Shown: in pieces, positions 1 to 62,076 of the stretch
Position numbering within the stretch: position 1 is the first letter of the stretch
How the letters are laid out: every line of letters starts with the position of its first letter
Source of the DNA: a virus
Length of the DNA: 62,076 bases
Direction: 5' to 3' (one strand)
IMG/VR virus record: IMGVR_UViG_3300023235_000025
Program-made: the position numbers and the translations under genes
The notes under the pieces: model-generated
Databases searched by the model: none
What the model was told of the DNA's origin: nothing
The model's input: the letters and a program-made list of their open reading frames with translations, nothing else

Positions 1-127
1 TATCAAACGTAAAATCAGTTGAAAATATATCTGACGAGTGGGTTGATTTGTGGCAACAAGTTGAGTTATGGTATGGAGACATTCAGAAAAAAGAGACTGG
101 ACAGCAGCTATTGGAAAGGCTTCAATC
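1..127. repeat. Terminal overlap, identical to 61950-62076
   Basis: Base-by-base comparison of the two contig ends gives exact 127-nt identity. An ORF reads across the junction. Confidence 0.95.
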
Positions 128-158
128 CAATTTTGACTTGAAGCGGTTTGGTAAATGA
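1..158 (+). CDS. 3' part of a 61-aa hypothetical ORF that starts at 61922 and wraps the junction
   Basis: The frame continues from ATG 61922 through the overlap to TGA 156-158. Confidence 0.5.
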   Translation, partial: SNVKSVENISDEWVDLWQQVELWYGDIQKKETGQQLLERLQSNFDLKRFGK

Positions 159-263
159 ATGCTAACGGTTTGTGTATGAAAAGTAGCCCATACACAGGCG
201 TTCTGAATTATTACAAAACTTAATTAGGCTATTTTTTATACACATTGTTATAAACCGTTTATT

Positions 264-443
264 ATGGATTTTCACGAAAGAAAACAAAAGAGAAAAGAGC
301 ATTTTGAGAAATATGAAAAAGGATGGAAAGATAGACCTTGTGGTGCTTGTAATGGAAGTGGTTATTATGACCATAACGGAAGCCCAAAATGTGGTGCTTG
401 TAATGGCACAGGAAAAGAGAAGTGCAAGTCAAATGGTTTATAA
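264..443 (+). CDS. Small Cys-rich protein with two CxxCxGxG (DnaJ-type zinc-finger) motifs
   Basis: 59-aa ORF below the track cutoff: ...RPCGACNGSGYYDHNGSPKCGACNGTGKEKC... Same strand as its neighbours. It explains the region better than antisense track ORFs 162..374 and 262..477. Confidence 0.6.
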   Translation: MDFHERKQKRKEHFEKYEKGWKDRPCGACNGSGYYDHNGSPKCGACNGTGKEKCKSNGL

Positions 444-579
444 CGTTTAATGTATGGCAAGTAGCCGATTTAAGCACGGAATTTAGTAGATAAACAAATA
501 TTAATAATTAAGCAAATAGTTTCAAAAAGACCCGTAACACGGCTATTTGCTATACATAGTGTTATAGGGCGTTTTTATT

Positions 580-978
580 ATGGTACTTGGATTTAAACCT
601 CAATTTGTAGATAAAATCATTAGCGAAAAGAAACTACATACTATTAGAGAGGATAAGAATAGACGATGGAAAGTAGGTAATGACATCCATTTTGCGACTG
701 GAATTAGAACTAAAAAATACAACCAATTTTATAAAAGCCGTTGTAAAAAAATAGACGAAATTGAAATAATTTGGAACCATCCATTTAGGGCAGACTTCAA
801 TTCAAGTAGTTGCGTAATGATTGATGGTAAAGGATATTTTTCTGTAATTGTAAACGGAAGAAGATTAGGCTATTCAGAAATATCACACTTAGCAAAAAAT
901 GATGGCTTTAATGGTGTAGAAGATTTTGCAGATTGGTTTAATGCAGATTTTATTGGACGTTTAATCCATTGGTTCTAA
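580..978 (+). CDS. Hypothetical protein with weak ASCH-like N-terminus
   Basis: 132-aa ORF. N-terminus KPQFVDKIISEKKLHTIRED resembles ASCH-domain phage proteins, from memory only. Confidence 0.5.
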   Translation: MVLGFKPQFVDKIISEKKLHTIREDKNRRWKVGNDIHFATGIRTKKYNQFYKSRCKKIDEIEIIWNHPFRADFNSSSCVMIDGKGYFSVIVNGRRLGYSEISHLAKNDGFNGVEDFADWFNADFIGRLIHWF

Positions 979-1037
979 TGCCCTATAACGCTAAGGCTAT
1001 GCACTGATTTTTAACGGATTTAAAACACAAAACAAAA

Positions 1038-1286
1038 ATGGATATTGAACAAAAAGTAAAAACTAAATTATTAATAAGAGGATTTAGTAATGAAAACCTA
1101 CTTAATAACAGAGGTTTGATAGGTGCTACAACTGATGAAGCTATACTTGAGGTAGTTAAAAATTTGGGTATAGCCAATGTTAGCAACCAAAGGGAACTGT
1201 TACTTGCTTTCGCAGGATGGTTATACGGAAACCTTGATAAAGAAGTAGAGGAAAGGATAGTTGATGATTACTTAAAAAGCAAGTAA
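1038..1286 (+). CDS. Hypothetical protein
   Basis: 82-aa ORF, co-oriented with neighbours and flanked by conserved intergenic modules. Confidence 0.55.
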   Translation: MDIEQKVKTKLLIRGFSNENLLNNRGLIGATTDEAILEVVKNLGIANVSNQRELLLAFAGWLYGNLDKEVEERIVDDYLKSK

Positions 1287-1343
1287 TTGTTGCTAACGTA
1301 TGGTAATAAGATTTGTGGCTTTTCGCCATTAATTTTATTACGT

Positions 1344-1358
1344 GTTACCTACTGGTGC
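1344..1358. repeat. Left inverted repeat GTTACCTACTGGTGC flanking the beta-class MTase gene
   Basis: Pairs with 2267-2281. Confidence 0.85.
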
Positions 1359-1450
1359 GACTTTAAACGCCTAAACTTAATTAATAGAACTGAACCTTTT
1401 TCTTTTCTTTTTTGAGCGTTGGTAAAATTAATTTGATAAAATTAAAATAT

Positions 1451-2266
1451 ATGGAACGAATACCTTTTAACGAAAACAGAAACGAGGATTGTTTAGAAAC
1501 TATGGCAAATATGCCAAATGATTTTTTAGACTTAACAATCACATCTCCACCGTATGACGATATGAGGACATATAACGGATATTGCTTTGACTTTGAAAGT
1601 GTAGCAAAAGAACTGTTTAGAGTAACTAAAAACGGTGGTGTAGTTGTTTGGGTTGTTAATGATAAAACAAGCAAGGGAACTGAAAGCCTAACGAGTTTTA
1701 AACAAGCGTTATATTTTAGCGAATGTGGGTTTAACGTTGAAACCATGATTTGGGAAAAAACTGGAAGTGGGTGCTTGGGCAGTAATAAATTTTACGGACA
1801 AAATTTTGAGTATATGTTCGTTTTTACTAAAGGTATGCCAATTACGACTAACTTAATTTATGATAGACCAAACAAAGTAAAAAGCGGAAAAGTAAAGGTT
1901 AATGGTGGTCTGGATAAGAGTGGAAAAGGGAAAAATAGAATAGTTGAAAGGAAACCTTTTGGTAAAAGAAACAATATTTGGCGTTTTGATACTCAAAAAA
2001 ATAGCGAGCACCCTGCACCGTTTCCTGAAAAATTAGTAAACGACCACATAATAACTTGGACAAATGAGGGTGATTTGGTTTATGACCCATTTAACGGAAG
2101 CGGAACAACTGCCAAAATGAGTATTTTAAATAACCGTAATTGGATTGGAAGCGAAATATCAAATGAATATTGTGATATTATTGAAGAACGAGTAAAAAAA
2201 GCGTTGGAAGAAAAAAGAAAAGAAAAAGAGATTGAATCACCAACTTTGTTTAATGAACTGAATTAA
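1451..2266 (+). CDS. DNA methyltransferase, beta-class N6-adenine/N4-cytosine type
   Basis: Motif IV (TITSPPYDD) precedes motif I (DPFNGSGTT). The ATG at 1451 is preferred over the TTG at 1412. Confidence 0.85.
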   Translation: MERIPFNENRNEDCLETMANMPNDFLDLTITSPPYDDMRTYNGYCFDFESVAKELFRVTKNGGVVVWVVNDKTSKGTESLTSFKQALYFSECGFNVETMIWEKTGSGCLGSNKFYGQNFEYMFVFTKGMPITTNLIYDRPNKVKSGKVKVNGGLDKSGKGKNRIVERKPFGKRNNIWRFDTQKNSEHPAPFPEKLVNDHIITWTNEGDLVYDPFNGSGTTAKMSILNNRNWIGSEISNEYCDIIEERVKKALEEKRKEKEIESPTLFNELN

Positions 2267-2281
2267 GCACTTGTAGGTAAC
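2267..2281. repeat. Right inverted repeat GCACTTGTAGGTAAC flanking the beta-class MTase gene
   Basis: Starts immediately after the TAA stop. Confidence 0.85.
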
Positions 2282-2348
2282 AAGCGGCTAAAGTTAATTC
2301 CTCTAACCAAAACCTTTTTATTTTAGTTTAAAAGTGGTATATTGTGGT

Positions 2349-2588
2349 ATGGTTTCAAAGTGGAGAATAGAAGGTATTGAGGGATATGTCTTTGGAGAAG
2401 ACTGTAAATTGTACCGACTCCCTTTTAGATCAGGGAGAAATAACTTTGGCGTGAGAGAGATAAAAAAGCAATACCCTAATCGGTACAGGATAAACGGGGA
2501 ATGGTGGAGTGAAAAACAGTTAAAAGACAAGCTTTATATTGATGAATCCCCTATTGAATTATTTAAAACTAAAAATTTACCGTTCTGA
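2349..2588 (+). CDS. Hypothetical protein
   Basis: ORF 2334..2588. First ATG at 2349. Ends in NLPF. Confidence 0.5.
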   Translation: MVSKWRIEGIEGYVFGEDCKLYRLPFRSGRNNFGVREIKKQYPNRYRINGEWWSEKQLKDKLYIDESPIELFKTKNLPF

Positions 2589-2788
2589 TGATTAACACTC
2601 ACGACTTAACAGAAAAGCTACCATCTAGGAGCAAGTGTGAATATTGTAACAGGTTCGTGAAAAGAGGATTAATAAATATGGTTAGGCACGTCAATAATGA
2701 TTGCCCGGCTAATAAACCAGTATTTATAACGAGTATGTCGAATGAGGAAATAAGACACCTTCTTAATGAAATGTTTGCATATGTTTAA
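2588..2788 (+). CDS. Small C2HC zinc-finger protein
   Basis: KCEYCNRFVKRGLINMVRHVNNDC. Shares the CEYCNR core with ORF 6290..6646. Confidence 0.5.
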   Translation: MINTHDLTEKLPSRSKCEYCNRFVKRGLINMVRHVNNDCPANKPVFITSMSNEEIRHLLNEMFAYV

Positions 2789-3095
2789 CCCTCAACCAAA
2801 ACCAGTAAAGAAACCGAAAAAAAAGAAGAGAAGCATGCTCGAATTCTTCCTTGAAATATGGGATGAGCGCCCCCATAAAAGCGAAATAAGCGGGGAGCCA
2901 TTATTACCAAAAGGACACCCTAAATGGCACTTCCAATTCCTTCATGTTTTAGGAAAACAGGCATTTCCTAAATTTAAGCTTGAAAAATGGAACATCATGC
3001 TAGCCTTACCAAGTGAGCATAAAAATCAAGAGCAATACGAGATTTTTAGAAATAGGAGAGATAAATTAAAAGAGTTGTACCACAAAACCAAATAA
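2766..3095 (+). CDS. Conserved-looking phage protein, function unknown
   Basis: 109-aa ORF with a basic N-terminus, then FFLEIWDERPHKSEISGEPL...HVLGK. An alternative start lies at 2781. Confidence 0.5.
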   Translation: MKCLHMFNPQPKPVKKPKKKKRSMLEFFLEIWDERPHKSEISGEPLLPKGHPKWHFQFLHVLGKQAFPKFKLEKWNIMLALPSEHKNQEQYEIFRNRRDKLKELYHKTK

Positions 3096-3105
3096 AAAAA
3101 TTGTA

Positions 3106-3522
3106 ATGGCAGGAGTTAATAAAGTAATACTATTAGGACATCTCGGTAAAGATCCAGAGGTTAAGCATTTAGAAGGGGATAATGTAGTTGCCAACCTCAC
3201 ACTGGCAACATCCGAATCCTACAAAGATAAGTCGGGTAATAAAGTAGACACTACCGAGTGGCATGATCTGGAACTATGGGACGGTCAGGCCCGGGTGGCA
3301 GAGCAATATTTGAAAAAAGGCAGCCAGATCTATGTGGAGGGTAAGATCAAGACCGATTCTTGGAAAGATGATCAAGGCAACAATCGAAAAAGAACCAAGG
3401 TCAGAGTCATTTCTTTCACCATGCTCGGAGGGGGACAATCTAACCAGTCTACCCCAAGCAAGCCTAAAGAGCCAGACATAAATACTACCACGGACGATGA
3501 GAGTGATGCACTCCCCTTCTGA
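3106..3522 (+). CDS. ssb: Single-stranded DNA-binding protein
   Basis: OB-fold signature NKVILLGHLGKDPE...TEWHDLELWDGQA...IYVEGKI, a Gly/Ser/Pro linker and an acidic C-terminal tip DDESDALPF. Confidence 0.9.
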   Translation: MAGVNKVILLGHLGKDPEVKHLEGDNVVANLTLATSESYKDKSGNKVDTTEWHDLELWDGQARVAEQYLKKGSQIYVEGKIKTDSWKDDQGNNRKRTKVRVISFTMLGGGQSNQSTPSKPKEPDINTTTDDESDALPF

Positions 3523-3523
3523 T

Positions 3524-3907
3524 ATGGCCAAATGGACTAGATCATCTATAAAAAAGAGTATGGTTTCTGGGGAAATCGAGGAGTCATACTCTTTATTTGA
3601 AAAACTACTCACTTCCGAGATAGCAAAACCAGTAAGGGAGTTCATGTTTCATCCTAAAAGAAAGTGGAGATCAGACTTTTCTTATCCAGATATCAAGCTG
3701 GCCATAGAAATCGAAGGTGGGGCGAGAACAAGGGGAAGACATACTAGAGGGCAGGGGTTTATTGATGACATGGAAAAGTATAATGCAATGACCGAGCTAG
3801 GATGGCGATTACTAAGGTTTATTCCCCAGGATTTAACAAAATCCACAACAATAGACCAAATTAAGATATGCTACTCCACTCGTATAGTATTTCTACCGCC
3901 TGTGTAA
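3524..3907 (+). CDS. PD-(D/E)XK endonuclease, Vsr/DUF559-like
   Basis: WRSDFSYPDIKLAIEIEGGARTRGRHTRGQGFIDDMEKYNAMTELGWRLLRF. The ATG at 3524 lies immediately after the ssb stop. Confidence 0.55.
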   Translation: MAKWTRSSIKKSMVSGEIEESYSLFEKLLTSEIAKPVREFMFHPKRKWRSDFSYPDIKLAIEIEGGARTRGRHTRGQGFIDDMEKYNAMTELGWRLLRFIPQDLTKSTTIDQIKICYSTRIVFLPPV

Positions 3908-3948
3908 CTGTCCTTTGAAGTTTATTAATATTTATCAACCTTTAACAT

Positions 3949-4257
3949 ATGAATAAATTATCAAAATTCCTGTTCGGGAATAGATCCAAATTAGCTAGTC
4001 TCTTTATGTATGCGATACATAGTGATTACACTTCCTACTGCACATTTGCAAGGAGGAGTAAAATCACTTCTCATGACATATATACGGGGCTGGAATTAGT
4101 TGATATCCGATTGGAAGAAAGTATTTCCACCTCAAATCTGCACGATGTGGATTTCAGAAAGAAAACATTGAGGGAATTATTCGTTCTAATAAAAAAAGAA
4201 AAAGAAACCATAATAAAAGACATATCGTATGACGTCGCAAAAAATACCCAGAATTGA
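3949..4257 (+). CDS. Hypothetical protein
   Basis: 102-aa ORF in an operon context. Confidence 0.45.
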   Translation: MNKLSKFLFGNRSKLASLFMYAIHSDYTSYCTFARRSKITSHDIYTGLELVDIRLEESISTSNLHDVDFRKKTLRELFVLIKKEKETIIKDISYDVAKNTQN

Positions 4258-4519
4258 CTATCCTAAAAGAGGAGAGCTAAAATCTTACATTTTAATAAGT
4301 AAAGCAGTAAAGAGAGTCAGATTATTGAGTAAAGAGGTGATCAAAAGCGTATTCTCTCCTAAGCAAACATTATCCAATAATGACTACGAAGACCACGTAT
4401 CAAAGCTTCACGGGAAAATACTAGGGTCTGATCTTGAATCAGTAGAAAAGTCATTGAAATTGTCCGGTAAGGAATTAGTGCTGTTTGTCAATAAAATCAA
4501 AACATCAAAATATAAATAA
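4229..4519 (+). CDS. Hypothetical protein
   Basis: 96-aa ORF in an operon context. Confidence 0.45.
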   Translation: MTSQKIPRIDYPKRGELKSYILISKAVKRVRLLSKEVIKSVFSPKQTLSNNDYEDHVSKLHGKILGSDLESVEKSLKLSGKELVLFVNKIKTSKYK

Positions 4520-4520
4520 A

Positions 4521-5414
4521 ATGGAAGATCAAGAAGATTTCAGTGTAGAGCAAATATCTATCAGTCAAGAAGAGGGCGCTATAAATGCCCAGGTAGCAAC
4601 TGCTCATGCGTACCCCAGAAACATTAAGGGGGCTCTAAACGATGCTATAGCTACTGTTACTATGGATGTCGAGACAGCGCAAACATGTAACTACTCCCTA
4701 CCTAGAGGGGGTAAGACTATTTCGGGCCCGAGTGTTCATTTGGCCAAAATACTTGCCCAAACATGGGGGAATATGAGGGTTGAAGCAAAAATATCCGCAA
4801 TAGATAGCGGAACCATAACTTCGCAAGCTGTAGCGTTTGATTTACAAAAGAACTTAGCGATTAAGATTGAAGTAAAGAGGTCTATCATGACTAAAAACGG
4901 CAGGATGAAGGATGATATGATCACTGTTACTGGAAACGCCGCCAATGCTATAGCTATGAGAAACGCTATTTTGTCTGTAATCCCAAAAGCTGTTGTAGAT
5001 AAAGTGTACAACGCAGCCAAATCACTTATTACCGGAGATGTTTCAGATGAAGTGAAGATGGTCAAGAAAAGGAACAATGTCCTTGAAATGTTTGACGGTA
5101 AACTTAATGTTTCAGAAGCGGAAGTTTTAGCTTTGCTAGGGAAGGGCAAAAGGGAGAATATTGACGCTGACGATCTTGTAACCCTTATAGGTGTAGCTCA
5201 AGCAATAAAGGACGGGGACACTACAGTAGAAGATACTTTCCGACCTAAGAAAAGTGTTTCTCCGAAAAAAGACCTAGAGGCCGAGAGGGTGTCTGGCTTT
5301 ATTGGTAAAGCGAAAACTTTAGATGACCTTGAAATGCTAAAAGACAACCTTACTCCTGAGACTGAACTTGCATGGAAGGCTAAATGGATAAAATTGGGAG
5401 GGGAAAATGAGTAG
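4521..5414 (+). CDS. Putative recombination protein (candidate single-strand annealing protein)
   Basis: About 297 aa. Lies directly upstream of, and overlaps, a PD-(D/E)XK exonuclease gene, with ssb nearby. The call rests on gene context only. Confidence 0.4.
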   Translation: MEDQEDFSVEQISISQEEGAINAQVATAHAYPRNIKGALNDAIATVTMDVETAQTCNYSLPRGGKTISGPSVHLAKILAQTWGNMRVEAKISAIDSGTITSQAVAFDLQKNLAIKIEVKRSIMTKNGRMKDDMITVTGNAANAIAMRNAILSVIPKAVVDKVYNAAKSLITGDVSDEVKMVKKRNNVLEMFDGKLNVSEAEVLALLGKGKRENIDADDLVTLIGVAQAIKDGDTTVEDTFRPKKSVSPKKDLEAERVSGFIGKAKTLDDLEMLKDNLTPETELAWKAKWIKLGGENE

Positions 5415-6282
5415 TAAGATTTTAGACTTTAGCAAATGGCTATGCCGAGCATCGCAGTCATCGAAATTAATGACCGGAACCCTGGGGATAACTAGCAATC
5501 AAGAAGCAACCCTTCAAAAGCTAGAGGATAAAATTGCATCAGGAAAACCCCTCACTCCCCTACAGGAAATTGAATACAATAAGCTCTTGTGTTCTAAAGC
5601 CGATAGGAGTCTTCCCAAAACCGCACAATCCTATTTAAGGGCTGAACATAGGGAAATGAAGTATGATCGAATCTTCCTGTTTACAAATAAGTACACCCAA
5701 AAGGGAATACTTCAAGAAGATGAAAGTATAACGCTACTATCGAATCATTTAGGTGTTCCTCTATTTAAAAACGAAGAGAGAAGAGAGAATAAATTCTTTA
5801 CTGGATTACCAGATCTTACTCCTAAGATTATCAAGCACGGAATAGACGTAAAGTCATCATGGGAATTAGGCACTTTTCCTTACGATGGCGACCCTCTTGA
5901 TCCGGTTTATGAGTCTCAAAATCAGGTTTACATGAATCTTTGGGATTGTGACAGATGGGACACCGTTTACTGCTTAGTGAATGCCACCGATCAAATGGTT
6001 TATAATGAGAAGCAAAAATTCTATTATGCGCTAGGGCAGCCAGATTTAGAAGATCCAATCTATATAGGAATCTGCAAGGAAATTGAAAAGAAAATGATCT
6101 TCGATAAGAAACGTTTCGATGATGCCTACCCTATGTTTAATTGGGATACAGAAGATTGGACTTACGATATCCCAGAAGAAGATAGAGTTGTTTCCTTTAC
6201 CTCAATCAGAAACGATGAATACGTAAAAGAAATGGAAGAAAGGGTTGTTGTTGGCAGGGAATACTTGAAATCATTAAAATAA
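5407..6282 (+). CDS. PD-(D/E)XK exonuclease, YqaJ/lambda-Exo-like
   Basis: N-terminal CRASQSSKLMTG resembles YqaJ. Catalytic-like motif LPD...x10...IDVKSS. Confidence 0.5.
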   Translation: MSSKILDFSKWLCRASQSSKLMTGTLGITSNQEATLQKLEDKIASGKPLTPLQEIEYNKLLCSKADRSLPKTAQSYLRAEHREMKYDRIFLFTNKYTQKGILQEDESITLLSNHLGVPLFKNEERRENKFFTGLPDLTPKIIKHGIDVKSSWELGTFPYDGDPLDPVYESQNQVYMNLWDCDRWDTVYCLVNATDQMVYNEKQKFYYALGQPDLEDPIYIGICKEIEKKMIFDKKRFDDAYPMFNWDTEDWTYDIPEEDRVVSFTSIRNDEYVKEMEERVVVGREYLKSLK

Positions 6283-6289
6283 CCTAATC

Positions 6290-6646
6290 ATGAAAACCGA
6301 AACGAAAGAAATATACAAGTGTGAGTATTGCAATAGGCTTTACCAGTTGAAGCGTTTTTGCATCAAGCATGAAGAATCTTGTAAAAAACGCCCTGACTAT
6401 ATACGCCCATGCCATTCTTGTGTTCATTTAAAAAGGGTGGACGAGACCATTTGTGCTGGGTATGACGACGAGCACGGAGAAGAGGCTGAAAGAGTTGTTA
6501 GAGTTCTGTTTTGCGACAAGGTAGATTCTTTTATACACCCCCCGTCGGTTGCGGCAAAAGGAAATGCATTTGAGATGGAAAAGAAGAATATTGTAATGCC
6601 TAGAGAGTGCGCTTTTCATAAAGAACACAGTTATTTTTCCTCATAA
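6290..6646 (+). CDS. C2HC zinc-finger protein
   Basis: YKCEYCNRLYQLKRFCIKHEESC fits the classical (F/Y)xCxxCx3(F/Y)x5Lx2Hx3(H/C) spacing. More Cys residues follow downstream. Confidence 0.5.
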   Translation: MKTETKEIYKCEYCNRLYQLKRFCIKHEESCKKRPDYIRPCHSCVHLKRVDETICAGYDDEHGEEAERVVRVLFCDKVDSFIHPPSVAAKGNAFEMEKKNIVMPRECAFHKEHSYFSS

Positions 6647-6864
6647 CAATAAACCAGTTATGAAAGAGCATATAGATGAAATAATAAACCTACTAGCATT
6701 TAGGAAATGCACGACTTATAGCCGGACATTTAGAATATTATTAGGAATAAACTCTTGGGCTCAATTGCTTCTCATAATATACTCAGGTATTAAAATATAC
6801 TCATGTTTCATATACGGAAGAGTTTTTTAACAAAGCCATTCCATATTTAAAAACCACAGAAACC

Positions 6865-7050
6865 ATGTCGAAAAACAAAACAGAAATGACTCCCGCAATA
6901 CCGCCAGAAGACTACAAGGGCAGTCAAGCAGATTGGCACATTGCCCTAATTGAAAGAGATTTATGGGATGGAGAAGGGTGGCACGGTGATGTAGAAATAC
7001 CCTCTGATGTATGGTGGGAGATACTAGAACAATGTGAGGATGACCGTTAA
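6865..7050 (+). CDS. Hypothetical acidic protein
   Basis: 61-aa ORF just upstream of the integrase. Confidence 0.4.
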   Translation: MSKNKTEMTPAIPPEDYKGSQADWHIALIERDLWDGEGWHGDVEIPSDVWWEILEQCEDDR

Positions 7051-7073
7051 AATCTAAATTAAAACCAAAAACC

Positions 7074-8006
7074 ATGTCCATCAAAGAGCTAGTAAACGAA
7101 ATAAGGAGAAAATTAGTGAATAACGAGCTAACAAAAACCAATGGAACCAAGTATTCAGTTAGGACAGTTTCTTGTTACAATATTATCCTGTCCTCTCTGT
7201 TGGTTATAATGGGCGATTTTGACACTGATTCAGCATCTAAAAAAGATATTGATGCGTGGGTAAATGATATTCGGAGTCAGTTGAGAGATAAGGGCAATGA
7301 ATCTGTCACAGAAAACACTTACATATCGTGCCTGAAATGGGCTATAAACAAAGCCTCAGACGTTCTTGATGTAAATGTAGCTACTAAAGGGTCAGCATGG
7401 TCTAAGCTTCCTGATGATCACCAAATGATAGTCCCTGAGTATTCTCGTGTGATAGGTATGATTAAATCCTTTAAACCTGTGTCCGATCTGCAAGAAAAAG
7501 CATTCAAATACATAAAAGTCGCTGCTTTTACTGGTGCTAGGTACTCGGACATGAAATCATGGACTCATGAGAGGAATATCGTAGGAAATCATTTGGTTTA
7601 TATTCCAAAAAAGACAGGTGGTAAACTCATTAAAATACCCGTGCTCCCATTGTTTGATTTCGGGCAAACGAACTTACTCCCTGGAATACCTTACACCACC
7701 CTATTAAAAGAGGTGAAATCTATATTTAGATTGTCTGGATTTACCAGAGACGTGATACGAGAGAGAGAAGTTGGGAGCGAGAAGGTGTTCGTAAAAAATC
7801 AAGAGTGGGAATTAATGGGGCTTCACAGGCTCAGAGCATCGGCTATAACCGGAATGCTTCAAAATGGAATGACCGAGACAGAAGTAAAGTCATTCTCTGG
7901 GCATTCAATGGATTCTAAATCGTTCAAGAGGTATGTTGACTTAGACCACTCACATTTGGAGGATAAATATAGGGGGTTTATGAGCGGGATGCAGGGGTAT
8001 AGTTAA
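7074..8006 (+). CDS. int: Tyrosine recombinase / phage integrase
   Basis: Box I GARYSDM. C-terminal HRLRASAITGMLQNG...FSGHS...FKRYVD gives the R..H-x-x-R..Y catalytic pattern. Confidence 0.85.
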   Translation: MSIKELVNEIRRKLVNNELTKTNGTKYSVRTVSCYNIILSSLLVIMGDFDTDSASKKDIDAWVNDIRSQLRDKGNESVTENTYISCLKWAINKASDVLDVNVATKGSAWSKLPDDHQMIVPEYSRVIGMIKSFKPVSDLQEKAFKYIKVAAFTGARYSDMKSWTHERNIVGNHLVYIPKKTGGKLIKIPVLPLFDFGQTNLLPGIPYTTLLKEVKSIFRLSGFTRDVIREREVGSEKVFVKNQEWELMGLHRLRASAITGMLQNGMTETEVKSFSGHSMDSKSFKRYVDLDHSHLEDKYRGFMSGMQGYS

Positions 8007-8039
8007 AAATAACGGATTGTATAACAAAAGTTAAGAGAT

Positions 8040-8279
8040 ATGAAAACAAACTTTGATAAAATGCGAGAACTAAATAAATCTATTTTAGAGGATGCAGAAA
8101 TTAAAATGCTTCTTGAACAAAAAACCAAACTATTAAACAGGCTTACCCCTAAATACTTGGTCAATAAAGAAACAAATACTGCAACTGCGATACTTGACGA
8201 AAATGAAGTTGAAATGCTGGATAAAATAGATTTATTGGTAAAACACAGAACGGAACAAATTAAAAGGCACTATGCTTAA
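8040..8279 (+). CDS. Hypothetical protein
   Basis: 79-aa ORF. Confidence 0.5.
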   Translation: MKTNFDKMRELNKSILEDAEIKMLLEQKTKLLNRLTPKYLVNKETNTATAILDENEVEMLDKIDLLVKHRTEQIKRHYA

Positions 8280-8449
8280 TTTTTGTTATACGTTGTTATG
8301 TGCTTTTTTAATTGAAGAGTTATTTTAATTTATTTATAACAGCAAAGTATAAGGTTAGTACGCTTTGCACAAACGTTTAAATTAAAGTACTGACCATCAT
8401 AGCGTATTAACTTTATACAATGTTGTACTCTTTTAAAATTACGGATAAA

Positions 8450-8659
8450 ATGAACAAACTTATAATAGATAACCGCACAGAATTATCAGATATTAATGTA
8501 GTTACTTTAGTTGGCAAAGTGATTAATCAAGGTAGGATTAGCAATGATAATAAGCAGTATTGCTATGGAACAGGAATAACGATTGAAGATAAAGAATATA
8601 TGATATGGACATACCTTAATAAAAAGAGTGATAGGTTTGTTATAACGACAAGTCAGTAA
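8450..8659 (+). CDS. Hypothetical protein
   Basis: Track ORF 8420..8659. The ATG at 8420 lies inside the conserved TATACA box, so the start at 8450 is preferred. Confidence 0.45.
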   Translation: MNKLIIDNRTELSDINVVTLVGKVINQGRISNDNKQYCYGTGITIEDKEYMIWTYLNKKSDRFVITTSQ

Positions 8660-8733
8660 TTTTTATTGCTACTAAACGCTCGTGGGTATGGTTAGTTGCG
8701 TTGAATGATAACAGGATTTAATAAATAAACGAA

Positions 8734-9045
8734 ATGAAAAAAGCAGAATTTATAAAAATAGTAAGTAAGATTGAAGATACTTTTGAAGATGAATTTAGAG
8801 CAGAATTTAATAGCCCTGAACTTATTTGGGAAGCACTAATAAAGCAATTAACTATACCCGTTGTTGTGAAATCGTTGCCACAGGATAACTTTTGCATAGT
8901 ATGCAACTTACCAACGGATGGCGAAAAGTGTTATAGTAAGCGATGCCCTGTATATTGGCTATGTTTTACAACTCGTTTATTAACGTATTACGCTTTTTCA
9001 CACCTAAAAAAATCATTTTTAAATTTCAATAGAAAATATCAATGA
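8734..9045 (+). CDS. Hypothetical protein; last 26 codons are encoded by the 80-bp repeat module
   Basis: 103-aa ORF. The C-terminus ...FTTRLLTYYAFSHLKKSFLNFNRKYQ lies inside repeat 8968-9047. Confidence 0.5.
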   Translation: MKKAEFIKIVSKIEDTFEDEFRAEFNSPELIWEALIKQLTIPVVVKSLPQDNFCIVCNLPTDGEKCYSKRCPVYWLCFTTRLLTYYAFSHLKKSFLNFNRKYQ

Positions 9046-9047
9046 TA
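8968..9047 (+). repeat. 80-bp exact direct repeat, copy A
   Basis: Identical to 60735-60814, checked base by base. Includes the ATGATA start of the downstream ORF. Confidence 0.95.
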
Positions 9048-9212
9048 GTACGATCTAAAGTGACCCAAACAATAAAAAGGAAGACGAAAAAACCTATAAT
9101 ATTGTGCTATGAAGGAGATATTTTAAATGTGACAGCCGACCATGGGAATGTATTAATCGTTTTTAAAGACGGGTATTTCCCAATAAAAAAAATCAGAAAT
9201 AGAGGATATTGA
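9042..9212 (+). CDS. Hypothetical protein (56 aa)
   Basis: ORF below the track cutoff. Its ATG-ATA start is part of the 80-bp repeat. It ends 1 nt before the next ATG. Confidence 0.45.
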   Translation: MIVRSKVTQTIKRKTKKPIILCYEGDILNVTADHGNVLIVFKDGYFPIKKIRNRGY

Positions 9213-9213
9213 C

Positions 9214-9408
9214 ATGACAAAAGAGAAATTATTAGAAGTTGTAAAACACACAGTAAGTAGAGTGAAAGACTCTGATCATTTTCCGTTCGCTATACTAAGC
9301 GGTATTTTAGAGAACAAAATATGGAAACCAGACTTCATCAATATGGTGAAGGATTCAGATATTAACGAACCATTTAAAAATAAAATACTCGATGAGATCA
9401 ATAAATAA
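9214..9408 (+). CDS. Hypothetical protein
   Basis: 64-aa ORF. Confidence 0.5.
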   Translation: MTKEKLLEVVKHTVSRVKDSDHFPFAILSGILENKIWKPDFINMVKDSDINEPFKNKILDEINK

Positions 9409-9976
9409 ATTCACAATAGATTACCCGATGCTCCAGGATGATAAAATCAGGCACGGAACGTTAGTTCTTCACGATTTTAAAGACATCAAGCCGGAATGGA
9501 AGCTTATTCTTCATGGAAAAGTGATTCACAGTCCAGTATCTAAGAAGCACAAGGATTTAAAAAAAGGAGATACCATTTATTTCCATTACCTAGAGGCTGA
9601 CGAAGACAATATGATGGATGGAATGCTATTTGTCGACGCTTTGAAAGTATTCTGCTATGTGAGAGACGGGGTTATTCACACGTATAATGATTTTGTTTTA
9701 ACTGTTCCTGCCTATCCTGAAAACACTCAAAAAATAGACGTGGACGGAAAAGAGATAACTGCATTCGTTGGGAAGTCTGGTTTAGTCGAAAAAATAGACA
9801 TCGAGCACAGTAAGAACCTTACGAGAGTTCTTCACTGTGATGATAACACATTAGGGCTTAATCCGGATGATGTGGTTATAATGAGAAAAAGTAGTGACCA
9901 ATTCTATAAAATCGAAGGTAGGGATATGTTTCCTATTCCAGAGAGGGATATTGTAGGTAAGTATTCAAAATGGTAA
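9392..9976 (+). CDS. Hypothetical protein
   Basis: 194-aa ORF. Confidence 0.55.
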   Translation: MRSINKFTIDYPMLQDDKIRHGTLVLHDFKDIKPEWKLILHGKVIHSPVSKKHKDLKKGDTIYFHYLEADEDNMMDGMLFVDALKVFCYVRDGVIHTYNDFVLTVPAYPENTQKIDVDGKEITAFVGKSGLVEKIDIEHSKNLTRVLHCDDNTLGLNPDDVVIMRKSSDQFYKIEGRDMFPIPERDIVGKYSKW

Positions 9977-10043
9977 CACAAAGATAAAATCCGTTTCAAT
10001 GGCTTTTATCAACTGTTATAAATATTCAACTTAAATAAAAACA

Positions 10044-10214
10044 ATGGAAAAGATATTAACAACACACATTAATCCACCTATTCCGGTAAGGGATTACGAT
10101 TGGGAAGCAGTAAGGGCTAATTATGATGAGGGTGATTTAATAGGGTACGGAAAGACTGAAAAGGAGGCCGTAAAAGCCTTGTTACTTGAAGAAAGCGAAA
10201 AGTTGGATTTATGA
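10044..10214 (+). CDS. Hypothetical protein (56 aa)
   Basis: ORF below the track cutoff: MEKILTTHINPPIPVRDYDWEAVRANYDEGDLIGYGKTEKEAVKALL... Confidence 0.45.
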   Translation: MEKILTTHINPPIPVRDYDWEAVRANYDEGDLIGYGKTEKEAVKALLLEESEKLDL

Positions 10215-10395
10215 GGATGAATTGCAAAGGCTGTGTGGTGGCTAATGCACTACAACGTTGAGTATAAAAATTGAAGCCGTAAAAAGGCAGTAAGATTGAG
10301 TTAAAAAATAAGTTAATTAACAGACAAAGGCTTTTAAATTAAGCACCTTAACAGGCTTTTGTTTTTATACATTGTTAGGGTGCGTTTTTTTTTAT

Positions 10396-10596
10396 ATGAA
10401 AACGCTGTTTGAAAAGAAGAAAAAATTAATAAAACAACTGAATAAAGTCAATTTTGAATTAGATAGAAAAATTGAAGATAAATGGGGATTTAGTTATTCT
10501 GATACTGATGATGATGCAATGATTGACACACTTGATTATGGCACACAATCAATTTCTTTAACCAAAACAGCTAACAGCCCATTTAAACGTAGTTAA
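10396..10596 (+). CDS. Hypothetical protein
   Basis: The ATG at 10396 lies 30 nt downstream of a TATACA box. The track start at 10372 is a non-ATG codon. Confidence 0.45.
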   Translation: MKTLFEKKKKLIKQLNKVNFELDRKIEDKWGFSYSDTDDDAMIDTLDYGTQSISLTKTANSPFKRS

Positions 10597-10598
10597 TT

Positions 10599-10874
10599 AT
10601 GGTAATAGATGAATACATAAACAACCAAAGAATCGCCTACGTTTTACCTTACCCTCCTGAAATGAAAAAGGGGGCTAGATTTAACTCCAATAGCACGGTG
10701 AAGAATAGGTTGAGAATGATGTTTTTTGAGGATAATTTTACAGGAGGCAAGGTTATTAGGCTCCCTAAAATAGAGCAAGTGCCCGATGAATGGGTTAAAA
10801 AAAATATAAACGAGTGCTTCCGGTCTTTATGTGAAGCGGATTGGCATTTTACAAATAGAGAAAAATGGATTTAG
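10599..10874 (+). CDS. Hypothetical protein
   Basis: 91-aa ORF. Confidence 0.5.
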   Translation: MVIDEYINNQRIAYVLPYPPEMKKGARFNSNSTVKNRLRMMFFEDNFTGGKVIRLPKIEQVPDEWVKKNINECFRSLCEADWHFTNREKWI

Positions 10875-11512
10875 CAACGAATTTAAAAGCTCACAAATGG
10901 CTATTTAATATTGACGGTGAGCACAGGGATTTCCGATTATCAGATAAACGGATTGAGGATATTAAATCATGGAAAGACTACCCGAACAATAAGCAGTTTA
11001 ATGAAATAATGCTGTATATCCTCTTCATGTACCAAGAAGACAGCCCGATAGTGAAGAAATTCAGCGGTGATCTAGGGAAAAGACGAGAAGAAGCCATTAA
11101 AGAGTCGGGATTATCAGGCGAATTAGCGGAATGTATGCAATTAATGACTGTAGATCCAGGTGGGGAAATCGAAAATCCTATGAAGAAAATATTTGACAAG
11201 GTAATTAAAATGATCCTTGACTTCCTGATGTACCAAGGGGATATAGATTGGGCAAATATTTGTATATTCGAGAGTCTATTCCTTGAGTATTCAACCATCC
11301 TAATGAAAGGGATTAGTAATGTGAAGAACGATAAAGACCTGGTAGCTGCCACTAATGCCAAGAAAGTTACCCTAGAAGAGTATATGAAAGTAACCGAAGC
11401 GCTAAAAGAGACTAAGAATCGATTCTACAATGGAGACACTAGCCTTCAGGCGGTTGCTGAGAAAAAAATGAGATTTACTCCAGAAGGAATATCAAAAATG
11501 AATAAGAAATGA
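10865..11512 (+). CDS. Hypothetical protein
   Basis: 215-aa ORF that overlaps both neighbours by a few nt. Confidence 0.55.
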   Translation: MDLATNLKAHKWLFNIDGEHRDFRLSDKRIEDIKSWKDYPNNKQFNEIMLYILFMYQEDSPIVKKFSGDLGKRREEAIKESGLSGELAECMQLMTVDPGGEIENPMKKIFDKVIKMILDFLMYQGDIDWANICIFESLFLEYSTILMKGISNVKNDKDLVAATNAKKVTLEEYMKVTEALKETKNRFYNGDTSLQAVAEKKMRFTPEGISKMNKK

Positions 11513-11868
11513 ACAGGAAACAGAGAAGATCGATAAACACCAGGGCTAAAAAGGTATGTAAAAAGTCACTTTTAAAAAAGGGAAGAATTCAGAAAAGGCT
11601 TGATTCTATAGGGTTTCCTAATGGGATGGAAGAAGTAAATGAGTATAAAAAGATGTGGATTGGCTACATCCGAATTACTGGCCCAAAAGCAGTGCCTACG
11701 ACTACTTATAGACTTGGTAGACTAATGATCCGGTATAACATAGAAAACCTGTACATTGCCCTATTTGGCTATGTTTTGAAAATAAAAAACTGGACGATAA
11801 GAACCAAATTAAAACCAAGAGGATCATTCTTCAATTACGTAGTGACATTAAGAAAGAGGAAGGCTTAA
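11509..11868 (+). CDS. Hypothetical basic protein
   Basis: 119-aa ORF, Arg/Lys-rich. ATGA overlap with the upstream gene. Confidence 0.5.
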   Translation: MNRKQRRSINTRAKKVCKKSLLKKGRIQKRLDSIGFPNGMEEVNEYKKMWIGYIRITGPKAVPTTTYRLGRLMIRYNIENLYIALFGYVLKIKNWTIRTKLKPRGSFFNYVVTLRKRKA

Positions 11869-11882
11869 CTAAAAGAGTAATT

Positions 11883-12374
11883 ATGGAGACGTTAAAAAAA
11901 ATATGCAAAGGAATTGAACCTGGGTCTAATTTAATTATTGTCTGTCCTGACGATGTGTATAAAGCTATCGATAGTGAAATTTCAGAGGTGTTTCATCGTC
12001 CTCCCCATAAAGACGCTAATGGGTTCAAAAATATTTCGTTTACGGGTGTAGAAATTAAGTATATTAGAGACGTAGATTTAAGCCATAGCAAAGAACCTAA
12101 AAGCTGCATGTACGGGATAGAGCACGCTATTACCACTAGGAGGCGGGATGGAAATACTACTAGATGCGTAAACAATACCATTGATATGATGTTTAAAGGG
12201 GAAATGGTAATACTCGAAGATCACCCTCACCATCTTAAATCAAAACCCTCACCTAGACACCTTCTTGAAAAGATACTAAATAGAATCAATCAGGAATACC
12301 ACATAAATAATGACGGAATAGACATCTCCCTCCTTAATGGAAAAACCGTGATCAGCTTTAAAAACCCTTTTTAA
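11883..12374 (+). CDS. Hypothetical protein (last gene of the plus-strand arm)
   Basis: 163-aa ORF. Its stop shares a TTAA with the stop of the convergent minus-strand gene. Confidence 0.55.
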   Translation: METLKKICKGIEPGSNLIIVCPDDVYKAIDSEISEVFHRPPHKDANGFKNISFTGVEIKYIRDVDLSHSKEPKSCMYGIEHAITTRRRDGNTTRCVNNTIDMMFKGEMVILEDHPHHLKSKPSPRHLLEKILNRINQEYHINNDGIDISLLNGKTVISFKNPF

Positions 12375-12949
12375 AAAACCTTTCTCTTAATTCCTATCGA
12401 ATGTGATTTCATTGTCACGCTGTAGTCATACCCAAACATCCAATTATTATCAAGGTATGTGGCTCCTACTGAGAAGTATATTTTATCCGAAACAGATCCA
12501 CCCAAATACAATCCTTTTGGGTGGATTATTTTTGTAGTCTCCTTTGTGATTGTATTTGTTATGTGAGGTATTTTAAAATCATTCTCAATGGATATATTCA
12601 GCATCTCTCCTGCTACTATAGCGTCGTAGGTAGTGTTACCATATAAGAACGGTTGCGACCCTGAGAAACGCTTCAAAGGTGCCTCGAATGGTTTGTTTTG
12701 GGATACAGTATCATGAACTAATATTACATTTGCCGGAATATCGTACAGATCTTTGTAAAATTCTATAGAATCTGACAAGCTTATCCTTTCCAAGGAAATA
12801 GAATCGTACTTTTCCTTGTACTCTACGTAGGTAGAATCAATGACTATAGTCTCATTTTCTATAACGGTCACTTCTGGCCAGAAGAAGAATTTCATTAGAA
12901 ACATTCCTATAGCCACTCCTATTACTCCAAAAATTATGCGGTTATCCAT
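12371..12949 (-). CDS. Membrane-anchored protein downstream of the endolysin (possible lysis accessory)
   Basis: N-terminal hydrophobic segment IIFGVIGVAIGMFLMKFFFW. C-terminus ends in ...GIKRKVF. Overlaps the amidase gene. Confidence 0.5.
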   Translation of the reverse strand: MDNRIIFGVIGVAIGMFLMKFFFWPEVTVIENETIVIDSTYVEYKEKYDSISLERISLSDSIEFYKDLYDIPANVILVHDTVSQNKPFEAPLKRFSGSQPFLYGNTTYDAIVAGEMLNISIENDFKIPHITNTITKETTKIIHPKGLYLGGSVSDKIYFSVGATYLDNNWMFGYDYSVTMKSHSIGIKRKVF

Positions 12950-13341
12950 GAATATTCAGAACAATCAAATTGAGGGCATGATTTTGCAACTCCAGGGAAA
13001 TCACGATGCCCTTGTATTATTACATCCTTTGGATTCTCAATCCACTCTACAGCCTCTTTTATACATGTAAGTATTGCTGCTTTTTGTTCAGGCGTTCTAT
13101 CGTCAGAAAATTCGCCTCCAATGTAGCAAATATGGATTGAATTAGAATTATGTCCCCCAACCCCATTTGTTACCTGTTCAAAATCTGCCAATTTATTAAT
13201 TTTACCGCTTGATTCTATTAACCTGTGATACCCGACCTGTTTCCATTTTTTAATTTCTTTCCAGTATCTAAGAATGGAGTCTACAGATTGATCTTGCCTT
13301 GCTCCGGTGCAGTGGATTACTATGTGTGTTATATTTCTCAT
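12934..13341 (-). CDS. N-acetylmuramoyl-L-alanine amidase (Amidase_2/PGRP-type endolysin)
   Basis: THIVIHCTG...GYHRLI...NSNSIHICYIGG...IIQGHRDFPGVAKSCPQFD matches T7-lysozyme/PGRP zinc-amidase motifs. Confidence 0.85.
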   Translation of the reverse strand: MRNITHIVIHCTGARQDQSVDSILRYWKEIKKWKQVGYHRLIESSGKINKLADFEQVTNGVGGHNSNSIHICYIGGEFSDDRTPEQKAAILTCIKEAVEWIENPKDVIIQGHRDFPGVAKSCPQFDCSEYSWITA

Positions 13342-16300
13342 TCTTTTTTCTTGGTTCCAATGTTAATTGATGGAGTATATGCGTCTTTTGATACTTTGTC
13401 AGCCTTTTCCATTGTTTCGTACATTATTTTAAGCTGAATTGCTCTGATATCTTTATAGAACGGGATGTAGCCCATGTTTCCAAATACTTCCAATGGGGTT
13501 CTATGCAATAATTCGTTTCTATACTTCTCTCTGGTAGTCTCTTTCGATTTTTCATCAGTAGCTCTTTTTATAGCCGTTCCCGCCCGTGCCACTGTCTTTA
13601 CTAACGGGGATAATGGCCCAGATGCATTTTCTAAAGATGCTTGGAACACTGATTTGCTTGATGTTTGCTCTATTGGAATCAGAGGATAAACTATATTATC
13701 ACCGAACCCATCGTAATCACCTTCATATGTAATTCCCTCTCCATATTTCTTATTCAGCTTCTCAACTGCGTAATTTATAGGGACTTTTGAGAAATTACCT
13801 AAATTCCTATTTACAGATAGCATAGCCACAATAGTTAACGCTTGTTTAGTCCAGTACTCTTTGGAAGCCAAGCTCTGCTCTTCTTCGTCTTCCATCTCAT
13901 ACCCTAGAACGGAGACTATTCCTCTGTATGCAAAATTAAGAAGCGTTCCTGTCATTACTGAGTAAGTTACAAGCCTAGCGCTTAACGCTGCCAACAGTTT
14001 TATAGCGTCAGGTTTTGATAGCATACCGTTATCCACTAAGCTGTAAGTGGCTCTTAGAGCTGAATTATATTCATAAGTAGGGAATTTAGTCATAAATCCA
14101 TTAAACGCTTTATAAAAAGGGGTTATCCAATTCTTTGACCTCCCGATATGATTCCTAGGTATTCCGTCGAATGGATTGGAAGAGGCCACAGCCTCAATCA
14201 TAACATCATCCGCTACGGCTACAGATTCGTTTAACGCATCTGAATTATCATTCATATAATCCAGATCATTATTTGCTATCTTATCCATGTCTGGCTTTTT
14301 TCCTGTTATCTTCTCAAATTCTGTAGAAAAAGACCCAAACCACATAGGTCTAGCAATCAGTTGGTCTGGCTTAGATAAAAGAAAGGACTGTATATTGTCA
14401 ACCGTTTTATAGACTGCGTTGTCTTTCACCCCTTTAAAAGCCTGCCCCGCCTTTTTCTGAAGTATGGGACCTATATTATCAGATAGCTTGTACGTTGGGT
14501 CGTTTTTTAACTTAGATAAAAGCTCTTTAATGGTCTCATTGTATGATGTGACTTTATTGATTTCTTTCATAGATGATCCAGAGAAGTCAATATGCTTACC
14601 ACTCATCCCCGTATAATCAAATAATCTAGTAGACTGAGTGGTGCCTAGATTTGTGGCAGCCTTAGACATGTCGGACAAGCTCATCTCTCCCGCCATTTCT
14701 ATACCCCTCATTGTTTCGTCGCCCTTATATATCATAGCAAACACTGCGTTAGAGGTCATTTCAGACGCAGATCTACCTAATCCTCCGAGCATTGATTGAT
14801 ACCCCTTCCTTATAGCTTCTTCAGATATCTGATCCAACAAATGCTTGTTACCTAGTATATCCGCAAAAACACTCTCCATTACCTCATTATAAACCCCGTT
14901 GATAGACGCTACGTTGTCAATCTCTGATTCTGTTGACGCTTCTTTTTTTAGGTAAGACATAGTTTTTTTGACTTCTCTGTCAGCGGGAGTCATATGGTAA
15001 TCTAACAGTGTCTTTCTTGCCCCGGATATTACATTATCAAAGATATCAAAAGATATAGCGTGAGCCTTCCCCGATCTTTCAATTAAGCTTCCGCCTTTAG
15101 TGGAAACCCTGACCCCTGTTCTGTTTAATTCCTTTATATCTGGACCTTCTCTTAATCCTCCTTTTACCGCTAACGGTACGTGGATATAGTTCTCGTATAT
15201 AGGAACTCTATTACCTCTTATGATAGTAGCGGTATGGTCTGCTTTTGGCTTTAATCCATTATTAACACCCTCTAAGATTTTCAGTACCTTTTTTTCGTCC
15301 TGACTTAGGCTGGCTATAGCCTTTTTTAGGTCAAACTCCCCTTCGGTTGCGCTTTCATTAAAAATACTCTCTATCTTATCTTTCGATTCCTTTGTGTATA
15401 TGGAATCTTTATCTTCTACTGTGGCATCCATCCATTCTTTTGCGGAGTGAGTTTTACCATCAGGGGTTGACATGAACTCCCTTTGAACGGCAATCATCAT
15501 TAATTTAGCCCTTACTTCAAATTGTTTTGACTCAGGGATTAATGATTCTGCTTTTATCAACCTCTCAGTAATGGTATTAACCTCCTGCTCAAATGAGCTA
15601 AACGCCCTACCTATTTTTCTGAAAGTGCTCCTGTAAACAGAGGTGTTTTTGAAGTTGCCTATAGTCTGATCAATGTATGGGGTGGGATTCCTTTTCACCT
15701 TCTCCTTTATCGTGCTAGTAGACCCAGGGGATATTGCATTTTTTATACCCGCCTTTGTAGCCGATATAAAATCCATCCACCTACTTTTAGCATCAAAAAT
15801 AACGTCTTTTATTTTTTTACCAGACCTGACACCTTCGACTTTTTGCCTCATATTCTCAGCCGAATGAGTATAGAAACCGTTGGAAACATTGTCGATTATC
15901 TGCCCTAAGTGCTGAATCTCCCTGTAAGAAAGAGAGTCTAAATCGCTCGGTGTTATTGATTTCAAGAATTTTATAATAGAATATTCGTATTGATTAGAGC
16001 CCTTTACATCTAAGGCATTTTTCTTGCTCAAAGTTTCTCTTCTCGCTTCTGCAATATCTTGATCGGGAGTACTACTTACTTCCGGTGAGAATATATCGTC
16101 CTTCATCAGCTTCATGAAATCAGCATCCTCTTGGTCTATTTCCCCATCCTTAACCATTTGGTCTACTGTTTTTTCAAATGATTCCTTACCGGATTTAGTG
16201 TATTGCTTGTTGTCGAACCCTTCATAAGTAAGAGCTAAGTCTGATACTCTTGAGTTTTGGTCAGAAATAGCATCCATGACTTTATTGACTCTTGTGTTCA

Positions 16301-19300
16301 ATAAGGCTTTTTCAGACAAATTTAAATTGGACTTTCTTTCTCCTATTTCATTTAAGATTGATTCATACTCATTAAACACCTCATTAGGCACTATTTTTGG
16401 GTTTAATTTAAGCATTCTGTCCAGTGGGCTATTTGGAGATAATGTTCCAATTCTACCTTTTTTAACATTATTTTTAGCTGTAGCAATCTTAGATCTAGCT
16501 CCTTTTAACCTCTTTCTTGTTCCAGACTTAGCTATTACGTCAAAAATAGCATCAATAGCCTTATTGACTGATCTTTCTGTTTTGGCTTTGTTTAATTCAG
16601 TAACTATTTTGTTTATTTCGGACTTAGTAAAATCATCAAGAGGAGTGTCTTTTATATCATCTTTCACAAATTTGGTTACAATATTTTTCATTGCCTGAAC
16701 CTTATCTGATTTGTCCTTGGCTTTTTTACTAGCAACTTTTACTCCCTCTTTAAAACCTTCTTTTGCTGCTTTAACCCTGCTCCTGAGATCTTTTTTCATC
16801 TCGTTATACTCATTTACAGATGTGTCTTTTTCTTTTGATGGCTTTCCCTCAGTGGATTCCTTTATCTGCTGCTTGATAGATAACGGCTTTGCTTCTTTTT
16901 TTCTGGATTTAAGGGGTATTCCTTTGGTATCCTTTTTAGTTTCTGACAATCTAAATTTGCTAATACCTTCTATAGATTCATTATTTGGATTGCTTTTTGA
17001 CAAGTTATATATGTAAGATGACTTTATAGCATCAAAGTTTTCTATAAGTTTCTCTGACCCTATGTTATCTCTTATCCATTCTACTAATTGCTCAAATGTA
17101 TTAATTCCAAGTTTACCTGCTTTAACTATTATTTTACCAGCTATAGCTAATTGATCAGGAGAAACGCCACCAGACGTAAGATTATTTTTTCCAGCATCAA
17201 AAAAATCACTAAATAGATTAGTTATTTCTTCTTTAATTTCTTTTGATTTTTTTGATAGATCTTTCTTTTTTGGCTGTGTTTTTTCTGTTTTAGTGTTTTT
17301 ACTGTCAGTCAACTCTACAATATTATCAACCATTGCAGCAGGATATCTTCCTCTGTCTGGTGATTCTACAGACCCATCTTCATTAAGCCTACCTTCTATG
17401 AATTCCCCGAATAAAGTAAATCCTATTTTTGGCCTGGCGTCTTCCTTTTCAATTTTAGTTTCTTCGGGGATTACTTCCTCTGTTTTTTCAGGAATAATCT
17501 CTATTTTAACCTTTTCCTTGGGTTCTTTTTGAGGAACTTCTGGCTCTGGTATTTGCTCATCTTTAGACTGTTTCGACTGTTTAACTTCTTGCTTCTCTTG
17601 GTTCTTTAATTCGTAATCAGCTAATGATTTCGGCACAGTCACCCTTATTATTTCTTCTCCCTTATCATTTGTCCCCCTTGATGATACCCTATCTTTGAAA
17701 ACATCAGGGATTTCATCCTCTTTATTATAGGTGAATGTTACAAGATCTCCATTTATAGCTTCCTCATACTGCTGTTCATCTGATGGTTTGTCTACCTGAA
17801 CTTGTTCACTAACTCCTTCAACATCGGATTTTTCTCCACCATTTTCATTAACAGGAAGTTCCTTTCCTTCACCGTCTTGGCTATCTGCTGGTTTTGCTTC
17901 ATTCTCGGGTTCAATGATTGGTTCATCTTCTTTAGTGATTTCTTTTTTCTTTGCGACAACCGAGTAGTCAGTTTCAGCGTATGGGTCAGATTTGTTTGTG
18001 TTGTCAACTATCGAAAACTCCATGTTAGGGTATTTCTCAGACAATGCATCCACCTTAGAGTTAGCTTCTGCTTCACTCATCCCTTCCTCTACTGCCTCAA
18101 TAGTCCCGTCAGGGTTTTCAATAAAGTCCATTTCAGACTCATTTACTTGTAGTTTTTTAACACTGGTATTCTCTAAGTTTTCTACGCTCTCTTTTTTAGC
18201 TTCTTTTTTCTTTGCGACAACAAAGTAGCCAGTCTCAGCGTATGGGTCAGATTTGTTTGTGTTGTCAACTATCGAAAACTCCATGTTAGGGTATTTTTCA
18301 GACAATGCATCCACCTTAGAGTTAGCTTCTGCTTCACTCATCCCTTCCTCTACTGCCTCAATAGTCCCATCAGGCATTTCTATAAAGTCCATTTCGGACT
18401 CATTTACTTGTAGTGTTATAACACTGGTATTCTCTAAGTTTTCTACGCTCTCTTTTAATGATTCATTATTCTGATCAATGGATTTTATTTTTGACTCGAG
18501 CTCTTTTATAGACTTGTCTATAATATCCTTATTGGCGCCAGAGAAATTCCCTCTTCTTTTTGTTAGTGCGCTCATAGCGGTATTCATCAAGAAGCCTACC
18601 GTTCCGCCTATAGCGCCTTCCTCACCTACGCCATCAAGTATTTCCCTGTTGAAATCATAAATTCTTTGAGCTGACATATTAGCAAAGGTTGCTTGCCACA
18701 TCTCAGTAACCGCTTCCTCCGTAAACCCTACAGCTCCATCCTTGACTACGCTTAATATTTTGGCCCCGGGTTCTATTTTCTTGATCCTAGAGAACATACT
18801 TTGAACTGGAAGAGACTCCATTACAGATCCTACGATAAAGTTTTCTATGGCATATTGAAGAGCCTCGTCTTCTGTGGCCCCTGATTCAATAGCCTCTTTA
18901 TACATTGGTGCAGCCATTTGAGAACCGCCTATCAACCCCTGTTTAGAACCTACTCTGCTCAATACTTCTTTTCCTGCTTTTATATAAGGAGTTAGTTTTG
19001 TACCTTTAATTAGAGCTGTTTTTACTAATTGAGCGGTGCCCGATTGCCCTCCGGTTAAAACCATTGGTACTATTTGCCCTAATCCGGCAACTACCCCGCC
19101 TCCAAAAGTCTGTTCATCCCCTTCATTTACAGGGTAAAGCTCTTCTGTAAACTTCCTCCAATCGTCCGCTATTTTAAACGTTCCTATATCAGACGCTTTC
19201 AGCTCTTTATTTGCAGGTTTTCCAATAACAGGAACATTAGCTAATTGTCTCTCTGTAAAAGCACTAGCGATAGCCCACGCTTCTAATATGTCTGCTGGAG

Positions 19301-19889
19301 TATTCGCTATTGTTTTTGAGAAGATGTTAAGGAAAGACATTACTGGATTTACTTTTACCTTTTCTTCTGTGGGGTCAATCGTTTCTGTCTCACCTTTTAA
19401 TTCAGCAAGTTTTCGCTTCATGCCATCTAATACTTCAGGATCGTTTGAAACATTAAGGCCTTCCATTTGCCCCGTCTCGCTTGCGTTGGACACAATATCC
19501 ATAGCTTTGTCACGATCAATCTGCGCCCCTTGATATCCATACGTAGGAGGCTCTTCTATTCTTGGTTGCGCTTGCTGGTCAATTTCTCCTGAAAGAAAAG
19601 GATTTACTGTCTGAGCGGTTGGGGATGTTGGCTCTGGAGATATAATATCAGGTTCCTTAATACTAGACTGGGATTGAGTATTATTCGTAGATAAATCATA
19701 TAACCCTTTTATTTTTTCAATATCACCTGTATTTAATGGTTTACCCTTGTATTTTAAGTGTATATCATTAATCATTGCGTCAATATCCTCTCCATAAAGT
19801 TCTTTTACAGTAGAAATATCAGATCGAGAAATACCTTTGTCAGCATATTTCTTGTACATATCAATTATTAACTGGTCTTGTTCTTCCAT
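13338..19889 (-). CDS. Giant virion protein (2183 aa), putative internal/ejection protein
   Basis: Uninterrupted 6.5-kb ORF at the end of the structural block. Lys/Glu-rich, with an internal 87-aa tandem duplication and hydrophobic segments near the C-terminus. No catalytic motif recognised. Confidence 0.8.
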   Translation of the reverse strand: MEEQDQLIIDMYKKYADKGISRSDISTVKELYGEDIDAMINDIHLKYKGKPLNTGDIEKIKGLYDLSTNNTQSQSSIKEPDIISPEPTSPTAQTVNPFLSGEIDQQAQPRIEEPPTYGYQGAQIDRDKAMDIVSNASETGQMEGLNVSNDPEVLDGMKRKLAELKGETETIDPTEEKVKVNPVMSFLNIFSKTIANTPADILEAWAIASAFTERQLANVPVIGKPANKELKASDIGTFKIADDWRKFTEELYPVNEGDEQTFGGGVVAGLGQIVPMVLTGGQSGTAQLVKTALIKGTKLTPYIKAGKEVLSRVGSKQGLIGGSQMAAPMYKEAIESGATEDEALQYAIENFIVGSVMESLPVQSMFSRIKKIEPGAKILSVVKDGAVGFTEEAVTEMWQATFANMSAQRIYDFNREILDGVGEEGAIGGTVGFLMNTAMSALTKRRGNFSGANKDIIDKSIKELESKIKSIDQNNESLKESVENLENTSVITLQVNESEMDFIEMPDGTIEAVEEGMSEAEANSKVDALSEKYPNMEFSIVDNTNKSDPYAETGYFVVAKKKEAKKESVENLENTSVKKLQVNESEMDFIENPDGTIEAVEEGMSEAEANSKVDALSEKYPNMEFSIVDNTNKSDPYAETDYSVVAKKKEITKEDEPIIEPENEAKPADSQDGEGKELPVNENGGEKSDVEGVSEQVQVDKPSDEQQYEEAINGDLVTFTYNKEDEIPDVFKDRVSSRGTNDKGEEIIRVTVPKSLADYELKNQEKQEVKQSKQSKDEQIPEPEVPQKEPKEKVKIEIIPEKTEEVIPEETKIEKEDARPKIGFTLFGEFIEGRLNEDGSVESPDRGRYPAAMVDNIVELTDSKNTKTEKTQPKKKDLSKKSKEIKEEITNLFSDFFDAGKNNLTSGGVSPDQLAIAGKIIVKAGKLGINTFEQLVEWIRDNIGSEKLIENFDAIKSSYIYNLSKSNPNNESIEGISKFRLSETKKDTKGIPLKSRKKEAKPLSIKQQIKESTEGKPSKEKDTSVNEYNEMKKDLRSRVKAAKEGFKEGVKVASKKAKDKSDKVQAMKNIVTKFVKDDIKDTPLDDFTKSEINKIVTELNKAKTERSVNKAIDAIFDVIAKSGTRKRLKGARSKIATAKNNVKKGRIGTLSPNSPLDRMLKLNPKIVPNEVFNEYESILNEIGERKSNLNLSEKALLNTRVNKVMDAISDQNSRVSDLALTYEGFDNKQYTKSGKESFEKTVDQMVKDGEIDQEDADFMKLMKDDIFSPEVSSTPDQDIAEARRETLSKKNALDVKGSNQYEYSIIKFLKSITPSDLDSLSYREIQHLGQIIDNVSNGFYTHSAENMRQKVEGVRSGKKIKDVIFDAKSRWMDFISATKAGIKNAISPGSTSTIKEKVKRNPTPYIDQTIGNFKNTSVYRSTFRKIGRAFSSFEQEVNTITERLIKAESLIPESKQFEVRAKLMMIAVQREFMSTPDGKTHSAKEWMDATVEDKDSIYTKESKDKIESIFNESATEGEFDLKKAIASLSQDEKKVLKILEGVNNGLKPKADHTATIIRGNRVPIYENYIHVPLAVKGGLREGPDIKELNRTGVRVSTKGGSLIERSGKAHAISFDIFDNVISGARKTLLDYHMTPADREVKKTMSYLKKEASTESEIDNVASINGVYNEVMESVFADILGNKHLLDQISEEAIRKGYQSMLGGLGRSASEMTSNAVFAMIYKGDETMRGIEMAGEMSLSDMSKAATNLGTTQSTRLFDYTGMSGKHIDFSGSSMKEINKVTSYNETIKELLSKLKNDPTYKLSDNIGPILQKKAGQAFKGVKDNAVYKTVDNIQSFLLSKPDQLIARPMWFGSFSTEFEKITGKKPDMDKIANNDLDYMNDNSDALNESVAVADDVMIEAVASSNPFDGIPRNHIGRSKNWITPFYKAFNGFMTKFPTYEYNSALRATYSLVDNGMLSKPDAIKLLAALSARLVTYSVMTGTLLNFAYRGIVSVLGYEMEDEEEQSLASKEYWTKQALTIVAMLSVNRNLGNFSKVPINYAVEKLNKKYGEGITYEGDYDGFGDNIVYPLIPIEQTSSKSVFQASLENASGPLSPLVKTVARAGTAIKRATDEKSKETTREKYRNELLHRTPLEVFGNMGYIPFYKDIRAIQLKIMYETMEKADKVSKDAYTPSINIGTKKKE
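17940..18457. repeat. Tandem duplication, 2 x 261 bp, inside the giant gene
   Basis: The unit starting ttcttttttctttgcgacaac recurs at 17940 and 18201. Shadow ORFs 17992.. and 18253.. have near-identical translations. Confidence 0.9.
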
Positions 19890-19894
19890 TTTAT

Positions 19895-21451
19895 TTACGG
19901 TAATTTATTTATTCTATCAGACGCCTTTTCGAGTGGTTCTGTAACAGGTGAAACTGGACTTTTGGATTGTCCAGATACTCTAGTGTTCTCTAATTGCTTA
20001 TATATTTTAATTAAATCATCATCATTCTCACTTGTATCTATGTCCATTCCATCGTCTTCCCATATAGTCGACCCATCATCATTTCCTCCTTTCACTTGGT
20101 ATTTAATACCTGTGATATCAGGCACATTTTCCTGTTCAGCAAACTTAGATTTTACAATATTATATACCTCTTCGGATTCAAGGTCTTTTTTCCAAGGATT
20201 TCCCCAGGTAAGTGGATTAATCCCCTTCCAGTCTTTATTTGGAGCGCTATCAATAGGAACCTCTAATCCTTCCATGTATTCTTTTTTCTTTTCATCAGTC
20301 AGAGACTTCCAATTCTCAAGGCTAGACATGTCTTTTATAGCTGGATTTTTTACCCATTCAATATTTCTAAGATTTCCTCCTGGTGTTTCAAAATCACTCA
20401 GTATAACACCTCTTCCGCTATCATAGTCGCTTTTGAATTTCGAATACCTGTCATCCGTTGTTTCCTCAGTTTCGCCACTATTTTTATTTGCGTATCTCTC
20501 CTCTCTTGATGCTGAAATATTTAATCTTTGCTGATCCGCTTGATTTTTAATTTGATCTTGATTTATGTCGTAAGCAGATCTGATTGTTGATGTTTTTACA
20601 TTGTTTCCGAAAGAGAGCCTTAGAGCGTCTTTCATAGCTTTCTGATATCCTATATCTGTAGGGTCATTAGGGTATCTCTCTTCTTTAACTTTAGACACAT
20701 ACCTAAGAAGCCCTTGTCCGAGTGATCCTGACATTAACTCTTTAACATCTTCCATGGACACTTGTATATTTGGGGACCCATCTTCTAATAAGGGATTATC
20801 TCTACGTATGTACCTATTATATACAATCTCCCTATTTTTAAGGCTCCCATCTTTTCCTGTGAATTGAATATTATCCGTTCCATCACTAGGTACTGCCTTG
20901 CCATAATTTTGCATTATAGCTAATGGACTCTCAAAATTCTCAACAACATGGTCTATTAATGATGTAGAGTTTTTACTGATCAAAAAGTCGGGGTTATTAG
21001 CCATCCCGTACATGTATTTTAACGCTTCGTTTTTATCGGGTATGTTTTGGTTGTCTTTTATAAAATCGGCTCCTGTTTTTAACTCTTCCCTTCTCATGTC
21101 GGCATTTCCCATCCCCGCTTTTATTCTACCAATTCTCTGAGATAATCCTTGTGCAAATTCAGGATCATTTGAGTTAACCCCTGATTTATACTGATCCTTA
21201 ATCCAATCTCTAGTAGAAGTTACAGCCTCCTGCATTATTCCTGCGTAATTCTCCTGCAACTCGGAATCCATTTCTCCAAGGTTAGCATACATCTCAGAGA
21301 AATTAGTCTGCTCCTGCCTAAGCCTGTCAGACTCATTAGTCATCATCTTAGCAACACCGTCACCAATAGAAGACATCGTTTCTCTTATTTGGTCTGACGG
21401 GTTAGATATCCTCCCTATAGGTGCGTCAAAAATCTTATTTGAAATAGCCAT
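19895..21451 (-). CDS. Virion-associated protein, unknown function
   Basis: 518-aa ORF in the structural block. Confidence 0.6.
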   Translation of the reverse strand: MAISNKIFDAPIGRISNPSDQIRETMSSIGDGVAKMMTNESDRLRQEQTNFSEMYANLGEMDSELQENYAGIMQEAVTSTRDWIKDQYKSGVNSNDPEFAQGLSQRIGRIKAGMGNADMRREELKTGADFIKDNQNIPDKNEALKYMYGMANNPDFLISKNSTSLIDHVVENFESPLAIMQNYGKAVPSDGTDNIQFTGKDGSLKNREIVYNRYIRRDNPLLEDGSPNIQVSMEDVKELMSGSLGQGLLRYVSKVKEERYPNDPTDIGYQKAMKDALRLSFGNNVKTSTIRSAYDINQDQIKNQADQQRLNISASREERYANKNSGETEETTDDRYSKFKSDYDSGRGVILSDFETPGGNLRNIEWVKNPAIKDMSSLENWKSLTDEKKKEYMEGLEVPIDSAPNKDWKGINPLTWGNPWKKDLESEEVYNIVKSKFAEQENVPDITGIKYQVKGGNDDGSTIWEDDGMDIDTSENDDDLIKIYKQLENTRVSGQSKSPVSPVTEPLEKASDRINKLP

Positions 21452-21474
21452 AATTTTAATTTAATCTTCGGGCG

Positions 21475-22152
21475 TTAGGACTTCTGGAATATTTTTCCAA
21501 AAATAGATTGTCCAGAAGCTCCGGTAGGCGCTCCCATTATTGACGTTGCGGTACTAACTATTCCATCACCGAACGCAGCCCACGAGTCTCTTGACGCTTG
21601 CTTTGTCTCTCTTGCGGCAGCCTCGTATTGTCTTTTGTCTGATTCCTTTTGGAGATATGGTTGCATTTTGTTTGTGTCGAATTCTTGGTCTTTATATCCG
21701 GCCATATCCATAAGTGCGCTTTGGAACGACCCAAATTGACTCTGTTTGAATTGGTCGTTTTGGTTATTGATCTCGTTAATATTCTTAGATTGATTAACGC
21801 CTCCCTGAGCTATTGCTTGGAGTAAGGCTGATCCTGACCCTACGCTTCTTGCTGAGTCCACCATAGAAGCAGTATTACCGTATGCTTGGTCTATGGATCT
21901 GTCATACCCAGGGGCATCCCCCTGAGCCATGTTTTGAGCATTCTCTAAGTATGCCTTAACCTCGGGAGGCATGTTATAATTTGGCCTGACCGCATTTATG
22001 GAGTCTGCTTTTCGCTGCAATCCTTTAGCGTCCTTGCTGGTACCGATAGCCGAAATAAGGCTCCCTATAAAGGCTATATCATAGTCATAGCCAATTAGCT
22101 CTGGAAGGCATCCAAAAAAGACTATGTATCCAAGTAATATTAAATATCTCAT
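21475..22152 (-). CDS. Virion-associated protein with hydrophobic N-terminus, Q/N/S/A/G-rich
   Basis: 225-aa ORF. N-terminus MRYLILLGYIVFFGC. Confidence 0.6.
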   Translation of the reverse strand: MRYLILLGYIVFFGCLPELIGYDYDIAFIGSLISAIGTSKDAKGLQRKADSINAVRPNYNMPPEVKAYLENAQNMAQGDAPGYDRSIDQAYGNTASMVDSARSVGSGSALLQAIAQGGVNQSKNINEINNQNDQFKQSQFGSFQSALMDMAGYKDQEFDTNKMQPYLQKESDKRQYEAAARETKQASRDSWAAFGDGIVSTATSIMGAPTGASGQSIFGKIFQKS

Positions 22153-25100
22153 TTTTGTCCTAGGCTTAAGGTTTCGTTTATGTTTATGTATTCAATTCCA
22201 GTTTTAAATATTACTCTAAAGTTATGAATATCTGAACGTATTTCATAACCGTTGAGTAACCCACCCTCTGAATTCTCATCTCTCATTATGTGAGCATAAG
22301 CCACAGATTCAAGAACATCAAAATCCCCAGATTCTAAAGTGGTCATTTGTCCTTCTGGATTTGTTATGACGACTGATAGGGATTCTCTTATTTTTTGCTT
22401 GCTAAATTCCCACTCAAAAGTGTCCTCTGTCATGAATATTGCCATATTATTCAGGAGGGATTTTGACGGATATGTTATAGGGAATGATATTTCAGCGCTG
22501 TATTCTGCTCCGTAATAAGAGTGTCCGTTCCCGTTAGATCTATATGGCGTCCCTTGATAAAAGGTTATCATGTACTCATCTATTATAGATGAGGATTCTG
22601 GGATAAACTCGTACTCACCTCTCCATTGTCCTGACTCTTCATTTATCCCAATAGATGAGTCGGTAAATCCGACAAATAGCATTTCATGCCATGGGTCATA
22701 ACATGTCCGGGGGTTATTCTTACCAAAGAATAGGGCTTTATTCCCCAGATCACTAATAGGTCTTACTCCATTAAAATCATACCTGACCATCTTTTTAGAG
22801 CTTTCATCCCACCACCACGCTCTCCCTTCGTGGGTTTGGAACGTCCATGGGTGCTTAGTTCCAAACCCTCCTCTCAGTGGATTTATAGTGCCTATTACAT
22901 CTGAGGACTGACTTAGAATTTCAGTTCCAGCATTATCGGTTATCATCCTTTCATTCACGTAAAGGGATAGTGCCTCATGCTCACACACCGCTAATAGTAT
23001 AGACCCCTCTCCGCTTGTTTTTGATATTTGCCTTATAATGTTTACAGGACCATTTTCAATAGGTATCTGAGCCTCGTCTCCATAGTCAAAGCTAGACGTT
23101 CCATTTATGAGCGTTCCTTGAATATACTTGTTCGACCAGCGTATAAAGTTTTTCTTTTCCGTTTTACCTACTCCTAAAACAGCGTTTGGCCTCCCTAAAT
23201 CTTTAACCCACTCTGAATTATCAACATTAGTGGCTTCTATCGATATTACTATAGGGGTAGATTCTATCTCGTTAGTGTCAAAAACACCTAGAGTCACATT
23301 CCTACTGTCTGGGTAATCATATGTTTCAGTTTCTATAACCGTAACATCCCCATCTAAAAACCCGCTAGTAGTTTCAAACGCCCTGCCATCGGTAGATGGA
23401 TTTAAAATCAAGAATTCCTCCGAGACTTCATAGAATATGTTACCACTGACTTCTTCTCCATTTACAACCGCTGAAGGTTGCTCTGTTCTGTTTCTATATA
23501 TTTCATAAAAAAACCTTTTTGGATAAGGCTCAGAACCACCTTGTATAGCTATATTATTAATGGATTGAGCTCTTATTTTCGACCCCACTGATGATATTAT
23601 AGGCAACGATATTACCCCATGTATTGTTTCCATATCAATAAAATCCCCTTGAGTGAAATTATACCTCTCACCAGACTTTATACTTCCAGATATGTCTATC
23701 TCTATGAATTCAGAGTTTGGAGTATAAACTCTTGAAAATTTCTCTTCGCCATTATCCATATATCCCCAATACACATCAGAGGTTCGCCCTTGTAAGAAAG
23801 AAATGATGGATAAATTATCTGTCCGTACTATTTGGAAGGTTTTCGCCCACACAGGGATGGGGTCACTTGGTGACAGTTCCCACCGAAGATATTGTATCTC
23901 ATTGTTCCTAAAATCATCACCAATGGTAACAATACAATTATTATTAGTATACACCCCTTGATTTCTCAATATACCATCATAAAATACAATCCCTATTTGG
24001 TATTGAGACTTAAATTTAAACTTTCTATTACCTACCGATGGGGAGTATTCTAACGTAAGGATTAAATAATGATCAGGCTCAGCCCTGTCTATATCTCCGT
24101 TATCGTAATTTTCTTCATCTGTAGGGTCTAAATATGCAAGGTCGTTAATTGTTAGGAAATCAGACTGAAGTATAGATAAATCAGTCTCGGTGCCAGTGTA
24201 TTCGGACGGTGTAAAACTATGTACCACACCATTTACATAGGTGGTTATATCTCCATCACAAAGAAAATAATAATTTGTGCCCGTTTTTACGTAATATTTT
24301 TCAGTTACCGTTCTAATCAATATAGGGAACTCCTCGGTTCCGGTCTGATCGGAAACATCTCCAATCCACTTCCATACTTGTGCGTACTCAGGTTCAGGCG
24401 TGACGTCCTCAGTGCTTAGTGATGCTTTTAACCCATGAACATCATACTGATCATACCCTTCTGAATTGTTGGCCAAGAACACCCTGTCGTTACTGACTGA
24501 TAATGATTTTGATGTTAAAGGGATGTTTTCAAAAGGTTTCCCATATTCCCTCTCGCTAATAGCTCTCCCCGTCAGTCCTTTAAACACGAAGCTTTCAGAT
24601 TCAAAATCTTCCCGTGTAAATGATTTAACTATTCTCCATGATAATTCCTCGTTGCTCCTGGCGAGTATTTCTACTCTCTGAACATAGGAAGGGACACTCT
24701 CCCTATTGTCAATGTTTATTTTTATAGATGTTGTAAAAGGGCTTTGACTAGAGCAGTACACGGCCTTGGTATAAGAGGCTATTACACTAACTTGATTGTT
24801 TAAATAAACGTACCTATAAGAGAAGTAAAAACCTTTCCCTGACAAATTAGAAAAGTCTATAGACTCTTTATTACTTGTGGTTAATAAAGAAAATAACGGA
24901 GCTGGCTTTGCTAAATTAACATCCTCGTCAGATGTCGATGTGTATTCCCTGTTTACGTCAATACATCTAATATTATTTACATTATCAGTGAAATAAAGTA
25001 GATTTTCAATTATTCCCCCATTTACCCACTCTCCAAACTGAAAATCGTACTCTAAAAGCATTGATTTTTCATTTGTGGATAGATTGTAAACCCATATTTG

Positions 25101-25340
25101 GTCTATCTCTGCCTTATTGAAGTAGTAGACTTTTCTACTTGCCTTATCTTCTATAGCACCAACGGTTGTTTGGTTTTGTATTTCTCCTATACGGTCAAAT
25201 CCATCGTACCTCCTTAATAATCCAGCATCTCCGGTCTTTGAAGTGTTGATGTAGATGTTTTTAGCACCAGAATAATCCCCTTCCTGAAGAGACTTAGGGT
25301 GTGCGTCCGTATTTAGTTGGCCTGAAAATACCTTTCTCAT
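22149..25340 (-). CDS. Large structural protein (1063 aa), putative tail/nozzle component
   Basis: Long ORF with ATGA overlaps to both neighbours. The call is by position only. Confidence 0.65.
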   Translation of the reverse strand: MRKVFSGQLNTDAHPKSLQEGDYSGAKNIYINTSKTGDAGLLRRYDGFDRIGEIQNQTTVGAIEDKASRKVYYFNKAEIDQIWVYNLSTNEKSMLLEYDFQFGEWVNGGIIENLLYFTDNVNNIRCIDVNREYTSTSDEDVNLAKPAPLFSLLTTSNKESIDFSNLSGKGFYFSYRYVYLNNQVSVIASYTKAVYCSSQSPFTTSIKINIDNRESVPSYVQRVEILARSNEELSWRIVKSFTREDFESESFVFKGLTGRAISEREYGKPFENIPLTSKSLSVSNDRVFLANNSEGYDQYDVHGLKASLSTEDVTPEPEYAQVWKWIGDVSDQTGTEEFPILIRTVTEKYYVKTGTNYYFLCDGDITTYVNGVVHSFTPSEYTGTETDLSILQSDFLTINDLAYLDPTDEENYDNGDIDRAEPDHYLILTLEYSPSVGNRKFKFKSQYQIGIVFYDGILRNQGVYTNNNCIVTIGDDFRNNEIQYLRWELSPSDPIPVWAKTFQIVRTDNLSIISFLQGRTSDVYWGYMDNGEEKFSRVYTPNSEFIEIDISGSIKSGERYNFTQGDFIDMETIHGVISLPIISSVGSKIRAQSINNIAIQGGSEPYPKRFFYEIYRNRTEQPSAVVNGEEVSGNIFYEVSEEFLILNPSTDGRAFETTSGFLDGDVTVIETETYDYPDSRNVTLGVFDTNEIESTPIVISIEATNVDNSEWVKDLGRPNAVLGVGKTEKKNFIRWSNKYIQGTLINGTSSFDYGDEAQIPIENGPVNIIRQISKTSGEGSILLAVCEHEALSLYVNERMITDNAGTEILSQSSDVIGTINPLRGGFGTKHPWTFQTHEGRAWWWDESSKKMVRYDFNGVRPISDLGNKALFFGKNNPRTCYDPWHEMLFVGFTDSSIGINEESGQWRGEYEFIPESSSIIDEYMITFYQGTPYRSNGNGHSYYGAEYSAEISFPITYPSKSLLNNMAIFMTEDTFEWEFSKQKIRESLSVVITNPEGQMTTLESGDFDVLESVAYAHIMRDENSEGGLLNGYEIRSDIHNFRVIFKTGIEYININETLSLGQK

Positions 25341-26077
25341 TAATTTTTATATGTAAGGACATTGTTTTTCCTAACTATCTCCATATAGTCTTCATAACTA
25401 AATCCGTGTATAGCCCCGTATAAGGCCGCCTTTGCGTCATAATAATCTTTTCTACCAGATCGCTTCTCATAAATACCTCTGTTCATGTCTGGGAATTTCC
25501 AGTCTATCCACAACTTAAGCGCCTCCTCTGCCCATGGATGAATCATATTCACATCAGACATACTGGTTCCGTTGGTTGTGTATAACACGAGTATGCAGCC
25601 TATATCTACCCTTGAGTCTAGCTGAATTCTATTTCCTATAACTTGATAATTGTACGGCTGTGAAACAGGCTTCCCAAATGATCTCGTTACGTAATTGTAG
25701 TGATACCCTATGTCATAGTATTCTGTTGTTGGCCTAGGGTTTCTTTTTACAGCATCTCCGTTAACGAACTTTTGAAGAGGGTTCATGTTGTCGACATTAG
25801 CCATTGGGAGTATCATATCGCCCGATTCAATACATACTTTGTTGACTTTTATACACCCATTTGGTAGATACACAGAATTAGTTTCATCGACAGTTATCTC
25901 TAAAGCCTTGTAATTCGATCCGATATTTATTTCTTTCGCTAAATCACGGACACCGGACAGCGCAACAGACAACACTCTCACATAGTCATGCCAAACCATA
26001 CCTCTCTCGTGGAGGTACATTCTGATTAAAGAATCTACCGTGAGTAAACTGTTATTATTAGCGCTTATATCTGTCAT
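25340..26077 (-). CDS. Structural protein, unknown function
   Basis: 245-aa ORF. Confidence 0.6.
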   Translation of the reverse strand: MTDISANNNSLLTVDSLIRMYLHERGMVWHDYVRVLSVALSGVRDLAKEINIGSNYKALEITVDETNSVYLPNGCIKVNKVCIESGDMILPMANVDNMNPLQKFVNGDAVKRNPRPTTEYYDIGYHYNYVTRSFGKPVSQPYNYQVIGNRIQLDSRVDIGCILVLYTTNGTSMSDVNMIHPWAEEALKLWIDWKFPDMNRGIYEKRSGRKDYYDAKAALYGAIHGFSYEDYMEIVRKNNVLTYKN

Positions 26078-26217
26078 GATATCGTTATATAAAACCCAGG
26101 ATGGCTAATGAAAGCAATATATCCGTTAGATCTGGTTGATGATAAAGAATCCGCCTCATCAATAGAGATACCGCCTTCCGTTAGTAGCCTTTCAATTATT
26201 TTATCTCTCTCGCTCAT
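26074..26217 (-). CDS. Small hypothetical protein (47 aa)
   Basis: ORF below the track cutoff that fills the 26078-26200 gap. ATGA overlap with the downstream gene. Confidence 0.35.
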   Translation of the reverse strand: MSERDKIIERLLTEGGISIDEADSLSSTRSNGYIAFISHPGFYITIS

Positions 26218-26809
26218 TGGTTATTGTCTTTTCATTTTTAGAATTCAATTCTGCCTGGGACAATGTTCCCATTCCTAATAGGTTAAAAACTCCTTCAATT
26301 ACCCTAACCTCCATATCTCTAGGCACTGGCAATGGCTGATCTCCAGAAACTTTATTTGGGTCGTTAACGATTAGTTTTGCTACAATATTATCGGGGACTT
26401 TTTTTGTAAATCGAATTTTTAATCCCTCTACATAATACCCTACTTGACCCTCTAAAAACTCCGTAAACGTTCCTTGTATAATATCAAAATCCCCAGTCCG
26501 GATAGGTACGTATGGTTTTAATGGGCACCCCTCAGCATACACCCTATGCACCCCTCTTCCGTTAGGTAAAGCTATGGGGTAAATCGGCATATCCACATAG
26601 TACGTATCATCTTTTGCCCTAGTCATTAGGTAAGACCCTATAGCGGCATCTGCGTCTATACCGTTAGCGTACTCCATCTTGAACAGTGTATTAATCACCT
26701 GTGATATATGAAGCTTTACCTCACGATCATCAAGCTTTTTATTATCCTTATCCAAGAACCTAGAATAAAGCCTGTTTATTTGTTCTGTTAGTATATTAAG
26801 AGTTACCAT
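26201..26809 (-). CDS. Structural protein, unknown function
   Basis: 202-aa ORF. Confidence 0.6.
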   Translation of the reverse strand: MVTLNILTEQINRLYSRFLDKDNKKLDDREVKLHISQVINTLFKMEYANGIDADAAIGSYLMTRAKDDTYYVDMPIYPIALPNGRGVHRVYAEGCPLKPYVPIRTGDFDIIQGTFTEFLEGQVGYYVEGLKIRFTKKVPDNIVAKLIVNDPNKVSGDQPLPVPRDMEVRVIEGVFNLLGMGTLSQAELNSKNEKTITNERER

Positions 26810-27440
26810 TTTTTATCGCTTCTTCTGAAAGTAAGTTCTGCGCCTCTAAAGATACACCAAAATAAACAAGTGCCCGAGACACTATCTCACTCAACACTCC
26901 TTCATTGCAATCTACCTCTACGGAATTTTCTTCGTCAAAAACTATACTCCGATTATCTGGGGAGTTGTATGAGAATAGGCAGTTATTTACCGTCCTGTAA
27001 TAGCTAAAAATGAAATTTCCCTGAGACGGGAGTATCTCAATTACGCCATTAGGATAGGTCTCCGATGTCCCTAGCAATCTTGCTATTGGATGAATTGTGT
27101 CGGGAGGTGTAATATAGCTATTTCTCCTGTCTGTAAATTCTTGCTCTTTGAGAATATCCCCTTCATAGGTGTTGCCGTCTGCTAAAGAGTAAATATTTAT
27201 CTCTTTAAGAAAGTTTGGAGGCAACCCGTACTCATTAGACGAAGGATTACTGTATGATTGTCTTGAGATATACCTAGACAAAGGCTGATTATTAGCGTTT
27301 CCTTTAGGGCTAAGCAGGAAAAGGACATGGTCGTTGATAGACCTGTTCAGGTTCATGTCTATGTCTTCTGGAGACACATAAGACCCCTGAGACTTTCGTA
27401 TTGTTCCTCTTATTAATTTATGAGCCTTCTCTATTAGCAT
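26796..27440 (-). CDS. Structural protein, unknown function
   Basis: 214-aa ORF. Confidence 0.6.
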   Translation of the reverse strand: MLIEKAHKLIRGTIRKSQGSYVSPEDIDMNLNRSINDHVLFLLSPKGNANNQPLSRYISRQSYSNPSSNEYGLPPNFLKEINIYSLADGNTYEGDILKEQEFTDRRNSYITPPDTIHPIARLLGTSETYPNGVIEILPSQGNFIFSYYRTVNNCLFSYNSPDNRSIVFDEENSVEVDCNEGVLSEIVSRALVYFGVSLEAQNLLSEEAIKNGNS

Positions 27441-27444
27441 GGGA

Positions 27445-27855
27445 TTATTCCAAATTAATTACTGCAAAAACTTCTTCATCTTTTGTGTATGGCCTTACAT
27501 CTTGCCACGGGTACATCTTGAAAGATTCCCCTGGTTTATATTCGGTCTCTGGGTTATTTTCATCAAATATTGACCCTCCATAAACTATGCAATTCTTCAC
27601 TTTCTGCGTTAGCTTGTCCGAATAAGGAGTCGATCCCTTTGGAAACCTAATACATACTAACCTACCATTTAAGTGACATTGAATTAAAGGGCTTTTTTTA
27701 TCCCCTTTGATAATTGGAGCCCAAACACCTTCATGGATAACTAAAGATATTTCCTTTTCCGGATTATCTATCTTATTCCTAAATTGGAAAATAAGGTCAT
27801 TAGCTGCTAGAAATATTGGGTTTGGTTTACTATATATGAGATTAATTAACTCCAT
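27445..27855 (-). CDS. Structural-block protein, unknown function
   Basis: 136-aa ORF. Confidence 0.6.
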   Translation of the reverse strand: MELINLIYSKPNPIFLAANDLIFQFRNKIDNPEKEISLVIHEGVWAPIIKGDKKSPLIQCHLNGRLVCIRFPKGSTPYSDKLTQKVKNCIVYGGSIFDENNPETEYKPGESFKMYPWQDVRPYTKDEEVFAVINLE

Positions 27856-28075
27856 TTAACATGTCTTTTATTTCTTGTAAGGTTTTTTTTATTTCCGTGT
27901 TGTTGTTTTTGTCTTGGTCAGACTGAAACTCATACTTCAATATAACAGAAATCACCTGTTTAGCAAGTTCGTTCTTTTCATTGTCGCATTTATCATACCT
28001 TTTGTAAAGAATATAGGTTATAACACCTAGTACACCTTGGGAGATAAGAAATTTTAATATTTCAACTGATTCCAT
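27842..28075 (-). CDS. Small single-pass membrane protein
   Basis: 77 aa. One hydrophobic helix (ILKFLISQGVLGVITYILY) followed by a charged tail. Confidence 0.5.
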   Translation of the reverse strand: MESVEILKFLISQGVLGVITYILYKRYDKCDNEKNELAKQVISVILKYEFQSDQDKNNNTEIKKTLQEIKDMLNGVN

Positions 28076-28140
28076 TTTTTGAAATTAATGTTAGTCGTAT
28101 TCTTTTGGTTTCATTATTTCTTTAGTAAAGATAGTGTTTT

Positions 28141-28476
28141 TTAACTTGTTCTGTCAATTCTTTGTTGTTCGGTTAATGTTCCGCTATAATACGCCATGGC
28201 TGTAACTGTGTCAGCACCCTCGTCTGCCTCATAATCTGTAACAGGAGTGAAAGACTCTGATCCAATATAAGCACCATCAATATAAGTTTTTAATGTCCCG
28301 GGACCCGGTTCAACATACTTTAGAATGTTTTCCCCGTTTCTAATTTCAAATAAGGAATAAGGTGTTGCAATATTAATTAATGCTGTTGCTGTGTAAATAG
28401 TGCCTGTTAGGGTTAAATCTGTCCCAATTAAGCTATAAACCTGATCTGTTAGACTACAAAAAGGAACGTTTACCAT
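28141..28476 (-). CDS. Structural-block protein
   Basis: 111-aa ORF. Confidence 0.55.
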   Translation of the reverse strand: MVNVPFCSLTDQVYSLIGTDLTLTGTIYTATALINIATPYSLFEIRNGENILKYVEPGPGTLKTYIDGAYIGSESFTPVTDYEADEGADTVTAMAYYSGTLTEQQRIDRTS

Positions 28477-28994
28477 ATCCCAACTACCGTTATCTCAGAC
28501 CCAGCATCTAAAACGTTGGGAGGTAAAATAGTCAGTATACTTGAAGAGATAGAAAAATCTATCTTTTTTAGTACAGAGCCATTTAAAGAGACAAATAAAA
28601 CACTAGAGGGTGTAGCGTCTAAAACAAACGTCTGTGCACCGCTGCTATAAACGAACTCCTTGACAAAAATATTAGCCTCCTCAGAGTTGTTTATGGGTTC
28701 CCAGAAATTATCATCTATTTCTCCACTTATAAATATAGGGTTCCCCTTATTGCTATCGACTTTACTTTTGAACCATTTAATTTCGCCTCCTACTCTCTCG
28801 AATACTGTTGATGTGCTTTTAAATGTTATTCCCTCACTCCATTCCCTGTAAATAACCTGATCAATATACGGGTACCCATTGATTCCTTCTTCCGAATTTA
28901 TAGGGTCAGTGGAGTATATATACCCCTCTGGGTAGCATCCGTTCTTGTCTGCTATTTTCTTTATTTCAGAGGATAATTGGCTAGATGATTCCAT
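28470..28994 (-). CDS. Structural-block protein
   Basis: 174-aa ORF. Confidence 0.55.
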   Translation of the reverse strand: MESSSQLSSEIKKIADKNGCYPEGYIYSTDPINSEEGINGYPYIDQVIYREWSEGITFKSTSTVFERVGGEIKWFKSKVDSNKGNPIFISGEIDDNFWEPINNSEEANIFVKEFVYSSGAQTFVLDATPSSVLFVSLNGSVLKKIDFSISSSILTILPPNVLDAGSEITVVGIW

Positions 28995-29048
28995 TTTTGT
29001 CTTATACTAAAATTGCTCCGATTTTCTGTTGGATTTGTTTCATTTTCT

Positions 29049-29774
29049 CTATATTTGTTTCCAGCCAAAGACACCCGGAGGCCATACATTAAACCCCCCT
29101 GTATGGGCGTTTTCCCATAATTGACCATTACGCTCTACTATATAAACTGATCCTGTATCAGGGTTAATATTAGGATACTTTCCATCCCCACCCTTGGGCT
29201 GTTTCCATATCTCAATACCTCCCTGATTGATCTCATTTTTAGACCAAAGGGCAGGGGTGATATTAGGATGCCAGTCAGACTGCTTGGCGTGCGGTTGTAT
29301 GATCTTAAATAGCTTTAATTGGTTGCTATCATAGGCCTGCACTTTATACGGCTTAGGGAAGGGAAACCCATCTTTAATATCTTCCCATAGCGGGTAGATA
29401 CTTTGATTATTAGCTGCTTCTGTGTCATCCTCCAGGGCTTGGAAGTTATCCATTACTTGCTTCTCTATAACTTTTTTTGATTCCACGGATATCTTCTCTT
29501 CCCTTGCAGAATTTACCTGATCAATCTTAACCTGCTCTTGCTCTTGAATTGGTATTTCTATTATTTGCCTTGTCACCTGATCACCGTCTTTGATGGCTGA
29601 TCCTAGTCTTTGTGTAGATGGGTTATATGGTGGATTGATAATATCCCTCCACCCATCATCAATATGATCTTGACTAGGTAATTTGTCGTAATGAATTTGA
29701 TTTTGCCTACCATCCCAATAAGCAGGGATAGAAGGATATTCTGTTAGTGATATTTCGTTTATATTGGCTTTCAT
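29049..29774 (-). CDS. Putative fibre/receptor-binding accessory protein with Trp/Gly-rich C-terminus
   Basis: 241 aa. The C-terminus WKQPKGGDGKYPNINPDTGSVYIVERNGQLWENAHTGGFNVWPPGVFGWKQI is reminiscent of CBM5/12-type carbohydrate-binding modules; the match is weak. Confidence 0.55.
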   Translation of the reverse strand: MKANINEISLTEYPSIPAYWDGRQNQIHYDKLPSQDHIDDGWRDIINPPYNPSTQRLGSAIKDGDQVTRQIIEIPIQEQEQVKIDQVNSAREEKISVESKKVIEKQVMDNFQALEDDTEAANNQSIYPLWEDIKDGFPFPKPYKVQAYDSNQLKLFKIIQPHAKQSDWHPNITPALWSKNEINQGGIEIWKQPKGGDGKYPNINPDTGSVYIVERNGQLWENAHTGGFNVWPPGVFGWKQI

Positions 29775-30982
29775 AGGTTCTGAATATATGTTTCTGAAAA
29801 TGTGCCTTCACGGTAGGCGAATAATAGGTAAGTATCACTTCCTTCGCTGCTTATTACCCAGTCTGCTGTGGGTGTATAAGAACCTTCTGTACTTATAAGA
29901 ATACCAGCTTCATAAGTCTTTAGCGTTCCTGCGCTGTGGTCATAGTATTCAGCGTATTTGATGCCGTTTTTGATGTAAAATTTAAGATGATTTGCCGTTG
30001 TATTGATTAGGCAGTTAGCTGTGTAGATGTCGGCTGGACGGGTTAGTTCTGACCCATTTGTTTTGATTAAGCTAGTTTTTAAGCCTATTTCAAATTGAAA
30101 TCCATATAAAAACGTGTTAGATGTTGTTAATCCACTATATTGAGGAATTCTAGGTGCTAAGGGATCATTGTTGATGAAAACGACGTTACAACCAGCACTT
30201 ATTAAATCGTTATTTGGGATTGGTGAAATGCTTATTTCAAAGAATCCGTTATTTATTTTTTTTATTTTATTTTCTAAACCAAAAGAAGCTGTAACTATTC
30301 CATTTACAAGGTCAAAATTTGATAATGAACCGGGATTAACAATATTATTACCTACTATTTGAATGAAATCAGGCGAGGTTGAACCATCTCCCTTTTTTGC
30401 TAATACAGAAACTGTATATTGTTGGTTTTGAATAACGGGTATATTACTAGAATAGATTGCCCTAATTGCCCTAAAAGTACCTGATGAACCTTCTGTTATT
30501 TTCGCAGCGTTATTCAATCCTTCGGGAGAAGTTGTGTAATTATCAACTACAAAATCCTGTCCTATTGTCCAATGCGAAGGATTTGCTTCAAAAGCGTTAC
30601 TGTATATTTCAAGATTTGTACTTTCTCTCTCAACCAAAATCCCATCATAATCAACTGTCAAAGGATCAAATGTCAATCGAGGCCTATTATTAGGTAATCC
30701 TGTTACTAATAATCCATTTTCATCAAATCGACTACCATTACCACCACCTGTAACAAACATATTCTGCCCTTTCACTGACCAAACCTCATCAGCTACATTA
30801 AATTGTGGTATAGAAAGAAAATCGAAATCCCTGTAAGATGTAACTAATGGATTAGATATTGTTTTTACTGCTTGAGGGATTGTTCCTCCTGATTGATTAA
30901 CACGATCCAAAAATGAGCTGTATAATCTACTGCTAATCCCTGAATTGTTACTTCTCATTAATCTTCTGTACGTCCTTATCAT
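29771..30982 (-). CDS. Putative tail fibre/spike protein
   Basis: 403-aa ORF in the fibre cluster. Call by position only. Confidence 0.55.
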
Positions 30983-32526
30983 ACCCCTTCTTGTTCTAAT
31001 GATACATGAACTATTTCTTCACCTACTGTTTTATCCAATAGGATGAAGCAAAAGAAATTAGGTACTGTTGTGCTAATATTGACAGGATTAAACATTAAAA
31101 CCGCTTCTGAACCAAATGTAAAAGCACAGGCATCTATGTGTTTCATATAAGTAGTGGTTCCTCTTTTTGCATCCGTAAAGTCAAAGGTTATATTGCCTGT
31201 TATTGCTGTTGTGTCTATCCCCGAAATGTAATCAACATCAAATAATACTACTGAGCTTTCTCTGTTATCTGGCTCTCGTATAGCTATTAATGCACTTGCC
31301 TCTGCTTCACTTGCCTTTGTTGTCGCTATCCCTGCCTGAGTTGTGGCTGTGGATGCACTTGTGCCAGCGTTAGTTTCAGAAGTTGAAGCATTTGAAGCAC
31401 TTGTTGAAGCCTCCCCTGCTTTTGTTGTCGCTATCCCTGCCTGAGTTGTGGCTGTGGATGCACTTGTACCAGCGTTAGTTTCAGAAGTTGAAGCATTTGA
31501 AGCACTTGTTGAAGCCTCCCCTGCTTTTGTTGTCGCTATCCCTGCCTGAGTAGTAGCTGTTGTTGCGCTAGTATCCGCCTCACCTGCTTGCGTTGTCGCT
31601 ATCCCAGCTTGCGTTGTGGCGGTAGATGCTGAATTTGAAGCGGTAGTTGCGCTTGCGTCTGCCGAGATTGCTGAATTAATGGCCTCTAAATCTAATTCTG
31701 TGATTAATACATATATTTCATCTATTTCTTTTTTTACCGCAGAAGCTTCGCTTAGCACTCCCCCTCCCCAATTTGCTGTTAGCTGAGTGTATAAAGACGT
31801 TACCATGAAGTAGTCGTCCATTAACTCCCTCTGATTACCTTTAGAATTACTTAGCTTGTCTTTTACGTCATTAATTAAATTAACTAACTCAGAAACCGAA
31901 ATAAAAGCTCTAACATCAAAGCTAAAAGACTTTGATTGAATCCACTCTACACTATGGTCTGATGCTGTAAATAATACTGTAGAGGTTAATTCAGGCAGGT
32001 AGACGCCCTCGTAGGATTTACCTCCTGAAAGCATAAATATCTCGTTGGACGTAGTGGATATTACCTCTGTAACTCCTGATGATTCCGGAAAAGAGCATTC
32101 TACCTCCCTTGTTACGCTAGGGTTATACCCCTCATTAATATACTTAGTAACATCTAAGAATGATATGCTCGGAGTTGCTAAATTAGAATTATCACTCATG
32201 GCGAGTGACGGCTCAGAGAATGAAAGAGTGAACACCTTTTCTAACTCATAATCCCCTATATTCGTGTATGTTTTTTGAGTAATTGAATATTCACCCTGGA
32301 TTATTCCTTGTCTCAACCTCAAAGGAATAGAAGTTATTGCGTTTCCATTGCTAAAATCTGGGTTATTTTCATCAGTATTTTCAACAACAACCCCATCAGG
32401 GTAGATTATTCTATACTGTCCGTAATAAGTAGTTACACCAGAATAATTAGAAGTGTCTGTCAACACAAGACTTAACTCGTTACTAACTCTATCGATTAGG
32501 AATTTTATACTAAATTGTGGAGTCAC
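30979..32526 (-). CDS. Tail-fibre-like protein with Ala/Thr/Ser-rich 35-aa tandem repeats
   Basis: The unit [35 protein letters not shown] recurs. Confidence 0.7.
31321..31640. repeat. 105-bp tandem repeats (about 3 units) within the fibre gene
   Basis: Units start at 31321, 31426 and 31531, with a degenerate unit at 31594. Confidence 0.9.
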
Positions 32527-32527
32527 A

Positions 32528-32689
32528 TTTTTATGGGTTAGGTTCTTCTTCCTCTTCGGCTTTATCCTCTTCCAATTCAGCTCTTAACTTCGTAATAGAA
32601 ATATCAGCCGAATACTTTTCAGCCTCGTTCATGTATCCAAGGGATAGCAGCTTGTTTACTAAATCAATAAGTACGTTTAATTCTCTCAT
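32528..32689 (-). CDS. Small acidic protein (53 aa)
   Basis: ORF below the track cutoff that fits exactly between two fibre genes. ATGA overlap with the upstream stop. Confidence 0.45.
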
Positions 32690-33726
32690 ATTACTTCTAC
32701 ACCTAAAAGATCAATTACTTTGTCTCCTACTTTTACTCTCCACCTAATGTCTGAAGCTGAATCAGCAACTACCGTGTAATCACCCATTAATACCGTGGCT
32801 TCAGTTCCTCCAGATGGATGGGTAGTCTTTATACCTCCTTCAACAAATAATTTAGTGTCAGAATCTATTTTAGAAACTCTGTTTTCATCGGTGCCAACAA
32901 TGATACCTGTTTCAAATTGAGACATGCCATAAGCGTACTGCCTTAAAGGGTATCTGTAGCTCGGTGTTCCTGCATTAGTTAATTCATCCGTGGCAATAGT
33001 AGCATAGTAAGTAGATGGCATTTTTCTACCACCTAAAATAGTCACAGCCCCTCTTGCAAAACCTATCATATCTCTTGTTTTGGAGGCCCCAAATCCAGTG
33101 TTTGAAGTGTACCTATAAAACCATTGAACTTCCCCGTTTGTATAGTCTACATTTTGAGTGTTACACAATTCTAAGCCGTGTAAGGTTCCTGCATCTATTT
33201 CATACCTTCTTACTACCCCAATAGTACTGCCATCATTTGCCCCAAATCTTCTGACTCTTTTTAGTCCTATATCTATCTGTTCGCCACTAGTCCTTAGCAC
33301 TGTAGAATCAACCTTGAAAGCGATATTCCCAGATGACAAAAGCCTTCCAGCTCCTGTTCCAGTAAGAGATACGCCATCACTTGCGGAAACATTACCGCCT
33401 GAAAGCTTTGCTTTATCCGTGATCGACATTGCTCCGCTTGCTTCAGTTGTCGCTAAAGCTAAAGATAATTCTTGCCCAGATAGAGATAGTCCGTTTTGAC
33501 TAGACCCTAAAGTTATTGCGTCGTGAGAAGATCCTGTAGCGCCAATATTACTCATGGCTTGTGCCTTTTGGGGATCTGTTAAGGATTGTGCTTCGGTGTA
33601 ACTTATAAAAGGAAAAGACCCCCCTAGTCCGAGCTCGGCCCAAGTAGACGGCGTATCTGATAAGTTGGCGTACAAGATATCTTCAACCCCCCATAGAGGT
33701 AGTTTTTTCCTTTTAAATCCTGGCAT
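32686..33726 (-). CDS. Fibre-like structural protein
   Basis: 346 aa. The motif SGAMSITDKAKLSGG resembles the GLMSxxDKxKLDG motif of phage fibre proteins. Confidence 0.6.
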   Translation of the reverse strand: MPGFKRKKLPLWGVEDILYANLSDTPSTWAELGLGGSFPFISYTEAQSLTDPQKAQAMSNIGATGSSHDAITLGSSQNGLSLSGQELSLALATTEASGAMSITDKAKLSGGNVSASDGVSLTGTGAGRLLSSGNIAFKVDSTVLRTSGEQIDIGLKRVRRFGANDGSTIGVVRRYEIDAGTLHGLELCNTQNVDYTNGEVQWFYRYTSNTGFGASKTRDMIGFARGAVTILGGRKMPSTYYATIATDELTNAGTPSYRYPLRQYAYGMSQFETGIIVGTDENRVSKIDSDTKLFVEGGIKTTHPSGGTEATVLMGDYTVVADSASDIRWRVKVGDKVIDLLGVEVI

Positions 33727-34611
33727 CTAGTTACTGATTTTCATTTGTTCTTTCAAAGAAGAATAGAACTTGCTACCCTCTTTAGATTTTACAAAATCAA
33801 CAAATTTCTCTGCCCATTTTGCGTCTTTTTCTGGCGACCATGTATATAACGTCTCTCCATTGTTGCCCATGATAGACCTTTTTTGAAGATTCACAGAGAT
33901 AAATCCTTTGGATTCAGCCGATACAGCTATCTCCTGGATAACCAAATCAGGATTCTCCACTAATACAAGGAAGTTTATCGGATTAAGCCCAGCGTAGGAC
34001 TCTATCGAATCTCTCAAAGACTCTTCTTCTTGTGATTCTGGGTTGTTATACCCTAGCCCAATAGCTACTCTAAGCAATTCGTTTCGAGTCAATTTCTCAG
34101 CTTTATCTTCGGCGGCCCTTTTGTCTTTTCTTGCTTGCCTTAATACTTTAGCTTCTTCTTTTACGTTGATCTTCTGGAACTTAGGCTCTTTTGAAGTGTC
34201 CCTATTTGGATTCGACCCATTAGCGTTGCAGGATTCAAGGAACTCAAAAAGATCTTGATTTTTGGCGTTCCCACCAGTCAGGGATAAGACTCCAGCCCTA
34301 GATTTAAGGAAGTGAATAGTGTCCATTCTATTACCTACAGCGTAGCCAATATCTATGAATTCGCCCTCTCTGTTGTCTCCTTCTTTTATTAATGCTTTTT
34401 TTGCATCGTCAGGGAATGGTATAAACACCGTATCCCTTTTTGGTATCCCTGTAATAAATGGAGTACCTAATGTTTTTCCTGTGCGGTCCAGAGGACTAGG
34501 TTTAATACCTACCAGCCTGTACTCTACTTTTTCTCCCCTAGATAGCTGCCTTGGTCTTGTTGACCATTCCTTCTTTCCTTCTGAGGAATAAGATTCTGGA
34601 TACTCATTCAT
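33727..34611 (-). CDS. Structural-block protein, unknown function
   Basis: 294-aa ORF immediately after the terminator that follows the capsid gene. Confidence 0.6.
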   Translation of the reverse strand: MNEYPESYSSEGKKEWSTRPRQLSRGEKVEYRLVGIKPSPLDRTGKTLGTPFITGIPKRDTVFIPFPDDAKKALIKEGDNREGEFIDIGYAVGNRMDTIHFLKSRAGVLSLTGGNAKNQDLFEFLESCNANGSNPNRDTSKEPKFQKINVKEEAKVLRQARKDKRAAEDKAEKLTRNELLRVAIGLGYNNPESQEEESLRDSIESYAGLNPINFLVLVENPDLVIQEIAVSAESKGFISVNLQKRSIMGNNGETLYTWSPEKDAKWAEKFVDFVKSKEGSKFYSSLKEQMKISN

Positions 34612-34625
34612 ATTGATTTTTTAAT

Positions 34626-34658
34626 TTAAAAAGGAAGCGAACCCGAAGACTCGCTTCC
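34626..34658 (-). terminator. Intrinsic terminator after the major capsid gene
   Basis: On the minus strand: GGAAGCGA-gtcttcgggt-TCGCTTCC followed by TTTTT. Confidence 0.7.
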
Positions 34659-34665
34659 TGTGGGT

Positions 34666-35997
34666 CTAAAATGTATTTATTGCGAAATGTTCCAATCCTG
34701 TAAACTCAGCCCCTTGCCAAGTGTTCCAGGTCACCTCCATTTTCATCACGTCGTCTGTTTGGTTTTCTGATAAACCGCCAGTTACCACTTCGTAGTATTC
34801 TTTCGTGTTATTCAAGCCTAATCTAGCTCCTTTAGGCGCTTCTTTGTACCTGATCCTGAATCTATCAACTTTGTCTTTATTATGATCAGTCATTACCTTG
34901 TTCATAGGTATCATGATCGACGTGGTTGGATAACTATGCCCCGTAGCCGCCGATACTTTAATGTTATCAAACGCATCGATAGGCTTCTTATGCCATGTTC
35001 TACCCCAGATTTTAAATGAGTCAAATCCCCACTGTACAGACCTCTCTTTTCCGTCTTTACCATTAAAGGAGTTATACACGATACCGCCGTCTTTAAGCCC
35101 TTCTTTAGTGGCTAACCAATCATCAAAGAAGTTGTTCACATCAGCACCGTTCCATTGCCAGTATTCTTTTGGCCCACGAGCTTGATCAATAGCCCTATTA
35201 ACGTCGTAAAAATCATCCTCAAAAGCCGCCATAGTACCCGTCATTACCAAAGGCAAAACAGTTCCGTGCTCCCTGACGGATTTTTCCAATCCATGTGTAA
35301 GGGGGATGTTTTTACCGCTCGCTGTGTTTGTAAGTCCAGAAGACCTCTCTCCGTAAAGCCATGCAAACGCAACATCCATCCTATACCTGTTGAATGCGTC
35401 AGCAGCGCCTTTAATCATGTAGTAAGGCTTTCCATCAAACTCAACCTCTACTTTTGTAGTGGCTTCCAAATCAGATACGCTGAACTTTCCTTTTATGATT
35501 TGGATGTTATTTGACTGAGTAGAGGTAGGGTAAACAAACCCATCTTCTGCGCCAGTAGCTTCCCCATAACCGTTAGAGAAGAATGTTACTAACTCCCCGC
35601 CAGCAAATGCTTCGTGGGCAGGATTAAGCACGTTTGCAGGTTTTACTGAAATAGTCGTTCCGGTAACACTGTCAACATATGCCCGATATCTACCCGGGGT
35701 AAGCATCAAGTCTCCAACCCTAGGCATTACTGATCCTGTTTTTAAAACAATATTAGTAGCCACACCTACAGTCGGAAGGGCTTCTACGCCGTCTACTTCT
35801 GCGGTTTCGCTGAGTCTAGTATTTACATGTAGATGGTATTCATCCGTTGCCGTGGGTACATATTTACCCGTCATTTCCATGATGTCAACCAATTGGTTCA
35901 TTTCATCATAGATATCCAATACGCTTCCTAGTATTTCTCTCTGGTCCATAAAGGCCAAAGGGGAAACGAAAGCTCTATTTAAAGTTCCTTGTTGCAT
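34666..35997 (-). CDS. Major capsid protein
   Basis: 443 aa. Follows the scaffold-like gene in the order terminase, portal, scaffold, capsid, and is followed by a terminator. Confidence 0.7.
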   Translation of the reverse strand: MQQGTLNRAFVSPLAFMDQREILGSVLDIYDEMNQLVDIMEMTGKYVPTATDEYHLHVNTRLSETAEVDGVEALPTVGVATNIVLKTGSVMPRVGDLMLTPGRYRAYVDSVTGTTISVKPANVLNPAHEAFAGGELVTFFSNGYGEATGAEDGFVYPTSTQSNNIQIIKGKFSVSDLEATTKVEVEFDGKPYYMIKGAADAFNRYRMDVAFAWLYGERSSGLTNTASGKNIPLTHGLEKSVREHGTVLPLVMTGTMAAFEDDFYDVNRAIDQARGPKEYWQWNGADVNNFFDDWLATKEGLKDGGIVYNSFNGKDGKERSVQWGFDSFKIWGRTWHKKPIDAFDNIKVSAATGHSYPTTSIMIPMNKVMTDHNKDKVDRFRIRYKEAPKGARLGLNNTKEYYEVVTGGLSENQTDDVMKMEVTWNTWQGAEFTGLEHFAINTF

Positions 35998-36002
35998 ATT
36001 TC

Positions 36003-37061
36003 CTATTTGTTATACTTTTCCGCAAAAGCCATTGCTAACCCTTTTGAAAAAGGTACTTTTGCATTTGTTTCGGTAGATGTTTTTCCTTTCAGTGTTGAGT
36101 TTTTATAATCTCCGTCAATCACCTCCGTCTTACCGAGGGTTCTCCCGTAATCCACATATGCCTGTCGCATTGCTTCTGGATTGCTGGCGTAATTAACTAC
36201 ATCAATAAAACCCTGAACATCATGGTTCCCATCTTTTTTAATAAACTTATCAATAAGAACTCTGTCATTCGCTAGTGCTTCAACAATAAAACTAGGGTCT
36301 GTCACCTCTAAATTAAAATCGCTATCGCCTATCTTGTGAGTTATATTCTTATTCTTTAGAAGCATTTCTACTTCTGGAAGCTTTTTTACAGCTTCTTTTA
36401 TTTGATAAGGGGTGTATTTTGGCGGTGCCTCTTTTGGCTCCACTTGCAAATACCCCTCTTGGTCCTTTATTCTTTGATTCCGAACTTCATCGGCATCCCT
36501 TTCCATTAACGCTCTACCTAACTCAGCCTCCTCATCATCTTCTGAATCTAAGGAATACTTTGATTTCTCTTTTTCCCAAAGCTTATCAACAAATTTCTTG
36601 TCAAGCTTTTTGTTTTTCTCTTTGAAGCTTTCTTTCAGAACATCTTCCGACGGCATTTCTTTCCAGTCAACAGAGTGGGCTTTAAAGAAGTCACTCAGGT
36701 TTCCTTTTTCATTATAAATATCGACAACTTTCTTGATGAAGTCATCCTTAAACTGGCTTTCTGGCTCTGCTGATTTAAGTTTTTCAAATTCACTTAGCTG
36801 CTCAGTAACCTCATCCCAACTTTTGAATTTACCTTTAAATTTATCAGAAGGGAATTCATCAACCACAGGAGACGCCGGATCAATCGGGTCCTCCACTTTT
36901 TGGGGATCGTTATTCACTACTGGATCATCGTCCGTTTCTACTGGATCTACAGGCTGGTCTACCAGAACAGCCTCTGGTGTCTCTTGGGCTTCGGGAGCAA
37001 TAGCCTCCGCCTCCTTTACAACCCCGTGTTCCTTCAGTACTTTATCTAAGTCAATACTCAT
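36003..37061 (-). CDS. Scaffolding protein
   Basis: 352 aa, highly acidic and Lys-rich, helical-looking. Lies between the portal and capsid genes. Confidence 0.6.
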   Translation of the reverse strand: MSIDLDKVLKEHGVVKEAEAIAPEAQETPEAVLVDQPVDPVETDDDPVVNNDPQKVEDPIDPASPVVDEFPSDKFKGKFKSWDEVTEQLSEFEKLKSAEPESQFKDDFIKKVVDIYNEKGNLSDFFKAHSVDWKEMPSEDVLKESFKEKNKKLDKKFVDKLWEKEKSKYSLDSEDDEEAELGRALMERDADEVRNQRIKDQEGYLQVEPKEAPPKYTPYQIKEAVKKLPEVEMLLKNKNITHKIGDSDFNLEVTDPSFIVEALANDRVLIDKFIKKDGNHDVQGFIDVVNYASNPEAMRQAYVDYGRTLGKTEVIDGDYKNSTLKGKTSTETNAKVPFSKGLAMAFAEKYNK

Positions 37062-37090
37062 GCTGTATTTTTTTTACTAAATTAATGATT

Positions 37091-39334
37091 TTATTTTGAT
37101 TTGTTGTTATCCTTACTATTCTCCATTGCTTTTACTGCTTTTTTACCCTCATTTTCTAGTTCTTTTGTAAATGCTCTGCCAGCTTCTTTTATATCTGCTT
37201 CATTTATTCTTGTGGAGGATTTTAGTCTTTCGATCATAAAGTCAGCCTGTTTTTCTTCTCTTTGTAGCTGTGATTTAAGGCTGTATTCCAGTTTGATATT
37301 TTCCCTCTCCATTTCAGCAGTCATAGCGGCACTCTTCTGTTGCTCTTTTGAATTAGCTTCAATATTCTGCATGTCCCTGGCTTGCTTCTCACCTATATTC
37401 TTTTTGACCAGGAAGGCCAAGACCATGGCTTTTTCTTTTATATTATCAATAGTGTCAATGTAGGTGCTGTCTGCCACTGTTATTTGCCCAGAAGATTCAG
37501 CTAATTCTATCCTTCTATTGAGTACCGCTTTCTCTTCATCACTAGGCTTGTCTTCAAATTTAAGAGATAGTTCATGAGCGGTTATATCCCCTAGAGTTTT
37601 CCAGAAGCGTTCACTGTTTATCCCTAGCGCTTTTCTATACACTTTCTCCCCTGCCTCGAATGCATCTTGAAGCCTAATTACTAGACTGTCCGCTATATTT
37701 TCATTTAGGAATTTGGTGCCCTGAACTAAGTGATTCAAGGCGTTGGTTGTCGCTTGATAGGCTAGATTAGCGACCCCGTTTAGTGTTCTTGGATCAGGAG
37801 TGCTTCCGTCTGTTACCTCATTGAATCCTATATTATCCCTGAGTATCCCCATAAAACCATTCACGATTCCGACAAAGTTCGCAATCTCTGAAGCTACCTC
37901 GCTTCGGAGCTGTGTAATTGGTGGTCCACCCATAGGCTCTCCGTCTTCTCTCTTGGATCTATAAGCCATGTCCCCTCTCCTTTTATACATCTCAAGGGCT
38001 TTTCTTGGTACCCATTTTTCTCCATTGTGCCCCAGATTAAGATTTTCCAAAGCGGATAAATCGAAGGCTATCCCAGGAGGAACGGAATTAAGAAGTAGGT
38101 TCATTATTTTTAGCCACGCAATTTGTATTTGGTCAGCTACCGGGATCATTGATTCTATGACTCCGAAGAAATTCATCCTATCCTGCTCAGGAGCTATCAA
38201 ATGCCAAGAAAATGTTGTGTCTTTTGGGTTGTTTTTCGACCTTTTAATATTAGTGCACCGCCCATATTCAAAGATAAAATCAGTGTCAATTATCCACTTG
38301 CCTTTGTATAGGGTTTTTCGGCCATCTCTGACTATCTCACTTTTTTTGTCGGTTTTTCTATTGTAGTCTGTTTTATTGATTTTTTTATTCCCATGACTAT
38401 TGACCCTTTTTTCGTAGGCGGTTTCGTCAAAACTCTTTTTTTCAAACTCAAGAACAAGTATTTTATTATCGTCATTTACCCTCTCTCCATTCGCTGCATA
38501 TCTTCTTGCTCCACCCTTTTGCTTTAATATCTCCTCGATCTCCTCCTCATCGAACTCGCTAGAAGATCTAATATCTTCAATGCTATATGCTCTCACCTCC
38601 CCCATGTACGTAGCATCGGAGAAATCAAACTCCTCGCTGTAATCGCAAATGAACTCTTCCATATTTACATGGCGAATTCGTATCCTGTTGTTCTCGTCAA
38701 AATATTCACGGACACCGCCTACGCCAAAATCAAAAAGATCAGATTTTACCCTATTAAGTATTTGGTCGTATTTGTTGTTTGAGAAGACCATGTTAATTCC
38801 CTTCTCTGCCTCGACTGCTGCTACATGCTTGTAGGAATACTCTTGCTTTATTTTAACCTCTTCTAATGTTCGTGGATCGTCGTCTTTCAGATCGATCATT
38901 GATTCGATATTCGGAACGTCAGATAACTCTTCAAGCATCCTGATTTTTGCTTTCTGCTCGGCAAAGTAATCCTCTTCATCATCCCTAGCTATTGCATCTA
39001 TAGCGGTGGCAACAATGTTAAACCCAATTTTATTGATCTTTCCTAGTGCAATTTTTTTGAACTTAGGGATAATTGGAAGGATGGTGTAATCTAGCGGTTG
39101 AGTACTATCTGCTCGATGGCCGTTTGCGTCTAACGGATCAACTAAGTTTCTATACTTCTCTTCGGACTGCCTACCGTTGGCGTAATTCCTGTACTCTCTG
39201 AACTTTTGATTACCATGATAAAAGATTTTTGATGAAAAAGTCTTACTACTCCCCCATATAGCTTTTGCCGTAAGCAAGTGCCATTCCTTGTCTTTTTTTC
39301 TAGGATCTATTTCGTCTTTTGGAAAATTTATCAT
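37091..39334 (-). CDS. Portal protein
   Basis: 747 aa, immediately downstream of and overlapping the large terminase gene. Confidence 0.7.
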   Translation of the reverse strand: MINFPKDEIDPRKKDKEWHLLTAKAIWGSSKTFSSKIFYHGNQKFREYRNYANGRQSEEKYRNLVDPLDANGHRADSTQPLDYTILPIIPKFKKIALGKINKIGFNIVATAIDAIARDDEEDYFAEQKAKIRMLEELSDVPNIESMIDLKDDDPRTLEEVKIKQEYSYKHVAAVEAEKGINMVFSNNKYDQILNRVKSDLFDFGVGGVREYFDENNRIRIRHVNMEEFICDYSEEFDFSDATYMGEVRAYSIEDIRSSSEFDEEEIEEILKQKGGARRYAANGERVNDDNKILVLEFEKKSFDETAYEKRVNSHGNKKINKTDYNRKTDKKSEIVRDGRKTLYKGKWIIDTDFIFEYGRCTNIKRSKNNPKDTTFSWHLIAPEQDRMNFFGVIESMIPVADQIQIAWLKIMNLLLNSVPPGIAFDLSALENLNLGHNGEKWVPRKALEMYKRRGDMAYRSKREDGEPMGGPPITQLRSEVASEIANFVGIVNGFMGILRDNIGFNEVTDGSTPDPRTLNGVANLAYQATTNALNHLVQGTKFLNENIADSLVIRLQDAFEAGEKVYRKALGINSERFWKTLGDITAHELSLKFEDKPSDEEKAVLNRRIELAESSGQITVADSTYIDTIDNIKEKAMVLAFLVKKNIGEKQARDMQNIEANSKEQQKSAAMTAEMERENIKLEYSLKSQLQREEKQADFMIERLKSSTRINEADIKEAGRAFTKELENEGKKAVKAMENSKDNNKSK

Positions 39335-41367
39335 TGATACATGGGGAATATTTCAGAAATTTCCGTAATTTCCTCTTTATTTGCAACTTTTTGTTTCCTT
39401 ATTCTATCTGCCGCTATCAAACAAATGCCGGAACTCATGGATAAATCGAACTTTGTAGTGTTCGTTATATCAAATTTCAACCAATCAGTCACAAGCTCAG
39501 GGAAATCTACTTGATCTATACAATCTTCGATGTATTCTCTCGTGTGATTAACTATCGAATCGTGAGTCTGATCAGTAGTAGGTATTCCAGGTTCTTTTCT
39601 GTCAGGAAGATGGACCATAAAGTTAGATAGATTTAACCGAAATGGGTTTGACCACTCGAAATATTGAATGATCCCTTTTTTATTATCCTCCATTAGTATT
39701 TGGCACCCGAAGAACCACGCTATTTTTAGAGTGTCCTCATAAAATATTGATGGCTTTTTTGGCCTGAAGCAATAAACCAGTACAAATTTGTCCGATTTAT
39801 TTGGATTCATTGCATCAAACTTATAGAAAAGTACTGTTGATCCATTAGACTTTCGATTATCAACCGTTGTTTTATTATCGAAAGGGTCATTACCGCCTAT
39901 GAACTTGGCTTTATTTCTGGGTACAGGCTTGCTTCCAGCGACCTCTACATTATTCCATTCACCGCTATTGTAATCTACATCTTTGTGTAGTTTAAAATTC
40001 CCGTTCTTAGTGGGGACAAACTTAACCCCCTGCTTAATATCATCAGGGTCTATCCATCTAAGGTCTCCAACTACATACTTAGGGTCTAAAATAGAAAGAA
40101 CATCATACCTGTTCTCTAGCTTCTCTACATCATACTGGCAATCTGTAGACTTTGGCCTGAAGGCGTCTTTAATAGATAATGGGTACTTCCTCTTGTAATC
40201 CGATACGTCTTTTTGATTGTCTTTAAAACCATCAATAGTATTTTGAATAGTTTGAATGTTTTTCGCCCGGTCAGCATTTCCGTATTTATCAAGACTTCTT
40301 GTATCTGCTGCGCTAATGAAATACCTGTACAGCCCGGTAGTTGTGTGCCCGTTTCCGTCTCTATTTGCTGGGTCTGAGTCTTTCCAGAACTTCTCATAAG
40401 TTTCTAATTCTTTAGCTACTTCCTCCACGGTAGAAGTACAAAATTCTTTACCTATTATCCTTCCGGTCATGTTATCCACAAGACACTCTCTGACTACTTT
40501 GTGCCTGTCGTAGATATTTACCTCTTCGGTTTTGAATGCTTCATCAATCAAAATAGCCTGTACTTTTTCTCCATCGACTGCGTAAACTCCAGAGTTCCGG
40601 TAATCAATGCTAGACTCTAATTCTTCCTCAAAATCTTCTACGTTTATATTTTTACCTTTCCTAGAGGTGTGATAGAATCTTATTTCTGATTTTGGTATAG
40701 TTCCTGAACTCGTATCGAATACCGGCCTGAAAAAATGAGGAACCTTTCTGAAACACGACACAACCCCTTTTGAAAAAACCTTTTTAGCGTCGGCACCTGT
40801 CTTGCTCTGTATTGTTCCAAAAGCATTTTTCATTCTGCTTATTGGATCGTAAACGCATATTCCTCCGACGTAAGTTTTCCCGCTTCTACGAGGCCCAACC
40901 TCTACTCTTCCAAAACAACATGGATCATCCACCACATATTTTATATGGTAGAATCTATTCCTATCAAAGTTAAAATAACTTGGTAAACCAACATCTATTC
41001 TCCAATGTGTCAGGTAAAACCAATGAAGCCCCGTTATATAAGTGGCTACCCCATTATTCATGAACCAGAATCCATTTAGCCTTTTAAACCATTGCTCTTG
41101 CCTATAGGACTCGCATTCCTCTATGATAAAATCAGGGTTCTCAGTATTTAAAATAACCCTCTCTTCTTCCCTTCTTTTCTTTTTATACCATTCGGGTTCT
41201 TTTTCTGGCTCCCAATACTGGTCTTTCTTGCTTCTTGACCTTGAAAAAACACCCGTCTTTACCCATTTTTCAGTAAAATGATCCCACACGACTCCCTCTG
41301 GGGGAACCCACCCTGCTAATCCTTCTTGAAGATCTATGGGTGTTGCGTCTGGATGTTTTCTATACAT
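39331..41367 (-). CDS. terL: Terminase large subunit
   Basis: Walker A VGPRRSGKTYVGG. Walker B-like AILIDEAF. 678 aa, first gene of the structural operon. Confidence 0.85.
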   Translation of the reverse strand: MYRKHPDATPIDLQEGLAGWVPPEGVVWDHFTEKWVKTGVFSRSRSKKDQYWEPEKEPEWYKKKRREEERVILNTENPDFIIEECESYRQEQWFKRLNGFWFMNNGVATYITGLHWFYLTHWRIDVGLPSYFNFDRNRFYHIKYVVDDPCCFGRVEVGPRRSGKTYVGGICVYDPISRMKNAFGTIQSKTGADAKKVFSKGVVSCFRKVPHFFRPVFDTSSGTIPKSEIRFYHTSRKGKNINVEDFEEELESSIDYRNSGVYAVDGEKVQAILIDEAFKTEEVNIYDRHKVVRECLVDNMTGRIIGKEFCTSTVEEVAKELETYEKFWKDSDPANRDGNGHTTTGLYRYFISAADTRSLDKYGNADRAKNIQTIQNTIDGFKDNQKDVSDYKRKYPLSIKDAFRPKSTDCQYDVEKLENRYDVLSILDPKYVVGDLRWIDPDDIKQGVKFVPTKNGNFKLHKDVDYNSGEWNNVEVAGSKPVPRNKAKFIGGNDPFDNKTTVDNRKSNGSTVLFYKFDAMNPNKSDKFVLVYCFRPKKPSIFYEDTLKIAWFFGCQILMEDNKKGIIQYFEWSNPFRLNLSNFMVHLPDRKEPGIPTTDQTHDSIVNHTREYIEDCIDQVDFPELVTDWLKFDITNTTKFDLSMSSGICLIAADRIRKQKVANKEEITEISEIFPMYQ

Positions 41368-41384
41368 ATACCTACTGCTTTCTA

Positions 41385-41392
41385 CAAATATA
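41385..41392 (-). promoter_or_regulatory. -7 box TATATTTG (TAnnTTTG) for the structural operon
   Basis: Reverse complement of caaatata. Lies 17 nt upstream of the terL ATG. Confidence 0.5.
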
Positions 41393-41415
41393 GTAGGAAT
41401 GTTTAGAATTATAAT

Positions 41416-41423
41416 TATATTTG
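41416..41423 (+). promoter_or_regulatory. -7 box TATATTTG for the plus-strand arm
   Basis: Exact TAnnTTTG match in the divergent intergenic region. Confidence 0.5.
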
Positions 41424-41461
41424 TCTTATAGGCTCTTTTTCAATTAAGAACTCTATAGTAA

Positions 41462-41493
41462 AGCGAAGAGGTTTTCTGGTTTTCCTCTTCGCT
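41462..41493 (+). other. 10-bp perfect hairpin in the putative 5' leader
   Basis: AGCGAAGAGG, a 12-nt loop, then CCTCTTCGCT. Confidence 0.7.
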
Positions 41494-41526
41494 CTTTATC
41501 CTAAAAACCACAAAATCAGAAATCAG

Positions 41527-41721
41527 ATGAATAAAGAAAAACGAGCAAGGGTTAAAATCCTACCTAGCCAGTTTGGCTGTTCCGAATCGCATTTTAATTC
41601 CTACATTAAAGATAAGTCCCTTCTTGTTACTAAAGAATACTCATCCATGATTACTGTCGTGGACGAAAAGGGAGAGGAATGGAATCTGTTCAACGGAAAC
41701 TACACAATAGCTACATCATGA
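41527..41721 (+). CDS. Hypothetical protein
   Basis: 64-aa ORF. Confidence 0.45.
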   Translation: MNKEKRARVKILPSQFGCSESHFNSYIKDKSLLVTKEYSSMITVVDEKGEEWNLFNGNYTIATS

Positions 41722-41873
41722 GCATCGAAACTGAAAACAAAAGCGGATGGATGCCTGTAAAACTATTCGCTAAAAAGAAGGAAGTGACTATTCAAGCTGT
41801 CTATCAGGCAATAAAAAGAGGTTCCTACGAAAGTAAAAGGACCGAAGGGTATCCTGTAATGGTAAGAGAGTAA
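41718..41873 (+). CDS. Small helix-turn-helix protein (excisionase/AlpA-like)
   Basis: 51 aa: WMPVKLFAKKKEVTIQAVYQAIKRGSY. ATGA overlap with the upstream ORF. Confidence 0.5.
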   Translation: MSIETENKSGWMPVKLFAKKKEVTIQAVYQAIKRGSYESKRTEGYPVMVRE

Positions 41874-41918
41874 TTTTTTTTAATTAAATTGTTTAAAATT
41901 TTAAACCAGTAAATAAAT

Positions 41919-42194
41919 ATGAAGCGAAAAAAAATACCTGAATGGGAACACATAACCGACTATAGACCATTTGAAAGAAAAACCTATGAGTTTGATTTTA
42001 GCCTTGGAAATGATAGAGATGGAACTACACATTTTAAGCCAACAGATATAAGAGGTGAAAGATTGGCTGCATTAAATTACGCTCGTGAAATAGTAATAGA
42101 CCCTTGTAACTCTAAATGGCTCGAAAGAAGAAAATTAACAGACTCTTTTCAAATGGGCGTTGAATATGCTAGACGTTACTTAAATAATGGCTAA
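41919..42194 (+). CDS. Hypothetical protein
   Basis: 91-aa ORF. Its stop codon lies inside a GCTAACG box. Confidence 0.5.
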   Translation: MKRKKIPEWEHITDYRPFERKTYEFDFSLGNDRDGTTHFKPTDIRGERLAALNYAREIVIDPCNSKWLERRKLTDSFQMGVEYARRYLNNG

Positions 42195-42200
42195 CGAATA

Positions 42201-42235
42201 GCTATAAGAGCCGTTTTTTCAATGGCTTTTATAGC
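42201..42235 (+). other. 12-bp hairpin preceding the left inverted repeat of the Dcm cassette
   Basis: GCTATAAGAGCC, an 11-nt loop, then GGCTTTTATAGC (11 of 12 pairs). Confidence 0.7.
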
Positions 42236-42237
42236 GT

Positions 42238-42252
42238 GTTACCTGCTGGTGC
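42238..42252. repeat. Left inverted repeat GTTACCTGCTGGTGC flanking the C5-MTase gene
   Basis: Pairs with 43456-43470. The same motif flanks the MTase at 1451..2266. Confidence 0.85.
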
Positions 42253-42280
42253 GGTATTGATAATAACAAAACTTTGAACA

Positions 42281-43456
42281 ATGACGAAACTTAGTAATAA
42301 TATTTTTTTGAGCGATGGCAAATTAGGCCATAGCCTAAAACACGGATCTCTTTTCTCTGGAATAGGTGGTTTTGATTTAGCAGCTCAATGGATGGGATGG
42401 GAGAATATCTTCCATTGCGAATGGAACGAGTTTGGTCAAAAAATACTAAAACATTACTGGCCTAAAGCAATATCTTATGAAGACATTACCAAAACAGACT
42501 TCTCTATTCATAGAGGAAAAATCGACATCCTTACAGGAGGTTTCCCCTGCCAACCTTATTCATCAGCAGGTAAAAGACTTGGTAAGGAAGACGATAGACA
42601 TCTCTGGCCGCAAATGCTTAGAGCAATTCGAGAGATTCAGCCCAGGTATATCGTGGGAGAAAACGTTTATGGACTCACTAATTGGAATGGAGGATTGGTT
42701 TTCAACGAGGTGCAAACTGACTTGGAAAATGAAGGGTACAAAGTACAACCGTGTATTCTTCCAGCTGCTGCCGTCAACGCTCCCCATAGAAGAGATAGAG
42801 TTTGGTTTGTGGCCTACGCCAACGAGCGTACAACAGGACCATCCCGAACGAGTGGAAAAACTGAAAGCGACTGGAGCAAAAACAATGATGAGCAGAGCTG
42901 CGGGAGAAAACAGACCGAACAGCATAATAGATGCAGCAATGTTTTACAACTTACTTCCAACCCCAGTAGTAATGGACACAAATTGCGGAGACCTGGAGAA
43001 AATAGACAAACGAAGAGAGAGAGCAAAAGCAAAGGGGATAAACGGGAACGGCTTTGGAATGACGATTGGCGAAATGGCAAACAGGAAAATGTTACCGACA
43101 CCTGCAATGAGAGATTACAAAGGAGGAAACTCGATGGAACACTTGACAAGAAAGCCAAAAAGCAAAGGGAACAGCCATCAGGATCAGCTACCGAACGCCA
43201 TCAAATTACAGACTGGGAGCAATGGCCAACTCAATCCCCAATTTGTGGCCGAAATGATGGGTTTTCCAACCAACTGGACGGAATTACCTTTCCTAAATGG
43301 CGACAAGAATCAATTAAAGGATATGGAAACGCAATAGTACCGCAAGTTGCATATCAAATCTTTAAAGCTCTTATGGCAACGGAAGCAAAAGAAGGGAGAA
43401 AAAAAATATTATTACGGGCTGATAAACACGAACCTTCAAGTTTAGCACAAACTTAG
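42281..43456 (+). CDS. dcm: DNA (cytosine-5)-methyltransferase (frame A)
   Basis: Motif I LFSGIGGFD, motif IV GGFPCQPYS, motif VI VGENV, motif VIII PHRRDRVWFVAY, motif X GYGNAIVPQVA. The interior of about 150 codons is low complexity. Confidence 0.85.
   Translation: MTKLSNNIFLSDGKLGHSLKHGSLFSGIGGFDLAAQWMGWENIFHCEWNEFGQKILKHYWPKAISYEDITKTDFSIHRGKIDILTGGFPCQPYSSAGKRLGKEDDRHLWPQMLRAIREIQPRYIVGENVYGLTNWNGGLVFNEVQTDLENEGYKVQPCILPAAAVNAPHRRDRVWFVAYANERTTGPSRTSGKTESDWSKNNDEQSCGRKQTEQHNRCSNVLQLTSNPSSNGHKLRRPGENRQTKRESKSKGDKRERLWNDDWRNGKQENVTDTCNERLQRRKLDGTLDKKAKKQREQPSGSATERHQITDWEQWPTQSPICGRNDGFSNQLDGITFPKWRQESIKGYGNAIVPQVAYQIFKALMATEAKEGRKKILLRADKHEPSSLAQT
42477..43337 (+). CDS. Nested +1-frame ORF (286 codons) with MTase target-recognition/motif-IX-like sequence
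   Basis: LWPTPTS, LLPTPVVMD, MLPTPAMRDYKGG and LNPQFVAEMMGFPTNWTEL, lying entirely inside the dcm ORF. Status unresolved: separate product, frameshift segment or split enzyme. Confidence 0.45.
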   Translation: MKTLPKQTSLFIEEKSTSLQEVSPANLIHQQVKDLVRKTIDISGRKCLEQFERFSPGISWEKTFMDSLIGMEDWFSTRCKLTWKMKGTKYNRVFFQLLPSTLPIEEIEFGLWPTPTSVQQDHPERVEKLKATGAKTMMSRAAGENRPNSIIDAAMFYNLLPTPVVMDTNCGDLEKIDKRRERAKAKGINGNGFGMTIGEMANRKMLPTPAMRDYKGGNSMEHLTRKPKSKGNSHQDQLPNAIKLQTGSNGQLNPQFVAEMMGFPTNWTELPFLNGDKNQLKDMETQ

Positions 43457-43470
43457 CACTTGCAGGTAAC
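43456..43470. repeat. Right inverted repeat GCACTTGCAGGTAAC flanking the C5-MTase gene
   Basis: Starts at the last base of the stop codon. Reverse complement is GTTACCTGCAAGTGC. Confidence 0.85.
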
Positions 43471-43512
43471 TGCTGGGTGTATGGTTAGTGCGACTTAATT
43501 AAAATAAATATT

Positions 43513-43761
43513 ATGAAAGGAATGACAGATTGGAATAAACTTACAATGGAACAGTACATTGAACATTTGGAAGAGAAATTTAAGTTTGATTCAAGCGGTA
43601 CAGCAAAAGCCGTATTTGAATTGATAGCAGGATATAGAGCATTAACTATACAACGTGTTAGCGTTATGTTGTGTGGCTCTTTTGACGCTGACCTTAGTAC
43701 AAGCAGTGCAACTAAATGTAAATGCGGACGTGAAAAATGGGAACACCCTAAAGCCACATAA
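43513..43761 (+). CDS. Hypothetical protein
   Basis: 82-aa ORF. Confidence 0.5.
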   Translation: MKGMTDWNKLTMEQYIEHLEEKFKFDSSGTAKAVFELIAGYRALTIQRVSVMLCGSFDADLSTSSATKCKCGREKWEHPKAT

Positions 43762-43844
43762 TTGTTGCTAACTCGTTTATAAACGCATTACACAATTCAA
43801 CACATCAAAAAATCAAATCTTAAATTCAATAGAAAAACCAGATG
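43761..43844 (+). repeat. Diverged third copy of the 80-bp upstream module
   Basis: attgttgctaactcgtttataaacgcattacac...cttaaattcaatagaaaaaccagATG aligns with 8968-9047 and 60735-60814 at roughly 70% identity by eye. Confidence 0.6.
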
Positions 43845-44564
43845 GCTTTAAAATTCAGTACAATAAACCACGATTACAGAAAAGAGAACAATATTTCATG
43901 CAACGAATATGTGTTGTGTGACATGATTTATTTTCTTTCAAGACATCCAAACTCAAAACATCCAGGATGGTGCTATATGTCCCGACAGAGGATGGCAGAT
44001 GAAATGGGAGTGTCAAAGGTGGCTACCATAGGAATGATTTCTAGATCGGAAGAAAAAGGGCTAGTTTACAAAGACCCTGACACTAAGTTTTTAAAAACTA
44101 CTTCCAAATGGAATGAATGTTATGGATTACCTGATTTAAAAGACTCGGTAAAGAAAGTTAACCAGCAATCGGTAAAGAAACTTAACCGAGGTGGTAAAGA
44201 AAGTTTACCGATTATCGGTAAAGAAAGTTTACCCTATATTAAAGATATTAATATTAATAATGATATAAAGCAAATTTCTAATGAGAAATCTTTGGAAGAA
44301 ATTGAAAAAGAGAAGCACAATGACATTTTCAGGTCAATGTTCTCCAGTCAGATGTGGATAGAATCGCTCTCTATGAGGTGGAAAAAGAATGTAAAAGAGG
44401 TTCAAGCACACGTAGATGTATTTAGAAGGGATTGTATTGATAAAGGGGATTACAAAAAGACAGAAAAGGACGCCAAATCACACTTTGTTAATTGGACAGA
44501 GAAAGTAAGCCCTATCTCATCGGTAACTAAAAGAGTAATATTTAAAGGAAATAACAATGAGTAA
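43842..44564 (+). CDS. Putative replication initiator (winged-helix N-terminus) containing the iteron array
   Basis: 240 aa. wHTH-like MSRQRMADEMGVSKVATIGMISRSEEKGLV. Lies directly upstream of and overlaps dnaB. Internal peptide repeats are encoded by the iterons. Confidence 0.6.
   Translation: MALKFSTINHDYRKENNISCNEYVLCDMIYFLSRHPNSKHPGWCYMSRQRMADEMGVSKVATIGMISRSEEKGLVYKDPDTKFLKTTSKWNECYGLPDLKDSVKKVNQQSVKKLNRGGKESLPIIGKESLPYIKDININNDIKQISNEKSLEEIEKEKHNDIFRSMFSSQMWIESLSMRWKKNVKEVQAHVDVFRRDCIDKGDYKKTEKDAKSHFVNWTEKVSPISSVTKRVIFKGNNNE
44146..44233. repeat. Four 18-bp iterons YGGTAAAGAAASTTWACC
   Basis: Copies start at 44146, 44170, 44192 and 44216 (spacings 24/22/24). Copies 3 and 4 are palindromic, GGTAAA-N5-TTTACC. 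An AT-rich tract follows at 44234-44290. Confidence 0.85.
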
Positions 44565-45975
44565 TAACCAGTTAGGTAAAATACCTCCGCAGTCAGTCGA
44601 GATGGAAGAGGCTGTATTGGCAGCCTTGATGCTAGATAAAGACGCCATAGTTCCAGTTTTGAGTATTTTAGCTCCAGAAAAGTTCTATAAAGATGCCCAT
44701 TGCATTATTTACAAATCTATAATGCAATTATTTACAGCTGGAGAACCGATTGACTTACTAACCGTTGTCAATAAATTGAGAAAAAACGGAGAGTTAGAAA
44801 TCGCTGGTGGTGTAATCTATATAACCGAATTAACCTCAAAGGTTTCTTCTGCTGAAAACATTGAATATCATTCCAGGATAATTGCCGAGCAGTCAATGAG
44901 AAGGATGATAATATCCATGGCATCAAAAGCTCAAGCATCTGCCTACTCCGAAGAAGAAGACGTATTTGAATTGATAGATAAAATATCTTCCGATGTTTTA
45001 AATATTAGTTCATCTGTAAACGAAACTAAATCCAAAACAGTAAGAAGTATTATTCCTTCAGTTATAGAAGCTATTAAAAAGGCTTCTGAAGATGATAATA
45101 ACCTGACGGGTATTGATACCGGATACCCTTTAGTTAATCAACTTACGGGAGGATGGCAAGATACTAACCTAATTATAATAGCGGCTAGGCCGAGTATAGG
45201 TAAAAGTGATCTAGCTATCAACCTCACGGTTAATGCAGCTATAACAGGTAAAAAAGTGGCCTTATTCAGCTTAGAGATGTCAGACACCGAACTGGTCAAG
45301 CGAATAATATCAATAACTACTGAGTTATATAAGAATAAAATAAAAAGAGGGAACCTAACGCCGGAGGATTGGTCTCAGATAATGAAAATGAGGACAGAAG
45401 TGCTTGATAATATAATCATCCAGGATGATCACTCATTGACAACGAGTCAGCTTCGTGGAATATGCAAGAATTTAAAGCTAAAGCATGGGATTGATATGGT
45501 GGTTCTGGATTACTTACAGCTCATGTCCGGCGTTAAAAAAGGAGGCAATAGGGAGAATGAAGTAACTGAGATAAGCAGAGCATGTAAGGTTGTTGCTGGA
45601 GATATTAAAGTTCCGCTTATAGCGCTGTCTCAATTATCAAGAGCGGTAGAAAATAGAGGTGGAGATAAAAGGCCAATACTAGCTGATTTGAGAGAGTCAG
45701 GGGCCATTGAAAACGATGCGAATTTGGTTATATTCCCATATAGAGCTGAGAAATATGGTATAACCCAAGATGAAGACGGCAATTCCACTATTAACATAAT
45801 GGAACTTATATTCGCAAAACATAGAGATGGTGAATTAGGAAGTATTCCAACGAGGTATCTCCCGTCAATTGGGAAGATTTATAGCATTGGAGAAAACACA
45901 GAAGACCACCCCAAATACAACCCAGACAAATTCACCTCTTCTGGGCAGAATGATTTTGATGAGCCTAAATTTTAA
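44557..45975 (+). CDS. dnaB: Replicative DNA helicase DnaB
   Basis: N-terminal PPQSVEMEEAVLAALMLD. Walker A ARPSIGKSD. DYLQLM. SQLSRAVE. 472 aa. Confidence 0.92.
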   Translation: MSNNQLGKIPPQSVEMEEAVLAALMLDKDAIVPVLSILAPEKFYKDAHCIIYKSIMQLFTAGEPIDLLTVVNKLRKNGELEIAGGVIYITELTSKVSSAENIEYHSRIIAEQSMRRMIISMASKAQASAYSEEEDVFELIDKISSDVLNISSSVNETKSKTVRSIIPSVIEAIKKASEDDNNLTGIDTGYPLVNQLTGGWQDTNLIIIAARPSIGKSDLAINLTVNAAITGKKVALFSLEMSDTELVKRIISITTELYKNKIKRGNLTPEDWSQIMKMRTEVLDNIIIQDDHSLTTSQLRGICKNLKLKHGIDMVVLDYLQLMSGVKKGGNRENEVTEISRACKVVAGDIKVPLIALSQLSRAVENRGGDKRPILADLRESGAIENDANLVIFPYRAEKYGITQDEDGNSTINIMELIFAKHRDGELGSIPTRYLPSIGKIYSIGENTEDHPKYNPDKFTSSGQNDFDEPKF

Positions 45976-45991
45976 ACAAAACAATAAAACT

Positions 45992-46216
45992 ATGAAATTA
46001 AAAATAACCTTTAAAAAAGAATCTGAATTAACGGACGCCACTATTGAGGTAAAAGACCCTATTGAATTATTTTCTCAATTAAGTAATGATTGGATTATGA
46101 TTTACCCAACAAGTATTGGTGGTATAGAAACCACAGTAATGTATGTCAAATCAGGGGTTTTAATATTTAAACCCGAACACGTACTTCATATTGGCTCTGA
46201 ATTTGAATTTATTTAG
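45992..46216 (+). CDS. Hypothetical protein
   Basis: ATG at 45992, after the dnaB stop. The track start at 45869 overlaps dnaB. Confidence 0.5.
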   Translation: MKLKITFKKESELTDATIEVKDPIELFSQLSNDWIMIYPTSIGGIETTVMYVKSGVLIFKPEHVLHIGSEFEFI

Positions 46217-46248
46217 TAAATTAGCATATAAACATAAACATAAACATT

Positions 46249-46572
46249 ATGGTAAAGAAAAAGAGTGATCCGAAGTATGTATTTGAAAAAGCAAGGCCAA
46301 CGCCAAAGGCTAAGCCTAACAAATCCCCATCAGGTAAAACGAACAGTGTGAAAGATGTTCTTCCTACCAGGGACGGTATTTATAAGTTGGCTAAAAAAGG
46401 AACCGCTACTCCTATTAAAAAGGCGGCGCCAAAATCTACTGCTAAAAAAGTAAAGAGGCCAAGCAATCGAAAAGTTCAGTTTTCAAGTAGGCCTAAAGCG
46501 GAAAAGGCAATGAGGAAAAATGTTAAAGCTAAACAAAAAGGCAGAAGAGGTAAAAGTAGGTTTAATCGGTAA
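46249..46572 (+). CDS. Highly basic Lys/Pro/Ala-rich protein (possible DNA-binding)
   Basis: 107 aa, very Lys/Arg-rich by eye, low complexity. Confidence 0.55.
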   Translation: MVKKKSDPKYVFEKARPTPKAKPNKSPSGKTNSVKDVLPTRDGIYKLAKKGTATPIKKAAPKSTAKKVKRPSNRKVQFSSRPKAEKAMRKNVKAKQKGRRGKSRFNR

Positions 46573-46575
46573 GTC

Positions 46576-46797
46576 ATGAGCAAACAATCAGAAATTAAAG
46601 CTCATTTGCTTTCAGGACAGCCTATAACAGGATTATTAGCTATAGATTTGTACGGAGTTTATAGGTTATCCTCTACAATAAACAGGATAAGGAATCAGGG
46701 TGTAAAGGTAAAGACATCAATGATAATTGGAAGTGATGGGAAGACTATACATGCCAAATACTGGATTCAAATTAAAGATAGAAAAATAAATCAATAA
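46576..46797 (+). CDS. Small HTH protein (HTH_39-like)
   Basis: SGQPITGLLAIDLYGVYRLSSTINRIRNQGVKVKT. Confidence 0.5.
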   Translation: MSKQSEIKAHLLSGQPITGLLAIDLYGVYRLSSTINRIRNQGVKVKTSMIIGSDGKTIHAKYWIQIKDRKINQ

Positions 46798-46800
46798 TTA

Positions 46801-46831
46801 TTTGTTCTTTAAGAAATAATTACTACATTTG
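46801..46831 (+). promoter_or_regulatory. Bacteroidota-type promoter TTTG-N19-TACATTTG
   Basis: TTTG at 46801-46804, a 19-nt spacer, TAnnTTTG at 46824-46831. Confidence 0.65.
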
Positions 46832-46860
46832 TAAGGAAGGTTACGGTGTAGTAATTATTT
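46814..46860. promoter_or_regulatory. Perfect 14-bp inverted repeat overlapping the -7 box (candidate operator)
   Basis: AAATAATTACTACA at 46814-46827 and TGTAGTAATTATTT at 46847-46860, with a 19-nt spacer. Confidence 0.75.
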
Positions 46861-46886
46861 TAACTTTAAAGTTTAGGAATGTAAAC

Positions 46887-47051
46887 ATGGAAAAGGAAGA
46901 AGAAAAAGTAGTTCACTTTAATGCCTCCGCAACTCCATCTGAGATCAAAGAATTGGAAAAAATCTCAAAGAAAGTGCTAGGGCAAAAGAATAAAAGCGGA
47001 ATGATCCGATATTGGATAAACAAATACAAAAAACTAGAAAACTATGAATGA
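46887..47051 (+). CDS. Small ribbon-helix-helix-like protein (54 aa)
   Basis: ORF below the track cutoff: KVVHFNASATPSEIKELEKISKKVLGQKNKSGMIRYWINKY, a strand-helix-helix pattern like CopG/Arc. Confidence 0.4.
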   Translation: MEKEEEKVVHFNASATPSEIKELEKISKKVLGQKNKSGMIRYWINKYKKLENYE

Positions 47052-47409
47052 ATTAACGCCATTACTCGAAAAATTAGCAGAAAATCTAGGCACTACCACA
47101 GAATATCTTTGGGGAATATTAATGAAGCAAGCGATGATTAGCGCAATATCTGACCTTATTTTCATGGCTATTGTTGCTGTTGCAGGATATTATGCATTCA
47201 AAGCTCATGTGTATATGAGTGGAAAAGAAGAGTTTGAATATGACAATCGGTACGAAGATAATCTTGCGCTTGCTATAGGTATGGTTGTGATTATTGGTGC
47301 TTTTTTTATATGCTCAATTGGGGCAATATCATCTATTCCTAACATTATCAACGGCTTCTTTCATCCTGAATTTTGGGCATTTGATTATATAATGGGTAGA
47401 TTAAGGTAA
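47044..47409 (+). CDS. Membrane protein (2 predicted TM helices)
   Basis: Hydrophobic stretches ISDLIFMAIVAVAGYYAF and LALAIGMVVIIGAFFICSIGAI. Confidence 0.55.
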   Translation: MNELTPLLEKLAENLGTTTEYLWGILMKQAMISAISDLIFMAIVAVAGYYAFKAHVYMSGKEEFEYDNRYEDNLALAIGMVVIIGAFFICSIGAISSIPNIINGFFHPEFWAFDYIMGRLR

Positions 47410-47411
47410 CC

Positions 47412-47690
47412 ATGCAAATATTAGAATTCATCATGTCAAAATTCCCGAAGAACGGGTATCTGCTTCATTTTGTATTGGCTATGGTAGTTGGGTTTTTAGC
47501 AGCCATAGCAAATAAGGATGAATTAGGCTACGGACTAATCATTGGCCTTGCTGCCGGAAAAGAAACCGGAGACATTGCCAGGAACAAGTATAGCAACATT
47601 GAGAACGTTTTAGACTTCTTCTTTACGATTGCTGGTGGTATTTTAGGTGTGTTTTTAGGTGGAGTGGTAAGGTGGTGGTATGGAAGCTAA
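47412..47690 (+). CDS. Membrane protein (2-3 predicted TM helices)
   Basis: Hydrophobic stretches YLLHFVLAMVVGFLAAI, GLIIGLAAG and FFFTIAGGILGVFLGGVV. Confidence 0.55.
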   Translation: MQILEFIMSKFPKNGYLLHFVLAMVVGFLAAIANKDELGYGLIIGLAAGKETGDIARNKYSNIENVLDFFFTIAGGILGVFLGGVVRWWYGS

Positions 47691-48088
47691 GGAATTAAGG
47701 ATTGGGAATAAATTGCAAAAGGATAATGGTGAGATATTCACCGTTTTAAGGCTTGATAATACAGATGATATTTTAGTCGAGGAACAAAGAGGGTTATTAA
47801 CACTTGGATATAATCTGTTTGGTATTCCGGTCACAGAGGAATGGTATAATAAGTTTGGCGCAAAAAAAAAACGGATTCAATAATTTTGAGTATAGAATTG
47901 ATCACAATAAAGTCGTACTGTTCAGTGGTGATTATGTATTTTTAAGAGAGGAAAACGACAATGGAAAATCTTTTGAAGACGATGTAGTTACCTTATGGAA
48001 TAATGACACAAAAAAAAGATCTATAAAATTACATGAGTGGCAAACCCTATACTTCGCATTAACCGGAGGAGAACTAGAAATTAAATAA
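47680..48088 (+). pseudogene. Conserved phage gene split by a frameshift at an A10 run (47862-47871)
   Basis: ORF 47680..47883 ends ...GIPVTEEWYNKFGAKKKRIQ*. ORF 47804..48088 continues in the +1 frame: ...KKNGFNNFEY...LHEWQTLYFALTGGELEIK. Removing one A joins them. Confidence 0.55.
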
Positions 48089-48090
48089 CT

Positions 48091-48237
48091 ATGAAAACGA
48101 CAAAATACAGAATCGAAAGGGATTTACTTGAGATACCCGTAATCATTAAAGATATTCGGGCAAAAATAGAATCTATAAATGAATCGCTTCAAGCTTTGGA
48201 ATCTGTCTGTAGGTGGAAAAAAGAAAAAGAATCATGA
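48091..48237 (+). CDS. Small hypothetical protein (48 aa)
   Basis: ORF below the track cutoff. ATGA overlap with the next gene. Confidence 0.4.
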   Translation: MKTTKYRIERDLLEIPVIIKDIRAKIESINESLQALESVCRWKKEKES

Positions 48238-48533
48238 GTATGACAGATAATTTTTCAAAAAGAATCGAAGAATTCTTATCCTCAGAGTGTTGTGATTACG
48301 ACCTTTCTTATAGGTGGGAGTGGAACGAAGATACCGGATGCTGTGAGGCGGAAATAAAAAGAGACGACTACACACAGTATGTTAAATCACTTAATTTCAA
48401 GTATAGAGAAGGGGATGATGACCTGGAAATAGAACTGTCAGAAGATTCTTTTTATGTAACTAGGGAATTTGATCAAACAGTTAAATATTTTTGGATGCTT
48501 ATTTCTCCCACATTATTCCCACCGAGCGGTTAG
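48234..48533 (+). CDS. Hypothetical acidic protein
   Basis: ATG at 48234 within track ORF 48213..48533. Confidence 0.5.
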   Translation: MSMTDNFSKRIEEFLSSECCDYDLSYRWEWNEDTGCCEAEIKRDDYTQYVKSLNFKYREGDDDLEIELSEDSFYVTREFDQTVKYFWMLISPTLFPPSG

Positions 48534-48612
48534 CCAAACATGAGTCGTGAACAAAATAGAAAGAGAGACAGGATAGAATAAGAAAAGAAACCAAATAATA
48601 AATCAACAAACC

Positions 48613-48768
48613 ATGAAAAATCTACTATTAATACTCGCATTGCTAATTTTAAACTCTTGTATCGGTTCACGACATTACAGGACTGAGAATTATAAGATTG
48701 GTTACGGGGTGAGCCCGGCTAAAGCTTATCAAAAACATTGGAATTCACATTTAATCAAGGGGAGATGA
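48613..48768 (+). CDS. Small putative lipoprotein (51 aa)
   Basis: MKNLLLILALLILNSC: signal peptide followed by a Cys lipobox-like site. Confidence 0.5.
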   Translation: MKNLLLILALLILNSCIGSRHYRTENYKIGYGVSPAKAYQKHWNSHLIKGR

Positions 48769-49013
48769 AAACGACAAACAAAACAATCACAATATATTTA
48801 CTAATCCTTTTTTGGGTATTGTTCTGGTGCCTGTCTTGTAGCCCACGGATAACCACATTAAATTTGACTGGTGAGGTAATTGAAAAACAATGTAATAGGG
48901 CAACAATCCTATTCAAGACAACGAACGGAAAAAGTTATTCGTACGACTACTTTCTGGTAGGCGATTCCGTTCAGGTTGGTGATGGAGCTGAGATAATATT
49001 TAAACGCAAATAA
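48765..49013 (+). CDS. Small putative lipoprotein/membrane protein
   Basis: ITIYLLILFWVLFWCLSCSP. ATGA overlap with the upstream lipoprotein ORF. Confidence 0.5.
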   Translation: MKTTNKTITIYLLILFWVLFWCLSCSPRITTLNLTGEVIEKQCNRATILFKTTNGKSYSYDYFLVGDSVQVGDGAEIIFKRK

Positions 49014-49016
49014 CCC

Positions 49017-49367
49017 ATGGAAGTAACAACAATATTTCAAATAATCGTAGTGGTATTCGGATTCGGTGTAGGCACTGGATTACTTATTATTTTTCTAATG
49101 ATCAAATACGCTGTAACTGGTGATGAAGAGGAAAAAACATGCATTATATCTAATCAATGCCTAAAATGTAAAGGCGATGGGCAGTTATGGTATTATAATG
49201 AAATGAATGTTTGCCCTGATTGCATGGGTAGTGGAGAAACATATATTCTTGGTCCAAAAACAATGGAGAATGTTCATAACAAGGAAGTATTTATTAGGAA
49301 TAAAGAGGCATGGCTAGACAGCGCTAAGAAATTGGGAATAATAAAGAACACAGGGAGGTTTAGATAG
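49017..49367 (+). CDS. Membrane-anchored protein with two CxxCxGxG zinc-finger motifs
   Basis: N-terminal TM helix IFQIIVVVFGFGVGTGLLIIFLMI, then CLKCKGDG and CPDCMGSG. Confidence 0.55.
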   Translation: MEVTTIFQIIVVVFGFGVGTGLLIIFLMIKYAVTGDEEEKTCIISNQCLKCKGDGQLWYYNEMNVCPDCMGSGETYILGPKTMENVHNKEVFIRNKEAWLDSAKKLGIIKNTGRFR

Positions 49368-49375
49368 AATTAACT

Positions 49376-49684
49376 ATGAGCGACGACCAAAAATTAGAAT
49401 TAGGAATTGAAATAGTGGCAGCAATGAAAGCCACTTGTTACACTTCTTGGGACATTGAAACAGGCAGGATTGATGCCCTGATGGAAACCGAGACCGATAG
49501 AATGGAGGGGGTAACGAAGGAAGATTGGGACGATTTCACCCCCCAGCAGAAGAAAAGGTTTAAAATGTTCTGTGAGTCAGAGAAGAGAATACTACACAAG
49601 CAAGCTTTATTCGTAGCAGGGGCGGCTATTAAAAAGTATCAGGAGATTTTCACTAAAAACAACTCTAAAAATAATAAAGGATGA
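49376..49684 (+). CDS. Hypothetical protein
   Basis: 102-aa ORF. Confidence 0.5.
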   Translation: MSDDQKLELGIEIVAAMKATCYTSWDIETGRIDALMETETDRMEGVTKEDWDDFTPQQKKRFKMFCESEKRILHKQALFVAGAAIKKYQEIFTKNNSKNNKG

Positions 49685-50298
49685 AGGTACTGAGCTTAAA
49701 AATACTGGTAGGATGCGAAGAAAGTCAAGCGGTAACGGTAGAGCTTAGAAAACGTGGACACGAAGCGTATTCTTGTGACTTACAAAACTGTAGTGGAGGA
49801 CGTCCTGAATGGCACTTAAAAATGGATGTGCTTAAGGCTATAGAGTTAAAAGAGTGGGATATAGGGATATTCTTCCCTGATTGCACCTACCTAACCATAA
49901 GCGCCAATAAATGGTATAAAGACATGCCACCCAGAAAAAGCGGTGTTTTGGTCGGGGCAAAAAGGAGAGAAGCGAGAGAAAAGGCTATTGAGTTCTTTTT
50001 AAGGTTGTATAATTCAAAAATACCTAAAATAGCTATAGAAAACCCGATAGGAGTAATGAGTTCTAGGTTTAGAAAGCCGGATCAGGTATTGCAGCCATGG
50101 ATGTTTGGTCATGGGGAAACTAAAGCAACCTGTTTATGGCTTAAAAACTTACCAATATTAGAGCCTACCAATATAGTGGATGGTAGGTATCCAAGAATTC
50201 ATTTACTCCCAAACATAAAAGACAGAGCAAAACTTAGAAGCAAAACTTACCAAGGAATCGCAGAAGCAATGGCTTCTCAATGGACTTTAAATTCATAA
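49681..50298 (+). CDS. Dcm-fold-like small protein (putative DNA-modification family, function unproven)
   Basis: 205 aa. ILVGCEESQ in place of motif I, FFPDCTYLT resembles the PC motif IV, IENP resembles motif VI, and the C-terminus reads RSKTYQGIAEAMASQW. Confidence 0.5.
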   Translation: MKVLSLKILVGCEESQAVTVELRKRGHEAYSCDLQNCSGGRPEWHLKMDVLKAIELKEWDIGIFFPDCTYLTISANKWYKDMPPRKSGVLVGAKRREAREKAIEFFLRLYNSKIPKIAIENPIGVMSSRFRKPDQVLQPWMFGHGETKATCLWLKNLPILEPTNIVDGRYPRIHLLPNIKDRAKLRSKTYQGIAEAMASQWTLNS

Positions 50299-50436
50299 CA
50301 AATAACAAATAACAACCATGGCAAAAATAGATATTACTTACCAATAAGAAACTATAATGGAAGCGCATCTCTTCAAGTTAAAAGGTTATACTTCCGACAA
50401 ATCAATTAAAGTAGACATGCTAGCTCCAAAAGGATT

Positions 50437-50928
50437 ATGACAAATAAACTAATACTCGGTGATTGCTTGGAAAAGATGAAAATGATCCCAGACGGAAGTA
50501 TAGACTTAGTGTTCTCAGATCTACCGTATGGGAAAACAAAAAATAAATGGGACGTCGTTATAGATCCAGTCAAGCTTTGGGTAGAAGTGTGGAGGGTGGC
50601 CAAACCAAACGCAGCCGTATTATTTTTTGGACAGGATAAGTTTTCGGCAATGATGATGCTGAGCGACCCTAATCATCGATATAATATTATATGGGAAAAG
50701 ACCACAGTAACAAACCCCTTCAATGCTAAAAAGATGCCTATGAGGTGCCATGAAGATATAATGGTATTCTACAGGTCTTTACCAACCTATAATCCCCAAA
50801 TGACCCACGGGCACCAAAGAAAGGTATCATCAGCGATACATAAAAGGAATAGCAAGAAAACCACAAACTACGGGGATCATAAAGCCACCTCTTACGATAG
50901 TACCTCCAGATACCCTAGGAGTGTATAA
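50437..50928 (+). pseudogene. Truncated beta-class DNA methyltransferase (N-terminal half only)
   Basis: Motif IV DLVFSDLPYG and ...SRYPRSV are followed by a stop. The AdoMet-binding half (HPTQKP...FxGSGTT) is absent from all three downstream frames. Confidence 0.7.
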
Positions 50929-51005
50929 AAATAGTTTAAGAAGCCGGAATAGAAATACCAAGAGCTTATAAATTAGGGTATTCTAATAATAACTGTCTTC
51001 AAACC

Positions 51006-51329
51006 ATGTGTATTAAAGGTGGTATTGGGTATTGGCAAAAAGTAGGCAGGGATGACCCAAGTAAATTTAATGCCATGGCTGATTTAGAACACGAGCTAAC
51101 CGACGATAAAGGGGAACCAGTGACAATGCTGAAAGATCAAAGCAAAGGCGGTGGATTGGTATTCTTAAAACCACACCCTGATTATCCAGAAATAAAAGAC
51201 ATCTCAATAATGAAAGGGAGAGAACCTAAACCATTAACTGATTGTAATGGATTTTGTGGAACTAATCTGTTCGGTAAAAAGAACGAGACTGAGGATGAGA
51301 TAAATTTTCCTAAAGACAATTTGCAATGA
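51006..51329 (+). CDS. Hypothetical protein
   Basis: 107-aa ORF. Confidence 0.5.
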   Translation: MCIKGGIGYWQKVGRDDPSKFNAMADLEHELTDDKGEPVTMLKDQSKGGGLVFLKPHPDYPEIKDISIMKGREPKPLTDCNGFCGTNLFGKKNETEDEINFPKDNLQ

Positions 51330-51518
51330 ACTACCGGAAAAATTATGTATAAACGATAGCTTGGGGTTATAAAGGGTTTTACACAAATTGAAACTAAAAA
51401 GAAAACGAAAATCTGCTGACCGGGTGGGTTCCGATTTTCTTTTTTCGGTTTTGGTTTTGGTTTTCAAGCGGTTAAACGTTTGATTGATAACATATCAAGC
51501 CAGTAAATACCGTTTGAT

Positions 51519-51549
51519 CTATGTAATTATTGGGGTAATAATTACATTA
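51519..51549. repeat. Palindrome ATGTAATTATT-N5-AATAATTACAT
   Basis: 11-bp perfect arms. A near-identical element lies at 61531-61561. Confidence 0.85.
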
Positions 51550-51609
51550 CGCTATCAGTCAATACGTTACATAATGTAAAAGAGAAACGCTGTATTGAGA
51601 GCCATAGCA

Positions 51610-51700
51610 TTTACCGCTTATCAGTTTATTATACCGTTCATGTAACTTTGGTTACTGGTTTAAATCTTTCATTCTTTGGGCTTACTTAAATGAAAAGAAA
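51610..51700 (+). promoter_or_regulatory. Upstream module U1 (TTACCGCT-type, diverged)
   Basis: tttaccgcttatcagtttattataccgttcatgtaac. Confidence 0.5.
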
Positions 51701-51838
51701 ATGTATATAGGGAAAACAATTAAGAGTAAAGACGGGAGAATACTTGTAGTTAGGGAGATAATCTCAAAAAGAAGCTGTGTAGTATCTTATGGCTTTGATA
51801 CAAAGGGTAAAGATGTAGTAGGGGTGATAAGGCTTTAA
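51701..51838 (+). CDS. Small hypothetical protein (45 aa)
   Basis: ORF between module U1 and the terminator at 51858. Confidence 0.35.
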   Translation: MYIGKTIKSKDGRILVVREIISKRSCVVSYGFDTKGKDVVGVIRL

Positions 51839-51857
51839 ATGACCAAAACACTAATTC

Positions 51858-51881
51858 AGGGCTTTAATTAGCCCTTTTTTT
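51858..51881 (+). terminator. Intrinsic terminator
   Basis: AGGGCT-ttaatt-AGCCCT followed by a T7 run. Confidence 0.7.
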
Positions 51882-52132
51882 ATGTCTAAAATAACTAAGG
51901 GTTTAATCGCAATCTTATCAAAATGCAAATTATAGATAATATTATCGATTATTAAAGTGTTTCCCTGGTAATATTGGAGACAAAAACAGATCTTTATTTT
52001 AATAAGGCTGAATAATTCTATAAATAATGCAATCGCTAATTATTGGGAATGTTTAAAATGTTAAGCTATATTTATACGATGATGGCATAACCACCCCAAT
52101 ATTCCTATTCTTTTTTTATTAATTTAGGTTTT

Positions 52133-52483
52133 ATGAAAATCAATAAATATCTAATCTACTACAATACTTTTAGCGCTATTAAAGAATTACTATCTACCTA
52201 TCCTGGATTAAAACTCCCTCAATTGATCGTATTTGGGGCTATTATAGCTATTTCAGAGCATAACAGTGTAGTTAGTCAATATGATGTAACACTACTTAAT
52301 ACTAGCTTGAATAAAGCTTTATCTAAATCAACAACTCAAAGACACATTAACCGGTTAGAATCAGAGGGATTCATAGTTAAAACTAAAAACCCTCAATACT
52401 TTTCAAGATCCTACATCACATTAACAAAAGAAGGTCTTTTGCTTAAGTCCCGTTTATCTTCTCTACTTAATAGATCTTTCTAA
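52133..52483 (+). CDS. Winged-helix transcription regulator (MarR-like)
   Basis: LNKALSKSTTQRHINRLESEGFIVKTKNP...ITLTKEG. Confidence 0.55.
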   Translation: MKINKYLIYYNTFSAIKELLSTYPGLKLPQLIVFGAIIAISEHNSVVSQYDVTLLNTSLNKALSKSTTQRHINRLESEGFIVKTKNPQYFSRSYITLTKEGLLLKSRLSSLLNRSF

Positions 52484-52540
52484 CTCTTAATATTTGGCCT
52501 GACTTGGTATGTGAGGTGGAGGTAAGGGTTTTCGGGCATA

Positions 52541-52649
52541 GTTTACCGCTTATCCTTTCATTTTACCGCTTGTGTAAAAGCGTTAGTTCCTTACTTTTCA
52601 TCCTGCCATATTTGTTTAAATCATTTAAAAAACTAAAGTTATAAACGAA
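52541..52649 (+). promoter_or_regulatory. Upstream module U2 with tandem TTACCGCT boxes
   Basis: gTTTACCGCTTATCctttcatTTTACCGCTTGTGTAAAAGCGTT. 52549-52584 is identical to 53759-53794. Confidence 0.65.
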
Positions 52650-52883
52650 ATGAAAAAATTCAAAACATTCCGAATGTTTATCTCCGCTGCTACAGAGGAG
52701 ATAAAAGATTCTGGAGTTGTCTGCGTTGGCTGGCAACTCCAGAAAGATGGAGAGCAGGAAAACTGCTTCCACTATTTTCATAGCTCAAGTGAGCTATCAA
52801 GATACATTGGGTTAAAAGGCATCGAGTATGCCGAAATCCATACAAAATATAAAGAAGGTAGAATTTACTTTTTTTATGCCTAA
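52650..52883 (+). CDS. Hypothetical protein
   Basis: 77-aa ORF behind module U2. Confidence 0.5.
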   Translation: MKKFKTFRMFISAATEEIKDSGVVCVGWQLQKDGEQENCFHYFHSSSELSRYIGLKGIEYAEIHTKYKEGRIYFFYA

Positions 52884-52889
52884 TTCCCT

Positions 52890-52987
52890 GGCTTACCGCT
52901 CATCACTTTTTAAGACCGCTGGTGTAAAAACGTTTCTTTGCTATCTTGTTTCTCCTTAATATTGTTTCATACTAAACAAAGAAAACC
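52890..52987 (+). promoter_or_regulatory. Upstream module U3
   Basis: gCTTACCGCTCATC...GACCGCTGGTGTAAAAACGTT. 52948-52973 is identical to 53808-53833. Confidence 0.65.
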
Positions 52988-53200
52988 ATGGTAGTTACAA
53001 AAAAAATAAACGATAATTACAATATCACTGTCAAAATTGACAGTGGCAGAATAAGTGATTGGGACTACGATCCCAAACCTGAGGCAGAGATGCCAGTGGC
53101 ATTTCTGAAGAAAGTTAAGGAAACAATTTTGGGCATTGCAATAGAAAACAATGCCGAAATTTGGGCGGTACACGCTCCTTTGTTTATAATAAAAGAATGA
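52988..53200 (+). CDS. Hypothetical protein
   Basis: 70-aa ORF behind module U3. Confidence 0.5.
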   Translation: MVVTKKINDNYNITVKIDSGRISDWDYDPKPEAEMPVAFLKKVKETILGIAIENNAEIWAVHAPLFIIKE

Positions 53201-53215
53201 GGCATTATTTAATTG

Positions 53216-53250
53216 CAGGGAGGAGGATAATTCTTCCCTGTTTTCTTTTT
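53216..53250 (+). terminator. Intrinsic terminator
   Basis: CAGGGAGG, a 9-nt loop, then CTTCCCTG, followed by TTTTCTTTTT. Confidence 0.65.
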
Positions 53251-53280
53251 AATCTATCAACAAATTAAACTATAAACATT

Positions 53281-53697
53281 ATGTATAACAAGAAAAGATT
53301 AGATCCGACCACATTTGAAGGTCGGATGCATTTTGAAGAGTGTGCATTAAGAACACTTTCCTTAATAATAAAAATAAAAGAGAAATCTGATGTATTAGGC
53401 AGCTTCGACTGCTACATTAAAACAGGATTCGAACAAAGTGTTAAGCTCTCAGAGGGCGACACATTTGTCAAAAAATCAGGTGGTCTACCAAAAAAATATG
53501 TAGATGTGGCAACTTTGCCACTACATATTTTAAGACAGATAAAATATCTTCCAATGGGGGAATATAGTAACGGGAAGTTACTTGCCTATGTAGGTGAGTA
53601 TATTCCCCACAACCATAAAGGAGGGAATTTAGTGCAGTACAAAGGCGAACCACTATTCGCCAAAGAATTAAATTATTTTTTTAAAGTCTGCTGTTAA
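53281..53697 (+). CDS. Hypothetical protein
   Basis: 138-aa ORF. Confidence 0.5.
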   Translation: MYNKKRLDPTTFEGRMHFEECALRTLSLIIKIKEKSDVLGSFDCYIKTGFEQSVKLSEGDTFVKKSGGLPKKYVDVATLPLHILRQIKYLPMGEYSNGKLLAYVGEYIPHNHKGGNLVQYKGEPLFAKELNYFFKVCC

Positions 53698-53707
53698 TAA
53701 TATTTGC

Positions 53708-53740
53708 CCAGGCTCTCTTCGGAGGGCTTGGCTTTTTCTT
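53708..53740 (+). terminator. Intrinsic terminator with UUCG tetraloop
   Basis: CCAGGCTCTC-ttcg-GAGGGCTTGG (10 pairs including 2 G-U), followed by CTTTTTCTT. Confidence 0.75.
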
Positions 53741-53755
53741 ACACCAAACAAAAAA

Positions 53756-53848
53756 CCTCTTATCCTTTCATTTTACCGCTTGTGTAAAAGCGTTTCTTTA
53801 CTACCTCGTTTCTCCTTAATATTGTTTCATACTTAAACAATCAAAACC
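53756..53848 (+). promoter_or_regulatory. Upstream module U4 (mosaic of U2 5' box and U3 3' part)
   Basis: 36 nt are identical to U2 and 26 nt are identical to U3. Confidence 0.65.
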
Positions 53849-54130
53849 ATGCAAATTACAAGGGAAGAATTTCAAAATATGATAGAGAATTATGGTCATC
53901 ATATGAGTGTGAGAGTGCCTGTAACTGATAAACTTACAGCCGAAACTATCATGAGAACAGTGCTAAATAATGGAATGCCGTATAACCCATATGGAACACA
54001 TTCTCAGCAAATGGGAATGTCTAGTAATATGGAAAACGCTAAAACAGCGATGAGTTTCGTAAAAAGAGCAGCGACAGTCTACTCTAACGTATTTCAACAC
54101 ACCACAGGGGATTATACTATAATTGATTAA
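53849..54130 (+). CDS. Hypothetical protein
   Basis: 93-aa ORF behind module U4. Confidence 0.5.
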   Translation: MQITREEFQNMIENYGHHMSVRVPVTDKLTAETIMRTVLNNGMPYNPYGTHSQQMGMSSNMENAKTAMSFVKRAATVYSNVFQHTTGDYTIID

Positions 54131-54132
54131 TC

Positions 54133-54342
54133 ATGAGTATTAAAGAGGTAATTCAGTCGGATAACTGGGTATTGACTAACGTAATGCAGGGGTCAGGATC
54201 ATACCGAGTTGATGCTAAAAAAAGGTTCCCTTCATCTGGAGATAACTTTTTCAGCAAATGGGGGAGTAAAAAATACATTGACTCCTTAGTAATGTCCCGA
54301 TATGGGAAGAAAACAAGTGATTTAAATTCATTTTCATACTAA
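54133..54342 (+). CDS. Hypothetical protein
   Basis: 69-aa ORF. Confidence 0.5.
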   Translation: MSIKEVIQSDNWVLTNVMQGSGSYRVDAKKRFPSSGDNFFSKWGSKKYIDSLVMSRYGKKTSDLNSFSY

Positions 54343-54357
54343 AAAACAAACTAAATC

Positions 54358-54537
54358 ATGAAAAAGATACTAATTAGAAAAGGCAAGAAAATAAAAGGGT
54401 TTGTAGGGCGCAATTCAGACGGGTTTTATTATGCGTTTGGTAGGCCTTCGCAAGATAGTTATATCTCATTTACCTGTGAGTCTATTGAACAGGGTATTGC
54501 TAGAATAGAAATGCATACCAATGAAGGGAACATTTAA
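54358..54537 (+). CDS. Hypothetical protein (59 aa)
   Basis: ORF below the track cutoff that fills the 54343-54546 gap. Confidence 0.4.
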   Translation: MKKILIRKGKKIKGFVGRNSDGFYYAFGRPSQDSYISFTCESIEQGIARIEMHTNEGNI

Positions 54538-54546
54538 ACTAAAAAC

Positions 54547-54771
54547 ATGGAATTAATACAAACAACTCCTGAGTTAGCCTTTTCAATTTTAAAGGTAGGT
54601 AACAGAAAGATAAAAGCTACAAAAGGTAATGGTATATTTACCGTTAATTCAATGAATATAAATAATATGACATTCAGATTATCCTTCATGAAAGGGGGAG
54701 AAACGCAATGTAACTGCGAAGACTATGTATTTTATATTCAGGTTCCTAAAAATTCAAAACAAGTTTATTAA
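54547..54771 (+). CDS. Hypothetical protein
   Basis: 74-aa ORF. Confidence 0.5.
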   Translation: MELIQTTPELAFSILKVGNRKIKATKGNGIFTVNSMNINNMTFRLSFMKGGETQCNCEDYVFYIQVPKNSKQVY

Positions 54772-54788
54772 TTCTACTTACCTCTTAC

Positions 54789-54817
54789 CCCTGTTATTAG
54801 TTTAACAGGGTTTTTTT
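54789..54817 (+). terminator. Intrinsic terminator
   Basis: CCCTGTTA-ttagtt-TAACAGGG followed by a T7 run. Confidence 0.75.
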
Positions 54818-54970
54818 ATGTCCTTACATTTGGCCGGATTTAGTGTATAACCACCCATAAAGTATTTTTGCCGTTCGTGTATTACAATTTTCAAACATTA
54901 AAACTTATGCCTATATTTAGATTCAATTAAGTACTACACAAACAAACAAACAAACTAAAATCAAATACCT

Positions 54971-55282
54971 ATGAAAACGCTAATTGCAATTGTCGGGTTA
55001 TTTGCTATAATGGCATTTATCCCTATCGAATTTACTGGAGATGGACCGCCGGATAAACCAGACATTGAAGCCTCAGACTGTTTTAATTACGATGTGGCTC
55101 CTGTTTTCTACCAATCCTCTATTCCTATTATTGCTTCAATGTTTATGCTAAGCGAAAAGGGAGAAAAGGCTAAAAATGAAAACTTCTTTACAAATTATCC
55201 TGTACCATATAAATTTAATGTACAGAATGACATATTAAGAAGCCAGATAGCAACCAATTATAAAGCAAGGGAATTGAACTGA
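54971..55282 (+). CDS. Secreted or membrane-anchored hypothetical protein
   Basis: N-terminus MKTLIAIVGLFAIMAFIPIEF. Confidence 0.5.
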   Translation: MKTLIAIVGLFAIMAFIPIEFTGDGPPDKPDIEASDCFNYDVAPVFYQSSIPIIASMFMLSEKGEKAKNENFFTNYPVPYKFNVQNDILRSQIATNYKARELN

Positions 55283-55318
55283 TAAAACGACAAATATCAA
55301 TTTCTGTAAATACAAAAA

Positions 55319-55350
55319 ATACCCGTACTAGACATACGGGTATTTTTTTT
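55319..55350 (+). terminator. Intrinsic terminator (A-run / stem / T-run, potentially bidirectional)
   Basis: aaaaaATACCCGTA-ctagaca-TACGGGTAtttttttt. Confidence 0.8.
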
Positions 55351-55365
55351 ACCCAATTTCCAGGT

Positions 55366-55461
55366 CTTTTACCACTCATAAGGTATTAAAACCGATCCTG
55401 TAAAAACGGTTTGATTAAAGTGTTTAAAATCTTAAATTTACTTAACATTAAAAACAAGACC
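55366..55461 (+). promoter_or_regulatory. Upstream module U6 with candidate TTTG-N19-TAAATTTA promoter
   Basis: cTTTTACCACTCAT...AAACCGATCCTGTAAAAACGGTTTG, then a 19-nt spacer and TAAATTTA. Confidence 0.6.
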
Positions 55462-55722
55462 ATGACAAAGAAAGAATTAAACAGAGACATCAAAAGATTA
55501 GGAGCTGAAATTTACCGAATGAGCTTCGAGGATCAAGACAAGTATTTTGAATACCTAGACAAAGAAGCCAGAAAAGAATTTATTAGGCTTTTCTATTCGG
55601 ATCAAGATTTTGAATACATGAACCTTAACAGCGTTAAGTTAATGCTAAGGATGAATTTAAAAAACAGATTTATAGACCTTCACACGTTCGGTCTAATGAT
55701 TAATGAAAGAGATTTAATTTAA
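55462..55722 (+). CDS. Hypothetical protein
   Basis: ATG at 55462. The track start at 55411 is a TTG inside the module. Confidence 0.5.
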   Translation: MTKKELNRDIKRLGAEIYRMSFEDQDKYFEYLDKEARKEFIRLFYSDQDFEYMNLNSVKLMLRMNLKNRFIDLHTFGLMINERDLI

Positions 55723-55742
55723 ATATATAAAATACAAAAACC

Positions 55743-56633
55743 ATGAACACCTATTCAAAATATTGCCCTAATGTATTCGTCGCAAAATGTGACGAACAAC
55801 ACGAAAAAGGAAGTTTAATCACCATAACCACTAAATACGGCAAAGAGGTTGAAAATGAAATTTACAATTATATTGGAAAAACAAAAGACGGGTTCTTCCT
55901 GTATTCTGTAGTCAGGACAGACGGAACGACCGCACAAACTAGAGCTGAAGCGAAAGCGGCAAAATTACTTGGTTACTCCTCAAATGCTGAAAAAAGATCA
56001 AATAAACATTACGAAGCATCTAAAAAGAATTCGGGTTTCTTAGCCCTTGGAGAGCCTATAAAAATTGGGCACCATAGCGAAAGGAGACATAGAAAATTAA
56101 TAGAAGATAATTGGGATCAGTTGGGCAAAAGTGTAGCAGAGAGTGAAAAAGCAAAGGATTATGAAAGAAGGGCGGAATACTGGAAAGATAAAGCCAGTAT
56201 AATAAATTTATCAATGCCTGAAAGCTTAAATTATTTTGAATTCAAACTACAAGAGGCGAAGGATAAACACCAATTTTTGAAAGACAACCCAAAAGAAAGA
56301 AGGCATTCAATGTCTTTACAGTACGCAAATAAAGAGGTGAAAGAATTAGATAAAAAGGTTGAAACGGCTATTTATCTTTGGGGAGAAGAAGACGAAATAA
56401 AATTATTAAACGAAGAAAAAAGAGAAAAGGCAGAAGCAAACTACTGCAAAAGTAAAAAGAAAAAGGACGCAGTAAAGGATCATCTTGGTTTCTTCGCCTT
56501 TAATAATGACCAACTTAAGAAGGGATACGGAAAAATAAAACCAGAAATAGAAGACGGTGAAAAAGTGGTACACGTGGGCCACGGTTTATATATTCCAAAA
56601 TCCAGGTTAGACTCATTTTTAAAAACCCTTTAA
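55743..56633 (+). CDS. DUF3560-like protein
   Basis: GEPIKIGHHSERRHRKLIE...RRAEYWKDKA resembles the DUF3560 motif seen on plasmids and phages, from memory only. Confidence 0.5.
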   Translation: MNTYSKYCPNVFVAKCDEQHEKGSLITITTKYGKEVENEIYNYIGKTKDGFFLYSVVRTDGTTAQTRAEAKAAKLLGYSSNAEKRSNKHYEASKKNSGFLALGEPIKIGHHSERRHRKLIEDNWDQLGKSVAESEKAKDYERRAEYWKDKASIINLSMPESLNYFEFKLQEAKDKHQFLKDNPKERRHSMSLQYANKEVKELDKKVETAIYLWGEEDEIKLLNEEKREKAEANYCKSKKKKDAVKDHLGFFAFNNDQLKKGYGKIKPEIEDGEKVVHVGHGLYIPKSRLDSFLKTL

Positions 56634-56644
56634 AACAAACTAAA

Positions 56645-57160
56645 ATGAAACTACAACCATTAAATAAAACCGCTCTTTCTAGTCAATTGTATAATTTGAC
56701 AGGAAAATTTTTATCAGGTAGGGACTTTATCAGAAATGATGATGAAGTCATAGAAATAAGCACAGGGAAAAAATTCTATCTTCCAACACAAGAAGAGGAA
56801 GAGATTTTTAAAGCTGAGGAAGCCATCCGGCAAGAAGAGGAGAAAAAAGGAAAAAAACATAGACACGATAATAAAACCTATCCTTTTATTGATTATTTCA
56901 ACCATAAAAGATGGGTTACGGGACTTGATCACGCAAAAACAAAAGGATTTCCGAAAACAGAAATGTGTAAAGATTCTTATTGGCACTTTTTGGAATGCGT
57001 TCCACCAAAGAGAATGCATAAAGGTGCTTTTATATGTGGGGAGCCCTACACCCATAACGGACAAGGGGAAGCCATTTATTTGTGTGGAATTAAGGAAGGA
57101 AATAAATACTTTGCTAAGTACGGAACATTAAAACAATTTGATTCAAATAAACTATTTTAA
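56645..57160 (+). CDS. Hypothetical protein
   Basis: 171-aa ORF. Confidence 0.5.
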   Translation: MKLQPLNKTALSSQLYNLTGKFLSGRDFIRNDDEVIEISTGKKFYLPTQEEEEIFKAEEAIRQEEEKKGKKHRHDNKTYPFIDYFNHKRWVTGLDHAKTKGFPKTEMCKDSYWHFLECVPPKRMHKGAFICGEPYTHNGQGEAIYLCGIKEGNKYFAKYGTLKQFDSNKLF

Positions 57161-57164
57161 AACT

Positions 57165-57890
57165 ATGAAATACTCATTGAGACAAGATTTAGAAGCCTTA
57201 TCAATAGAAGGAAACAAAGCGTTTTTACCAAAAGAACCTTTAAGCGATTACGCAGAGTTAAAAAAAGCACTAACAAAGGCATGTGGTAAATACAAAAGCA
57301 ATTCATTTGAATTTCCCTATCCTGCAAAAGCAGTAATTGAATCGCTGAAAACCGGAAAAGTGATTGATTTCAAAAAAGAATTTCAATTATTTCATACAGA
57401 CAAGCCAGTAGCGGGGCAAATGATGAATGAAATTATCGGATACCCGAAAACCATATTAGAACCAAGCGCAGGACATGGGCACTTAATTGATGAATTAATA
57501 GCAGTATATCCCGATTCAAAAATTGATGCCGTGGATCTTTCAGAGTTAAATTTCTCGATTCTTAAAGATAAATACAAGGACAATCCAAATATAAACCTGA
57601 TACATGGCGACTACCTGGATTTTGTGCCCGGTAAAAAATATGATTTAATTTTTGCTAACCCTCCATTTAGTAAAAATCAAGACATAGACCATGTTTTAAA
57701 AATGGTTTCTGAAAAAGAGGATCAAGGGCAAATAATATCTATAATGTCTACATCCTGGACGTTTGGAAATCAAAAAAAGCAGGTGGAATTTAGGGAATTC
57801 GCAGAGGAAAATTTCATAATACGAACCAATGAAAACGGGGCGTTTAAATCTTCTGGTACAATGGTCAGTACTGTTTTAATAACAGGTTAA
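57165..57890 (+). CDS. N6-adenine DNA methyltransferase, gamma-class
   Basis: Motif I ILEPSAGHGHL precedes motif IV IFANPPFS. ATG at 57165, after the upstream stop. Confidence 0.85.
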   Translation: MKYSLRQDLEALSIEGNKAFLPKEPLSDYAELKKALTKACGKYKSNSFEFPYPAKAVIESLKTGKVIDFKKEFQLFHTDKPVAGQMMNEIIGYPKTILEPSAGHGHLIDELIAVYPDSKIDAVDLSELNFSILKDKYKDNPNINLIHGDYLDFVPGKKYDLIFANPPFSKNQDIDHVLKMVSEKEDQGQIISIMSTSWTFGNQKKQVEFREFAEENFIIRTNENGAFKSSGTMVSTVLITG

Positions 57891-57982
57891 TTCACAAACT
57901 CCCTACGGTATAACCGTGGTATTTGATTACAATAGGGAGCAAAGCCATATTTGGCCTGAACTAAAATTTAAACAAAACAACC

Positions 57983-58123
57983 ATGAAAAAGCTAATCATT
58001 ATTACATTGTTCATTTATGTCCTAATCATAGGGATGATATTTAAAATCGGGGACATAGGGATAAGTAACCCATACCTAGAAGAACATAGTTTTGTTCAGG
58101 AATTTACAAATCTTCTAAAGTAG
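57983..58123 (+). CDS. Small membrane protein (46 aa)
   Basis: MKKLIIITLFIYVLIIGMIF... Confidence 0.35.
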   Translation: MKKLIIITLFIYVLIIGMIFKIGDIGISNPYLEEHSFVQEFTNLLK

Positions 58124-58225
58124 TCCATCACCTTAATTTACCAATCATGTAAATATAGTTTGTTTAAAATGCTAAATAGACTATATTTATTAAACAAAGA
58201 AAGAGAGATTTAAACCAAAGAAATC

Positions 58226-58366
58226 ATGCAAATTACATTTGAAATTAAAGAAAAAATAAGATCTAAACTTATTCGAAGGGCAAACATTGAACTGGACAAT
58301 ACTTCAGTAAACTACAAAAATATATCTTTTATCTGTCAGGCAATCCAAATGCTAAACGAAAAATAA
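58226..58366 (+). CDS. Small hypothetical protein (46 aa)
   Basis: ORF below the track cutoff. It ends 2 nt before the next ATG. Confidence 0.35.
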   Translation: MQITFEIKEKIRSKLIRRANIELDNTSVNYKNISFICQAIQMLNEK

Positions 58367-58368
58367 CC

Positions 58369-58611
58369 ATGAAAACTCAAATAGAAGTGCTAAAAGAGTG
58401 GAGTAAAAAACTTGCTCCATGGATTGAAAAGGTGAATAATTTAGGGTTTAAAAGCTCGTTACACATGTCGCAGCAGGGAGAAAACAGTTGGTTCATCTCG
58501 TTTATTGTTGTGACCGAATCAGCAACACCAAGGGGGCTGTACTTCAAAGACCAAGAAGGTTTTGAAAAGGCAGGAAAAGAGTTAAATCAGTTTTTATTGG
58601 AAAATAGGTAA
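58369..58611 (+). CDS. Hypothetical protein
   Basis: 80-aa ORF. Confidence 0.5.
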   Translation: MKTQIEVLKEWSKKLAPWIEKVNNLGFKSSLHMSQQGENSWFISFIVVTESATPRGLYFKDQEGFEKAGKELNQFLLENR

Positions 58612-58787
58612 CGTTTTGCGTATACGAGAAGTGGAACTTATGCGAAACTGAAATACGTAAGTTAATCAAAGAGCGGTGGCAAAAAATAAAAACTTCTAAC
58701 GAAAATATTGATACGAAGAAGTAATGTAGCATTTGCCGATAAAGATGAAGCTAAACGCCTGTACTTGTATGGCGTTTTAGCGTGTGT

Positions 58788-58805
58788 TGTAGGTAGTTAA
58801 CCTAC
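58788..58805. repeat. Adjacent right-type and left-type cassette motifs forming a hairpin
   Basis: ttGTAGGTAgTTAACCTAC gives GTAGGT/ACCTAC arms and resembles GTAGGTAAC plus GTTACCTAC with no gene between them. Confidence 0.6.
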
Positions 58806-58826
58806 GGATTTATAAACTTAAAAATT

Positions 58827-59045
58827 ATGAGTATAAAAAACGCAAAACCAGCAGATAGTTACGAAGGATTGAAAACTCAATTTTTTGCTCTTAAAAGACT
58901 TTTGCAATCAAAAGAGGTTGAAGTTGATGTTTACCGAAAAAGAATTAAAGAATTTAGAGTTGAGCGAATAATTGAGTTGGAAGCAGAATTGGAATCTCAA
59001 AAAGAAATGAATTCTATTTTAACCGAAGAACTTGAATTAAGGTAG
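58827..59045 (+). CDS. Hypothetical coiled-coil protein
   Basis: 72-aa ORF. Confidence 0.5.
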   Translation: MSIKNAKPADSYEGLKTQFFALKRLLQSKEVEVDVYRKRIKEFRVERIIELEAELESQKEMNSILTEELELR

Positions 59046-59140
59046 AAAGGTTAGTGTATTGAGGTTGATTGAAAAAAGGGATGTTCATAGATTAGCAGCA
59101 TTTGCAGGGTGGGGAACAGCAACATTGATGTGTTTTTTAA

Positions 59141-59521
59141 ATGCCCTATAAAGAAAAAGCCATGAAGCGTATGAGGAACGAATATGATTTTATAGCGGAT
59201 GTTGGCGGTATGTTGCGGTTCATTACCGCACTTCGTCAAACTGATCACTATATTGAAATGATCTACTTGAATGGAGCTTGCTATCAACTGCACTTGCTTT
59301 TGAAAAAGTATGTCGATTGCGATCCTCTAATCAATACCGAAAAGAATCACGTAGTAACCCAATTTAAAGGAAAGCTATTCGATATTACAGGAGAAGTAAA
59401 AGGCGAGTATCTGCCAATGACTGAAAAGGATATTGAAATAGCAAGCGGATGGAGCTTTCACAAAACCAAAATGATACAGATTGGTGAGTGTCAAGTTTGT
59501 GAAGAACCAATACTGGCGTAG
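59141..59521 (+). CDS. Hypothetical protein
   Basis: 126-aa ORF. Confidence 0.5.
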   Translation: MPYKEKAMKRMRNEYDFIADVGGMLRFITALRQTDHYIEMIYLNGACYQLHLLLKKYVDCDPLINTEKNHVVTQFKGKLFDITGEVKGEYLPMTEKDIEIASGWSFHKTKMIQIGECQVCEEPILA

Positions 59522-59657
59522 CAATTACCTCCAACGGTTTGGCTATGGTGCTGTGTTTTTGTTTTTCACAAAAATATGCACTATGATCCGTTGTTACCTG
59601 CTTTGTTTTATTTTTTTAGGGAGGGTTTTATTTATTTTAATATTTTTTACTTAAACG

Positions 59658-59689
59658 ATTGCAATTGTAATACAAATGATATATCTTTG
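59658..59689 (+). promoter_or_regulatory. Candidate promoter ATTG-N20-TATCTTTG
   Basis: Exact TAnnTTTG at 59682-59689, 36 nt upstream of ATG 59726. Confidence 0.5.
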
Positions 59690-59725
59690 TTGGGTGATTA
59701 ATTTATAAACTTAAAGAAAAATACA

Positions 59726-60160
59726 ATGAAAACTTTTAAATTATCAATTGCAGATATTGAAATAGACGTTGACAAGAATAATGTTGTTACAAGGATAGAC
59801 GACAAAGATTTTGTGAATGAGTATTTTGATATTAAATTATCAGATAATATTTTTGATGATTTAAGTAAAGACCCGATGATGTTACCTTTTTATTTAAACA
59901 ACCTAATATATCATTTAGGCAGAACTTTACCAGAAAATAATGATGAGTTTGAAGATGGTGTAAGAAAAGAGTGGAATAAATGGCTAACTGAAGATATTTT
60001 GATTGGCAACCAATTGTCTTTTTATGAATTTGGAAACAAAATGTTTGCTCATGACATGAAAGATTACTACGGCAAATTAAGAGCGAATGGAGATTTATTC
60101 CAGAGAAGATACGATTTTTCTTTACCTGATGTAACAATAACTTTTAAAGACCAAAACTAA
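59726..60160 (+). CDS. Hypothetical protein
   Basis: 144-aa ORF. Confidence 0.5.
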   Translation: MKTFKLSIADIEIDVDKNNVVTRIDDKDFVNEYFDIKLSDNIFDDLSKDPMMLPFYLNNLIYHLGRTLPENNDEFEDGVRKEWNKWLTEDILIGNQLSFYEFGNKMFAHDMKDYYGKLRANGDLFQRRYDFSLPDVTITFKDQN

Positions 60161-60318
60161 TGAGTAAAATATTATTCCCGATACGAGGCGAAAAGGAATT
60201 AAAAGAAGCCTTAGAAGAAGAAGCAAAGAAAGACGGGCGTGGATTCTCTGGATATTGCAGAAAAGTGTTATCTGACCATATTGCTTTGAAAAACCAAAAG
60301 AGCGTGGGCAAAAATTAA
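60160..60318 (+). CDS. Small ribbon-helix-helix-like protein (52 aa)
   Basis: MSKILFPIRGEKELKEALEEEAKKDGRGFSGYCRKVLSDHI, a CopG-like pattern. The start overlaps the upstream stop. Confidence 0.45.
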   Translation: MSKILFPIRGEKELKEALEEEAKKDGRGFSGYCRKVLSDHIALKNQKSVGKN

Positions 60319-60534
60319 TAAAATATTGTGCCTAACGTCCGACAGCTTGTAGGAGTGGCTGTAATTTAAACACTCCTTTTATTTCAATCGCTGATAAGCC
60401 ATTCTTACAAGGTGGTGTTATCAGATGGTTTATATAATTTTGATTCTCATGAATTACGATATTTTAAAAACCAAAACAATTGGGAATAGTGAAAAATGCT
60501 TTTACTGCGGTATTAATAGATAAATAACAATAAA

Positions 60535-60726
60535 ATGAAAAAGTACTTTAGAAAAGAAAAACCAACACAAGACCAAATAATTGTATTTAAAGCATCAAAG
60601 GCTTTTTATCCTGAAATTGGTGTATTTCAAATGTTTGATAATGGAACAGAAGAAGTTTATATACCTGCAAATGATGACACAGAACCACTAATAAATATAG
60701 AATGGTGGAGTGAAGTACCAATGTAG
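60535..60726 (+). CDS. Hypothetical protein
   Basis: 63-aa ORF. Confidence 0.45.
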   Translation: MKKYFRKEKPTQDQIIVFKASKAFYPEIGVFQMFDNGTEEVYIPANDDTEPLINIEWWSEVPM

Positions 60727-60734
60727 CATTACAC

Positions 60735-60814
60735 ACAACTCGTTTATTAACGTATTACGCTTTTTCACACCTAAAAAAATCATTTTTAAATTTCAATAGA
60801 AAATATCAATGATA
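60735..60814 (+). repeat. 80-bp exact direct repeat, copy B
   Basis: Identical to 8968-9047. Confidence 0.95.
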
Positions 60815-61072
60815 AGAATAGTCCACGATAACGACAAAGGCCAGAGAATAGAATTCTGGATTGACCAAAGTAATGGCGATCTAGTGATTAATGGCCAAGA
60901 TGAAACGATTACCATTCCAAGATTTGAAGGGAATGAGATCCTTGATAAGTTGGATGGGTTGAGGAGAAAGTACATAGTAAATAACTCACCCCACAAGTTC
61001 GAAAGCTTTGAATATAGATGGCAGCTAATGAAGCTCAGGGTAAATGAGCGAATTGAAAAAATGAAACGATAA
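60809..61072 (+). CDS. Hypothetical protein
   Basis: 87-aa ORF. Its first two codons lie inside the 80-bp repeat. Confidence 0.5.
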   Translation: MIRIVHDNDKGQRIEFWIDQSNGDLVINGQDETITIPRFEGNEILDKLDGLRRKYIVNNSPHKFESFEYRWQLMKLRVNERIEKMKR

Positions 61073-61083
61073 CCCATATAAAA

Positions 61084-61296
61084 ATGATATACCAAGTAAT
61101 TGATTTGCTAGACGGAGAAATAGTGTTTGAAGGGAAGACAAAAGAGTGTATTAACTATGTTCTAAATCACGGACCTAGTTACGATATAATTCCAAAGATA
61201 GTTCCAGACGCTACAATAGGGGTTGAAAGGAGTTTTGCGGCCTGTATGCTACTTGGTATATTGTTTTGGGTACTAATCTTTAAACTAATATTCTAA
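61084..61296 (+). CDS. Hypothetical protein with C-terminal TM helix
   Basis: The 70-aa ORF ends in AACMLLGILFWVLIFKLIF. Confidence 0.45.
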   Translation: MIYQVIDLLDGEIVFEGKTKECINYVLNHGPSYDIIPKIVPDATIGVERSFAACMLLGILFWVLIFKLIF

Positions 61297-61511
61297 TGAT
61301 TACAAAGAAGGAAATAAAAGAATCAGAATTCGATAATATCAATGGGATATTTGAATACATCATCGAAAAGGTGATTTGTAAGAAAGAGGCTGAAGCCAGA
61401 GAGCTTATTGCTAAAATGTCAAAGAGGCAGTTGTCGTGGTTTATGATTTACCTGGAGGATTGCCCTTTTCATGGTGATTACATTAACATTGCTAAAAGAC
61501 TGGCTAAATGA
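61296..61511 (+). CDS. Hypothetical protein
   Basis: 71-aa ORF. Confidence 0.5.
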   Translation: MITKKEIKESEFDNINGIFEYIIEKVICKKEAEARELIAKMSKRQLSWFMIYLEDCPFHGDYINIAKRLAK

Positions 61512-61627
61512 AATTTAAAGACAGCTTTTTCTATGTAATTATTAAGGCGATAATTACATTAGTCATCATTTACGGGTGCTGGTGGACTTTCATTAATGCG
61601 CTTCTTTGGATTCTTAAAACAACTTAA
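61508..61627 (+). CDS. Tiny membrane ORF (39 aa)
   Basis: MKFKDSFFYVIIKAIITLVIIYGCWWTFINALLWILKTT. ATGA overlap with the upstream gene. Contains the palindrome copy. Confidence 0.3.
   Translation: MKFKDSFFYVIIKAIITLVIIYGCWWTFINALLWILKTT
61531..61561. repeat. Second copy of the ATGTAATTAT...ATAATTACAT palindrome
   Basis: ctatgtaattatt and ataattacatta are shared with 51519-51549. Lies inside a 39-codon ORF. Confidence 0.8.
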
Positions 61628-61637
61628 GCCAAAAATC

Positions 61638-61778
61638 ATGATAGAGAAAATATTTAAATACGAGCTGAACATTAAAGAAAAACAGAGCTTAAAACTTCCT
61701 GTAGGAGCAAAAATACTCAGGGTTGATGACGTTGACGGTAGATTTTATTTATGGGCAAAAGCGAATATCAAATATTAA
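61638..61778 (+). CDS. Short ORF resembling the N-terminal half of a longer conserved phage protein
   Basis: MIEKIFKYELNIKEKQSLKLPVGAKILRVDDVDGRFYLWAKANIKY*. The family normally continues for about 50 more residues, from memory only. Confidence 0.4.
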   Translation: MIEKIFKYELNIKEKQSLKLPVGAKILRVDDVDGRFYLWAKANIKY

Positions 61779-61825
61779 AAGAAGAGGTTGTGGTATTACT
61801 AGCAAAATATTGTGGCTAACGGCAA

Positions 61826-61897
61826 GAATAAGGCAATGTAGCCCGCCTGACAAGTGGCTATGAAACACAACGCTGATTCGGGCTATTTGCTTTATTC
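61826..61897 (+). other. Long imperfect hairpin (11 + 7 bp stems)
   Basis: GAATAAGGCAA pairs with TTGCTTTATTC, and TAGCCCG pairs with CGGGCTA, enclosing a 33-nt loop. Confidence 0.7.
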
Positions 61898-61921
61898 AGT
61901 GTTGGCATTTCGTTTTAAGTA

Positions 61922-62076
61922 ATGGCACAAGACACAAGAAATTTAAAATTATCAAACGTAAAATCAGTTGAAAATATATCTGACGAGTGGGTTGATTTGT
62001 GGCAACAAGTTGAGTTATGGTATGGAGACATTCAGAAAAAAGAGACTGGACAGCAGCTATTGGAAAGGCTTCAATC
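61922..62076 (+). CDS. 5' part of the wrap-around 61-aa hypothetical ORF
   Basis: ATG at 61922. Continues in frame into 1..158. Confidence 0.5.
   Translation, partial: MAQDTRNLKLSNVKSVENISDEWVDLWQQVELWYGDIQKKETGQQLLERLQ
61950..62076. repeat. Terminal overlap, identical to 1-127
   Basis: Same comparison as for 1-127. Confidence 0.95.

Follow-up and report, generated by a model that had tools for sequence, protein, structure and literature searches.

The small genes of this phage are separated by related sequence modules carrying two repeated boxes, and the locus raises the question of whether these boxes control expression or mark something else. We analysed the whole 62,076-nt stretch of phage DNA, referred to as the window. 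The boxes listed in the original prediction are all present at, or within a few bases of, their predicted positions. The post-stop box, ATTGTKGCTAACG, has 8 matches with ≤2 mismatches, a count not attained in any of 100 shuffles, where 2.3 are expected; of the six matches on the + strand, five directly follow stop codons at the predicted places. For the second box, TATACAnnGTTRTA, enrichment was seen in a flexibly spaced form and not in the rigid one. The rigid 14-mer TATACANNGTTRTA, with ≤1 mismatch, has 3 matches against 0.95 expected (5 of 100 shuffles reach 3) and is not enriched because the spacing varies. The form TATAC-N1-4-TGTT has 10 + strand and 2 − strand matches (shuffle mean 2.6), and half of the + strand matches (5/10) fall in + strand intergenic DNA, which is 7.6% of the genome.

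The post-stop box (..GCTAACG) and the pre-ATG box (TATAC-n-TGTTR) are the complementary arms of a single long hairpin. By folding and by a descriptor scan, all copies fold with AAC..GTT at the base. From 5' to 3' a site consists of an inverse core ending in AAC, an unpaired spacer of 4-7 nt, a stem, a tip, a return arm and a core. The stem starts with G-T-A-T, covaries between copies and is separated from the AAC/GTT helix by an internal loop, while the return arm ends in ..TATAC and is followed by a spacer of 1-4 nt and the core (T)GTT(R). The TATACAnnGTTRTA box is thus the end of the return arm, the spacer and the GTT core taken together. The tip varies from 11 to ~170 nt and may contain the start of the next ORF. 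Sites fall into discrete size classes of ~55, ~90, ~125 and ~190 nt, with AT-rich stems. The base-pairing between the two boxes had been missed in the original prediction.

A covariance model, R1, was built on 19 copies from 4 phages and 6 bacterial genomes. In this 19-copy alignment 93.7% of the paired cells can pair, compared with 80.2% in shuffles (0/500 reach 93.7%), and both sides have changed at 13 pairs, compared with 3-5 when the partner columns are slid. The basal AAC/GTT helix is invariant and paired in 19 of 19 aligned copies and is present in all window copies. A G·T wobble occupies a fixed stem position in all 19, and a second fixed G·T position is found in 7. Extrahelical bases, the strand marks of integron attC sites, do not characterize these hairpins (M3 is the only window copy with a bulged base); fixed G·T mismatches are found instead and, by analogy, could be their functional counterpart. 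On the window R1 gives 9 matches (E = 1e-27 to 0.16), on the + strand only; + strand scores of 51-127 bits stand against 19-28 bits at the same places on the − strand. With further copies from the descriptor scan, the window holds about 12-15 sites, all on the gene strand (Table 1). They form at least two arrays, one at ~58.6-62 kb running on into 0-2.3 kb and one at 8.2-10.4 kb, in addition to two methyltransferase cassettes.

Table 1. Hairpin sites, cassettes and associated features of the window, with the evidence for each
Feature	Position	Strand	Parts	Evidence
M1	160..257	+	R'' inverse core ..GCTAAC 161-166 (AAC 164-166), spacer GGTTT, 5' arm GTGTATGAAAAGTAGCC 171-187, variable tip, 3' arm GGCTATTTTTTATACAC 227-243, spacer AT, R' core TGTTA (GTT 247-249)	R1 69 bits, E=6e-14
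Cassette gene, 59 aa	264..443	+	CxxCxGxG zinc-finger-like repeats	no Pfam match
M2, ~125-nt class	438..571	+	AAC 442-444, stem ATGTATGGCAAGTAGCC / GGCTATTTGCTATACAT, GTT 561-563	R1 108.7 bits, E=2e-23; folded
ASCH-domain-like cassette	580..989 (gene 580-978)	+		homologs named ASCH
M6, short hairpin	1291..1361	+	AAC 1295-1297, GTT 1344-1346	R1 33.7 bits
Inverse core (R'')	2267..2281	+	GCACTTGTAGGTAAC; closes N6/N4-methyltransferase cassette (gene 1451-2266)	
Divergent phage tyrosine recombinase	7074..8006	+		weak Pfam and NCBIfam matches
M14, weak/degenerate	8179..8302	+		R1 16.8 bits, E=0.16; scan, 14 pairs
M4	8334..8432	+	AAC 8338-8340, stem GTATAAGGTTAGTACGC / GCGTATTAACTTTATAC, GTT 8422-8424	R1 50.9 bits; BLAST
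M10, ~190-nt class	8675..8865	+	21-pair stem	descriptor scan
M15, short, weak call	9975..10017	+	GGTAAC, stem GATAAAATCC/GGCTTTTATC, TGTTAT	scan, 11 pairs
M5, ~125-nt class	10250..10384	+	AAC 10254-10256, GTT 10374-10376, R' GTTAGGGTGCG	R1 126.6 bits, E=1e-27
M7, short hairpin before cytosine-methyltransferase cassette	42189..42248	+		R1 20.3 bits
M8, ~190-nt class	43468..43659	+		descriptor scan, 15 pairs; sequence and translation
15-mer ATTTATAAACTTAAA in cassette leader	58808..58822; second exact copy 59701-59715	+		
M11, probable site	59533..59598	+	CCAACGG, long stem, CCGTTGTTACC	RNAfold -25 kcal/mol; not detected by R1
M12	60330..60427	+	GCCTAAC 60330-60336, 17-bp stem, GTT 60417-60419	R1 21.8 bits, E=0.011
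M3	61814..61911	+	AAC 61818-61820, stem GAATAAGGCAA(T)GTAGCCCG / CGGGCTATTTGCTTTATTC with one bulged T, GTT 61901-61903	R1 36 bits, E=4e-6

M1 illustrates the fold, with a stem of 17-19 bp and G·T pairs at stem positions 7 and 12. The two ~190-nt copies enclose coding sequence. The 5' arm of M8, GGTGTATGGTTAGTGC, is intergenic and its 3' arm, GCATTAACTATACAAC followed by G and TGTTA, lies inside ORF 43513-43761, so the tip of M8 contains the start of that ORF. Similarly, M10 encloses the start of ORF 8734-9045; its 3' arm is translated as ..LTIPVVV.. and is read in the other frame in proteins of phage JQ. Since the 3' arm inside ORFs is read in two frames (TIPVV and NNRCCC), it is conserved as nucleic acid and not as protein, and conservation of an 'LTIPVV' peptide was rejected because identical DNA is read in both. 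We also rejected a MITE- or REP-like dispersed repeat because the copies form co-oriented arrays and their stems covary without keeping a single terminal-repeat sequence.

The cassettes between the sites follow a rule at their ends: the sequence following the GTT of a site pairs with that preceding the AAC of the next. In 5 of the 11 adjacent site pairs of the window these own-ends runs reach 14, 13, 10, 9 and 9 consecutive pairs; the pairing is not clear in the other 6. As controls, 4 of 157 non-adjacent combinations reach 9 pairs and same-site extensions stay at ≤8. The run of 14 belongs to the 59-aa cassette, whose flanks GTTATAAACC (247-256) and GGTTTATAAC (435-444) are perfect complements. 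The run of 13 belongs to the ASCH-like cassette, which ends in an orphan inverse core, TGCCCTATAAC (979-989), complementary to GTTATAGGGCG (561-571) after M2. M3 R' pairs with M1 R'' over 10 pairs, the M6 R' extension GTTACCTACTGGTGCG pairs over 9 or more with the end of the methyltransferase cassette at 2267-2281, and M7 R' GTTACCTGCTGG pairs with CTTGCAGGTAAC at 43459-43470. The rule also holds in phages JQ, Gundel_1, phi19:3 and phi13:2. Homology of the ASCH-like cassette to another phage contig stops exactly at the closing AAC, an endpoint that is only mildly informative because the contigs with ASCH-like homologs have no upstream hairpin.

The exchange point can be read from the Polaribacter phages Freya_1, 2, 5, 8 and 10, whose compared flanks are 98-100% identical and which differ by whole cassettes. 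Each block alignment ends at the AAC of a site (array positions 477, 1319, 2221 and 5419). At the Freya_1 and Freya_5 junctions, which were read directly, the AAC triplet alone is held in common; in Freya_2 and Freya_8 the alignments end at the same triplets. The sites joined in Freya_1 and Freya_5 have different bases directly before the AAC (gtttac / gttacc / gttgct) and also directly after it. Because the flanks differ on both sides, the crossover is confined to 3 nt, the junction sequences resolving it to the triplet and not to the exact phosphodiester bond. Crossover at a conserved triplet (G|TT, AA|C on the folded strand), which makes the cassette ends complementary, is a property of integron attC sites.

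We put the probability at about 75% that the modules are attC-like recombination sites bounding mobile single-gene cassettes in an integrase-less array of the CALIN type. The window has at least two co-oriented sites within a few kb and no nearby integron-type integrase, as a CALIN does. The resemblance to attC and CALIN sites extends to the imperfect single-strand hairpin, in which AAC/GTT lies in a basal R box, a central spacer stays unpaired, a second (L) box is paired, the terminal structure varies and non-Watson-Crick marks have fixed positions. Each small ORF, mostly promoterless and preceded by a short leader, has one site, and its stop codon is often part of the inverse core (TAA of ..TAAC). 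The cassette ends are complementary with the crossover at the AAC/GTT core, and a tyrosine recombinase adjoins some arrays and not others. The sites differ from attC in their AT-rich stems, in their discrete size classes and in having G·T mismatches as strand marks. They also differ in polarity, since phage sites fold on the coding strand, each hairpin moving together with the ORF downstream of it. A phage cassette is accordingly composed of hairpin, GTT, short leader, ORF and inverse core AAC. Under the attC-like reading, one DNA strand would fold into the long imperfect hairpin, and an Xer/IntI-like tyrosine recombinase would carry out strand exchange within the AAC triplet, at the 5' foot of the hairpin. 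The substrate is probably single-stranded DNA, and the window's own sites may still be active.

Candidate recombinases are found next to related arrays. The Lutibacter array, the only bacterial one annotated, starts beside an Xer/IntI-like tyrosine recombinase, which has a SAM-like and a catalytic domain and shares 33% identity with IntI1. The Freya integrase adjoins its array and is 31% identical to the Lutibacter protein; in contrast to integrons, its gene is downstream of the array, in the same orientation. Against the NCBIfam integron-integrase model TIGR02249 (cut-off 265) the Lutibacter recombinase scores 199 bits and the Freya integrase 96 bits, each in two stretches. These linked enzymes are Xer-like: both match Xer-type models best, and on these scores neither is an integron integrase with the IntI-specific extra domain. 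No Xer/IntI-type recombinase was found in the window, and phage JQ has sites and no annotated recombinase. The window phage's own divergent tyrosine recombinase, with only 10 relatives in the protein collection, aligns with the Lutibacter and Freya enzymes in the catalytic motif alone. It was rejected as the cognate integrase because it is unrelated to the array recombinases and is also absent from other site-bearing phages. Without a cognate recombinase the window array is CALIN-like and would depend on the recombinase of the host or of a co-infecting phage, presumably an Xer/IntI-like enzyme.

The site family also extends to other Flavobacteriaceae phages, 19 viral contigs and bacterial chromosomes. 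R1 has matches at E ≤ 1e-5 in 101 of 121 sampled Flavobacteriaceae genomes (83%), and an exact-pattern scan has matches in 7 Bacteroidota genomes. M4 shares 93.5% identity with an intergenic site of Tenacibaculum phage Gundel_1 (BLAST), M5 shares 92% with a site of Tenacibaculum phage JQ and has near-identical copies in Lutibacter and Leeuwenhoekiella chromosomes, and M6 resembles a site of Polaribacter phage P12002S. The bacterial copies cluster in co-oriented arrays.

Orientation differs between the two settings. In bacterial arrays the site is on the strand opposite to the flanking ORFs (109:6), which is the arrangement of attC; in phages it is on the coding strand (64:7; 39:5 in isolates and 25:2 in viral contigs), and the phage mRNA therefore carries the fully paired G·U form. 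This phage orientation fits an RNA-level element of polycistronic early mRNA, acting as a processing site (RNase III-type), partial terminator, stabiliser or translational insulator, with cassette mosaicism as a by-product. The location between stop and start codons, followed by T-runs in several cases, agrees with such a role, as do conserved non-Watson-Crick positions that are G·U on the coding strand and so tolerated by an RNA helix. However, bacterial arrays antisense to their ORFs yield no well-pairing mRNA hairpin, and the ~190-nt copies enclose a start codon and ~45 codons, so that ribosomes would unfold them. The curated covariance models of Rfam 15 gave no matches at gathering thresholds and only chance-level ones at E up to 10 (microRNA precursors and unrelated small RNAs or leaders); known RNA families and tRNAs were looked for and none found. 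An RNA function also leaves the invariant AAC/GTT, the self-complementary cassette ends and the exact Freya AAC junctions unexplained, and we consider it unlikely as the primary role. Integron attC sites have been reported to affect expression of the downstream cassette, so a secondary RNA effect is plausible.

A passive role as patches of homology, used in general or relaxed homologous recombination between co-infecting phages, is quite improbable. The original prediction had likened the modules to the promoter-stem-loop (PeSL) cassettes of T4-type phages, reportedly described by Arbiol et al. in 2010 as a sigma-70 early promoter plus a terminator-like stem-loop exchanged by homologous recombination. 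What stands of this likeness, by analogy, is the portable cassette: small early genes, related stem-loop modules common to several phages and modular shuffling. The predicted tie to gene shuffling is borne out, since copies 73-93% identical lie between unrelated genes in other, unrelated Flavobacteriaceae phages, several of which carry general recombination genes, e.g. RecT in phi19:3; the window phage and JQ lack a cognate recombinase, as passive exchange would allow. What falls is the early promoter, which is absent here, and exchange by homology: passive exchange involves no dedicated recombinase and no fixed crossover point, whereas the Freya_1/Freya_5 crossover is confined to the exact 3-nt core. 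The covarying stem, the conserved mismatch positions and the invariant AAC/GTT core point to a structure-specific protein, an Xer/IntI-like recombinase stands at the head of the Lutibacter array and beside the Freya array, and, unlike PeSL, the same sites also fill bacterial arrays.

The boxes are most likely not promoters: a phage-specific promoter, middle or late, or an operator, with TATACAnnGTTRTA at its centre, is very hard to sustain, since, even though the box is strand-specific, enriched in intergenic DNA and, as predicted, 27, 29, 36 and 30 nt upstream of an ATG in its four intergenic copies, it consists of a hairpin's return arm and the GTT core, occurs inside ORFs (at 8675-8865 and 43468-43659) with no downstream ATG, which removes the generality of a fixed distance from start codons, lies in bacteria on the strand opposite to the downstream gene, and is shared by phages that have no identifiable RNA polymerase or sigma factor in common. 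The modules contain neither the Bacteroidota-type TAnnTTTG, in line with the prediction that the box falls outside this consensus, nor a -33 TTTG, and their sigma-70-type matches are at chance level. The copy at 8287-8299, correctly described as having no ORF downstream, is carried by the weak site M14. Promoters of a crAss-like virion RNA polymerase were considered because of a 2183-aa ORF, for which Pfam gave only a sub-threshold match.

Two published systems come close to the sites. Polaribacter phage P12002L has a predicted CALIN with two methyltransferase cassettes, and its attC1 sequence has exactly the architecture of the window sites (sequence from PMC9892861). In an attC x attI1 assay in E. 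coli, P12002L_attC1, a site of this module type, was the one exception, giving no verified junction with IntI1 (PMC9892861). This result could mean that the site uses a different recombinase, or that it is inactive. In the rAID-1 arrays of gut Bacteroidales, an XerD-like tyrosine recombinase heads a co-oriented array of small accessory genes, and the genes are set apart by intergenic repeats called 'reminiscent of integrons' by the authors (Ross et al., bioRxiv 10.1101/471110). The likeness by description comprises the Bacteroidota array, the recombinase at its head and the repeats between genes; rAID-1 differs in consisting of immunity genes in gut Bacteroidales chromosomes, and the text examined reports no site structure, crossover point or phage copies. 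A search for a described Flavobacteriaceae system of such sites found only PMC9892861 and the rAID-1 preprint.

A further comparison is with the sites of Xer recombinases. These sites have two short arms around an unpaired or short centre, the attP of CTX phage is a folded single strand, and pdif modules consist of genes bracketed by inversely oriented sites. The window sites share the two short arms, the folded strand as the site (CTX) and the bracketing of genes by inverse sites, whereas dif modules lack the array organisation and the hairpin covariation. There is what we take to be a weak resemblance between the 3' box and the XerD arm of dif.

Taking the reading as a whole, it is somewhat more probable than not that a single large integron-like system of gene capture, hitherto undescribed as such, is common to marine Flavobacteriaceae and their phages. 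The system would consist of ~55-190-nt folding sites with AAC/GTT, run by Xer-like recombinases without the IntI domain. Phage arrays would be flipped relative to their genes while keeping the polarity of the sites towards the integrase/attI end, so that phage ORFs would point to that end and be expressed by read-through from phage operons. Virulent phages could use host recombinases and swap early and anti-restriction genes cassette by cassette, the two window methyltransferases being possible examples and the ten Freya isolates a possible snapshot of swapping within a single bloom.

Accessory 'early' regions of phages are famously mosaic, which is usually ascribed to rare illegitimate or relaxed homologous recombination. 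If the small genes of a marine phage are bounded by precise, structured recombination sites of the kind seen in integrons, these sites would offer a mechanism for this mosaicism and a concrete route by which phages gain anti-restriction methyltransferases and other small genes, through cassette sites common to the hosts' chromosomes (83% of the sampled Flavobacteriaceae genomes). To our knowledge, Bacteroidota are generally considered integron-free, and integron-like gene capture would be extended to this phylum and to virulent phages. ORFs whose called start lies within a 190-nt site should be re-examined, as should 'promoter' motifs in these phages. The Freya isolate series and the Xer-like recombinases with their defined sites are directly testable systems.

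A close relative of the window phage, in which a gained or lost cassette could be seen, was looked for; the only contig found is ~70% identical. The separate 15-mer in the cassette leaders, ATTTATAAACTTAAA, occurs exactly twice, as the original prediction stated.

Folding of each intergenic region placed both boxes at the two feet of a single hairpin. Helix P1 is formed by the ..TAACG that follows the stop codon and the TGTTA before the ATG; beyond a spacer of 4-7 nt, the 5' arm of helix P2 (e.g. GTGTATGAAAAGTAGCC) pairs with GGCTATTTTTTATACAC. Therefore, the 3' arm ends in "TATACA", and "GTTRTA" forms the return strand of P1. The original prediction had proposed a stop-proximal box and a TATACAnnGTTRTA box at fixed distance from start codons, the latter possibly acting as a promoter or RNA operator. 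The listed boxes are present in the window, their distances to the ATGs agree with those predicted, and the stop-proximal box is enriched (8 matches vs. 2.3 expected; at least 8 in 0 of 100 shuffles). The rigid box (TATACANNGTTRTA) showed no enrichment. A flexible form, TATAC-N1-4-TGTT, occurs 10 times on the + strand and twice on the - strand (shuffle mean 2.6); + strand intergenic DNA is 7.6% of the genome, yet it holds half of the + strand matches. The apparent fixed distance is a consequence of the short cassette leader from GTT to ATG, which is 17-29 nt in most window copies. The separate 15-mer, ATTTATAAACTTAAA, also predicted, has exactly two occurrences in the window. Each is part of a cassette leader, downstream of a GTT-type core (GTTGTAGG.. 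and GTTGGGTG..), and precedes the ATG by 5 nt in one case and 11 nt in the other.

Compensatory changes were found between copies of the hairpin (e.g. GAAAAG/TTTTTT vs. GGCAAG/TTTGCT), and G.T pairs at stem positions 7 and 12 are kept. For a formal test, 19 copies belonging to the ~125-nt class were aligned; they came from the window, three other phages and six bacterial genomes. RNAalifold gave 16 stem pairs, of which 11 show compensatory double changes; one G.U occurs in 19/19 sequences. With P1 included, 93.7% of cells are paired as compared to 80.2% in shuffles, none of 500 of which reached 93.7%. Two-sided changes affect 13 pairs, against 3-5 when the partners are slid, and AAC/GTT is invariant. 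The covariance model built from these copies (R1) detected nine window copies, all on the + strand, with E values from 1e-27 to 0.16; scores on the reverse strand at the same places were far lower. No Rfam family matches the site. A descriptor scan, whose threshold allowed a background of about 2-3 matches on each strand per 62 kb, added two long-range copies, whose tips hold an ORF start and about 45 codons. In this 190-nt class some ORFs read the shared 3' arm DNA as ..LTIPVV.. and others read it as ..INNRCCC..; thus, conservation is at the nucleic-acid level. Two ORFs begin in the variable tip of a ~190-nt site and continue across its 3' arm. Beyond the site, their C-terminal parts are unrelated or shuffled; for example, the C-terminus of the second (43513-43761) resembles that of Tenacibaculum phage JQ 1549-1785. 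Either these are chimeric proteins made at the site, or their start codons are mis-called.

Features of the window and their coordinates
Feature	Position	Remark
Long-range site copies	8675-8865, 43468-43659	descriptor scan
ORFs starting in site tips	8734-9045, 43513-43761	~190-nt sites
Weak sites	8179-8302, 9975-10017, 59533-59598	tentative
15-mer ATTTATAAACTTAAA	58808-58822, 59701-59715	exact
80-bp repeat	8968-9047, 60735-60814	exact
80-bp repeat, third copy	43768-43847	70% identical
Motif ATATTTGGCC(T/C)G(A/G)	52494-52510, 53703-53718, 54824-54840, 57955-57970	approximate
Divergent TATATTTG boxes	41380-41420	both strands
In-frame tandem repeat	31282-31659	105-nt unit, x3-4
In-frame tandem repeat	17929-18450	261-nt unit x2, 93% identical

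The bases after one site's GTT pair with the bases before the next site's AAC. The cassette ends of gene 264-443 (GTTATAAACC...GGTTTATAAC) and of gene 580-978 (GTTATAGGGC...GCCCTATAAC) are complementary, and those of two methyltransferase genes share 9-15 bp of complementarity. Nine or more consecutive pairs were found for 5 of 11 adjacent site pairs vs. 4 of 157 non-adjacent combinations; extension within the same site is typically 3-6 pairs and at most 8. Complementary own ends also occur in phages JQ, Gundel_1, phi19:3 and phi13:2. Such ends are the classical signature of integron cassettes, in which core crossover parts a cassette's own core from its inverse core. We therefore read them, from sequence comparison, as the first of two probable footprints of site-specific recombination. 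In JQ, an unannotated ORF of about 113 aa (25-363; MGFRSTIVSEHYSG...) lies between two sites, and its cassette ends (GTTAGGGTGC / GCACCCTAAC) are perfect complements.

The second probable footprint comes from the Polaribacter Freya phages, whose ten isolates range from 43,978 to 48,920 bp. Freya_1, 2, 5, 8 and 10 (records MT732463-MT732472), 98-100% identical across the compared flanks, have between 0 and 12 small genes immediately upstream of an Xer/IntI-like integrase, and differ there by blocks of 842, 1,744, 4,040 and 4,942 bp. The block alignment endpoints are the AACs of R1-type sites (Freya_10 array positions 477, 1319, 2221 and 5419). At the Freya_1 and Freya_5 junctions, read as sequence, one site's left flank meets another's right flank with the AAC triplet alone in common. 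Homologous recombination over loose repeats would not yield such junctions. The Freya array has the look of a functioning cassette platform carried by a phage. Its junction nearest the integrase reads AAC|ACCCCTATAAC.

The crossover would fall within the 5' AAC of the folded strand, in agreement with AA|C cleavage of the folded bottom strand of attC. We infer both the single-stranded DNA substrate and the acting enzyme. In bacteria, as in integrons, sites are opposite in strand to the flanking ORFs (109:6; 16 loci in 14 genomes). In phages (the window, JQ and further phages), site and ORFs share a strand, at 39:5 in isolates and 25:2 in independent viral contigs (64:7 together). The folded strand in phages is the coding strand, so that the hairpin would move with the downstream ORF. 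In both Lutibacter and Freya, the recombinase gene lies in the direction in which the folded strand runs; judged from these two platforms, sites may keep a fixed polarity with respect to the integrase/attI end. ORF direction would follow the source of transcription, away from attI in chromosomes and towards attI in phage operons. The asymmetry leaves room for an extra RNA-level effect in phages.

Next to the head of the Lutibacter array lie an HU-like gene and a 395-aa tyrosine recombinase, which has catalytic and SAM-like domains. This recombinase shares 33% identity with IntI1 and 31% with the Freya integrase; its match to the NCBIfam integron-integrase model is below cut-off and split in two stretches. 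It looks Xer-like. The HU-HIG family gene (3297-3698 of the Lutibacter sequence), between recombinase and first cassette, possibly encodes an accessory factor for site folding or synapsis. The window's tyrosine recombinase (7074-8006), of a divergent, rare family, showed no relatedness to the array recombinases beyond the catalytic motif, and its family is absent from the other site-bearing phages. No recombinase is annotated in JQ. The window arrays are therefore CALIN-like (attC clusters lacking an integrase), and recombination there would depend on a recombinase supplied in trans.

Intergenic homologues of the modules, oriented like the genes, were found in Tenacibaculum phages JQ and Gundel_1, Polaribacter phage P12002S and Cellulophaga phages phi46:3, phi19:3, phi13:2 and phi18:1. 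The scan of JQ gave 16 gene-strand matches and 2 on the opposite strand, in size classes of about 55, 125 and 190 nt. The site family also extends beyond phages. A 25-nt pattern taken from the 3' arm of the M5 type (M5, the window site at 10250..10384) had exact matches in 19 viral contigs and seven bacterial assemblies, all Bacteroidota, including Lutibacter aestuarii and Leeuwenhoekiella blandensis MED217. R1 at E<=1e-5 matched 101 of 121 sampled Flavobacteriaceae genomes, the copy counts being lower bounds in many of them; copies within a genome form co-oriented arrays of up to about 20 sites per 20 kb.

Polaribacter phage P12002L has a predicted CALIN with two methyltransferase cassettes (PMC9892861, 2023). 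The attC1 primer sequence of that phage (TGCTAACGGCTACGGCTAAACGG...CCGTTTTAGCCATTGTTAGGCG) matches the window sites exactly in architecture. In that study attC1 was the sole site without a verified IntI1 product, and the less typical attC2 gave one. XerD-like recombinase-associated arrays with integron-like intergenic repeats are outlined for gut Bacteroidales by Ross et al. (10.1101/471110). Our literature search found no description of the Flavobacteriaceae system itself.

The window represents one complete phage genome, assembled as a circle of 61,949 bp (bases 1-127 recur at 61950-62076), with 36.9% GC. The - strand at 12.4-41.4 kb carries structural genes, including portal, terminase and tail proteins; elsewhere, small genes and those for replication and methyltransferases are on the + strand. 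Among known phages, nucleotide matches are limited to short intergenic modules, at 92-93% identity, in JQ and Gundel_1; therefore, the host is probably a marine member of Flavobacteriaceae. Where the terminase operon meets the + strand genes, divergent TATATTTG (TAnnTTTG) boxes are likely to serve the genome's two arms as host-type promoters. The exact 80-bp repeat ends in ATGATA and begins ..ACAACTCG, near an AAC-type inverse core; it may be another type of cassette boundary. The motif recurring in the 51.6-58 kb small-gene region in part overlaps TAnnTTTG-like -7 boxes, and is a module family distinct from the attC-like sites. Structural genes carry in-frame tandem repeats; the one at 17929-18450 is within the 2183-aa ORF.

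Follow-up and report, generated by a model that had tools for sequence, protein, structure and literature searches.

The 15-nt inverted repeats GTTACCTRCTGGTGC and GCACTTGYAGGTAAC around two methyltransferase (MTase) genes of IMG/VR virus record IMGVR_UViG_3300023235_000025 are, judged from sequence, the outer helix (P1) of a two-part long-range stem. The whole stretch of 62,076 nt was analysed and is called the window below. The cassettes delimited by such repeats are paired-end modules by which phages of Flavobacteria-type hosts carry and swap anti-restriction DNA-modification genes. They are arranged in arrays with the grammar (hairpin H - GTT arm - ORF - AAC arm)n, and this architecture is general. 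The best reading, given a little less than an even chance of being right, was that pairing of the mRNA 5' and 3' ends closes each cistron and that the cassettes are shuffled at hairpin linkers.

The original prediction had placed a 15-mer at each of four cassette borders, and all four were found there (Table 1). Left and right arms pair at 14 of 15 positions in both MTase cassettes, with 13 Watson-Crick pairs, one G.U and a remaining U.U; A versus G on the left arm (beta versus Dcm cassette) is answered by T versus C on the right arm. The cargoes belong, as had been proposed, to unrelated MTase families (PF01555 and PF00145). A GCTAACG box and a hairpin do stand upstream of both left arms, but the box is not part of the left flank; it belongs to the preceding unit, whose right arm ends with it. 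With up to three mismatches allowed, the arm 15-mer had 5 matches in the window versus 1.1 expected, and no shuffle got to 5. GTT...AAC inverted repeats counted genome-wide were not above shuffled sequence; the significance of the arms therefore stems from their position at ORF boundaries. An ORF-anchored flank-pairing test was used in place of a plain count of all such repeats. Own flanks paired at 12 or more of 13 positions in 56 of 650 ORFs of related loci, versus 0.23% for cross-paired flanks.

Table 1. Cassette features of the window, ordered along the array from the unit that spans the window ends (all on the + strand)
Feature	Positions	Strand	Observation
Junction hairpin H0	61820..61900	+	Fold -31.4 kcal/mol, z -3.6
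Left arm, cassette 0, GTTGGCATTTCGTTTT	61901..61916	+	Sequence read
Right arm, cassette 0, AAATGAATGCTAAC	153..166	+	Holds stop codon; ends in the first 'GCTAAC G' box
Junction hairpin H1	167..246	+	Fold -24 kcal/mol, z -4.0
Left arm, cassette 1, GTTATAAACCGTTT	247..260	+	3 nt upstream of ATG 264
Cargo of cassette 1, 59-aa protein	264..443	+	ORF; two CGACNG(S/T)G motifs
Right arm, cassette 1, AAATGGTTTATAAC	431..444	+	Holds stop codon
Junction hairpin H2	445..560	+	Fold -29.8 kcal/mol, z -3.9
Left arm, cassette 2, GTTATAGGGCGTTT	561..574	+	5 nt upstream of ATG 580; 13/14 pairs with 976-989
Cargo of cassette 2, 132-aa protein	580..978	+	ORF; family not recognised (Pfam)
Right arm, cassette 2, TAATGCCCTATAAC	976..989	+	Stop codon at its start
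Right-arm remnant TTGTTGCTAAC	1287..1297	+	After ORF 1038-1286; the predicted GCTAACG box
Junction hairpin H3, upstream of beta-MTase cassette	1299..1343	+	Fold -17.2 kcal/mol, z -3.9
P1 5' strand, left arm, beta-MTase cassette, GTTACCTACTGGTGC	1344..1358	+	Arm match
P2 5' strand, beta cassette, CTTTTTCTTTTCTTTTTT	1396..1413	+	18/18 complementary to 2211-2228
Beta-class N6/N4 DNA methyltransferase ORF	1412..2266	+	PF01555, E 3e-38
P2 3' strand, beta cassette, AAAAAAGAAAAGAAAAAG	2211..2228	+	Encodes EKRKEK of C-terminal tail
P1 3' strand, right arm, beta-MTase cassette, GCACTTGTAGGTAAC	2267..2281	+	Directly after stop codon
GCTAACG, end of unit upstream of Dcm cassette	42190..42196	+	Contains stop codon of ORF 41919-42194
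Junction hairpin H4, upstream of Dcm cassette	42197..42237	+	Fold -20.4 kcal/mol, z -4.9
P1 5' strand, left arm, Dcm cassette, GTTACCTGCTGGTGC	42238..42252	+	Arm match
C5 cytosine DNA methyltransferase (Dcm) ORF	42281..43456	+	PF00145, E 4e-49
P2 5' strand, Dcm cassette, GTAATAATATTTTTTT	42294..42309	+	Covers codons 5-10; 16/16 complementary to 43400-43415
P2 3' strand, Dcm cassette, AAAAAAATATTATTAC	43400..43415	+	Partner of 42294-42309
P1 3' strand, right arm, Dcm cassette, GCACTTGCAGGTAAC	43456..43470	+	Overlaps last base of TAG stop codon

Five hairpin-arm-ORF-arm units were found in the 61.9-kb phage genome. Hairpin H0 is preceded by GGCTAAC (61813-61819), the right-arm end of the unit before it. 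The ORF of cassette 0 starts at 61922, runs across the 127-nt terminal overlap of the window and stops at 156-158; its left arm pairs with 153-166 given one bulged U, with the CGUUU/AAAUG motif and its G.U restored (by eye). The two arms of cassette 1 form 14 of 14 pairs, 13 of them Watson-Crick plus G.U at position 11, and H2 has an 18-bp stem (450-467/540-557) with G.U pairs and a 72-nt loop. A partial partner of the remnant at 1287-1297, GTTAGCAAC, sits inside the ORF at 1179-1187; the same right arm makes a full bracket in the related locus L142 (GTTAGCAACTGGGCAG/TAGCCTTGTTGCTAAC). The bracket is not MTase-specific, since the small ORFs 264-443 and 580-978 have their own arm pairs. In small cassettes generally, 3-30 nt separate P1 from the ATG, and the stop codon falls within the right arm. 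The 59-aa protein of cassette 1 gave no match in a Pfam search. No Rfam family was found in the region of the small cassettes and the MTase cassette (1-2600) at E up to 5, or in the whole window at gathering thresholds. The 82-aa ORFs beside the two MTase cassettes were considered as paralogues and rejected, as they had no similarity. ORF 7074-8006 was likewise rejected as the cassette recombinase; it scores as a generic tyrosine recombinase, and weakly so (NCBIfam 28 bits, cutoff 220), and no homologue was found in the array-bearing Polaribacter P12002 or Flavobacterium mymlan phages.

A second helix, P2, joins each leader with the 3' end of its own ORF by 16-18 perfect pairs in both window cassettes. 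Leader-plus-tail mini-constructs of the two cassettes folded into exactly P1 and P2 (z -4.2 and -3.6). The beta-MTase ORF starts at TTG 1412 or ATG 1451. The 5' strand of its P2 reaches as far as the TTG in the conserved TTGAGCGTTGGTAAA motif (reading M-S-V-G-K); a compensated variant of this helix was found in P12002S/L. The last ~20 codons of the ORF are part of a common 3' tail module that is also present on unrelated MTase cores. The N-terminal peptide of Dcm, MTKLSNNIFLSDGK, and its C-terminal tail form a chassis common to a beta-MTase cassette in locus L051; comparison of the two cassettes showed that arms and chassis are exchangeable independently. The Dcm gene also has a conserved alternative frame at 42477-43337. 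At least 10 different P2 sequences, 14-20 bp long, were seen; in type-I leaders the 5' strand of P2 either overlaps the ATG or leaves a gap of 0-6 nt to it. The helix tracks indels in the coding tail (CTTTTC/GAAAAG versus CTTC/GAAG). Leader and tail are co-inherited around MTase cores that are only 27-32% identical. The 3' module is kept when read in another frame or past a premature stop (L139, mymlan gp005) and therefore acts at the nucleic-acid level. P2 of the window beta cassette is 38-55 nt upstream of the ATG and borders only on a TTG, so it does not evidently mask the main start codon; the corresponding TTG begins a short uORF in P12002S and mymlan. The motif GAGCGNTGGNAAA plus TTAATTTG was rejected as a Bacteroidetes promoter because spacing and -7 box were unsuitable, and is better read as a conserved start region (MSxGK/MAK). 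No clean Bacteroidetes-type TTG/TAnnTTTG pair at proper spacing was seen by eye in H or the leaders.

Covariation was scored on a curated set of 48 different arm pairs, taken from candidates already having at least 14 pairs. In this set 92% of cells pair (64% shuffled), the covariation score was 0.716 versus 0.171 shuffled (0 of 500 shuffles) and both sides had changed in 12 of 16 pairs, figures that are partly circular because the arm pairs had been selected for pairing. The GUU/AAC ends are invariant in the curated pairs, and G.U at position 11 is present in 53 of 68 unfiltered and all 48 curated pairs. Unpaired cells amount to ~1% in the variable columns 4-9 and 12-14, though the cargo has diverged to 25-30% identity, and one-sided arm changes preserve wobble pairing (L126, L133, L209). 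Own ends pair at 5.9 of 6 variable positions; the value falls to 4.1 between neighbouring units and to 3.4 in random combinations. The wobble is on the sense strand, with 142 wobble pairs versus 11 A.C, and junction hairpins are more stable on this strand in 44 of 51 cases (p 2e-6). The folding strand is, as far as wobble pairs and fold energies indicate, the coding strand.

Viral contigs were searched with the TTTGAGCGNTGGNAAA pattern, and viral and genome contigs with the left-arm pattern. Matches were then filtered by the right arm, since most pattern matches were chance matches of 14 specified bases. At least 22 cassettes with the same arms were obtained, at least 20 in viral contigs plus the two of the window. 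Their cargo comprises beta-class, C5 and Dam methyltransferases and a Mom homologue, four unrelated families. Among the matches listed the arm variants were always matched (A/T 7 of 7, G/C 15 of 15). Orientation was identical in 22 of 22 same-arm cassettes listed, with the TGG arm at the leader end and the TTG arm at the tail end, and hybrid TGG/TTG arms were absent from these 22. Bacterial genomes yielded no same-arm cassette among the matches listed after the right-arm filter, and one match to the conserved H hairpin pattern, on a 2.8-kb MAG contig. The proposal of a portable orphan-MTase cassette was thus borne out: the same arms recur with four cargo families, the neighbours vary by locus, and the edges are exactly GTT and AAC. 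The same MTase genes without the flanks had been named as evidence against it, and here the outcome was divided. Close homologues of the beta core carry different, still self-matching arms, while a few have no recognisable left arm; homologous MTase cassettes with a right arm and no detectable left arm were found in L127, L142 and L143. The cargo of locus L265 is a 173-aa protein to which no function was assigned.

A search for close relatives without the Dcm cassette, with the DnaB helicase as query, gave one relative at 36% identity, and the P12002S/L indel was used as the presence/absence comparison instead of the window's own two loci. These phages differ by one whole unit, with ...TAACG at both edges. 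Homology breakpoints cluster at arm boundaries, namely where the right arm ends and immediately 5' of the left arm, and H hairpin families recur beside different arms and cassettes.

The two functions suggested in the original prediction, recombination sites and 5'-3' RNA pairing, stay the two leading explanations. In the preferred reading the 15-nt arms would be the two strands of a sense-strand helix, most likely in the mRNA. P1 would link the 5' end of the cassette with the region of its own stop codon, P2 would pair the translation start region with the last ~20 codons, and the completed transcript of each cistron would close on itself. Initiation would then be limited to nascent or actively translated RNA, and each cistron would be insulated or punctuated in a polycistronic early transcript, as in the fold-back of hok mRNA; the closed stems may also be cut by a double-strand-specific RNase. 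Since both strands of each helix must travel together, the GTT-to-AAC cassette would behave as an indivisible module. Phages would exchange such modules at the conserved hairpin linkers (H) between cassettes, and the arm pair GTTACCTRCTGGTGC/GCACTTGYAGGTAAC would mark one cassette lineage, an expression chassis for anti-restriction DNA-modification genes. Several observations speak against pairing in RNA. The invariant GTT/AAC ends beside a hairpin are not predicted by it, and in integron attC sites no triplets other than GTT/AAC are conserved. G.T wobbles would equally fit a folded DNA strand, the perfect 16-19-bp P2 of many variants is unusually clean for slow compensatory evolution, left arms are not detectable in the three loci named above, and P2 of the beta cassette is not at the main ATG.

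The main rival, an integron-like cassette acting on single-stranded DNA, was considered rather unlikely. The AAC - G - hairpin H - GT - GTT junction would be an attC-type site, the arms of a cassette would be two halves of an extended R box that pair in the excised circle or the folded single strand, and a tyrosine recombinase of the host or another element would cut between AA and C. Small ORFs of one orientation are separated by imperfect hairpins of ~40-130 nt with AAC...GTT polarity, which fits attC; the form AAC-(1-4 nt)-hairpin-(1-3 nt)-GTT was present in all five window junctions and in 51 of related loci. The ends of integron cassettes are complementary over 6-7 nt, so own-end complementarity is known there too. 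Strand-specific G.T wobbles could serve strand selection, and the whole-unit difference between P12002S and P12002L and the breakpoints at arm boundaries are also in line with such exchange. A CALIN is an attC cluster, by definition without an integrase. Qi et al. (2023) predicted a CALIN in Polaribacter phage P12002L, naming the AAC-hairpin-GTT junction attC without describing the gene bracket; the oligonucleotide they named attC1 has precisely this type of junction, and in their assay IntI1 did recombine the terminal site attC2 (PMC9892861). The attC1-type junction, however, was the one site of six not recombined by IntI1 (PMC9892861). Its 'bottom strand' is the MTase sense strand, as read from Table S3, in which the aadA7 control marks forward oligonucleotides as bottom strands (PMC9892861). 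The strand that folds is the sense strand, contrary to canonical cassettes. The window encodes no integron integrase, and the sites GCTAAC/GTTACC in it are off the RYYYAAC/GTTRRRY consensus, which some relatives fit (GCCTAAC/GTTAGGC). Beyond GTTA/TAAC, the R-box halves of array junctions are scarcely more complementary than random arms (4.1 versus 3.4 of 6). P2 at the start codon plays no part in this model, the H hairpin has no consistent linkage to either neighbour, and bacterial genomes had almost no such cassettes or hairpins among the matches listed.

It is improbable that the arms are relics of local GTT...AAC and P2 hairpins split by inserted cargo or chassis, with functionless long-range pairing. 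Shuffling would then be ordinary homologous recombination at repeated hairpin linkers, for which indels mediated by PeSL (promoter-early stem-loop), the mobile regulatory cassettes of T4-type phages, are a precedent (Arbiol et al. 2010, PMC2839356; Comeau et al. 2014, PMC4122927). Some GTT...AAC hairpins that bear the same G.U mark were indeed short or empty (63 nt in L060, 54 nt in L251, non-coding units of ~100 nt in L013). P1 surrounds P2, which in turn surrounds the cargo, the independent swapping of arms and chassis and the recurrence of H beside different arms agree with splitting, and an exonuclease and a probable single-strand-binding protein are encoded near the array. Yet the arms are near-perfectly paired around strongly diverged cargo, one-sided arm changes keep the wobble, P2 follows the coding-tail indels, and no empty hairpin with GTTACCTRCTGGTGC arms was among the matches listed. 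Very improbable is an invertible segment (phase-variable MTase) or a non-autonomous transposon, whose arms would be protein-binding terminal inverted repeats in duplex DNA. Inverted repeats around an MTase gene are known from epigenetic invertons (PMC7672463), and a tyrosine recombinase gene lies 5 kb away. Against this stand the single orientation and the lack of hybrid arms among the 22 same-arm cassettes listed, the arm asymmetry conserved as U.U plus G.U, and arm sequences that vary widely with complementarity kept, the opposite of a shared protein-binding site. No target-site duplication was seen by eye at the flanks of the two window cassettes, and there is no transposase or invertase inside or beside the cassettes.

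For Flavobacterium or Cellulophaga phages, literature searches for an earlier account gave only Qi et al. 2023. It is possible, though doubtful, that the units form an undescribed integrase-free cassette system in phages of Flavobacteria-type hosts. All units, non-coding ones included, would be closed by a 14-16-bp GUU...AAC helix in which an invariant G.U sits a helical turn away from the base, and a family of G.U-marked hairpins would separate the units; the helices would be sites for a phage or host enzyme that acts on the sense strand, punctuates or silences cistrons and sets the exchange points, and one lineage would be a plug-in chassis. If this is true, the chassis gives a start codon, N-terminal peptide, C-terminal tail, stop codon and self-closing RNA to any anti-restriction DNA-modification enzyme. 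Orphan methyltransferases are the main passive defence of a phage against restriction, and how phages acquire and swap them so rapidly is little understood. In these cassettes one standard, precisely bounded module takes up unrelated families (beta N6/N4, C5, Dam, Mom); it can be searched by its arms to give a catalogue of anti-restriction cargo, including the 173-aa protein of L265. The architecture links two fields, integron attC cassettes, recently reported in phages without explanation, and post-transcriptional control. The strongest constraint is that the start of a gene pairs with the end of the same gene; this suggests post-transcriptional control of a kind that is rare except in toxin mRNAs and RNA phages. 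To our knowledge, Bacteroidota initiate translation without Shine-Dalgarno sequences, and a structure-based initiation switch would therefore be informative there. The invariant G.U and the GUU/AAC ends are concrete mutagenesis targets, and cassette ends could serve as designed, insulated expression units.

Among known systems, PeSL are alike in being repeated intergenic stem-loops among accessory genes of plastic regions and in coinciding with breakpoints of insertion, deletion and replacement. They differ as direct repeats that hold a sigma-70 early promoter plus terminator, with no gene-specific inverted repeat around each gene. Integrons and the CALIN of P12002L share the compact arrays of co-oriented ORFs, the imperfect AAC/GTT hairpins, the complementary cassette ends and the MTase cargo. 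Pairing here, in contrast, covers 14-16 bp rather than 6-7 and is joined by a second helix, the cassette ends pair across the whole gene and not within the junction, and the hairpins belong to few recurrent families that move independently of both neighbours. Only by analogy may U.U or A-U at P1 position 10, G.U at 11 and the 1-4 unpaired nt between AAC/GTT and H be compared with the extrahelical L-box bases and unpaired central spacer of attC.

RNase III processing stems bracket 16S and 23S rRNA and are also found in T7 early mRNAs. As long-range or local helices they likewise punctuate a polycistronic transcript and enclose each functional unit, and internal mismatches are typical of them, whereas P1 is only 14-16 bp long and its cleavage is putative; we know of no role of conserved GUU/AAC ends or of G.U at position 11 as RNase III determinants. 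In hok mRNA the tac/fbi 5'-3' pairing blocks translation (PMC9841398). As in hok/sok of plasmid R1 and the long-distance interactions of RNA phages, a covariation-supported 5'-3' helix encloses the ORF. The hok helix sequesters the translation start region; P2 may do likewise, lying at or over the start codon in type-I leaders and over codons 5-10 in Dcm, but not at the ATG of the window beta cassette. The hok system includes a toxin, an antisense RNA and a 3' processing step, none of which is known for the cassettes, whereas the ORFs enclosed here reach 1.2 kb, the structure is repeated for each cistron, and its ends double as DNA module boundaries.

All four 15-nt arms lie at the stated positions. 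Matches to the 15-mers numbered 5 against 1.1 expected, the fifth being a chance match with three mismatches, and no further copy was present in the window. The left (GTT...) and right (...AAC) arms bracket a PF01555 N6/N4 methyltransferase (MTase) in the beta cassette and a PF00145 C5 methyltransferase in the Dcm cassette. In each they pair to a helix (P1) of 13 Watson-Crick pairs, one G.U and one U.U, and the described compensatory change between the cassettes was recovered, A or G on the left being answered by T or C on the right. The bracket is not specific to MTases, since two further ORFs carry arm pairs of their own, the left arm 3-5 nt 5' of the ATG and the right arm across the stop codon. 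The GCTAACG box noted before the left arms is the right-arm end of the preceding unit (...AAC, then G). A fifth unit runs across the window ends, and five junction hairpins (H; z -3.6 to -4.9) stand between successive units. Units thus follow one another in the pattern (H - GTT arm - ORF - AAC arm)n, referred to below as the grammar.

Coordinates of features in the window and of selected units in related viral contigs
Feature	Coordinates	Strand	Remark
Beta cassette arms	1344-1358 / 2267-2281
Beta cassette ORF	1412-2266
P2, beta cassette	1396-1413 with 2211-2228		18/18 complementary; 3' strand within last codons of the ORF
Dcm cassette arms	42238-42252 / 43456-43470
Dcm cassette ORF	42281-43456
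P2, Dcm cassette	42294-42309 with 43400-43415		16/16 complementary
Bracketed non-MTase ORFs	264-443; 580-978		own 14-nt arms each
H with common core	450-557
M-S-x-G-K motif	1412-1426; 42308-42322
MTase genes without GTT/AAC bracket	49681-50298; 57138-57890	+
ORF in other frame	42477-43337	+	286 aa
Apparent recombination module	3106-6282	+	directly downstream of cassette array
Probable single-strand-binding protein	3106-3522	+	blastn match to annotated PriB/SSB gene
phrog_3657	4485-5414	+	function unknown
Exonuclease	5407-6282	+
Tyrosine recombinase/integrase, divergent	7074-8006	+	phrog_1 E 6.5e-11; Pfam score under cutoff
Copies of atccaccttagagttagcttctgcttcactca	18048-18079; 18309-18340	+ coordinates	identical 32 nt, 261 nt apart
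Identical window ends	1-127; 61950-62076		127 nt
H with common core, L031	2124-2206
Mom-family cassette, L217	5005-5883	-	MTase-type arms
173-aa protein cassette, L265	8826-9771	-	MTase-type arms
ORF-less units, L013	1770-1870; 1955-2055	-
ORF-less unit, L060	2115-2177	-
ORF-less unit, L251	2075-2128

Pattern matches with a right arm within 3.5 kb were counted as real cassettes. Among the matches listed, at least 22 were found in viral contigs and the window, all in the same orientation (22/22); the A/T variant was matched in 7/7 and the G/C variant in 15/15, with a single G-to-C mismatch elsewhere in the right arm of one A/T cassette (L014). Bacterial genome contigs yielded no real cassette among the matches listed for this arm pattern. 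The cargo comprised N6/N4 MTases of many lineages (25-60% mutual identity), C5 MTases, D12-class Dam enzymes, a Mom-family protein and one unknown protein. Flanking genes varied by locus on both sides, and similarity ended precisely at GTT and AAC. The 173-aa protein has no family match and is a candidate for a new DNA-modification or anti-restriction function. Some units closed by GTT...AAC measure just 54-105 nt and have small internal hairpins in place of an ORF; they could be either empty cassettes or structured RNAs of small size. One of the two unbracketed MTase genes of the window (49681-50298) resembles by eye gp005 of mymlan, with the common C-terminal motif GIAEAMASQW; gp005 is bracketed in mymlan.

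By blastn, similarity of the window to known phages was confined to the MTase genes and the non-coding leader, the latter matching Polaribacter phages P12002S/L and Flavobacterium phage mymlan6. These phages follow the same grammar with other arm sequences, each pair still self-matched (GTTGTATG(T)CTGGTGC / GCACTTGCATACAAC; GTTAGCAKTAGTAC / GTATTAMTGCTAAC; GTTATAAGCTGGCTGC / GCAGCTTGCTTATAAC), and a 5.8-kb contig (L031) carries at least eight units in succession. In an ORF-anchored test on viral contigs, own flanks paired at 12/13 positions or better in 56/650 ORFs, whereas cross-pairing of flanks reached this level in 0.23%. Curation gave 48 different arm pairs; in this set 92% of cells were paired (64% when shuffled), the covariation score was 0.716 against 0.171 (0/500 shuffles), and both-sided changes occurred at 12/16 pairs; these figures are partly circular, because the set was picked from candidates with at least 14 pairs already and then filtered by eye. 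The GUU/AAC ends and a G.U at position 11 were invariant in this set. Neither the cross-pairing control of the ORF-anchored test nor the following comparison is circular: 5.9/6 variable positions pair between a unit's own ends, and 4.1/6 between two arms meeting at one junction, compared to 3.4 for random arms. Complementarity is thus a property of the unit's own ends and not of the arms meeting at a junction. In some homologous cassettes no left arm was detectable.

Wobble pairs exceeded A.C in the arms (142 vs 11), and junction hairpins were more stable on the coding strand in 44/51 cases (mean -27.4 vs -22.5 kcal/mol, p 2e-6), which places the structure on the sense strand, in mRNA or in single-stranded DNA. 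H hairpins of many loci have a common core in which GCGAAGU pairs with AUUUUGC and two G.U pairs are conserved. One of these two pairs sits in an AGU/AUU context, as does the invariant G.U of P1, suggesting that a single factor may recognise both helices.

A second long-range helix (P2), between the leader and the 3' end of the same ORF, was found in both MTase cassettes of the window, and joined leader and tail constructs were computed to fold as P1 plus P2 (z -4.2 and -3.6). P2 occurs in at least ten versions that differ in sequence and measure 14-20 bp; where the leader is of the common type, the 5' strand either overlaps the ATG or stops at a distance of 0-6 nt. In the beta cassette of the window, P2 adjoins a TTG (MSVGK, a uORF in relatives) and not the ATG. 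The motif (A/T)TGAGCGNNGGNAAA, encoding M-S-x-G-K, also occurs in the leaders of L251, L254, L189 and L200. It forms the true N-terminus of the C5 MTases in L251, L254 and L189; in P12002S and mymlan it is a uORF of 7-8 codons, and in the window it extends the beta-MTase in frame from a TTG.

The left arm, leader and 3' tail of the beta cassette also enclose MTase cores of only 27-32% identity to that of the window (L014, L105), and the Dcm leader, N-terminal peptide MTKxSNNIFLSDGK and tail enclose a beta-MTase in L051 with other P1 arms. Arms, chassis (the common leader and tail) and cargo are thus three nested layers, and 5' and 3' parts stay matched at each. The 3' module is kept even in another reading frame or past a premature stop, so it acts as nucleic acid and not as protein. 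P12002S and P12002L differ by one whole unit (H, left arm, MTase, right arm) with ...TAACG at both edges. The points at which homology between loci breaks off are concentrated at the right-arm end and immediately 5' of the left arm, and the H hairpins belong to few recurrent families adjoining varied arms.

The identical window ends indicate a complete phage genome, circularly closed or terminally redundant, of ~61.9 kb (about 61,949 bp; 36.9% GC). The phage may be temperate; the only phage relatives of its putative integrase were those of Bacteroides/Phocaeicola phages (~28% identity). The 32-nt repeat lies inside a 2183-aa ORF on the minus strand and points to an internal repeat in this giant structural protein gene. 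The alternative-frame ORF covers most of the C5-MTase gene. Its tblastn matches, with 89-100% coverage and E values as low as 7e-32, fall within C5-MTase genes of phages of Bacteroides and Paenibacillus. Since the protein annotated in the Bacteroides phage aligns at 41% identity with the main Dcm frame, the match in that gene must be to its alternative frame; the Paenibacillus phage annotations divide the gene into two CDS. The ORF may be an overlapping gene that has been conserved, or it may reflect a programmed frameshift.

Pairing of arms and P2 within the mRNA is the favoured reading, held at slightly less than an even chance. It is preferred because the constraint ties a unit's own start to its own end and falls, with its G.U pairs, on the coding strand, because P2 (P1 in small cassettes) is placed at the start codon and has a partner strand that holds or adjoins the stop codon, and because a recombination site needs no P2. 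The cistron would then close once transcribed, initiation would be possible only on RNA that is nascent or being translated, and processing of the stems might occur in addition. Insertion of cargo into the loops of local hairpins is improbable: empty GTT...AAC hairpins do exist, but near-perfect pairing persists over deep cargo divergence, which argues for continued selection. Readings as an invertible segment, or as a transposon bounded by terminal repeats, are very unlikely: the 22 cassettes among the matches listed share a single orientation, the asymmetry of the arms is conserved, and the arms change in sequence without losing their pairing.

Less probable than mRNA pairing, and its main rival, is an integron-like mechanism acting on single-stranded DNA. 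It accounts for the AAC/GTT ends and the hairpins, and for the exactness with which the modules are bounded, but it lacks an integrase, the arms at a junction are hardly more complementary than random arms (4.1 vs 3.4, of 6), and P2 is left without explanation. Qi et al. 2023 (PMC9892861) reported that P12002L contains a CALIN comprising two MTase cassettes, and their attC1 oligonucleotide is exactly the AAC-H-GTT junction type of the window arrays. The model also fails this sole published assay for such a site: attC1 was the one of six sites not recombined by IntI1, while the terminal attC2 was recombined. Gene-flank pairing, P2 and chassis do not feature in that report. In function, the nearest analogues are the tac/fbi end pairing of hok mRNA (PMC9841398) and, in T4-type phages, the PeSL elements (PMC2839356, PMC4122927).

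What the first reader, a model, noticed from the sequence alone, without database searches (positions are those of the whole stretch)
44146..44290. Candidate replication origin: four palindromic iterons plus an AT-rich tract inside the initiator gene
Four 18-bp repeats (consensus YGGTAAAGAAASTTWACC) start at 44146, 44170, 44192 and 44216, spaced about two helical turns apart. Copies 3 and 4 are GGTAAA-N5-TTTACC palindromes. A very AT-rich stretch follows (ctatattaaagatattaatattaataatgatataaag). All of this lies inside the wHTH gene immediately upstream of dnaB. That is the lambda O/ori arrangement, where the initiator gene contains its own binding sites.
Basis: partly seen in the sequence, partly recalled or inferred. 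Interest (0 to 1): 0.62.

Follow-up and report, generated by a model that had tools for sequence, protein, structure and literature searches.

The report
Phage replication origin inside initiator gene
An uncultured 62-kb phage carries what is most likely its replication origin (four protein-binding repeats plus an easily melted AT-rich stretch) inside the gene of its own initiator protein, as phage lambda does; the layout is well known, but the initiator family is large and undescribed.

Summary
Four 17/18-bp repeats lie at 44146, 44170, 44192 and 44216, where 0.38 would be expected by chance. A 40-bp tract of 88% AT follows them directly. All of this sits inside a 240-aa winged-helix gene that overlaps dnaB by 8 nt.

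The interpretation, a lambda O/ori-type origin, is strongly supported by comparison.
- All homologous genes examined (about 24) carry the same layout at the same place.
- The repeats are constrained as DNA, not as peptide. They are read in two frames, use a single codon per residue, and leave the base just outside the 17-mer free.
- The two half-sites change together.
- Base 4 of the repeat changes together with residue 60 of the predicted recognition helix (Arg with G; Gln, Val or Pro with A).
- The AT tract is the least stable duplex of the whole genome.
- The element falls in the part of the gene that codes for a disordered linker.

Origin activity and protein binding are inferred, not shown. 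GC skew is compatible but confounded by gene orientation, and read-coverage data were not available.

This is a new member of a known kind. The scan has found the same arrangement before on other DNA. The protein is not a lambda O homologue, and the family has no relative among cultured phage records.

The parts
43842..44564 (+). Initiator gene (240 aa): N-terminal winged helix-turn-helix (aa 10-95), disordered linker (aa 97-149), helical C-terminal domain DUF7833 (aa 151-221)
   Evidence: ORF. Pfam DUF7833 at E 4.4e-12, 46.2 bits against a cut-off of 24.3. Weak PHROG matches to DnaD-like loader, replication initiation protein and replisome organizer. AF2 model. Foldseek hits: MarR/SlyA-type wHTH in PDB; replisome organizer and replication initiator proteins of uncultured phages in BFVD.
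44016..44054 (+). Codes for the predicted recognition helix (aa 59-71, KVATIGMISRSEE). Codon 60 (Val, 44019-44021) is the position that co-varies with iteron base 4.
   Evidence: Helix H59-71 in the AF2 model. Covariation table. Contingency 85/24 concordant against 3 discordant, and 6 of 6 independent pairs concordant.
44146..44163 (+). Iteron 1, CGGTAAAGAAAGTTAACC. Imperfect dyad, translated as SVKKVN (frame +2 relative to iterons 3 and 4).
   Evidence: Identical in relative L001.
44170..44187 (+). Iteron 2, CGGTAAAGAAACTTAACC. Imperfect dyad, translated as SVKKLN.
44192..44209 (+). Iteron 3, TGGTAAAGAAAGTTTACC. Perfect GGTAAA-N5-TTTACC dyad, translated as GKESLP.
44216..44233 (+). Iteron 4, CGGTAAAGAAAGTTTACC. 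Perfect dyad, translated as GKESLP; directly abuts the AT-rich tract.
44234..44273 (+). AT-rich tract (88% AT), the candidate DNA-unwinding element; translated as YIKDININNDIKQ.
   Evidence: AT 0.88 against 0.63 for the genome; least stable 30-, 40- and 60-bp window of the whole genome. The equivalent tract is 78-95% AT in all 16 relatives.
44557..45975 (+). Phage-encoded DnaB-type replicative helicase. Its start overlaps the initiator stop by 8 nt, so the two genes are probably translationally coupled.
   Evidence: Pfam DnaB_C 2e-79 and DnaB 3.2e-30. phrog_19 at 3e-106.
3106..3522 (+). Single-strand DNA-binding protein, an accessory replication gene of the same genome.
   Evidence: phrog_44 at E 1.9e-44.

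Best explanation
This is the phage's origin of theta-type replication, built like ori-lambda.

Proposed sequence of events:
1. Early rightward transcription makes the initiator and, coupled to it, the phage DnaB helicase.
2. Initiator dimers bind through their winged-helix domains to the four dyad-symmetric 17-bp iterons (GGTAAA-N5-TTTACC, 22-24 bp apart, each with a central A-tract).
3. The resulting nucleoprotein complex strains the DNA and melts the adjoining 40-bp AT-rich tract, the least stable duplex of the genome.
4. The helical C-terminal domain (DUF7833) brings in the phage DnaB encoded next door. No separate loader, primase or polymerase gene was found, so host primase and polymerase would then take over.

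The element lies in the part of the gene that codes for a disordered interdomain linker. The DNA signal can therefore dictate the sequence, and the peptide (SVKKVN, GKESLP, Asn/Ile/Tyr-rich) is largely a by-product.

Shown here:
- the repeats and the AT tract are conserved as DNA;
- the half-sites co-vary with each other;
- the sites co-vary with residue 60 of the recognition helix.

Inferred: binding, melting, helicase recruitment and origin activity.
For: 1. The repeats are real and unique in the genome: 4 copies against 0.38 expected.

2. All homologous genes with DNA in hand (about 24 distinct genes) have 2-6 copies of a GGTnnn-N5-nnnACC dyad at gene nt 286-400. None occur elsewhere in their loci. 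The last site is followed at once by 40 nt of 78-95% AT. The last two spacings are conserved at about 22 and 24 bp, whatever the reading frame.

3. The constraint is on DNA.
- The same 17-mer is translated in two frames in the window and in 8 other loci.
- In 12 non-redundant genes the in-frame iterons use only GGT (33/33), AAA (28/28), GAA (24/24), AGT (25/25), TTA (20/20), GCA (11/11) and CAA (9/9). The Pro codon, whose third base lies just outside the 17-mer, uses all four synonyms (12/5/7/7).
- Against a relative with 75% protein identity, the iterons are 72/72 identical while the rest of the gene is 72% identical, P about 8e-11. Substitutions fall in the spacers. The same holds for a 99% identical relative.

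4. Dyad symmetry is kept by two-sided changes: position 4/14 is A-T in 8 site types and G-C in 6; position 5/13 is A-T in 10 and C-G in 4. Overall 92.7% of cells pair, against 8-44% when the partner is slid. At protein level the same rule holds in 106 of about 110 proteins.

5. Residue 60, the second residue of the predicted recognition helix, is Arg in the 24 family members whose iteron starts GGTG. It is Gln, Val, Pro or another residue in the 85 that start GGTA, with 3 doubtful exceptions. All 6 phylogenetically independent pairs on supported branches agree, p about 0.03.

6. The AT tract is the least stable 30-, 40- and 60-bp duplex of the 62-kb genome.

7. The protein has the architecture of an initiator or replisome organizer. 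A DnaB gene follows directly in the window and in most relatives.

8. Iteron number varies between close relatives, 4 here against 6 in L003. Lambda and Stx phages differ in the same way, 4 against 6 (PMC7466680).
Against: - No functional data.
- The cumulative GC and AT skew minima are at 41,646 and 41,502, 2.6 kb upstream of the iterons. They sit at the divergent promoter region and not at the iterons. Skew here tracks gene orientation and cannot discriminate.
- Copies 1 and 2 are imperfect dyads.
- The tree behind the independent-pairs test rests on only 95 columns and a quick search.
- The link between the C-terminal domain and DnaB rests on gene adjacency only.
Confidence: 0.8

Rival explanations
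1. The origin lies elsewhere, for example in the divergent intergenic region 41368-41526 at the skew minimum. The in-gene sites then serve a secondary role of the same protein, such as copy control by handcuffing or autoregulation by roadblock.
For: The cumulative GC and AT skew minima are at 41.5-41.6 kb. That region is AT-rich and intergenic and is among the less stable stretches (41863-41880 and 41361-41382). MarR-like wHTH dimers are typically repressors.
Against: The skew turning points coincide exactly with the two gene-strand switches, so they are explained by transcription orientation. No iteron-like site occurs outside 44146-44233 in the whole genome, so the initiator has no predicted binding site at 41.4 kb. 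A pure operator would not need a conserved, directly abutting AT tract that is the least stable duplex of the genome.
Confidence: 0.1
2. The repeats are only a peptide repeat (GKESLP/SVKKVN) of a flexible linker, with no function as DNA.
For: The GKESLP-type peptide is repeated in most family members.
Against: The same DNA is read in two different frames within one gene. Only one synonymous codon is used at every repeat position, while the first base outside the 17-mer is free. The peptide positions co-vary by the reverse-complement rule (K with L, A with A, E with S, T with V), which has no protein-level rationale. The linker is predicted to be disordered.
Confidence: 0.02
3. The array is a packaging (pac) or partition (centromere-like) site bound by the wHTH protein.
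For: Some phages carry pac inside the small-terminase gene, and centromeres are arrays of repeats. Both statements rest on my own knowledge.
Against: The gene is coupled to dnaB and not to terminase or ParA genes. The terminase-like gene is at 39331-41367 on the other strand, and relative L013 has a separate Terminase_4 gene. Structural neighbours are replisome organizers and initiators. No partition ATPase was found.
Confidence: 0.03

Closest known systems
ori-lambda inside gene O of phage lambda and lambdoid/Stx phages (PMC5043065, PMC7466680)
   Same: Four dyad-symmetric initiator sites of about 18-19 bp, each with a central A-tract. They are followed directly by an A+T-rich region of about 40 bp. 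All of it lies in the middle of the initiator gene, between an N-terminal DNA-binding domain and a C-terminal helicase-recruiting domain. Iteron number varies between relatives (4 against 6) and adds residues to the protein.
   Different: There is no sequence homology to lambda O: no Phage_rep_O match. The phage encodes its own DnaB, and no P-like loader gene is seen. The host is probably a Bacteroidota bacterium, not an enterobacterium. A requirement for transcriptional activation is unknown.
Replisome organizers of Gram-positive phages (SPP1 G38P type; phrog_16706, DnaD-like phrog_186)
   Same: Two-domain wHTH plus helical C-terminal architecture, with the gene placed next to a helicase gene. 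Weak profile matches and structural matches to proteins annotated 'replisome organizer'. That SPP1 has an origin inside the organizer gene is from my own knowledge.
   Different: The matches are weak (E 1e-6 to 4e-3) and cover only parts of the protein. No loader gene lies between the organizer and the helicase.
Iteron plasmids (Rep_3 / RepA WH1-WH2 initiators: pPS10, F, R6K, P1)
   Same: An array of phased initiator sites next to an A+T-rich unwinding region.
   Different: [quoted passage not shown] Here the sites are dyads, implying dimers, and lie inside the gene. The protein has a single wHTH.

Membership tests
Lambda-type origin (ori inside the initiator gene) | Several repeated initiator-binding sites with internal dyad symmetry | tested here: met
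   Four 17/18-bp sites, two of them perfect GGTAAA-N5-TTTACC dyads. Dyad symmetry is kept by compensatory changes across the family.
Lambda-type origin (ori inside the initiator gene) | An A+T-rich unwinding region of about 40 bp directly beside the last iteron | tested here: met
   44234-44273 is 88% AT and is the least stable duplex of the genome. The tract is conserved in all relatives.
Lambda-type origin (ori inside the initiator gene) | [quoted passage not shown] | tested here: met
   Gene nt 305-432, which is aa 102-144, lies within the pLDDT<50 segment 97-149 between the wHTH and the C-terminal domain.
Lambda-type origin (ori inside the initiator gene) | The encoded initiator binds the iterons | not testable with these tools
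   Indirect support only: residue 60 of the recognition helix co-varies with iteron base 4 (Arg with G; Gln, Val or Pro with A). Of 112 proteins, 109 are concordant, and 6 of 6 independent pairs agree.
Lambda-type origin (ori inside the initiator gene) | Replication starts here (origin activity) | not testable with these tools
Skew is compatible but confounded by gene orientation.
Lambda O protein family (Pfam Phage_rep_O, PF04492) | Sequence match to the family profile | tested here: not met
   No match at E up to 0.1 for the window protein, and none among 18 family members at E up to 0.01.
DUF7833 (PF25200) | Profile match above the gathering score | tested here: met
   46.2 bits against a cut-off of 24.3, residues 166-220. 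Only 4 of 18 family members have it, so the C-terminal domain is exchangeable.
DnaD_N / HTH_36 winged-helix replication proteins | Profile match of the N-terminal domain | tested here: inconclusive
   DnaD_N in 6 of 18 members (best E 0.0013) and HTH_36 in 5 of 18 (best E 8e-6). The window protein itself has no match. The fold is wHTH.
Iteron-plasmid Rep proteins (Rep_3, WH1-WH2) | Direct-repeat iterons bound by monomers with two winged-helix domains; iterons outside the gene | tested here: not met
   The sites are dyads inside the gene. The model has one wHTH plus a helical domain. No Rep_3 match.

The most novel reading that the evidence does not exclude
The wHTH-plus-iteron module defines a very large, unannotated family of phage initiators. 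It has about 2,000 clusters at 50% identity and no member among 50,697 cultured phage records. In this family, origin specificity would be set by a simple readable code: residue 60 Arg reads G4/C14, and Gln, Val or Pro reads A4/T14. The initiator's exchangeable C-terminal domain would load a phage-encoded DnaB without any dedicated loader protein.
Probability: 0.3. Interest if true: 0.5.

Novelty: new member of a known kind. Interest (0 to 1): 0.38.

Why it matters
It places the replication origin and the initiator of an uncultured phage group (probably of Bacteroidota) that has no cultured relative and no annotation.

It also gives a natural covariation series between one recognition-helix residue and one base pair of the binding site. 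That series could be used to predict origin specificity and incompatibility among such phages, and to build replicons for hosts that are poorly tractable genetically.

Finally, it is a clear example of a DNA signal dictating the sequence of a protein linker, in two reading frames.

The principle itself has been textbook knowledge since lambda, so the conceptual gain is modest.

Tried and rejected
- tblastn of the window protein against cultured phage records found nothing. With relative P0019, only the C-terminal domain (DUF4373-type replication proteins) and one remote 27% match to a 'putative replication protein' appeared.
- Distant DNA search of 40-48 kb against phages matched only the methyltransferase gene.
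- No whole genome is held for this window.
- GC/AT skew was computed at coarse and single-base resolution. The turning points coincide with the gene-strand switches, so I rejected skew as a discriminating test.
- A profile search of the PDB by sequence gave only weak metalloregulator wHTH hits.
- NCBIfam gave nothing meaningful.
- A first stability scan had the sign inverted and was redone.
- Full-text searches found no paper on DUF7833 or on origins of this phage group.
- I considered the peptide-repeat, operator-only, pac and partition readings. The reasons for ranking them low are given under the rivals.

Full report
**Observation**

Four repeats are present:
- CGGTAAAGAAAGTTAACC at 44146
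- CGGTAAAGAAACTTAACC at 44170
- TGGTAAAGAAAGTTTACC at 44192
- CGGTAAAGAAAGTTTACC at 44216

Spacings are 24, 22 and 24 bp. The 17-mer core with up to three mismatches occurs four times in the 62-kb window, all here. Shuffles give a mean of 0.38, and 0 of 100 reach four. Tandem Repeats Finder reports it as the only short-period array of the window. Copies 3 and 4 are perfect GGTAAA-N5-TTTACC dyads. Copies 1 and 2 have TTAACC as their right arm.

The next 40 bp (44234-44273) are 88% AT, against 63% for the genome. The window ends in a 127-bp direct repeat, so the genome is a 61,949-bp circle.

**Setting**

The array lies in ORF 43842..44564 (240 aa), whose stop overlaps by 8 nt the start of a DnaB-type helicase gene at 44557..45975 (DnaB_C E 2e-79).

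An AlphaFold model built from 18 homologues shows three parts:
- a winged helix-turn-helix at residues 10-95, with the recognition helix at 59-71 and the wing strands at 75-77 and 84-86;
- a segment of very low confidence at 97-149;
- a helical C-terminal domain at 151-221, which matches Pfam DUF7833 (46.2 bits against a cut-off of 24.3).

Foldseek places the N-terminal domain among MarR/SlyA-type winged helices in the PDB. In the viral library the whole model matches uncultured-phage proteins annotated 'replisome organizer', 'replication initiator protein' or 'helix-turn-helix'. PHROG matches to DnaD-like loader, replication initiation protein and replisome organizer are weak, E 1e-6 to 4e-3.

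The iterons and the AT tract occupy gene nt 305-432, which is residues 102-144. That is precisely the disordered linker.

Elsewhere the genome encodes an SSB (3106-3522), an exonuclease (5407-6282) and an integrase-like protein (7074-8006). Among the ORFs scanned, no polymerase, primase or helicase loader was recognised.

**Comparative evidence**

The protein has 35 relatives in the word-indexed search. A profile search finds 1,967 clusters at 50% identity with E<0.001, of which 217 have E<1e-30. No close relative exists among 50,697 cultured phage records.

I obtained DNA for about 24 distinct homologous genes. Every one has the same layout:
- 2-6 copies of a 17-bp dyad GGTnnn-N5-nnnACC at gene nt 286-400;
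- none elsewhere in the locus;
- the last two spacings close to 22 and 24 bp;
- the last site followed at once by 40 nt of 78-95% AT, against locus means of 57-72%.

A DnaB gene follows directly in the window and in most relatives. In two relatives a PIF1/UvrD-type helicase follows instead or in addition.

**The constraint acts on DNA, not on the peptide**

1. Because the 22-bp spacing is not a multiple of three, the same 17-mer is translated as SVKKVN (copies 1 and 2) and as GKESLP (copies 3 and 4) within one gene. Eight other loci also have sites in two frames.

2. In 12 non-redundant genes the in-frame sites use one codon only for each residue: GGT 33/33, AAA 28/28, GAA 24/24, AGT 25/25, TTA 20/20, GCA 11/11 and CAA 9/9. 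Outside the sites GGT makes up 32% of Gly codons, AGT 23% of Ser codons and TTA 43% of Leu codons. The sixth codon (Pro), whose third base is the first base outside the 17-mer, uses CCG, CCC, CCA and CCT freely, at 12, 5, 7 and 7.

3. Against a relative with 75% protein identity, all 72 iteron positions are identical while the rest of the gene is 72% identical, P about 8e-11 under independence. The substitutions in the array fall in the spacers. A 99% identical relative differs within the array only at spacer positions.

**The sites are dyads read by the encoded protein**

Across the family the arms change on both sides together: GGTAAA/TTTACC, GGTGCA/TGCACC, GGTGAA/TTCACC and GTGCAA/TTGCAC.
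- Position 4/14 is A-T in 8 site types and G-C in 6.
- Position 5/13 is A-T in 10 site types and C-G in 4.
- 92.7% of cells are complementary, against 8-44% when the partner column is slid.

The same rule can be read from the peptide repeats of proteins for which I have no DNA. K pairs with L, E with S, A with A and T with V, and 106 of about 110 proteins are concordant at position 4/14.

The residue aligned with Val60, the second residue of the recognition helix after the conserved Lys59, follows the site. It is Arg in the 24 proteins whose site begins GGTG. It is Gln, Val, Pro or another non-Arg residue in the 85 whose site begins GGTA or GGTC. Three doubtful motif calls are discordant. The five GGTG-type loci with DNA in hand (L008, L010, L011, L017, L019) all have Arg.

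On a tree built without that column, each trait changes 21 times. The six independent pairs on supported branches all agree, p about 0.03. The tree is short (95 columns, quick search), so this is supportive rather than conclusive. Arg with guanine and Gln with adenine are the classical side-chain-base preferences (own knowledge).

**The AT tract**

By nearest-neighbour free energy, the stretch starting at 44234/44235 is the least stable 30-, 40- and 60-bp duplex of the entire genome. It lies in coding sequence, whereas most of the other top-ranked low-stability sites that I checked against the ORF map fall in gaps between ORFs. In relatives it is coded as Asn/Ile/Tyr-rich low-complexity peptide (NNNIYNNIYNN), that is, by the residues with AT-only codons.

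**Skew**

Cumulative GC skew has its minimum at 41,646 and its maximum at 12,207. AT skew gives 41,502 and 12,378. These are the only divergent and convergent gene-strand switches. An earlier scan note also describes 41368-41526 as the divergent control region.

The minimum is 2.6 kb from the iterons, and the maximum lies almost diametrically opposite. That is compatible with an origin at 41-44 kb. It is equally explained by transcription orientation, so I do not count it for or against.

**Mechanism proposed**

Initiator dimers bind the four dyads. The complex strains the DNA and opens the adjoining AT tract. The C-terminal domain recruits the phage DnaB, and the host primase and polymerase complete the replisome. 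Binding, opening and recruitment are inferred. DNA-level selection, dyad covariation and helix-site covariation are shown.

**Comparison with known systems**

Ori-lambda is described as four nearly perfect inverted 19-bp repeats that bind O dimers, followed by a 40-bp A+T-rich region, located within the O gene (PMC5043065). Stx phages have six iterons instead of four, which adds 13 residues to O (PMC7466680). Here the window has four iterons and the Lake Vida brine relative L003 has six.

The system therefore works like lambda's. It is not a member of the lambda O protein family, since there is no Phage_rep_O match. The N-terminal domain has only weak DnaD_N and HTH_36 similarity in some members. 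The C-terminal domain is exchangeable: DUF7833 occurs in 4 of 18 members, and P0019 carries a DUF4373-type replication domain instead.

Plasmid iteron systems differ. Their iterons are direct repeats bound by monomers and lie outside the gene (PMC5043065).

The scan has already reported origins inside initiator genes on other DNA. The kind is ordinary. What is new is this family and its covariation.

**Rivals**

- A peptide repeat without DNA function is contradicted by the frame and codon data.
- An operator-only role does not explain the conserved, abutting, maximally unstable AT tract or the replication-type architecture and neighbourhood.
- An origin at 41.4 kb has only the confounded skew in its favour, and no initiator site is predicted there.
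- A pac or partition role lacks the expected partner genes.

**Verdict**

It is a new member of a known kind and of moderate interest.

Noticed in passing
L003:379-1140 (Lake Vida brine contig) compared with window 44146-44233: A relative with 72% protein identity has six iterons instead of four: three extra-identical SVKKVNHQ units 24 bp apart. This copy-number variation matches lambda (4) against Stx phages (6).
   Followed up: partly
Family-wide: P0019/L015, L014, L018, L012, L016, L020: The wHTH-plus-iteron module is fused to different C-terminal domains: DUF7833 here, a DUF4373-type replication domain in P0019, and unknown domains elsewhere. The downstream gene also differs (DnaB, a PIF1/UvrD-like helicase, or unknown). 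This suggests modular exchange of the helicase-recruiting half.
   Followed up: partly
window 42281-43456 and 42477-43337: A 286-aa ORF in a second frame is nested in the C5-methyltransferase gene, and both frames look protein-like. The scan has already noted and followed this up (e1-3642672).
   Followed up: no
window 3106-3522, 4485-6282, 7074-8006: SSB, a phrog_3657 protein plus an exonuclease (possibly a recombination pair), and an integrase-like tyrosine recombinase. No polymerase, primase or helicase loader was recognised, so the phage probably depends on host replication enzymes and may be temperate.
   Followed up: partly
window 17940-18456 and 31312-31560: Long tandem repeats (261 bp x 2.0 at 95% identity; 105 bp x 2.4 at 97% identity) inside large minus-strand structural-arm ORFs.
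   Followed up: no
window 1-127 and 61950-62076: An exact 127-bp terminal direct repeat, the signature of a circular or circularly assembled 61,949-bp genome.
   Followed up: yes
window 1412-2266, 42281-43456, 49681-50298, 50437-50928, 57138-57890: At least five DNA-methyltransferase-like genes in one 62-kb phage genome (PHROG and Pfam matches).
   Followed up: no
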